From Xylographa opegraphella (lineage: Eukaryota), in contig JALDZX010000029.1 of the NCBI GenBank assembly GCA_022813865.1, positions 248,001 through 277,005 on the forward strand: DNA of 29,005 nt, read 5' to 3'. Shown here piece by piece: positions 1-29,005 of the stretch. The number at the start of each line of letters is the position of its first letter. The first letter of the stretch is position 1. The notes beneath the pieces are model-generated. The model did no database searches and was not told the DNA's origin. It was given only the letters and a program-made list of their open reading frames with translations. Made by a program: the position numbers and the translations under genes.

Positions 1-306
1 CACTCGTTGCTTGTTCACCTGCATCTACAAATACTTTACCCGCCTCGTAGTCTCCTAGGTTTTCGAGATCACAGACTTTGCTCGGCATGAGTTACCGTTC
101 AATTTCCTTCCCCGGGACTTGATTCAGCATCAGCAATTCCCCCATAATCGTCAAGCGATGGCTGTCTTCCGTTTTCCTCCTGGTATGGTCATCAACGGAG
201 CTCGAATATACTTCAAGAAAAGGCAGAAGGAAGGGTCGGAATTCAAGCGTACGGCGAACAAGGCTGAACTTTTAGTAGCCAGCCAAGTTCGGCTGGCCCG
301 TTCAAT

Positions 307-368
307 ACGGAACAACAGTCCCTTGTTATACGAAATAACGGAACAACAGTCCCTTGTTATACGAAATA
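307..368. repeat. Perfect 31-bp tandem duplication (ACGGAACAACAGTCCCTTGTTATACGAAATA x2)
   Basis: Copies at 307-337 and 338-368 are identical and head-to-tail. Located downstream of the PDI gene stop. Confidence 0.95.
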
Positions 369-799
369 CAGGGAGTATGGGCGGCTACATATGGAGCACT
401 GCTATCAAAGTCCGATCATTGAAAGCCATGGAACCTATCTTGCATGATTGGTGTCGAATGTGCAGCCAGTGATTTATCGGGCAACCTGAACATGTTATTC
501 GATCTCACATTGCGTTCCCACTTTGTAGACTGTCCCTCCAAACGAACACGAAGCCCGATCAAGAGAGATATAAAATTCCATAAAAACATCACGCACGCGA
601 GGATAGTGTACAAACTGCTGTCCAGCCACGCCCTCAACGACGTCTATCCGTTTTACTCTCAGCTGTATACGTCGGTCTCTAAAATGAATCAACTTCCGAT
701 CCCTTCCCACCACAAACGCCAAGGAATGGTGTGAACCCAGATCATTGCGAACCCGTACAATAGCCCCTGTGCAGCAACCCAGAGCATGCCAAGAAATAA

Positions 800-3208
800 C
801 TAATCAACTTTACCCGTTCCCCCACCGCTCAATAGTCCTTCCTTGCCATCAAGCTGGAAGAACCCTCCGTTGGTACTGCCCTTGGTCCTTCGTATCCTGC
901 CGCGACCCCAGTACGCTAGTAGAACCAGAGCACCCGCGCAAAGGCCGAGGGATAGCCAGGGATGAGTGGCCGATGCACTCCGGGCCTGGTAGAACGTGCG
1001 TTGGACGGCACCGGTGGTGTACTTTGGCGAGATCTTGGGAGGATCATAGATAACTTTGGTGAGAGTCTCCAGGATTGAGGTACGCGAGGGGACGATTGGG
1101 GCACCGGAGGCTGTGGTGTCCCAATACCGTTTGTTCTGCTTCGATGTCAGCCGCGGTACTCACTTGGGTACAATTTGTGAAGGTACTTACGTCCTCGTCG
1201 TTGATGATGACTCTCTCTCCATCCTTGACTTGGATTCCGTACGTCGTCCTTATCCATCTTTCCCAGAATACACCATCAACCCATGCGAAACCGACTTGCT
1301 TTCTGTCCTCTTCGCTGATATCGATCACAATCGTCTTGGCTTGACGTAGCGCCCTTTGATCGTTACGGTCCTCGGCTTCCTCGATCCGAAGCTGCTTGGC
1401 ATCCCGCTGCTCCTGTCTCTCCAACTGGAACGCGTGCGTCTCACGGTCCATCCATTCCAGTGCCGCGTTCTTGATTTCACGCTTGTCGAGGCTGAACTCA
1501 TCGGAACGTTCTCGCGACAGAATTCCAAGAACAACGACACGACCATGCATGATCTCACGCGAGTTGGTTGCCGTGAGCTCCGGTACGATGGGTAGCCAGA
1601 CAGTCTGCATCCACTCAAGTACTCTGCGGTAATCTCGCATGTCTTTAGGAGCCAATGCATTATAGTAGCTAGGTCTACCGTCTCTTGACACAACCAGTCT
1701 CGGCCAGGTGTGGATCTTGAATCTGTCAGACAGTACAGAACTGTCTGTCTTGACGAGCTTTGCATGTCCAATCAGGCTCAGCGTTATTCGGTCGAGTGCT
1801 GCAAAGTCTTCAGGCGTAGTTGCATGATCATAGAAATACACAAAGATGACTTCTTCAGTCTCTTCCATCTCTTTGAATGTTGCTGCATCAACATACTCGA
1901 CGCCCATCCCGATATCTAGGGCTTTTTTTGCATAGCTTACGAGGTCACCTAATCCTCGCAAGCCATCATACTCAACACGTTCGCCGCCACGGAAGAAGTG
2001 GATTGTGGGATATCCTCTTACACGAACCTCTTTACACAACCGAGTCTCCACATCACAATTGACTTCTCCAATGTTGAGTTGTCCTTTGAGCTCTTTAGAC
2101 ATCTGGAGCCAGTTGGGCGCAAGCGCTTGGCAGTGATGACACCAGGGGGCATAGAACTTGATGAACCACGGATCTCGAGTTGTGGTCACCAGCTTTTGGA
2201 AGCTCTCTTGGGTTAATGGAATTGAGGTTCCAGCAGGATTTGGTATCGCAGTCGGCTTCGTCGGTTTAGATATTTGTGTAGCGGAGAGAGTTTCTCTAGC
2301 AGTAGCCACCCCTGCTGCAGTGTTTGTAGCCATATCTTTGTGTAGTTGACCGGCGGCCGCGCCGGCAGCCGCATCCTTGTCCTTTGCTAGTGGGACCTCA
2401 GGTTCTCCTGCTCCGACCGAGACATCTCCGGGTTCTGGTAGCTTCAAGCCTTCTACTGGCCGAGACCCAGGCTTAATCGACTCCAGTGTTTCTTCGATAA
2501 AGTGACTGAGATGCTCCATATCCTTCCTCTCGTCAAATCTTCTTACTTCTTGCCCATTTTTGTAAAGTACAAAGGTAGGAAACGCGCCGATGTTATGCTC
2601 ATTACAGGCATTCCCCCATGCTATACAATCAAGAGAAGCGAAATGGAAATTATAGTATGGCGTAAAGGAATTTAGTGACGAATGAGGCTTAGACGACTTA
2701 GCAACGGATGGGAGCGGGTTCGATGTCTATATCGTTTAGCAGTGCTATACTCGAATATCGCCAAAGCACCTTACATAATAGAACTCGTATAATGTCTGCC
2801 ATGTTGGTGCGATTGCAATGCAGTGGTGGCAATACGGCGAAAAGTGCTTCACGAACCTTTTGGGGCTATCAGTATAATTTTTCGTATATCGCCTATGTCA
2901 TTCCAAGGAGATACAGCCATGAAAACCGCGTCTTACCAATATCCATCTTTCGTTTCTTCATCAAAAGTCTCCCCGCTCAGATCTTTCATTGGTGGTACGT
3001 CCATTCCGTTAAAAACGGTGGACCCATTTATATTATCATCTCCTTCCGGTGCCGCAAGGGCTTCTTCCGCTGTCGCTGGTGGCGACGTGTATGTCCCTAG
3101 CACATCCTCTTCTAAGTCTGCGAGATGGGCGGTCTCGGGGCTTGGGGACGAGATAGTCGGAGACACAAGGGCAAAGGCGAAAAGTAGTCTCGGTATAATA
3201 GTGCGCAT
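800..3208 (-). CDS. ER membrane-anchored protein disulfide isomerase family protein (Eps1-like) with two thioredoxin CxxC motifs; exons 3208-2937, 2856-2775, 2726-1191, 1135-800
   Basis: N-terminal signal peptide (MRTIIPRLLFAFALVS). Splicing gives YWFVKHFSPYCHHC, and a second thioredoxin motif reads WFIKFYAPWCHHC...RGYPTI. All three introns are GTAAG...AG. The last exon encodes a hydrophobic segment (WLSLGLCAGALVLLAYW), a basic tail and a C-terminal GKVD before TAG at 802-800. Confidence 0.88.
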
Positions 3209-3585
3209 GATGAGCTAATATGTGGTGTTGGAGTCAGGCGGAAGGACTGCGAGGAATCTCGAGATATAGGTCTAGGAGCGTGATATCGGTATCCTAGGGC
3301 ATGGAATGGCTTTTCGATTCTTTCAAGTCGTAGAAAGCTTCAGTGTCCTACGACAAGTAAGGCGCAAGCAATGTCGACAGACAAAGCTAGGAACAACATC
3401 CGCAGAGCTCCTCAACGGATCTGATTCTGGCTGCGACGAACGAGATAGATTGCAGAGCACCAGATCTTACATGCATGGAAGTAGGTCTAGCCTTGTTGCC
3501 CCTTGAGGCTAATGCGCTTTAAAGTCTTGGCGTTATAGAAACTCTTGTGGCTATACATTACTTGTCATGATCGCAGTATAAAATC

Positions 3586-4369
3586 CTACGCATTATAAGC
3601 TGTAAGGTTCTTGTATGTATCGCAATAAAACTGTTTCATATTAGAGTACTCTGCTAGCCAGCATTTCTGTATAATGTTCCCACAAAAAACATAGTCGACG
3701 TTTGGGAGATTGCCAAGCAAGTGCCGGACCTACTGGCGCTCGAAAAGGCTGCATTCGTACCACTCCCAGATTACGATTGAGTAGATAATGCAGCCAAGGT
3801 GAAAAATATCGGCTTGCGCAGTCAAGCCGTTGTCACTGGCCATGTTGATATCGGCGTCTAACGGTATCAGATAGCACTGGCCAAAATCGATCAATTTGAG
3901 GGATAGGTCGTCAGCGACGTATATTTCGAAGCGCCATGTCATCGACCAGAACATTCGAGCTGTGAAAGTGGAATACAGTCTTGATATGGTTTAGATTTCA
4001 TCTAGCTTTCCGAGAACGATCAACTTCGGCCTCGCTCGTGATATAGATTTCGAGATCATCTCGCTTATAAAGAGCAAGCCGGATACCGTCTGCTGAAATA
4101 TTGATACGTTTAGCTATCCCGTCACAACGTCCTACCCGCAAATAAATTGCTTTCTCCCGTGCGAATGCTCCGCAGTTGACTTCATTGACGTATTCTTGAC
4201 CCCCACGATCCATTCATGCATGGATGTAAGGTCTCGAACTTTGGGAATTTTAAGAGCATGAGAGCCGTCAAGCAAGACAATAGAGTTGGTCCCAGTTCCA
4301 TGTCCCAGTTCCATGGAATGTCTCAGTAAAATAATGAAAGCGAATTCCATTGCGCTTCAAAAACGACAT
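3586..4369 (-). pseudogene. Protein kinase-like pseudogene
   Basis: Kinase motifs are colinear across frames: G-loop-like HGTGTNS and ALKIPK, EKAIYLRVG, catalytic-loop-like LVDDMALRNI, LKLIDFGQ, ADIFHLG, IIQKCW. Interrupted by a 13-bp duplication (4289-4314), frameshifts near 4213 and 3920, and in-frame stops at 4000-3998 and 3732-3730. Confidence 0.85.
4289..4314. repeat. 13-bp tandem duplication (GTCCCAGTTCCAT x2) that frameshifts the kinase pseudogene
   Basis: Seen directly at 4289-4301 and 4302-4314. Removing one copy restores an open frame from ATG 4369 (MSFLKRNGIRFHYFTETFHGTGTNS). Confidence 0.9.
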
Positions 4370-4763
4370 GAAAGTGCCGACAAGTGCTAGGGTGGTACAG
4401 GTTGAAGATTGCCAATCAAGACGTGACGATATTTCCAATCTGTAAAACAGTGAAAATTATCAACCGTTATTTACTGCGTATTGTACTGCCTCAGTAGATA
4501 CCTCAGATTGGCGAATCAAGTTTTGCAGCCGGTATTCTTTCCCACTGCGTGGAACGTGGAATGTGTCACGTGTCACGCTTTCAAGGGAGGCATGGCAAGT
4601 TAATGTAGACTGCTTTGAACTCTATTCTAACAATTCCTGAAGGGCTTCTCAATATAAGGAATACAGGTGAACCTCATGTCTACTTCTTGCTCGCATAAAA
4701 AAGAACGAGAAGCAGCAGAAATAGGAATACAGTAGACCAATTCCGGCTCCTATGTTGGGACTT

Positions 4764-6479
4764 TCAGCGCCCCCCAACCTGACCCTTTGGAATAGGCTTG
4801 ATCCAGCTTAACGCCAGATTGATCCCAATCGTCATAACTCCAATGATCCAGAAGGTTCGAGCATAGTCTGTCTTTTCGGTTCTGAAAAGAATGGCAAAGA
4901 TCACTCCTCCGAGATTGCCGGCCGCTCCAGTGCAGCCAGACACAATGCCATTGGCGTGGGGGTGGACGTGGGGAACAAGGGAGAAGTTCGCGCCATTACC
5001 TGCTTCGAGGAAGAAGGCCATGCCAGCGATCAAAGCCATCATCGTGGCCTTTGAGTGCGGGTCGATCATACCGATTGTTATAAGGAAAGCGCCGGTGACG
5101 ATGGCAACTCCGTGGATCCAGAATTTCTTGCCCCAGACACCTGTGTATCGGTAGATCATATCGCTGATGAAGCCACCAGCGGGTCTGAAGAAGATGTTTA
5201 AAAGTCCAAACATGGCAGCCCAGCGTCCACTGCCACTTTGGCCGAGGTCTTCGAAATTTTTAATATAATACGACCCGAGGATGGAATTGATGGCTAGCTC
5301 AGCACCGAAGGAGCAGAAATAGGTCCCACACATGACGAGAGTTTGCAGAGAGAGGATGACAGGCAGTGCTTCTTTGAAGGATGGTTTTTGGACAATCTCG
5401 CCACAGGCAATATCAAGTACATGCTGTTGAGTTATTTGCGCCTCGCCGTCGTCACCTGCACCGGGTTTGTCGGTAGTGTAATAGTCGTTACTCTTGCCGC
5501 TGGTCTTGTCCGGCTTCCCGTCGAGGCCGGGAGACGATCCCTGCTTCTCTGTGGTCCTATCGGTGATATCAACTGCAACGCCGGTGATCACATGGCTGGT
5601 GATGTTGTTTTTGATAGCTAGATGACGCTCCGACCATTTGCCTGTAGGGGTATCTGGGCAGAGCAACAACATCGCGATGCCAGTCGCTGTGATGACGATG
5701 AATGGCACGATGAATGTAATACGCCACGCGACATGTGCGCTCAGATGCTGTGTTCTCACGAGAGACTCGAAGATGGCGGGCATAAAGAAGTAAGTGATGC
5801 CTCCACCAGCGTTGCCGAAGCCTCCAGTCAATGCATTCGCAGTGCCGACGATATTCTTGTCGAAGAAGCCAGTGGACCAGACCTGACACGGTACGAAGCT
5901 ACCGCCCAATATACCGATGAAGAAGCGTAGGGCAAGGAGACCCTGTATGTTAGTGACAGCTCCTGCTAAAGCAGTAGGAATAGCGCCGGCCAGGAGGCAG
6001 CCTACGAAGGTGTACCGAGGACCGAATCGATCACAGGACGGTCCAGCGATAAGTCGGACCAGGAGGCTAAAGACAGTGAGACACTGGTTCTAGCGAAAGA
6101 TGACAGCCATAACTTACGTGGCGCACAAGGAAACAATATTTGAGTTGGCAACATCAGTTTTGGACAAGCCGAGGTCTTTGGCAATGGTTTCGCTTAACTA
6201 GAAAAGTTCTGAGCATGGCACTCAATGATTGTTGACCGAACAATCCTGCATACCAGTGGTGGGAAAGCATACCTATGTTGATTAGCCTCAAACTCGATTG
6301 AAGCAGCTGCGGCAAAATAAGACTTACCAAGACCAAAAGGCCACAAAAAAGCCAAACCAGGAGAAGAAGAAGACGCGACCATAAAGGTTCAGAGGATTGA
6401 GACCGGGAATAGAGCGAGCCTTACGGTTTACCGGATTAACTTCGGGAGCCTTCCACAAGGTGGTAATATCGAAGCCCAT
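4764..6479 (-). CDS. nrtA: High-affinity nitrate transporter, MFS nitrate/nitrite porter family (NRT2; NrtA/CrnA/NIT-10-like); exons 6479-6328, 6272-6254, 6197-6118, 6066-4764
   Basis: Typical fungal NRT2 N-terminus ([18 protein letters not shown]...[12 protein letters not shown]). Nitrate-signature motifs GGFGNAGGG and GAAGNLGG, conserved arginines in LLVRLIAG and FFRPAGG, and [10 protein letters not shown]. Three GT-AG introns keep the frame. Orthology to nrtA versus nrtB is not resolved. Confidence 0.93.
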
Positions 6480-7027
6480 GATGAACTCCTCGGGGCGGAA
6501 AAATGTAGGGCAAGCAGTCGACTCGAGTGTGTCGGTCAGGTTCCGATGTGTGGAATGAACCAATTCACTTCATACAGACGCCCGAACACTGGGGAGAGAG
6601 CGAAAGGATGAGAACGATGTTCGAGATATAGGACTGGAGGGAAAACCAAGGCAAGACTGCGATCTACCTTCTCCGATGTATCTCAGCGGTATCGCCAAGA
6701 AGCAGCTGCAAATCTCTACCGCGGACAGCTTCTGCGAGAGACATCTCGCCGAGAACAGCGATAGCGATTTGACGGAATCAAGGAGATCGTTCCGCGCGTG
6801 ATTTCGAACAGCCCTCCAGAGGTCTGTGGAATTCGCCATCCTGGATTCATCTCAGAGCATGGTGAGTGGAGATGCTTTCAGGGACAGTGACGAGGCAAAT
6901 CTTGGTGCGCGTCCACAATTGAAAAAGAAGGGTCTCGAAGCGGGCGTGAGAGGCCGGAGGGGGGGTAGCGGCAGGACACGCTGGACTTTGGAGTGTCCGA
7001 CTGAGCAAGCACACCATATTGAAGTGA

Positions 7028-7058
7028 GATAAAGATTCGGATAGTCTGATCTCTTATC
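7028..7058. promoter_or_regulatory. Cluster of GATA sites (candidate AreA/NIT2 binding) upstream of the nitrate transporter
   Basis: GATAAA at 7028, GATAG at 7040 and TTATC at 7054 lie within about 30 bp, roughly 550 bp upstream of the NRT2 ATG. Further GATA sites occur near 7303 and 7337. Confidence 0.5.
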
Positions 7059-7395
7059 AACAGCAGCCAACATAAGCTTCACTGAATCTATGCGAGCATA
7101 CAACCCACGTCCGGGCTCACTTAGGTAATGTAAATTCCATGCATCGCAGGGGACTTGGCGCCGAGAGTCTTTGGTCAAGCAGATGCCTCTGGGGCAATGT
7201 ATGTGTGGTGCCATAGTTTCATCTTCGGGCCGCCTCCCTGGAAATTTCGCCTTGCTCCACACTTGTCTTCCTGTTTAAACTCCGACACCTCAAATCTTTA
7301 CCGATAGGTAACCGACATAGTTCACACCCATAAAGCTATCGTGTGGTGGTTTTCCACCCGCTTACCACCATTGACAGCCATATGAAATGGCAGCG

Positions 7396-7403
7396 CTCCG
7401 AGG
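7396..7403 (+). promoter_or_regulatory. Candidate NirA/NIT4 binding site (CTCCGAGG)
   Basis: Exact match to the A. nidulans NirA consensus CTCCGHGG, about 920 bp upstream of the nitrate transporter start. Confidence 0.5.
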
Positions 7404-7564
7404 GTCGTTCTGGTCACGCCACCTCACGCCACTCTTCCTCCTCCCTGTCATGCTACATTTTTGTCTTTGCGTCTGCAGCTACTGGTAGGAGCCCTCCATG
7501 GTCTTTAGGAATAGTCGGGTGAAGGGCATCTCTAAACGGACTCCATTTGCGAGAAGACTACTTC

Positions 7565-7573
7565 CACAGCCTC
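7565..7573 (-). promoter_or_regulatory. Candidate Crz1/CrzA calcineurin-response element (GAGGCTGTG)
   Basis: Plus-strand CACAGCCTC contains the GAGGCTG CDRE core on the minus strand. Related CACAGCCAA at 8392-8400 and GAGGCT at 8109-8114. Confidence 0.4.
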
Positions 7574-8059
7574 GCTAAATATATCAATGCCGCATTTGCA
7601 AGCGTTATTGGAAGCGCGTCCGAAGACTTGTGCTTCTATGCCTCACTTTGTAGCCAATTCTAAGGAATAGCGGCCGATTCCGTAACTCTCGCCAATGGTC
7701 GTAGCACCGCGGCGATGCCACAGTGACAACCAGATTGCTTGGGGGTCCGAGGCGTGTCGTGACGCGAGTTACAATCAATCAATCAGCCCAGTCCTCCCTA
7801 CCGAGAGGTTTTCCATACATATCCACAAACAATGGAATGGAAATCTTCTTGACAGTCTGCTCAGCACCAACAGTCTGAAATTGCACGAATACGTCCAGCG
7901 GACTCAAGGTAATGGATTTAGGCGAGCTAAGCGCCAAGCGACTAGGGCACGAAAGGGAGCTCTGGCGGAGATGTACAGATACAGACAACGTCTTTACATC
8001 CAGATAGGCTCCACGAACGAGGTGCCACCGATCGATGTAAGTTTGTGAAAAAGTAATGG

Positions 8060-8280
8060 GCCAAGAAGCTACGGAATCACCTCGATTCTGCGGGTCTCTT
8101 GGCGCCGCGAGGCTCTTGGCGCAGGCGAGATGCTTGGCGCCGCGTGGTACTTGGCGCACTGTATGGACGAAGGGGGTCCGCATACCTTTACGTTTCCGCG
8201 GATGATAATCAAGTATACCGTATCGTAGGAACAGTTTGACCAGGAGATGACGACGCAAGTGATGCATGCCGTTTCTTGGC
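8060..8280. promoter_or_regulatory. Cluster and tandem array of PacC/Rim101-type sites (GCCARG) upstream of the phosphate symporter
   Basis: GCCAAG at 8060, CTTGGCGC at 8098, 8115, 8133 and 8150, and CTTGGC at 8275. Additional sites at 7933 (GCCAAG) and 8652 (GCCAGG). Confidence 0.7.
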
Positions 8281-8409
8281 TGGACAGATTGTCTGCGGAA
8301 AGATGAGCTAGGGGTTTTCAGCCCACGCCCAGAGCAGGACATCGCCTCAGGCGCTTTGTAGATCTCTCGCACGACTCAATATTAAAGACTTCACAGCCAA
8401 CTGTGAGCC

Positions 8410-8415
8410 CACGTG
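8410..8415. promoter_or_regulatory. Candidate Pho4/NUC-1/PalcA E-box (CACGTG in CCCACGTGG)
   Basis: Exact bHLH phosphate-regulon consensus, 260 bp upstream of the phosphate transporter ATG. Confidence 0.6.
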
Positions 8416-8669
8416 GTGAACATGAAGCCTAGGATGAAGTCTCCTTTTCTCGCGAGGCGTCCGTCGCCGGGCGATGCTCTTTACAGATGGTTGTCTGGTC
8501 TGTTGCCAGCGAGAGTAGCAGCATTGGATGACGAGATCACTCTTTTCCGGGCCAGAAGGCGAGAACGACTTAAATAACGCTCTTCTCTCTGTTTAATCCT
8601 ATCTTACGCCGTTTCCAATCGAGTCCCTCACCATCGCCTTCAGGAAAACTCGCCAGGACCTGACGCAAG

Positions 8670-10364
8670 ATGCCTCTCTCGCAATATGACTGGATCCTTG
8701 CAGTGATCACGATTGCCTTTTGCTGCAGCGCATTCGGAAATGGCGCCAACGACGTTGCCAACTCGTACGCAACTTCAGTCGCCGCCCAGACGCTCAAGCT
8801 ATGGCAAGCAGGCATCCTGGCCATCATCACCGAGTTCGTGGGAGCCGTTGCATTGGGTGCTAGGGTGACCTCCACAATCAAGAATAGCATTATCGACATC
8901 AACAGATTCAACGGAAAGCCAGGTGTTTTGATCCTTGCCATGGCCTGCTCCGAAGTAGGCAGTGCCACTTGGTTGTTTATTGCGACCCGGCTAGGATTTC
9001 CCGTATCTACGACGCAGACCATTGTCGGAGCCTTGATCGGTGTTGGCTATGCCTCGGGAGCAACCGTCACATGGGGCTGGGAGAAAGGCAGTGTTTCTCA
9101 GGTCGCTGCGTCTTGGGCCATCGCCCCTTGCCTCGCCGGGGCCATTGCGGCGGTCTTATTCGCGACTCTCAAATATGCGGTCCTTGAACGTCGAGATCCG
9201 TTCAAATGGGCCATGCGCCTGATTCCCTTCTATCTCGCCTTCACCGCAGGCATCCTCGCGCTTTTCATTGTCATCGAGGCGCCAAGCGCACCTTCACTCG
9301 AGGAGTTCGGTGCAGGCAAGGTGGCCGGAATAATCTTGGGCGTTTTCTTCGGAATGCTGATCATTGCATATGTGTTTTTCGTACCATACTTCCATCGCCG
9401 CCTTGTGAAGAACGATGCTCGCGTCAAGTTCTGGCATATCCCTCTCGGACCGATGCTGTGGAAGGACGATCCCTGGCTATATTTCCCTGCCAGAGATGAC
9501 GGCCCCGTGGTCATTGATTACTACGAGGGAGCACATCACGCGAGAAGCGCACCCTCAGCCGACAACGATATCCTACGAGCTCAAGACACCGATCGCAAGG
9601 ATATTCCAGCGTTCGACTCCCCCAATCTGGAGGCCAACGTGGGCGATATTGAATCCAAAGCTCCAGCTAAAGTCTTCCTCGAACCTAGAGCCCGCTTCCT
9701 CCGTTCAACGGATCATCTACCTCTTTACAAGCCCGCCAGAATGTGGGCCTGGCTTCAATTCATCCTACTCCAGGGCGTCTCACGTGACTGCATTACATTC
9801 GACTCCGAGCACCTCAGGAAATCGCACGCCCTTGCCAAAAGATATGACAACAGAGTCGAGCACCTATGGACTTACGCTCAGGTAGCCAGCGCAATGCTCA
9901 TGTCAATCGCACACGGGTCTAACGACGTGGCCAATGCCGTTGGACCATGGTCAGCAGCGTATGCCACCTATCAAGCGGGAACGGTCGAAACAAAATCTCC
10001 CACTCCGGTTTGGATCCTGGCAGTCGCCGGACTCCTGCTCGGCGCGGGTTTCTGGTTCTTCGGCTTTCATGTCGTCAGATCCTTGGGCAATCGAATCACT
10101 CAGGTCTCTCCAACGCGAGGCTACGCCATGGAACTGGGCTCGGCCATCACAGTTCTCCTGGCCTCACGTCTGGCCTTGCCGGTCAGCACGACTCAGTGTT
10201 TGACAGGCGCTGCTGTTGGTGTTGCCCTGATGAACTTTTCGCTGGGGGCCGTGAATTGGAGACAGTTGCTATTCATCCTTTCTGGGTGGATTCTAACATT
10301 GCCTATTGCCGGGTTGATCTCTGGACTTCTTCTGGGAATCGCCCTCAATACCCCTCACTTTTGA
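8670..10364 (+). CDS. PHO89: Sodium-coupled inorganic phosphate symporter, PiT/PHO4 family (Pho89/PHO-4-like), 564 aa, intronless
   Basis: Both PiT signature repeats are present (GNGANDVANS and HGSNDVANA), along with PVSTTQ twice, SPTRGYAMELG and multiple transmembrane segments. Confidence 0.95.
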   Translation: MPLSQYDWILAVITIAFCCSAFGNGANDVANSYATSVAAQTLKLWQAGILAIITEFVGAVALGARVTSTIKNSIIDINRFNGKPGVLILAMACSEVGSATWLFIATRLGFPVSTTQTIVGALIGVGYASGATVTWGWEKGSVSQVAASWAIAPCLAGAIAAVLFATLKYAVLERRDPFKWAMRLIPFYLAFTAGILALFIVIEAPSAPSLEEFGAGKVAGIILGVFFGMLIIAYVFFVPYFHRRLVKNDARVKFWHIPLGPMLWKDDPWLYFPARDDGPVVIDYYEGAHHARSAPSADNDILRAQDTDRKDIPAFDSPNLEANVGDIESKAPAKVFLEPRARFLRSTDHLPLYKPARMWAWLQFILLQGVSRDCITFDSEHLRKSHALAKRYDNRVEHLWTYAQVASAMLMSIAHGSNDVANAVGPWSAAYATYQAGTVETKSPTPVWILAVAGLLLGAGFWFFGFHVVRSLGNRITQVSPTRGYAMELGSAITVLLASRLALPVSTTQCLTGAAVGVALMNFSLGAVNWRQLLFILSGWILTLPIAGLISGLLLGIALNTPHF

Positions 10365-10917
10365 AGTCACTCCGACTCTATTTTCTGGGTTTATCTTCTT
10401 GGTGGTTACCACGAGAAGCGGAATAAGCCATTTAGCTCGTTTGCCGACAGCAACTTCAATTATAGCATAGGAACTTATACAACTCATGTAATAATAGATC
10501 AAGCTTAATAGGCATACATACCCTGCAAATATACCTGAAAATTCAATCTCCAGTCAGTTCTGGTCCCGTTTCTTAATCTTGAGTAATCGGTTACGGGAGT
10601 CCATGGTCTCTGACCTCGTCTCAGCTCCGACGATGAATAGCATAGTCTGATGACGAACCCCAACTGAATCTGATAAGGATCTAGAACATTGAGATCCACA
10701 ACACGAACGGCGAATGCTGACGACTAGTTCTCTTGGAGGGCTCATTATTGGCGTAGGAAGTGTTGTTCCTGACTGCAAGCCAGTATCACATGCTGATCAA
10801 CGGCCACGAGATAATTGCCGAGCAAAGCCAACAGTGAGATGAAGGCGAACCGAGTGAGCCGCGTACCCCACACACTGGACCCTGGAGTAAAGATCGCACC
10901 GTTTCTCGTTACTTCAA

Positions 10918-10966
10918 GCCAAGAGTCTGGGCGCCTTGACGCAGCCTGGAACTGCCGCCTTGGCGC
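10918..10966. promoter_or_regulatory. PacC-type sites upstream of the ENA ATPase
   Basis: GCCAAG at 10918-10923 and CTTGGCGC at 10959-10966, 80-125 bp upstream of ATG 11044. The latter is the same 8-mer as in the pho89 array. Confidence 0.5.
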
Positions 10967-11043
10967 TTCGTCCCAGTCCAAAGATACCTTATGTAGGACA
11001 AACGTCCCCCATCGTCCCTCATACTCCAACTGGCACGAGTAAA

Positions 11044-14000
11044 ATGACGGCCGAACGTGAGAATAAGCAGAATAAGCAGCACCATGGCTCCGGACAAGCC
11101 AGCCAACTGCTCTCCGCCCCTGCGCACACACTCACGTGCGATGTGGTTTGCTCAGAAATCGGCACCGATGCCAACGACGGCCTTACCGCGGGCGAGATCA
11201 AGGCCAGACTCGGAGAGTTTGGGAGGAACGAGTTGGGAGATGGGCCGGGAGCGCAACCGTTGCAGATTCTTCTCCGTCAGGTCGCGAATGCAATGATGCT
11301 AGTTAAGCGACCAGGTCTCTCATTCTAGGTATATTTCGTTAATTTTGTAGTGTAGGTCTTGATCTTGGCCATGGCTGTCAGTTTTGGTATTCATTCGTAT
11401 ATCGAGGGCGGAGTCATTAGCGCCGTTATTCTCTTGAACATCGTCGTCGGATTCTTTCAGGAATATAGTGCTGAAAAGACGATGAATTCGCTGCGATCTT
11501 TGAGTTCTCCGACTGCATCCACCGTTAGGAATGGCAAGACAGAAGTAGTGCCCACTGCAGAAGTTGTACCAGGTGACATAGTCGAGCTGAAGACAGGAGA
11601 TACGGTGCCAGCGGATATCAGGTAAGATGATCGGCATCCCGAGGGATTGGATATATCACTGACGTCTCCAAAGGCTGCTTGAAGCAGTAAATTTTGACTG
11701 CGACGAAGCACTCCTTACTGGGGAGTCCTTGCCAGTTCAAAAGAATGCCGAAGTGACATTTGATGCGGACACAGGGCTAGGAGACCGCCTGAATATTGCA
11801 TTCAGCTCTACCACAGTCAGTAGAGGTCGTGCCCGTGGAGTTGTGTTTGCTACGGGCATGAAGACTGAAATTGGTTCGATTGCCGCCGCTCTTCGTGCAA
11901 AAGGAGATAGAATCCGTCCCGTCAAACGCAAACCAGACGGCTCCGCTCGGCCACACCGCTATGCCCAGGCGTGGGGACTGACAGCTGGAGATTCCATCGG
12001 CCACTTTCTGGGCGTAAACGTTGGCACCCCATTGCAGAGAAAACTCTCTAAGCTTGCCCTCCTGCTCTTTGGTATCGCCGTCGTTTGCGCTATCATCGTT
12101 CTCGGGGCGAACAAGTTCTCCAACGATCCGGATGTTATCATCTATGCTGTTGCCACCGGCCTGAGCATGATTCCTGCATGTCTTGTTGTAGTTTTGACCA
12201 TCACTATGGCAGCTGGAACCAAGAGAATGGTTCAACGACAAGTTATCGTGCGCAAATTAGATTCCCTGGAAGCTTTGGGGGCAGTCACAGGTTCGTCCCG
12301 CTTCTGACGAAGGAACAACGTTGACACCTAGTAGACATCTGCTCGGATAAGACAGGCACGCTCACACAGGGGAAGATGATCGTAAAGGAAGTATGGATAC
12401 CAGCAAGGGGGACTTTCTCGGTGGGCGCTTCAACAAATCCTATCGACCCGACGGAGGGCGATATTTCGCATGGGCACACGTCCCCATGTAAACTTAACAG
12501 AGACAACGAGAAGACCGGAGGTAATGGACGGGAAATGAAAGCGTCACCTGAGGGGTTGCTAAAAGACAATCCACATCTCGAAGACTTTCTCAACGTCGCT
12601 TCCCTCGCCAACCTGGCACATGTCCACCAAAGCGAAGGAGCTTGGACTGCTCGCGGTGAGCCGACTGAGATTGCTATTCAGGTCTTTGCTTCACGTTTCA
12701 ATTGGAACCGTGATCGTCTGACGAAAGAACTCTCCTGGAAACACATTGCGGAGTTTCCCTTTGATTCGAATATCAAGAAAATGTCCGTCATCTTTTCCCG
12801 CAATGAAAACAAGATGGTTTTCACTAAGGGCGCTGTAGAGAGGGTCATTGGTTCCTGCGACTACATCCATTGGGAGAGTTGTGATGCAACAAATATGACT
12901 GAAGACATCCGCAGTCACATTCTTGAGAATATGGAGGCTTTGGCTGCTCAGGGTCTCCGCGTGCTGGCCCTTGCCAGCAAAAAATTCAAGGGAAGCATTG
13001 CTTCCGATGCAGTGTATGACCGTGACGCGATCGAGAGCAACCTCACTTTCCTAGGACTCATCGGAATATACGATCCTCCTCGCCTCGAATCCTATAATGC
13101 TGTCAAACAGTGTCATCAGGCCGGGATTGCTGTTCGTATGCTCACTGGCGACCATCCCGGCACAGCGAGAGTTATTGCCGCTCAGGTTGGCATCATTCCA
13201 TCTAACTTAAAAGAGACTGCAAAGGACGTTGCAGATTCCATGGTGATGACAGGCAGCCAATTCGACAAGCTTTCTGACGAAGACATAGACAAACTTCAGA
13301 TGCTTCCACTCGTCATCGCCCGCTGCTCACCAAACACCAAGGTCCGCATGATCGATGCTCTTCGTAGGCGTAAGCTCTTCGGTGCAATGACCGGGGACGG
13401 AGTGAATGACTCACCCGCGTTGAAAAGAGCGGCTGTCGGTATTGCCATGGGCCAGGCGGGCTCAGACGTGGCAAAAGACGCTTCGGACATCGTTCTGACT
13501 GACGACAACTTCGCCTCTATTCTCAATGCTATAGAAGAAGGCCGTCGTATGTTCGACAATATTCAGAAGTTCGTTCTTCATCTTCTATCAGAGAACATTG
13601 CCCAAGCGTGTACCCTCCTCGTCGGATTGGCTTTCAAAGACTCTTCAGGTTTGTCCGTATTCCCTTTGGCTCCAGTCGAAATTCTCTGGATTATTATGAT
13701 CACCTCCGGATTGCCGGACATGGGACTTGGTGTTGAAGCAGCCGCGCCAGATATCATGAGTCGCCCACCCCAATCCCTTACCCATGGTATCTTTACATTT
13801 GAAGTAATGTTGGACATGCTTGTTTACGGACTTTGGATGGCCGCGCTTTGTCTCACGTCCTTCTCACTCGTCGTCTTCGGCTTCGGTGACGGGAACCTGG
13901 GTGTCAGCTGTAACAACAGCTACAGCACAGAGTGCGATACCATATTTCGAGCTCGGGCGACAACGTTCGTTTGCCTGACCTGGTTTTCACTTTTCTTGGC

Positions 14001-14391
14001 ATGGGAATTGACCAGCATGCGCCGTTCCTTCTTCCGCAGCAAGCCAAAAAGTAAACTATACTTCACCCAGTGGCTGCACGATGTCTGGAGAAACCAATTT
14101 TTGTTCTGGGCTATCGTTGCCGGCTTCATTACCATTTTTCCCACTCTCTACATCCCTGTCATCAATCGCGTGGTCTTTCTGCACGAGGGCATTAGCTGGG
14201 AGTGGGGCATCGTCTTCGTTGAGGGGACCCTCTTCGTTGGTGGCGTAGAGGCGTGGAAGTGGGCGAAGAGGATCTTCTTCCGCAAGAAAGCCCGTAGACA
14301 TCCAGAGGGTAACCTCGTGGATCTGGAAGCCAACGGTTTGAAAGGATTACGGGGAGACTCGGGGGCGATTGGTCACGAGCGAGAGACGTGA
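11044..14391 (+). CDS. ENA1: ENA-type P2D Na+/K+-exporting P-type ATPase; exons 11044-11301, 11356-11621, 11674-12290, 12335-14391
   Basis: P-type motifs DEALLTGES, DICSDKTGT (formed by splicing intron 12291-12334), FPFDS, KGAVE, MLTGD and TGDGVNDSP. ENA-diagnostic TM4 MIPACLVVVLTITMA (no PEGL as in Ca2+-ATPases), plus LGVNVGTPLQRKLSKLA and FRARATTF. Confidence 0.94.
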
Positions 14392-14941
14392 AATTTTTTT
14401 TTTAGTGACGCCACACCACTGTAACAAGACGAAAATGAAACGAGCAAGAGAAAAGATGGTACATCAGTATCGCAAGCAATAAACTTACCACGAAGCGATC
14501 AGGGTTGAGTCAAGGATGCTGTATTAGAAAGATACAGTAATAGGTGTGAACCTTTCAATACGCCACCAAGGCCAATAACAATATACAGTTTTTAGATAGC
14601 TAACGGAATCACGACGTGCCAATAGTAGAATCAATCCTCCTTTATTTTTATCCAAGTATCATAATATTGACCAAGTAGACTGTTTTGCGTTATTTATTTT
14701 ATTGACTTGAATAGCCATCGCCAGCCACGACCGCGTACAGGTTTGTGGAGTATTAGTATGGAGTATTATATTGCCAAGACCCGGATAATTTTCCATTTCC
14801 TTGGCACTGCCGCCCGAGCCCACAGCACTCGCCATCCCGGACCGAGGATATCCCAGCACCAAGCGATCCATCCTCAACATCATTCACCACAACCCACACC
14901 TGCCCAACCCTCCCCCCAATCGTCCCACAACGCTCACAACG

Positions 14942-15820
14942 ATGCGATCAACCGCCCGCCTCCTCGCAACGGTCAAGCCGAGCCGCTACCTCACGCCCGG
15001 CAACCCCACGGGCCTCACCGGCCTCTTCACGCACCCCCTGCCCCGGCCCACGCTCATCTACATCTACAGCCAAACGCTCGACAAGCTGCGCGCCTTCCCC
15101 GAGCACTCGGCCTACCGCGCCGCGACCGAGGCGCTCACCGCCCACAGGCTGCGTATCGTGGAGGGGATCCGGCCGCCGGGGTACGAGGAATGGAGCGCGC
15201 AGGCGCGCAAGCTGCTGGCCGAGCACCCGGAGGTCTTCAACACGCCGCCCGGGGGCGTGAGCCACGATAACGAGAAGCACGTCAAGAGCGTGCATGATGG
15301 GCGGAGCTTCGTGCGCTCCGTCGTGCCGCCGCGGGTGGACGACCGCACGATCGAGTGGGATGGCGAGGAGGTGCCCCTGGAGCAGGAGCAGGGCAGCAGG
15401 GCGAATTTTGAGGCGCTGGCGGGGGAGCGGCCGGGCAGTGATGAAAAGACGGTGGAGTGGGTGCAGGAGCCGGCGCTGGAGGCGACGCAGTACGTTCCGT
15501 TCCTGTTGGGGAGGGGGAGAGGTATCTCCTCCCTAGCTGCGGACTGGCTGACGCGTGGTGCTTTATAGGGTGGAGGAGTTGGAGAGGCAGATTGGGGGAG
15601 GCCTGATCGAGGAGGTGATCCAGGTGGCGGAGGGGGAACTCAAGCTGGTGGACGAGATGTTCCAGGCGAAAGTGTGAGGGGTATTCCTGTTTTTCTATGA
15701 CTGGGTTCGTTACTGACCGGAGACAGGTGGGAGGAGCTGGAGGAGAAGCCCAAGGATGGACAATGGCAGTATTTCGCGCGTGACCAGCATACTTCAGGGA
15801 CTCAGGAACCGCCGAGTTGA
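14942..15820 (+). CDS. NDUFA5: Mitochondrial complex I accessory subunit NDUFA5 (29.9-kDa subunit); exons 14942-15489, 15569-15673, 15727-15820
   Basis: Presequence-like start MRSTARLLATVK, then PTGLTGLFTHP, YRAATEALTAHRL, and the spliced C-terminus QVEELERQIGGGLIEEVIQVAEGEL...KVWEELEEKPKDGQWQYF characteristic of the family. Two GT-AG introns with CTGAC branch sites. Confidence 0.93.
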
Positions 15821-16492
15821 TGACCAATGGTGTGGGGGCGAGCGGTAAGGCTTGCAAGACGTTCTGATCAATGTATAGTACATAGCGCCGAGGACGCCTC
15901 GCCTCATTCGCCGAGTGCCGTCAGATGCGGATAACAATCACGACCGGGAGACTCTAGGGTGTGGCTGTTTTCCTCTTGACACCCTCCCTCTACAATTCAC
16001 AGCAACGAGAACCCTCATCCCTCGACCATGGCATATATAAGACTAGAATTTTTATATAGAATCGCCAGCATCGGCCACTCCCCAGCTAGAAGCAGTTTGC
16101 GACGAAGCAGGACGTGCACATCTCCGCGCATTGAATGATAAAATTGCTCTAAACGCTACGCGCAGGCGTCCGAAAAGCCGTCGTTTTTTTCACATCGTGC
16201 ATATCTCATAAGCCTCGTATACGAACCAGAATCCCTTCTGGCATGCAAAGGATAACAAAGCCTTATTTGATACAAAAGTTTGCCCGATGCAACGCGCTGT
16301 GGGAAAAAAAAAACATCCCAAAAATCCCACCCGTGATATGTGCCAAAAAGGTCTCCAGATCGCTGGGCTACGCCAGTGCTGTATCTAACCTGGCCAGCGT
16401 GGAAGCTGGGATATGTTTGTCCAAAAAAAAGTACGCCTGGAGCGTTTTCCTGCAGAAATCCAACGCCTGAAGCTCCGATGTAAGTTCGGAGT

Positions 16493-18928
16493 TCAAGTCG
16501 TTGATACAGGCTCCGTTTCTGTGTGCTGCCGCAAATCCCTCTCGTGGTTCTGTGGTGTCTGTCTGTTCTCTGGCACTGCGTCTGGATCATCTCCCAGCAC
16601 GTCCTTCTGTCCCTGTAAGTCCATATCAACCTCTTCCCTCTCTTGCGGTCCCGGTTCTCGGAGCATTTCATTGCCACCTACACCTACGAGGTCCATATCA
16701 GCCAGCCCAGAATCCACGTGTTCCATTCCCCGTGTTCTCTCTGGTCCCAATATCTCGGATAGCCGTTGCATACTCCTCCCCCTCCGGGAGCGTACATCAT
16801 CCCCGTCATCCTCATCGTTAAGGTCAATCGAGTTCTTATGCACAAGATATCCGCGCCCATCCACCACAATCTCTTCCCACCTGTTCTCACCGCTCGGACT
16901 GACAGGCACGATCTGAGCTTCATCGCCTTCGCTCTGTGAATCAGCAGGTCGCCAGTGACGACCCCTGTTTGGAAAGTCGAAACACTCAGTGCCAGTAAAT
17001 GGCTCGTGTCCACGTGAATTTACAATGTAAGTGCCAGGGCCATCAAATGGAATGTCCAGAGAGGAGTGTCGAGCGACGTGGGTATGGGAGTCTGACGATA
17101 GTGGTCGCGAACGGCCTTCATGACCAAGATCGATGTCTTCGCGTTCGACTGCTTGGGAAGGATCGATGTACTGAGTTTGGGAAGGAGCAGAGGAACTGTG
17201 CGGTCGAGCATAAGTCATGTTCTGAAGAGATGGCCGCGGGGTCGGGTAGTCACTATTGAGCGGCGGGAATAGAGACAAGAGTTTACGAGCGGAAAGCCTA
17301 TCTTGCGGGTGATCGCTCAGACAACGGTTGGTCAAGTCTCGATAGTATTGTGGGATCCCATCTCCTTTGTCTTTCAGGTAAAGCTCCCGAGGCTGTCGTT
17401 CCGGCTCGTCTTCCTCCTCAGCAAGAGCCCAGAGGACCATACCAAGCTGAAAGAGATCTGATTTGACGCCAATGTAAATCGATATTCTCTGACTGCTCTC
17501 AATCAACCTGGCTATTTCGGGTGGTTCCCAACCTACAGGACAGCCTCGCCGATTAATGTCAATTATATGCGCTCGGTCGTGATCATCGATGACAATGTTA
17601 GATAGCGTGAAATCACCCTGCACGAAACCAGCTTCGTGTATTTCTGACAAACCTCGCACAATCTGTTTCGCCCACCGCTCCCTCCTCGCCCATTCCAACG
17701 ACCCTTTGTAGTCAAAGATCATATCAACAAGAGGGCCTTGTTCGGCGAAGCTGATCAAAAGACCCTTCACCAAGTCGTGCCTCTCGTCGACCACCAGGCC
17801 TTGGAATTGAATGACATTCTGGGCACCTCTAAGCGCACTTAATGCATTGATCTCGTAAAGGAACTCCTCAACACTGTCGGGTCCTGGGATTTCTTTCTTT
17901 ATACATATATGCCCATGAACGCGAACCTTGTAAACAAATCCGGACATATGAGACTCGAACATTACTTCACTTTCAGGTATACGAGCAAATCGGAGGTGCT
18001 GGACTGCATGGGTAGAGGGATACGGTATTATTTCATTTGTATCTTCGGTGACGTGGACATGGAGCCGATCATCCTGGCTAGTCTCGAGCTTCAGATTGGT
18101 GACGGTGTCGTAGAACTGTATTTCTGGCAAGGACATTCGAATTGCCTCGTATATACGTGCACTTTTGTCACGCTGATACTGAAGGCCTTGTAGATCACGC
18201 TCTAATGATTCTGGCGGAGCATCTCGGTAGTCACAGGAGACGGTCACCCTCCGCCACCTTGTTGGTGTCTCGGCGTAGGTAACGAAGAACTTCTCCCGAG
18301 GCGACTTGTCACGGAAATGCATGCTTAGGTTGAGAATCCATTTTTCCTCGAGCTCGGCCTTGATCTGCTCATCGATATCGTCATTAAATGATGGTTCCGA
18401 CATTGGTGTTGGTAAGTCCTGAGGCAAATCGGGTGGAGGCGAGGGAGGGGGAGCAGGACGCTGAATACGCGGCTGCTCTGGTGTCTGTGAAGATCCATTG
18501 TTCTGTGAGTCGCGCGGGAATTGAGCGAAATCAGGACTCTCCACCTTGCAGACCGCTGGAGCCGAAAGCTTGGGTATTGAGATGGGGAGAGGAGAAGGAG
18601 GACGAGCGCTCATGGCTCTCCTTCTTTCATGAGAGGCAGGTCTTCGATCGCTTCCGCTTGGCTCGACCGGCGTTAGTCGCTCACGTCGCTCCGAGTTCTG
18701 TCTTCTGAACGTCGCCGGTCGCGGCAAACCAGGAACCACCTTCCTCGACAACCTACGGCCGAGACTGGGCCTTCCAGGTTCGGACTCTTGCTTCGTATCA
18801 GTGCATGGTGGTTGCTCCGTCTTTCCCATCCACCTGCTGAACCGGTGCCAAATTCGCTTCTGCTCACTCTTGTCTGTATCGAGCGCAAAGCCGGGGCGGA
18901 TGCCAGTGGAGGGGAGAGGCATGGCCAT
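16493..18928 (-). CDS. Atypical fungal protein kinase-domain protein (about 811 aa from the first ATG)
   Basis: Single long ORF. Kinase fold: SHMSGFVYKV, CIKKEI, EFLYEINAL, IHEAGFVQGDFTLSNI, IIDIN, GWEPPE, KSDLFQLG, HPQDR. Proline/arginine-rich N-terminus and acidic C-terminus. First in-frame ATG is 18928; the ORF track starts at a non-ATG codon. An upstream exon is not excluded. Confidence 0.85.
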   Translation of the reverse strand: MAMPLPSTGIRPGFALDTDKSEQKRIWHRFSRWMGKTEQPPCTDTKQESEPGRPSLGRRLSRKVVPGLPRPATFRRQNSERRERLTPVEPSGSDRRPASHERRRAMSARPPSPLPISIPKLSAPAVCKVESPDFAQFPRDSQNNGSSQTPEQPRIQRPAPPPSPPPDLPQDLPTPMSEPSFNDDIDEQIKAELEEKWILNLSMHFRDKSPREKFFVTYAETPTRWRRVTVSCDYRDAPPESLERDLQGLQYQRDKSARIYEAIRMSLPEIQFYDTVTNLKLETSQDDRLHVHVTEDTNEIIPYPSTHAVQHLRFARIPESEVMFESHMSGFVYKVRVHGHICIKKEIPGPDSVEEFLYEINALSALRGAQNVIQFQGLVVDERHDLVKGLLISFAEQGPLVDMIFDYKGSLEWARRERWAKQIVRGLSEIHEAGFVQGDFTLSNIVIDDHDRAHIIDINRRGCPVGWEPPEIARLIESSQRISIYIGVKSDLFQLGMVLWALAEEEDEPERQPRELYLKDKGDGIPQYYRDLTNRCLSDHPQDRLSARKLLSLFPPLNSDYPTPRPSLQNMTYARPHSSSAPSQTQYIDPSQAVEREDIDLGHEGRSRPLSSDSHTHVARHSSLDIPFDGPGTYIVNSRGHEPFTGTECFDFPNRGRHWRPADSQSEGDEAQIVPVSPSGENRWEEIVVDGRGYLVHKNSIDLNDEDDGDDVRSRRGRSMQRLSEILGPERTRGMEHVDSGLADMDLVGVGGNEMLREPGPQEREEVDMDLQGQKDVLGDDPDAVPENRQTPQNHERDLRQHTETEPVSTT

Positions 18929-20705
18929 GGTGAATTGATTGACTAGTGGAAGGTGCGCACATGGAAGGGCAAGCAGTGGTTGAGTTGACAAGATGGCAAT
19001 TGTAGATCATGCAGGTATCCATATAAGACCGTGGATCGCCATAGATCGAATTTCGCGAACGTGGGAAGACAGACGGTACATGACTGAGGCAACGCTCGAT
19101 CTGACAGGATCCTGTCGAGCAATTGAAGGCAGTGACGCGCCCAGGACCAAGGTGCCCCAACGGTGTTGAGTTGCAAGAAGGTGAAGAACAGATAGTAAGT
19201 ATTGTCAAGCGGGCCCAAGGCTGGGCTCCTTTCGGAAAGCGGACTAAGGTAAGGAAAGTGAGCATGAGAGGACTAAGCCGATTCTACACCGCCGGAGCTA
19301 AGGTAAAGTTCCAGCAGTTTTGAGTTCATCCTTTACCGAGCCAGGGCGGAGTCAATTGAGAAGCACGAAAGCCTCATCTACCTAATCAATTCATCGTTCA
19401 TCATCTAGCATCCATCAAGGTGCCGCGAGGTCGTGCACCGTACGACTCGACTACCTAACGTGCCCTGCCTGTGACTGTTTACTGTTTCCAAAAGCTGCCT
19501 AGGTGGTTAGAGCCTACGACCTAACAATGCGTTGGGCACACGCTGCATGCAGGTCCTGGCGCTGCCGTACGAACTACAGATACTTTCTCGGGAGAGGAGA
19601 AGTCTCAGCATCGTCCAATCAATACCATTGCCTCAGTTGTTCCACCGCCCGATGCGTTCCTTCCATTGGGAAAGACATCATGCAGAAGCAGACGAGCGCA
19701 TCCAATCATTGGCGGCATGAAAGCGACATATAATATTGGGCACCGGCTGCGAAGCGTGCTGCTGCGTCTTGCCATTCCAGATCAAGATAGGTACCTTACT
19801 TGTCTAAGGTAAAGTACCTGGGATATCTACGGTAAGTCCATCGATCGTGCATGGCTTGGCGGGCGGCTTTGCGCTCCCCATCCGCATCGTCGTGTCACTC
19901 TCGTCCTCCAGCGCCAGCAGAGACTTGTGATGCGTCGCCCTAATGGGAGTGTCGTCTTCTGTTGCGTCAGTTCCCCTGTTCGAGGGTGGGCCGCCCCAAG
20001 AGAAGCATGACGCTGCTTTCTCCGCTCTCGCAATCCATCACTCTAGCAAACGCGGCTTGCTGCCATGTGCACGACGATGACTGGCGGGCCGCACCCTTAG
20101 TTGCATGCGTCCACTCCCAGATCAAACCCACTACGGCCCTTGGTTTGGTAATGGGCGAAGCAAAGCTGCCCGAGGCGACCTCCCAAACGTCGCTCTGAGA
20201 TAGGAACGCCCCATTGGCGTTTTTGCCGTATATTCCGCCGCACTTCGGCTGGAATCTCGTCGGTGATATCAGGACTCTCGCTATAACGGCTGACATTATC
20301 GTGTTCGAAGTTGAGCTTTCCGCGATTAGTATGCATCACCGCGCCCTCAAGACCCGGTAACACGGCAGATTCACTTTCACGCTTCCCCTCTACAGAGTGG
20401 TGCATCTACACTGCCGCTCGCGGAATGTTTATCCCCCTATTTAGGGGTGACCTATATACACATTTACCCTCCTACAGGAAAAGGTAGAACCGAAACACAA
20501 TCGCCAGAGAGGAGTGCTGTGGAAACAGAACTCCAACCACCGGTCCGTCCCCGGGACAGCTCCCCGCTATGTGAATCGATTCCCCCAACTGGTGAGCAAT
20601 GCCAGCCGCACCTCTAGTGCTGAGCGCCGCCCGAATGCCTGGCGGATCCTGTAATTACACCAATTATATGCTAGCCGTGCCCAACCAGAAATGCTCGGTC
20701 GTGAA

Positions 20706-23700
20706 TTAATTAGATGCCTCCTCTTCGTCGTCCTTTGGTTCTTTCGCTCCTTTGCCCTCTTTGGTCGGCCTTGTCAGCTCCGTCTTCCACAGCGCATTAA
20801 CCTCGGCCGCGTCAAGCCCGGGAAAGACGATGTCGAACACGTCTGAGTACCAAGCGGCGGCATGACCGGAAATACCTTCTTTAATATTCTGATGCACGTT
20901 GTGTCAGCAGTGTAGACCATCACAGTGGATGCGTTCCCGTACCTCAGGTAATTCCGTCCAATCCGACATGTTGTCGGCGGGAAAGATGATCGTTTTTGCC
21001 CCTGCTCGTCGGGCCGCTACGGTCTTCTCCCGTAGCCCACCAATTCTCAGGACTTTGCCAGTCACTGTCAATTCTCCAGTCATCGCAATCGTTGGGTCGA
21101 GGGGCTTATTCAGTGCCAAGGATAACAACGAAGTTGCCATTGTGATACCAGCGGAAGGGCCTATGCTTATTAGTGCGAACCTTCTTCAAAAAGACTATGC
21201 AGTACTTGCCGTCTTTCTGTACTGCACCCTCCGGGCAATGTAAGTGCAACCGAGCGTGCTGGAAGAACTTGTTCTGGGGGAACTGTTTGGCCATCAAAGA
21301 TTTGGCGAAGGAGTATGCTATTACAGTCGACTCTTTCATAACATTCTTGAGATTACCGGTTCGCTCCAATCCAGCCCGTGACGTATAGCTGAGTGCCGTC
21401 TCCAGTATTGACTCAACGTACAATGCTGCTCCTCCCATACTAGTCCATGCCAGTCCCATAGCCACACCGGCAGGAGTCTTGTCGTACAGACGATCGGACC
21501 TAAATACTGGTGGCCCGACATAATCTTTCAAGTTGTCTCTTCCGATGCTGACATGAACGCTATCGGGAACGCTGAGGCTGACGCGAGGAGTCTCGGTGGT
21601 CTCCTTCTCGATGGATTCTGGTGTCTCTTTGACATCTGTTGTATCCTTCTTGGACTCCTCCAGGGCCAGTTTGCCTTCTACTGTGAGTGCTTTCTCCTCC
21701 GAAAGTACCTCTTCACCAAGCTCTTGGATGATTTTCAAGGCTGATTTGCGGTAGACTTTCTCAATTTGTTTCTTCAAATTTCTGACACCGCTTTCACGAC
21801 AGTATGATTTAATGAGTTCCTCGATCGCCTCTTTTGTCAGGTCAACGTCAACATTCTTCAAACCACTTAGCTCTTTCGCGGCGGGTGCAAGATATCGCTC
21901 CGCTATCGCCATTTTTTCGTCAGCAACGTAGCCAGATAATTCGATCATTTCCATTCTGTCGAGCAACGGACGGGGTATCGTGTCTGTCATGTTGGCGGTA
22001 CAGACAAATAGAACCTTTGAAAGATCAACGGGAACGTCCATATAATGATCCAGAAAAGAGTTATTTTGTTCAGGGTCAAGCAATTCTAGTAAAGCTGATG
22101 AAGGGTCGCCCTGATGGCCGCGGCCGATCTTGTCCACCTCGTCTATGAGGATTAGAGGGTTCTCGGTCTGACATTTCTTGAGAGCTTGTATAATGCGTCC
22201 TGGAAGTGCACCAACATAAGTTCGTCGGTGCCCTTTTATTTCAGCCACGTCCGTCAGACCCCCTACACTGAATCTGTAGTATTGTCTGTTCAGCGCTCGC
22301 GCAATGGACTTCCCGATGCTAGTCTTGCCAACACCAGGGGGGCCTACGAAGCACAAGATCTTGCCCTCGACCGTGCCCCGCAACTTCCCTACCGCGATGA
22401 ATTCCAGTATACGGTCCTTGACATCCTTGAGACCATGGTGGTCTTCATCCAAAACTGACATTGCGTTCTTGATGCCAAAGTTTTCGGCACTTCGCTGACC
22501 CCAAGGTATTTGGGTAAGCCAGTCAAGGTAGTTTCGTGTGACGTTGAACTCCGAAGCTGCTGGCTCAAGATGCGCTAACTTGTTAAGTTCCTCCTCGAAC
22601 ACCTTTTTCACTACTTCGGGCATGGCAAGCTTGTTCGCTTTCTCCTTAAACTTCTCTACCAGCTTATCCTTGCCATCAGATTCGATCCCGAGCTCTCGCC
22701 GGATACCCTTCATCTGTTCCATCAACCAATACTCCCGCTGACGCTTTGTAATTTTGTTTTCCACGTCCTTGGAGATTTTATTCTGAAGTTGAGCATTCAT
22801 CAACTCTTTCTTCAGTACCATTAGGGCTTTGGACAGCCTTTCTTCCACATCCATCGTTTCCAGTACATCTTGAAGCTCTCGAATCTCGCCTGTCGATACA
22901 GCCGCTGCGAAATCGGCCAACTTGCCAGGCTCTTCGACAATATTGCCAGCCGATTGACTCATAGAGAAAGTAGATATCTGGTCACGGAACAGCGGATTCA
23001 AGCTCGCAACGTCTTTGAACACATTTACGATCTCGCTGGTGACGGCTCTAATGATTGGGCTTTTCTTGTCGTATGATTGTTCAGCAAGGTTTTCAACTTG
23101 GACAAGGCTGACAGCATAATTGCGAAGAAATAAAGTGGGTTCGTATGGCTGGATATCCGTGCTGGATGGAGTATTTGTTGACTCCTCAAAGCTTGCGACT
23201 ACATCTCCTGATTTGTCCGACGCAGACTCCTTAGCTTTCTGTTGCTCTGTTATCGAGGGATCTGGCGTAGGGCTGACAGCGGCTTCTTTGGATCTATTAG
23301 GTGGTATCAAGGAGGACATCTTTATCCGCCGGTGTGGGTATAGCACTGCAGTGAGGCTATTTTCTTCTCCGTTCACAGGGAAAGCGCTAGTGATCTGGGC
23401 GAAAACTCCGACATCGTGCACATCATCGGGGCTTTCGATGACATCTTTGTCCGAACTCTCGTCCTTGAACAAGAAGGCACCGACGTATGGCTGACCGCGT
23501 TTCATCATCTCTTGGATTGCCGCCGTGACGTTGGGGTCTCTTATAGTAACTGCTTTGTAGAATCCGGGGAATAGAGGCCTCTTCGCTATTGGTATCGCCA
23601 TGACCTGGGGGTAGAGTTCAGGAACCGACGGCTTTTGTAGAGCTCTATCGGACTGATTCCTCCGACCACCTCTCTTGCCTCCATCTCCTGATCCTGATCC

Positions 23701-24123
23701 CGACTCACTGCCACCGGCAGTACTACTACTGCCTTTAGAATCGATAGTATTTCCTGACAGTGGCGTGGATGCACTGGGCGGTTCCTTTTTGGCTTCGACT
23801 TCGTCGGACTTGTGCTCAACTACCTCAGCATCCTTGTCCACTTCGTCCGTGCCATTCTTACTCTCTGGTACCGGTATTGGGTCCGGGACGTCATCGGAAC
23901 TCCGATCTTTCCATCTGGCCGGATGTGTTGTAAATGCACGGCCGATGGACAATCTTAAGCTGTTATGTGAGCTTTGGGGCGTTCTGTAGCCTGAAGTGGA
24001 TGGTATGACATAGGCACAACGATGTGTGCAGACATATGTGTTCGTAGAAAAGGGAGATCGTGTGACATTTTGTTGTACGTTGCGGAGGGCGATTCTCCAG
24101 GGCAAAGACCGCCCGTAAAGCAT
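20706..24123 (-). CDS. PIM1: Mitochondrial Lon protease; exons 24123-21210, 21160-20943, 20888-20706
   Basis: Arg/Ser-rich presequence, LON N-domain (RPLFPGFYK), Walker A GPPGVGKT, Walker B ILIDEVD, and [11 protein letters not shown]. Splicing restores the catalytic KDGPSAG and dyad lysine IGGLREK. Intron 1 is GC-AG and intron 2 is GT-AG. Confidence 0.96.
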
Positions 24124-27100
24124 GCTCTAGCGGAAGGACAAAGGCAACCGATATAGTACAAGAGGCTCGCCTTTCAACAAGGATTGATTTATCGCTGTGC
24201 CTAGGGAAAGAGGGTAAAATGCCGTTGTTTAAAATGCTAGAAGAGTGAAATTTGGAAGAGATTCGCCGCCAGAGCCTCGAAAAGAGCTTAGAAATTTCGT
24301 CCCGTATCTTCAATGATGCACTCATATCCCGCAGCGTAAGGCTTAGCGTCGGTTAGGTAGAGGTGCACTAGTAAAGGTACATAACAACCAAGCCTGAATA
24401 CGTCTTAGTCCGCCAGACTCCTAGGTAGATACCTTGAGGTAGGTGGACATTGGCTACAAATTATCATATCGTACGACGACAAATGCAACCCTTAGGGATC
24501 CATGCCGAAGCAAAAGCTTTATCAAGAACGCCCCAGCGTAATCACGAGCCAATTGTAAGAAACTCAAGCCTCTCGATCTTGCAAATTGACAGCTCCGATT
24601 AGCATAGGAGTGCACCCTCTTCAGATTCTTGCGAGACCTCGTTGATTTGTTTTGCTTGACTGAAGAGACGATTCCTGATGTCTGACCACCATAGAGAATG
24701 GGACTTTGGCAAAGAGTAAAATATCGACAGCCAGCTTGTGGGGTGAATCTTCGAAGTAGCAATAACAGACTACTATGTGGAACAGGCTCGCCATGAGGAC
24801 AACGCTTGTCGAGCGGGACTGGCTAACAAGACAGAGTCTAACGGCAGCCGTCCCAGAGTTCCTACTGGACTTTCTATCTTGGTATTCAGGCTTTCAGCGT
24901 GCTACAGATTGTGAATGATGCAGTTTTACGAGATGTTAAAACATTGAGAAGTCGTTCTTGCATGGATCCCAGAAATTGATGCAGATTCTTATATATTCAC
25001 TGCAACTGTTGAGATACTGGCAATCAAGGACCAGATCGAACCTGTGAGGGGTCTCGCCCTGAATGTTTTATGCAGTCACTCCAGGAATCTGTCAAGCCTC
25101 TTATTATTGGAGATATTTCGAGATGAACGTAAATCGAGATAATTCTGAAAGAAAACGGTTACTATTTCTCCGCGATTCGAGTCAATGTTCTTTGAACTGC
25201 ACGTATCACTCTTCGGGACAACAACACTACAATTCTACTTGGAAATACTTCTGAGCTCCAAATCTCTCGTATATCGCAGTCTCTAGTTCTTCGGCTATTA
25301 TCTTGTTAAACCAGGAACACCGTGCCAATGGGATCGATGACCCTCTTCAAAGATCGATGATACTCATTTCCTTCAACCTCTATTTCTATTTATATCAGCT
25401 TTGTCCATGATCGTTAAACTGGACGCAGTAATGCATGTTGTTAGACAGGCAATAGTTTTAGTGTTTCATGTACATAATGAGCTTCCTGCCTTCGACTTAC
25501 CCTATGAGATGTCTTTCGGAGTATGTGGGCACTTCAGCAATGGGTTGCGAGATATTGGTGTGCAACTAATATCATGCATGCATAGAATCAATTCCAGGCT
25601 GCAAGCGTAGTGCTGATACCGACGGAAGCTGTTCTAAGTGACTTTTAACTATGAACCAAAGTCCCCTGAAGGGAGCTCCAAAGGGTCAAGTAGGATAATA
25701 TGGTTTCGTACTCGTGCTACACGTGCAGCGATCAACGGAGCCAGGTCTTTAGTTGCCGTTCAAGTTTGAGGTCCAGACCTGCAGTTCAGTTGTCCCTCAA
25801 CGACGTACTGACTAAAAATGCTTGGGAACACTTGATCCGGCGTATGCGCCGAGATCTAGCCTCAGTGGAGATAGACGTAGTCTGGCCGACACTTAGGCAA
25901 GAAGTCCATCCATGCCTTAAGCAATGGTACAAGGTCTTGTGAAATCTGGAATGCATTTCGAGAAGCATCGCCGCCAACTCTTTGACCGATGCAGCCCTGG
26001 AGAAGCAACGGTTGTTCACCTTGTCCTAAAACAGAACAAGAAGTCCAGAAAAAACTGCACAGAGCAAGATGACAGCGAAGTATTCCTTTCTCGATAACAT
26101 CCCAATCAACCGTCGTCCAACAAGAAACTGGAGTATCATGCGACTTGGCATCTCTCTACCCAATAATACAGGTAATCCAGACTTCCGATCCAGAGTCGGC
26201 AGTTGTAACGCGCTTCAATGTACCAGTCGGGTTCCAGATTAGAGATATCCCGATATGAATTATTGAACATGCCGACTTCGCAGTTCCAGCCTGATGAGCA
26301 GAGGTGATCCAGTAAAGTACACATTTGAAGCTTGGTAGCGTGCAGCTAACCGTATAGGTATTGCCAGAAAAAAACCTACTGCCCTAGCGACTCGCCAATA
26401 AGTCCGGCAAAAGGACCTTATTTTGTGGGGAACCCCGTCAGACTCAAGACCGGAGAGCCACGTCCTCATCGGCTCAGCGATACCCAGGATCTTTCCCAGC
26501 ATTCTGATATATCAGATTCGTCAAACCGACGGCGACGATGGCCCGTCTCGCTGACCCAGGCGCCAGCCTCATGAGATAGATGAGTAATTGCTCGACACAC
26601 CTCTGAAGGATGATGTCAATCCGTCACGTTCTCCATAGGTCATGATTGGTTCAGAAACGCCTGTGTTGGCCAGTAACGATGTGGTTAGCCGAAAGTAGCA
26701 GTCACACAACCGAGGAGTTTCTACATATCCGTAGCCACATCAATCATTTGAGCTCGATTAAGATGGTGACAAACGCCCAGGCTACTGAGGGCGCAAATCA
26801 AGATTCATCCACGAGGCAAACCTTTTAGCACAAGTTTGCGTGAGGTGGATGAATATTCATTCATTGACGCCCCCTGGGAGTGGTAGGACCTCATGGGTAA
26901 CGGTCCTTATTCCGTAGTCATGTGAGCGGAACCCTCCGTTGCTTTTGTCGTCTATCATACGGTAGTTTTCAGGATATGCACCACTTATCCTGCATCAACA
27001 AGACTCTCATAATTTACGGAGTAAGTAACACGAATGTGAGTAGCGAGAATGACATGACAGTTGCAAAGGTTTCAATCTAGAAAAAGTACCTACTTGCCGA

Positions 27101-27555
27101 GTTGGACTATCGCGTTTGCTGTCGCTTTCCATTCCACACAATTGGAAGTTGTCGGGAACGGGCCAACAAACCGGCCGAGGGCCGCCTATTTCCGAATCAC
27201 TTCTACCAGGTGATCCAGCGCGAGGGGACCTCTCGCTTAATATGCAGCGTTGTGGAGAGCCAAGACCCCTGGAGCTAAATCTAAAGAGGGAATATTCTAC
27301 TGATCAGAGCGGAAATACTGCCCCATTAGCGGCCGATATTCAATTTGAACCCCTTTCATCCTTAAAGCAGCTACGCTGCAAAAATGGTTCGGCGTAAAAC
27401 GGCCTTTTGTAAAATATATAACGTAATATAGCTATAAAGTTTAAAAAGAAAAAGAATCAATATTTACAGAATTTGAATTTATAGCTTAATTGTGTTAGTG
27501 CTCGAACGCAGCCCTACATGCTGGCTGGAATGGCCATGTGTTATACATTCGGAAG

Positions 27556-27875
27556 TGTTATTGGGCTAAGCGAAGAGGTACAAGAAGGCTCTTCTTTCAG
27601 TAGTTGAACCTCTTCCTTCTTTAGTTTTAAATTCTAGTTTACCAATGCAGCACTATTGAAACTACTTCTAGTCGCTCCTTAACAAATTTTAATATTTAAT
27701 CGAAAATTTAAATCTTATTGAAACTAATCACTAGGCACAGGTAATGGCAGCAGGTAACAGTGCATTGCTTAATCACTAAGAAGGTGAAGAGTTCTTCTGG
27801 AGACGGGGCTCCAGAAGACTCCTCTAGTTCTGCACTAAGCTAGGCCTAATCGGCTATAGTAAAGGACCAACAACA
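27556..27875 (-). repeat. Putative 320-bp LTR with inverted termini TGTTGTTGG...CCAATAACA
   Basis: Plus-strand TGTTATTGG (27556-27564) and CCAACAACA (27867-27875) form an 8/9 inverted repeat with TG..CA ends. The interior is AT- and TpA-rich. Confidence 0.55.
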
Positions 27876-27910
27876 CNNACTGCTAACGCCCTGATTTTCA
27901 ACACTCCCAC

Positions 27911-29005
27911 TCAGTCTTTGTCGTAGCGTCCTCTGCTGACTGAAGAACTCCCACTGCTTGACATACCTAGAAGCCTCATGAACTGACTATGCTTGGTGGG
28001 ATTCAGAAGCTTAGTTAGTCCGTCCGCGGCCATATCTTCTGTAGGCACATAGGTCACCTTGATCCGGTTTTGCTTAGCCAAGTCCCGAATATGATGATAC
28101 ATGACATCGATGTGCTTTGACCTTTCATGAAGATGCGGGTTCTGGGTTAATGCTAGGGAACCCTGGTTGTCCCCTCTAAGGTCCCCGCAGTATGGGTTCC
28201 GCCCTAAGTACTGAGGGTATCCTGACTCACGGAGGAGCTGGGTTAGCCATTGCGCCTGGCGAGCTCCCACTGACAATCCAACGTACTCGGCTTCCGTAGT
28301 TGAGGTAGATACCGACTTTTGCTTCCGGCTTGCCCAGGACACGGGACCTCCTGCCATCTTGAAAACGTACCCGAATGTTGACTTCCGATCCTGCTTATCG
28401 TCGGCGTAGGCTGCGTCGGTAAAGCCGTGAAGATTTCTTTCTTCTTCCGGTTCTGGTCCAAAGGTTATTCCAACGTCAGCGGTGCTTCGCATGTACCTTA
28501 ACAGATGTTTGGCCCCCATCAGGTGGTGCTCAGCTGGATCGCTCATGAATTGACTCAATTTACCAAGAGCAAAGGCAATGTCTGGGCGGGTATAAACTTG
28601 AGCATGCATTAGACTTCCGATAAGCTTCTGGTATTCTTTTACGTTTACCCTTTTGTCGTCAGGATTTGCCGGGCGTAGATATTCTTCGCTGTTAAGAGGA
28701 ACTTTGGTGGGCTTGTGCTTGTCGGTCACCATACCAACGGATTCCAATACCTTTTGGATATAGCGGCTTTGACTAAGCTTGATGGTACGCAGCTTGCGGT
28801 CGCGGGTGACTTCTATGCCTAGGATCTTCCGAATCTCCCCCAGGTCCTTGATCTTGAAGACACCAGCCATCTCAGTTTTGAACCACCTAATTTGCTCGGT
28901 AGTCTTGGCGGCGATACCCATATCATCGACGTAAAGTAGCAACAGGATTCCGCGTTCCCTGTGAAGTAGCAGACACGGGTCGACATGGCTTTGAACGAAA
29001 CCCAT
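27911..29005 (-). CDS. Copia-type Pol C-terminus: reverse transcriptase plus RNase H (partial, open at the window edge)
   Basis: DPCL...LLLYVDDM, DLGE...LGIEV, YQKLIGSL...TRPDI, GFTDAAYADD, RKSTFGY, STTEAEY, GDNQG, RSKHIDVMYH and ADGLTK, with no stops over 364 codons. Confidence 0.96.
   Translation of the reverse strand: MGFVQSHVDPCLLLHRERGILLLLYVDDMGIAAKTTEQIRWFKTEMAGVFKIKDLGEIRKILGIEVTRDRKLRTIKLSQSRYIQKVLESVGMVTDKHKPTKVPLNSEEYLRPANPDDKRVNVKEYQKLIGSLMHAQVYTRPDIAFALGKLSQFMSDPAEHHLMGAKHLLRYMRSTADVGITFGPEPEEERNLHGFTDAAYADDKQDRKSTFGYVFKMAGGPVSWASRKQKSVSTSTTEAEYVGLSVGARQAQWLTQLLRESGYPQYLGRNPYCGDLRGDNQGSLALTQNPHLHERSKHIDVMYHHIRDLAKQNRIKVTYVPTEDMAADGLTKLLNPTKHSQFMRLLGMSSSGSSSVSRGRYDKD

Follow-up and report, generated by a model that had tools for sequence, protein, structure and literature searches.

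The genome of the lichen fungus Xylographa opegraphella carries, side by side, genes for a Na+/phosphate symporter (PHO89) and a sodium-efflux ATPase (ENA). We put at about even the chance that this adjacency is an instance of a recurrent, non-random linkage of PHO89 to sodium or cation extruders in filamentous ascomycetes. A nitrate porter gene (NRT2) diverges from PHO89. All positions refer to the window, the whole stretch of 29,005 bases that was analysed.

Gene identities and spacing

The three genes were confirmed as real and intact (Table 1). NRT2, read on the minus strand, comprises four exons (6479-6328, 6272-6254, 6197-6118 and 6066-4764) separated by three short GT..AG introns (6327-6273, 6253-6198 and 6117-6067). 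Its last exon, submitted as 433 of the 517 residues, scored 309.8 bits against the NarK/NNP profile TIGR00886 (cut-off 311.7), and homologues at 63-73% identity bear the names nitrate transporter or CrnA. PHO89 matches the entire PF01384 profile (positions 1-350 of 350) at 388 bits; several of its 7818 homologues are named sodium-dependent phosphate transporter, and the PHO89 alignment shows no variation in either of the conserved GANDVAN-type stretches. ENA is built from four exons (11044-11301, 11356-11621, 11674-12290 and 12335-14391) and three introns (11302-11355, 11622-11673 and 12291-12334), and no other stop-free splice model was found. Against TIGR01523, the fungal type IID profile, the last exon alone scored 843.6 bits (cut-off 645) and another exon 248.9; the product contains a DKTGT motif and is 100% identical to a X. 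opegraphella record named hypothetical protein. PHO89 and ENA are here ordinary members of their families.

Table 1. Genes, intergenic regions and motifs of the locus, with positions in the window
Feature	Position	Strand	Details
NRT2/NNP-family nitrate(/nitrite) porter gene	4764..6479	-	517 aa; splice model, PF07690, TIGR00886, homologues, tree
Divergent NRT2-PHO89 intergenic region	6480..8669	.	2190 bp; 9 GCCAAG, CTCCGAGG (7396), CACGTG (8410)
Isolated CTTGGCGC (GCGCCAAG on opposite strand)	7154..7161	+	675 bp upstream of NRT2 ATG
Isolated GCGCCAAG	7931..7938	-	737 bp upstream of PHO89 ATG
17-bp tandem array, consensus CTCTTGGCGCCGCGAGG	8096..8157	+	3.6 copies, 78% matches
PiT-family (PHO89 / PHO-4 type) Na+/phosphate symporter gene	8670..10364	+	single exon, 564 aa; PF01384, homologues
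PHO89-ENA spacer	10365..11043	.	679 bp; GCCAAG at 10918, CTTGGCGC at 10959
Type IID (ENA) Na+/K+-efflux P-type ATPase gene	11044..14391	+	1065 aa; splice model, Pfam domains, TIGR01523

The order given by the initial annotation stands: the ATGs of the divergent NRT2 and PHO89 are 2190 bp apart, and ENA follows in tandem, its ATG 679 bp past the PHO89 stop (680 bp had been stated). A 26,894-nt contig from a second assembler shows 0 differences across 4000-15600, which excludes an assembly join; it probably derives from the same sample, so that the confirmation is not independent. The NRT2-PHO89 intergenic region contains no recognisable gene: its open reading frames belong to no Pfam family, and Rfam and tRNA searches recognised no RNA gene. 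Elsewhere in the window are PDI-like, NDUFA5, kinase and Lon genes, and a fragment of a copia-type reverse transcriptase occupies 27911-29005.

PHO89 and its neighbors in other fungi

We surveyed 78 metagenome loci fetched with the PHO89 alignment alone. These fall into 39 lineages, defined only by 90% clustering, of which 22 are informative (at least 3 kb on one flank). ENA lies in the flank of 11 loci, equivalent to 3 of the 39 lineages and 3 of the 22 informative ones, and the best profile match of every linked ATPase is TIGR01523. The linked cases show two geometries and two ENA subfamilies. In the L016 group (8 loci) ENA diverges from PHO89 at a distance of about 1.8 kb, and its product, 48% identical to the window ENA, falls far outside the clade of the best 120 database matches. 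In L028 the genes are in tandem with a CPA2 antiporter gene in between, and in L063 and L064 they are in tandem 1.86 kb apart. A CPA2 cation/H+ antiporter (PF00999, TIGR00932) adjoins PHO89 in two lineages (L028/L068 and L066/L067), and relic matches to CPA2 lie between PHO89 and ENA in L063, L064 and L051. The arrangement in L028, L063 and L066 resembles that of the window in placing PHO89 beside a cation extruder, with GCCAAG-rich spacers, but belongs to another lineage (the nearest named PHO89s are from Penicillium and Cladophialophora, at 71-82% identity), has a CPA2 gene or relic in between and a spacing of 1.9-4.2 kb, and is without NRT2.

For 390 kb of flanks in total, and assuming 3-5 ENA genes per 25-30 Mb genome, the number of ENA-linked lineages expected by chance is 0.04-0.08, compared with 3 observed (P for three or more, 1e-5 to 7e-5; about 0.002 for two or more when L028 and L063, which are sister lineages, are counted as one), although this expectation leans on the assumed gene numbers and genome sizes.

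Set against these figures is the possibility that the three transporter genes are neighbors by happenstance, each with its own promoter logic, and that the other cases are leftovers of synteny or coincidences among paralogues. The linkage is patchy, the exception rather than the norm: ENA is absent from the flank examined in 19 of the 22 informative lineages and from 13 of the 15 whose flanks both reach 5 kb or more, and the lineages without it include L009 and L025, as close to the window PHO89 (70%) as any. Locus tags also put the top PHO89 and ENA homologues far from each other in all eight named genomes (Psora testacea, Stereocaulon virgatum, Kuettlingeria erythrocarpa, two Variospora, Ikaeria, Endocarpon pusillum and Cadophora malorum). 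None of the window's PDI-like, NDUFA5, kinase and Lon genes occurs in any of the 78 loci, which indicates that synteny in the region is generally short-lived; moreover, a single adjacency chosen out of a very large scan bears a look-elsewhere cost. Yet a collection made with PHO89 alone returned ENA in three lineages and CPA2 in two, well above the 0.04-0.08 expected for ENA; the linked cases are not all of one orientation and draw on two ENA subfamilies; and the recurring neighbors are cation extruders, which in yeast are induced at high pH alongside PHO89 (ENA1, KHA1, PHO89) (PMC12692688). We consider happenstance a serious but somewhat unlikely explanation. The suggestion that the fungus had clustered its sodium pump with the pump's sodium-driven client is partly supported, in that the two genes adjoin in other fungi more often than expected by chance, though not in most lineages nor in the named genomes; we found no account of the PHO89-ENA pairing in the literature.

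PacC-type sites

The 8-mer CTTGGCGC occurs 8 times in the 29,005 bases, where 1.15 copies are expected (8 was reached in 0 of 100 shuffles), and every copy falls within 7154-10966, at 7154+, 7931-, 8098+, 8115+, 8133+, 8150+, 9279- and 10959+. The copy at 9279 is inside the PHO89 coding sequence and that at 10959 lies 85 bp before the ENA ATG. Four copies (8098-8157) belong to one tandem repeat, so that 5 independent places are marked, not 8; the array supplies four PacC-type sites, which precede the PHO89 ATG by 520-572 bp. GCCAAG itself is enriched in the NRT2-PHO89 intergenic region, at 4.1 per kb, whereas the remainder of the window has 0.86 per kb (Poisson P 1.5e-4). The sites cluster densely 395-737 bp from the PHO89 ATG and more than 1.4 kb from that of NRT2, whose proximal kilobase contains only two sites (6694 and 7154) and does not exceed background; the ENA spacer likewise holds only two. 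The initial annotation had placed PacC-type motifs, CTTGGCGC among them, upstream of all three genes. They are present there, but NRT2 and PHO89 have a single intergenic region in common, and the 8-mer common to them is peculiar to this locus, in part through a tandem duplication.

The survey loci place these sites in a wider setting. Across 25 lineages the median density of GCCAAG at -1000..-1 of PHO89 is 4 per kb, versus 0.82 in the rest of the locus (Wilcoxon 2e-7); six control hexamers gave 0.5 per kb. Linked ENA genes have such sites too: 15 in the L016 ENA-PHO89 intergenic region, 10 in the L063 spacer and 7 upstream of the L028 ENA, and PacC-type sites are accordingly present for both families. 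Since PHO89 promoters are enriched with or without a linked ENA, the enrichment is a family trait and no evidence for the cluster itself. That PacC sites accompany PHO89 everywhere speaks for happenstance in the adjacency, and the motifs do not support common control specific to the cluster.

The nitrate porter

The window NRT2 is a second, divergent paralogue. The other copy in the genome, MMC26_001199, falls with Lambiella and Ptychographa, as its taxonomy would suggest (support 100); apart from it, a clade of their own (support 95) unites the NRT2s linked to PHO89. These include the one other lineage with a head-to-head pair, L001-L003, the closest for both NRT2 and PHO89, in which the pair stands on at least 7 contigs from separate assemblies (matching sizes 225006, 160893, 43347, 22195, 15507, 10794 and 5818). 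A topology uniting the two linked PHO89s is not rejected (p-AU 0.569; lnL 4.21 better). In one further lineage at least, NRT2 has travelled as a head-to-head partner of PHO89. The window ENA has its place among the Lecanoromycete ENAs (20 rows, support 98), which come from genomes with unlinked PHO89; this speaks for its linkage being independent of that in the L016 group. No ENA was seen in L001-L003, where the loci end 47-490 bp past PHO89, and no contig of 12 ENA clusters (60 members) matched the PHO89 contigs in size.

The initial annotation regarded the trio as a co-regulated alkaline sodium-cycle unit for anion uptake, in which the nitrate porter would work under a weak proton gradient. 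Besides the pairing and the trees, four GCCAAG sites 400-750 bp from the NRT2 ATG in L001 speak for such a unit, as does the sodium dependence proposed for a seagrass NRT2 (PMC6695921). We think it improbable nonetheless. GCCAAG beside the window NRT2 is at background; the protein breaks with the 90% consensus, drawn from 113 NRT2s, at only 15 positions, none a radical change and only 3 common to the L001 type; the best NRT2 and PHO89 are non-neighbors by locus tag in 11 of 11 named genomes; and the full trio was seen in no other locus or named genome checked. Among the papers listed, none links fungal nitrate porters to PacC, and nothing was found that ties NRT2 to pH or sodium. In the crnA-niiA-niaD cluster of Aspergillus, an NRT2/CrnA-type porter lies beside functionally related genes, in divergent orientation around a common regulatory region. 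The window differs in containing neither nitrate reductase nor nitrite reductase; its porter is the second paralogue, set beside a phosphate transporter, and there is only one NirA-type CTCCGHGG site, at chance level and with no counterpart in L001 or L003. We regard NRT2 as a linked neighbor, its place in a pH/sodium module unproven, and it has no demonstrated part in the PHO89-ENA pairing.

The contrast between the ENA tree and the long branches of NRT2 and PHO89 (0.25 and 0.30-0.40), with their patchy relatives, could also mean that NRT2 and PHO89 arrived as a unit, whether duplicated and translocated or transferred, next to an ENA already resident downstream, the adjacency to ENA being an accident of insertion. 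A canonical NRT2 elsewhere in the genome, the copia-type fragment, and the lack of any Ostropomycetidae relative among the 120 best PHO89 matches, though such genomes are in the NRT2 and ENA lists, are compatible with this. However, transposase, recombinase and repeat boundary are all absent beside the pair, base composition is even over 4-15 kb and the flanking genes are housekeeping genes; tree positions are unsure because the branches are long, and relatives were judged among the best 120 matches of each search. Relocation seems to us very improbable.

A sodium cycle at high pH

Serra-Cardona et al. (2014) reportedly described functional and regulatory coupling of Pho89 and Ena1 in Saccharomyces cerevisiae. 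That this physiological coupling is established, as the initial annotation held, is borne out: one regulatory network is common to ENA1 and PHO89, and a pho84 ena1 mutant phenocopies pho84 pho89 (PMC5349140). The protein families and the proposed logic are the same as in the window, with a high-pH Na+/phosphate symporter and a Na+ ATPase that clears co-transported Na+. In yeast, alkalinisation induces both through the common network, which includes Rim101/PacC, and by analogy PHO89 and ENA would be co-induced here. The yeast genes are unlinked, whereas those of the window are 679 bp apart; and Rim101, whose binding sequence is TGCCAAG, acts indirectly through Nrg1, whereas PacC is a direct activator (PMC5349140) and control in the window would be direct, through putative PacC-type sites. 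Dependence on PacC holds for both ENA-like ATPases and the PHO89-like gene of Trichoderma virens (PMC12692688). Alkaline-responsive, PacC-dependent ENA and PHO89-like genes are likewise known from Aspergillus nidulans (enaA/enaB, AN8956), in keeping with the GCCAAG enrichment upstream in the survey loci; but adjacency is not a feature of these genomes, since enaA, enaB and the two PHO89-like genes of A. nidulans have unrelated gene numbers, and the review is without the words adjacent, contiguous or neighbo- (PMC12692688).

We propose that, with the proton gradient weak at neutral to alkaline pH, PacC would activate PHO89 through the GCCAAG cluster 395-737 bp upstream, and ENA through its own sites, perhaps also through a common chromatin neighborhood. 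Pho89 would then import phosphate with Na+, and ENA, by expelling the co-imported Na+, would maintain the gradient that powers uptake. Adjacency may on this account carry a selective benefit. X. opegraphella has driftwood as its sole habitat (PMC6234878), which may be rich in sodium. In this lichen fungus, the gene of a sodium-driven phosphate importer adjoins that of a pump expelling sodium, and the pairing recurs in a few unrelated fungi.

Identity of the three genes

The positions that the initial annotation assigned to NRT2, PHO89 and ENA proved exact for all three genes (see table). NRT2 and PHO89 are divergent and separated by 2190 bp. PHO89 and ENA are in tandem, with just 679 bp between them, whereas in the model fungi yeast and Aspergillus nidulans the two genes are unlinked. 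The interval 4000-15600 is covered without difference by the contig of a second assembler, probably from the same sample, and the window is fungal, one of its proteins being 100% identical to a record named hypothetical protein of Xylographa opegraphella on a contig of 277,005 bases. The two spacers of the trio yielded no Pfam family in 15 further ORFs, no Rfam family and no tRNA.

Features of the window and of metagenome loci retrieved by PHO89 (L-numbers), in coordinates of the sequence named in the first column
Sequence	Feature	Position	Strand	Description
Window	Thioredoxin/PDI-like, protein kinase and Lon protease genes			Flanking genes, housekeeping
Window	NRT2	4764-6479 (start 6479, stop codon ends 4764)	-	Three short GT..AG introns, 517 aa
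Window	Copies of CTTGGCGC	7154-10966		All eight copies within these limits
Window	Tandem repeat	8098-8157		Four CTTGGCGC copies; 17-bp unit, 3.6 copies, 78% matches
Window	PHO89	8670-10364	+	Single exon, 564 aa; PF01384 388.3 bits, profile 1-350 of 350
Window	ENA	11044-14391 (introns 11302-11355, 11622-11673, 12291-12334)	+	One stop-free splice model, 1065 aa, DKTGT
Window	NDUFA5 subunit-like gene	14801-15568		Flanking gene, housekeeping
Window	GC-rich segment	15001-16000		63% GC vs ~50% elsewhere; just past the NDUFA5-like gene; ORFs without Pfam family
Window	Retrotransposon fragment	27911-29005	-	Open frame off the window end; copia-type RVT_2 and RNase H-like RVT_3; 13 kb away from the trio
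L013	Tc5/pogo-type transposase	7090-8865		HTH_Tnp_Tc5, DDE_1; 1.1 kb upstream of a Penicillium-like PHO89
L016 group (8 loci)	ENA beside PHO89			Divergent, ~1.8 kb from PHO89
L016	Tandem repeat	8570-8615		9-bp unit (GCTCGCCAA) carrying five GCCAAG; ~1390-1426 bp before PHO89
L019 (also L032)	PHO89 locus	1-21680		No other stop-free frame of at least 170 aa in 21.7 kb
L028	PHO89, CPA2 and ENA	8618-17911	+ (PHO89)	PHO89-ENA tandem, 4.2 kb apart
L028	CPA2	11780-13285	-	Between PHO89 and ENA
L028	ENA	14635-17911	+	
L037	PF01758 sodium/bile-acid symporter family gene	12630-13445	-	0.9 kb downstream of PHO89, convergent
L063, L064	PHO89 and ENA			Tandem, 1.86 kb apart
L063 (also L064, L051)	Weak CPA2 matches in the PHO89-ENA spacer	1032-1514		40% over 93 aa (E 4e-8), 65% over 34 aa
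L066 (also L067)	PHO89 and CPA2	10001-14481		CPA2 1 kb downstream of PHO89, no ENA

Each of the three is an ordinary representative of a known family. On TIGR01523, the profile for K+/Na+ efflux ATPases of fungal type IID (cut-off 645.05), the last exon of ENA alone scores 843.6 bits and exon 3 scores 248.9 bits; the next family, of PMR1 type, reaches 311 bits. The domains are complete (Cation_ATPase_N, E1-E2_ATPase, Cation_ATPase, Hydrolase and Cation_ATPase_C) and ICSDKTGTLT is present in the frame translation. By this best, above-cut-off match and by its full architecture the protein is a type IID P-type ATPase, for which efflux of Na+, as against K+, at the plasma membrane is a prediction. 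In PHO89 the stretches G23-N31 and H415-A423, which we take to be the GANDVAN-type signatures, are invariant in a 20-sequence alignment (A1); Na+ dependence and an alkaline pH optimum would be expected by analogy to the relatives in yeast and Neurospora. NRT2 reaches 309.8 bits on the NarK/NNP profile TIGR00886, just below the cut-off of 311.7 because only the 433 of 517 residues in the last exon were scored (profile 52-368 of 368). The protein is 63-73% identical to database entries labelled nitrate transporter, CrnA or NNP family and nests within a tree of 117 NRT2s; its exon had no match at E 0.001 among PDB sequences. The database search did not return an exact copy of the window NRT2, so the gene may be missing from the public annotation or be modelled in another way there.

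PHO89-ENA adjacency among metagenome loci

The functional association of these transporters was worked out in yeast. As described in the available text of one study, Pho89 imports Pi together with Na+ when the pH is high, a single regulatory network covers ENA1 and PHO89, pho84 ena1 phenocopies pho84 pho89, and the authors suggest that the Pho89-Ena1 coupling might be evolutionarily conserved (PMC5349140). ENA1, PHO89 and the cation/H+ antiporter gene KHA1 are recurring alkali-induced yeast transporter genes, and the A. nidulans genes enaA (AN6642), enaB (AN1628) and the PHO89-like AN8956 and AN3781 bear unrelated gene numbers, in the accessible portions of a second source (PMC12692688). No published physical linkage of PHO89 to ENA, to a CPA2 antiporter or to NRT2 was found in the parts of the literature covered, those of a 2025 review included.

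To construct the comparison, 78 metagenome loci, many with 10-kb flanks, were fetched with a 20-sequence PHO89 alignment and searched with the three window proteins. As the loci were picked by PHO89 alone, their neighbours constitute an unbiased sample. Grouping at 90% identity, with one chained group split, reduced them to 39 lineages. Eleven of the 78 loci have an ENA gene next to PHO89, and every linked ATPase is of type IID. Of the physical clustering put forward in the initial annotation, the PHO89-ENA part recurs in three of the 22 lineages in which one flank of PHO89 measures 3 kb or more (CPA2 in two, NRT2 in one), but most lineages, like the named genomes considered below, are without it; where at least 5 kb is present on both sides (15 lineages), ENA and CPA2 are neighbours in two lineages each. 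The trio of NRT2, PHO89 and ENA as such was seen only in the window, and four other window genes had no match at E 1e-5 in any of the 78 loci.

The main rival explanation is that the adjacency is neutral. With flanks that total 390 kb, 0.04-0.08 ENA lineages are expected by chance and the probability of three or more is 1e-5 to 7e-5, on a rough estimate that assumes 3-5 ENA genes per 25-30 Mb. The ENAs of L028 and L063 are 92% identical and their PHO89s form sister clades; counting the two as one origin, the probability of two or more is roughly 0.002. To judge from the sequences, the linkage appears to have separate origins. The ENA of L016 type shares just 48% identity with that of the window and is placed far from other ENAs in the tree, while the window ENA falls inside a 20-row clade of Lecanoromycete ENAs (support 98). 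By locus tag, these Lecanoromycete ENAs do not adjoin PHO89 in Psora testacea, Stereocaulon virgatum, Kuettlingeria, two Variospora and Ikaeria, and outside it the two genes are likewise apart in Endocarpon and Cadophora, a test that covers the best-listed paralogue of each genome only. The same point, that most fungi are without the linkage, is also the main evidence against a general rule. We give about even credence to PHO89-ENA being a recurrent, probably selected linkage; neutral adjacency we regard as less likely.

A second transporter recurs in the sample. The antiporter between PHO89 and ENA in L028 belongs to PF00999 and TIGR00932, with NapA as the nearest solved structure. This locus holds side by side the same three transporter families that are alkali-induced in yeast, with CPA2 placed by family only. 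The weak matches in the spacers of L063, L064 and L051 look like a decayed copy of the CPA2 that is intact in L028. The PHO89 of L066 is distant, being 50% identical to that of the window, and its antiporter shares 80% identity with that of L028, though the PHO89s of these two loci are far apart in the tree. The linked CPA2 proteins may be of Kha1 or of Nha1/Sod2 type, their nearest Atlas clusters being labelled only 'Cation/H+ exchanger'.

Some further loci are recorded here for their own sake. The PHO89 locus of L019 and L032 is close to that of the ENA-linked L016 group and has gene-poor flanks, given that it holds no other long frame; ENAs of the window's type (proteins P0412 and P0411) occur on contigs of the same sizes as those of L019 and L032 (819396 and 132387), more than 10 kb off. 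A sodium/bile-acid symporter family gene follows PHO89 in L037, a lineage whose PHO89 promoter is without any GCCAAG, and a transposase gene precedes PHO89 in L013.

PacC-type sites upstream of PHO89 and its neighbours

The available text of the yeast study gives TGCCAAG as the Rim101 target and describes PacC as acting directly (PMC5349140); in Trichoderma virens, both ENA-like genes and a PHO89-like gene are PacC-dependent according to the accessible portions of PMC12692688. The initial annotation had reported PacC-type motifs upstream of all three genes. This holds for PHO89: the core GCCAAG (GCCARG type) occurs nine times in the 2190 bp between NRT2 and PHO89, whereas the remainder of the window has 0.86 per kb (P 1.5e-4). 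Seven sites fall at -1000 to -1 of PHO89, and the dense part is 395-737 bp before its start; PacC binding and pH-dependent transcription are predicted. For the other two genes the claim is weaker, the ENA spacer having two sites in 679 bp (a weak signal, unremarkable alone) and the kilobase adjoining NRT2 having two, which is no enrichment.

A single 8-mer was also said to be common to all three promoters. The window does hold eight copies of CTTGGCGC against 1.15 expected, and none of 100 shuffles gave eight, but the four copies at 8098-8157 form one tandem repeat and hence count as one event. Among 97 PHO89-promoter sites from 23 other lineages GCCAAG had no flanking preference (no GC ahead of the core), so that GCGCCAAG is specific to the window and its extra two bases are a local peculiarity. 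Other candidate motifs occur at chance level: NirA-type CTCCGHGG has two matches in the window (2.64 expected), and the site is unconserved in the related loci L001 and L003; Pho4/NUC-1-type CACGTG has seven (5.73 expected). HGATAR occurs eight times in 2.19 kb, which we judge to be near the frequency expected of such a degenerate motif.

Across 25 PHO89 lineages the upstream kilobase contains a median of four GCCAAG sites, compared to 0.82 per kb elsewhere in each locus (Wilcoxon 2e-7); six control hexamers of like composition give 0.5 per kb (9e-6). Linked pairs have spacers that are particularly dense in such sites: the ENA-PHO89 intergenic region of L016 has 15 (five in a 9-bp tandem repeat), the L063 spacer has 10, and the region upstream of ENA in L028 has seven, spaced in a pattern that L063 shares. 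This enrichment fits direct PacC activation of both the PHO89 and the ENA families, in agreement with the published statements above. Because it is a trait of the PHO89 family, the window motifs are barely informative about the cluster itself. The L016 array of PacC-type sites, like that of the window, was made by a small tandem duplication.

The divergent NRT2 gene and the meaning of the arrangement

The genome has a second NRT2, MMC26_001199 (P0296), on another contig and 68% identical to that of the window. In a tree of 117 NRT2s this second copy clusters with those of the taxonomic neighbours Lambiella and Ptychographa (support 100), while in FastTree the window NRT2 has a long branch and joins the NRT2s of L001, L003 and P0268 (support 95). 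In L001 and L003, NRT2 is also head-to-head with PHO89, at a distance of 1671 bp. Moreover, the NRT2 and PHO89 protein clusters match on contigs of 225006, 160893, 43347, 22195, 15507, 10794 and 5818 bases, so that the pair occurs in separate assemblies, on seven contigs or more.

FastTree separates the window PHO89 from that of L001, but when IQ-TREE was run with the two held together the likelihood was better by 4.21 and the constrained tree was not rejected (p-AU 0.569). The NRT2-PHO89 pair has therefore probably been inherited as one unit within a particular lineage of paralogues. The best NRT2 and the best PHO89 are not neighbours in 11 named genomes, most of whose PHO89s belong to another PHO89 clade. 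The three loci of the L001 lineage stop 47-490 bp past PHO89, and ENA may or may not follow there. Matching by contig, for which the seven NRT2 matches serve as a positive control, placed no member of 12 ENA clusters (60 members; 12 of at least 120 clusters) on the contigs of the L001-lineage pair, a result that falls short of proof of absence.

The initial annotation had included this transporter in a sodium- and pH-dependent module, a proposal that drew no support from either the promoter sites or the residue comparison: nothing in them connects the window NRT2 to pH or sodium, the adjoining kilobase being unenriched in PacC-type sites and none of the residue changes being radical. Set against the 90% consensus of 113 NRT2s, the protein differs at 15 positions, only three of which are common to the L001 type. 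That NRT2 belongs to such a module is possible, yet we consider it quite improbable. More doubtful still is the fullest reading, in which filamentous ascomycetes would repeatedly and independently have built PacC-controlled sodium-cycle clusters of PHO89 with ENA and/or CPA2, and X. opegraphella would also have recruited a divergent NRT2 that works in alkaline, sodium-rich conditions and is perhaps Na+-coupled, as proposed for seagrass NRT2. If NRT2 has indeed been recruited, uptake of phosphate and of nitrate would both run on a sodium gradient kept by the neighbouring pump.

The arrangement is a putative functional gene cluster, a kind already known, whose members would be expressed together. 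Were the linkage neutral, the description would still be useful, as one of ordinary genes and of PacC sites that are family-wide in PHO89 promoters. Should PHO89-ENA linkage be selected, its significance is wider. The Pho89-Ena1 coupling was established in an organism whose genes are unlinked, so physical linkage that has arisen more than once would supply independent evolutionary evidence for it, and the recurrence spans different orientations, different ENA subfamilies and sometimes a CPA2 antiporter. Few functional gene clusters outside metabolism are on record in fungi, and a transport module of this kind would be one more; the locus is compact, a 10-kb fragment with its own promoters. X. 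opegraphella is described, in the text available of PMC6234878, as having driftwood as its sole habitat, which makes a sodium-based uptake route plausible; the cluster may be an adaptation by which a lichen fungus of the seashore copes with wetting that is alkaline and rich in sodium.
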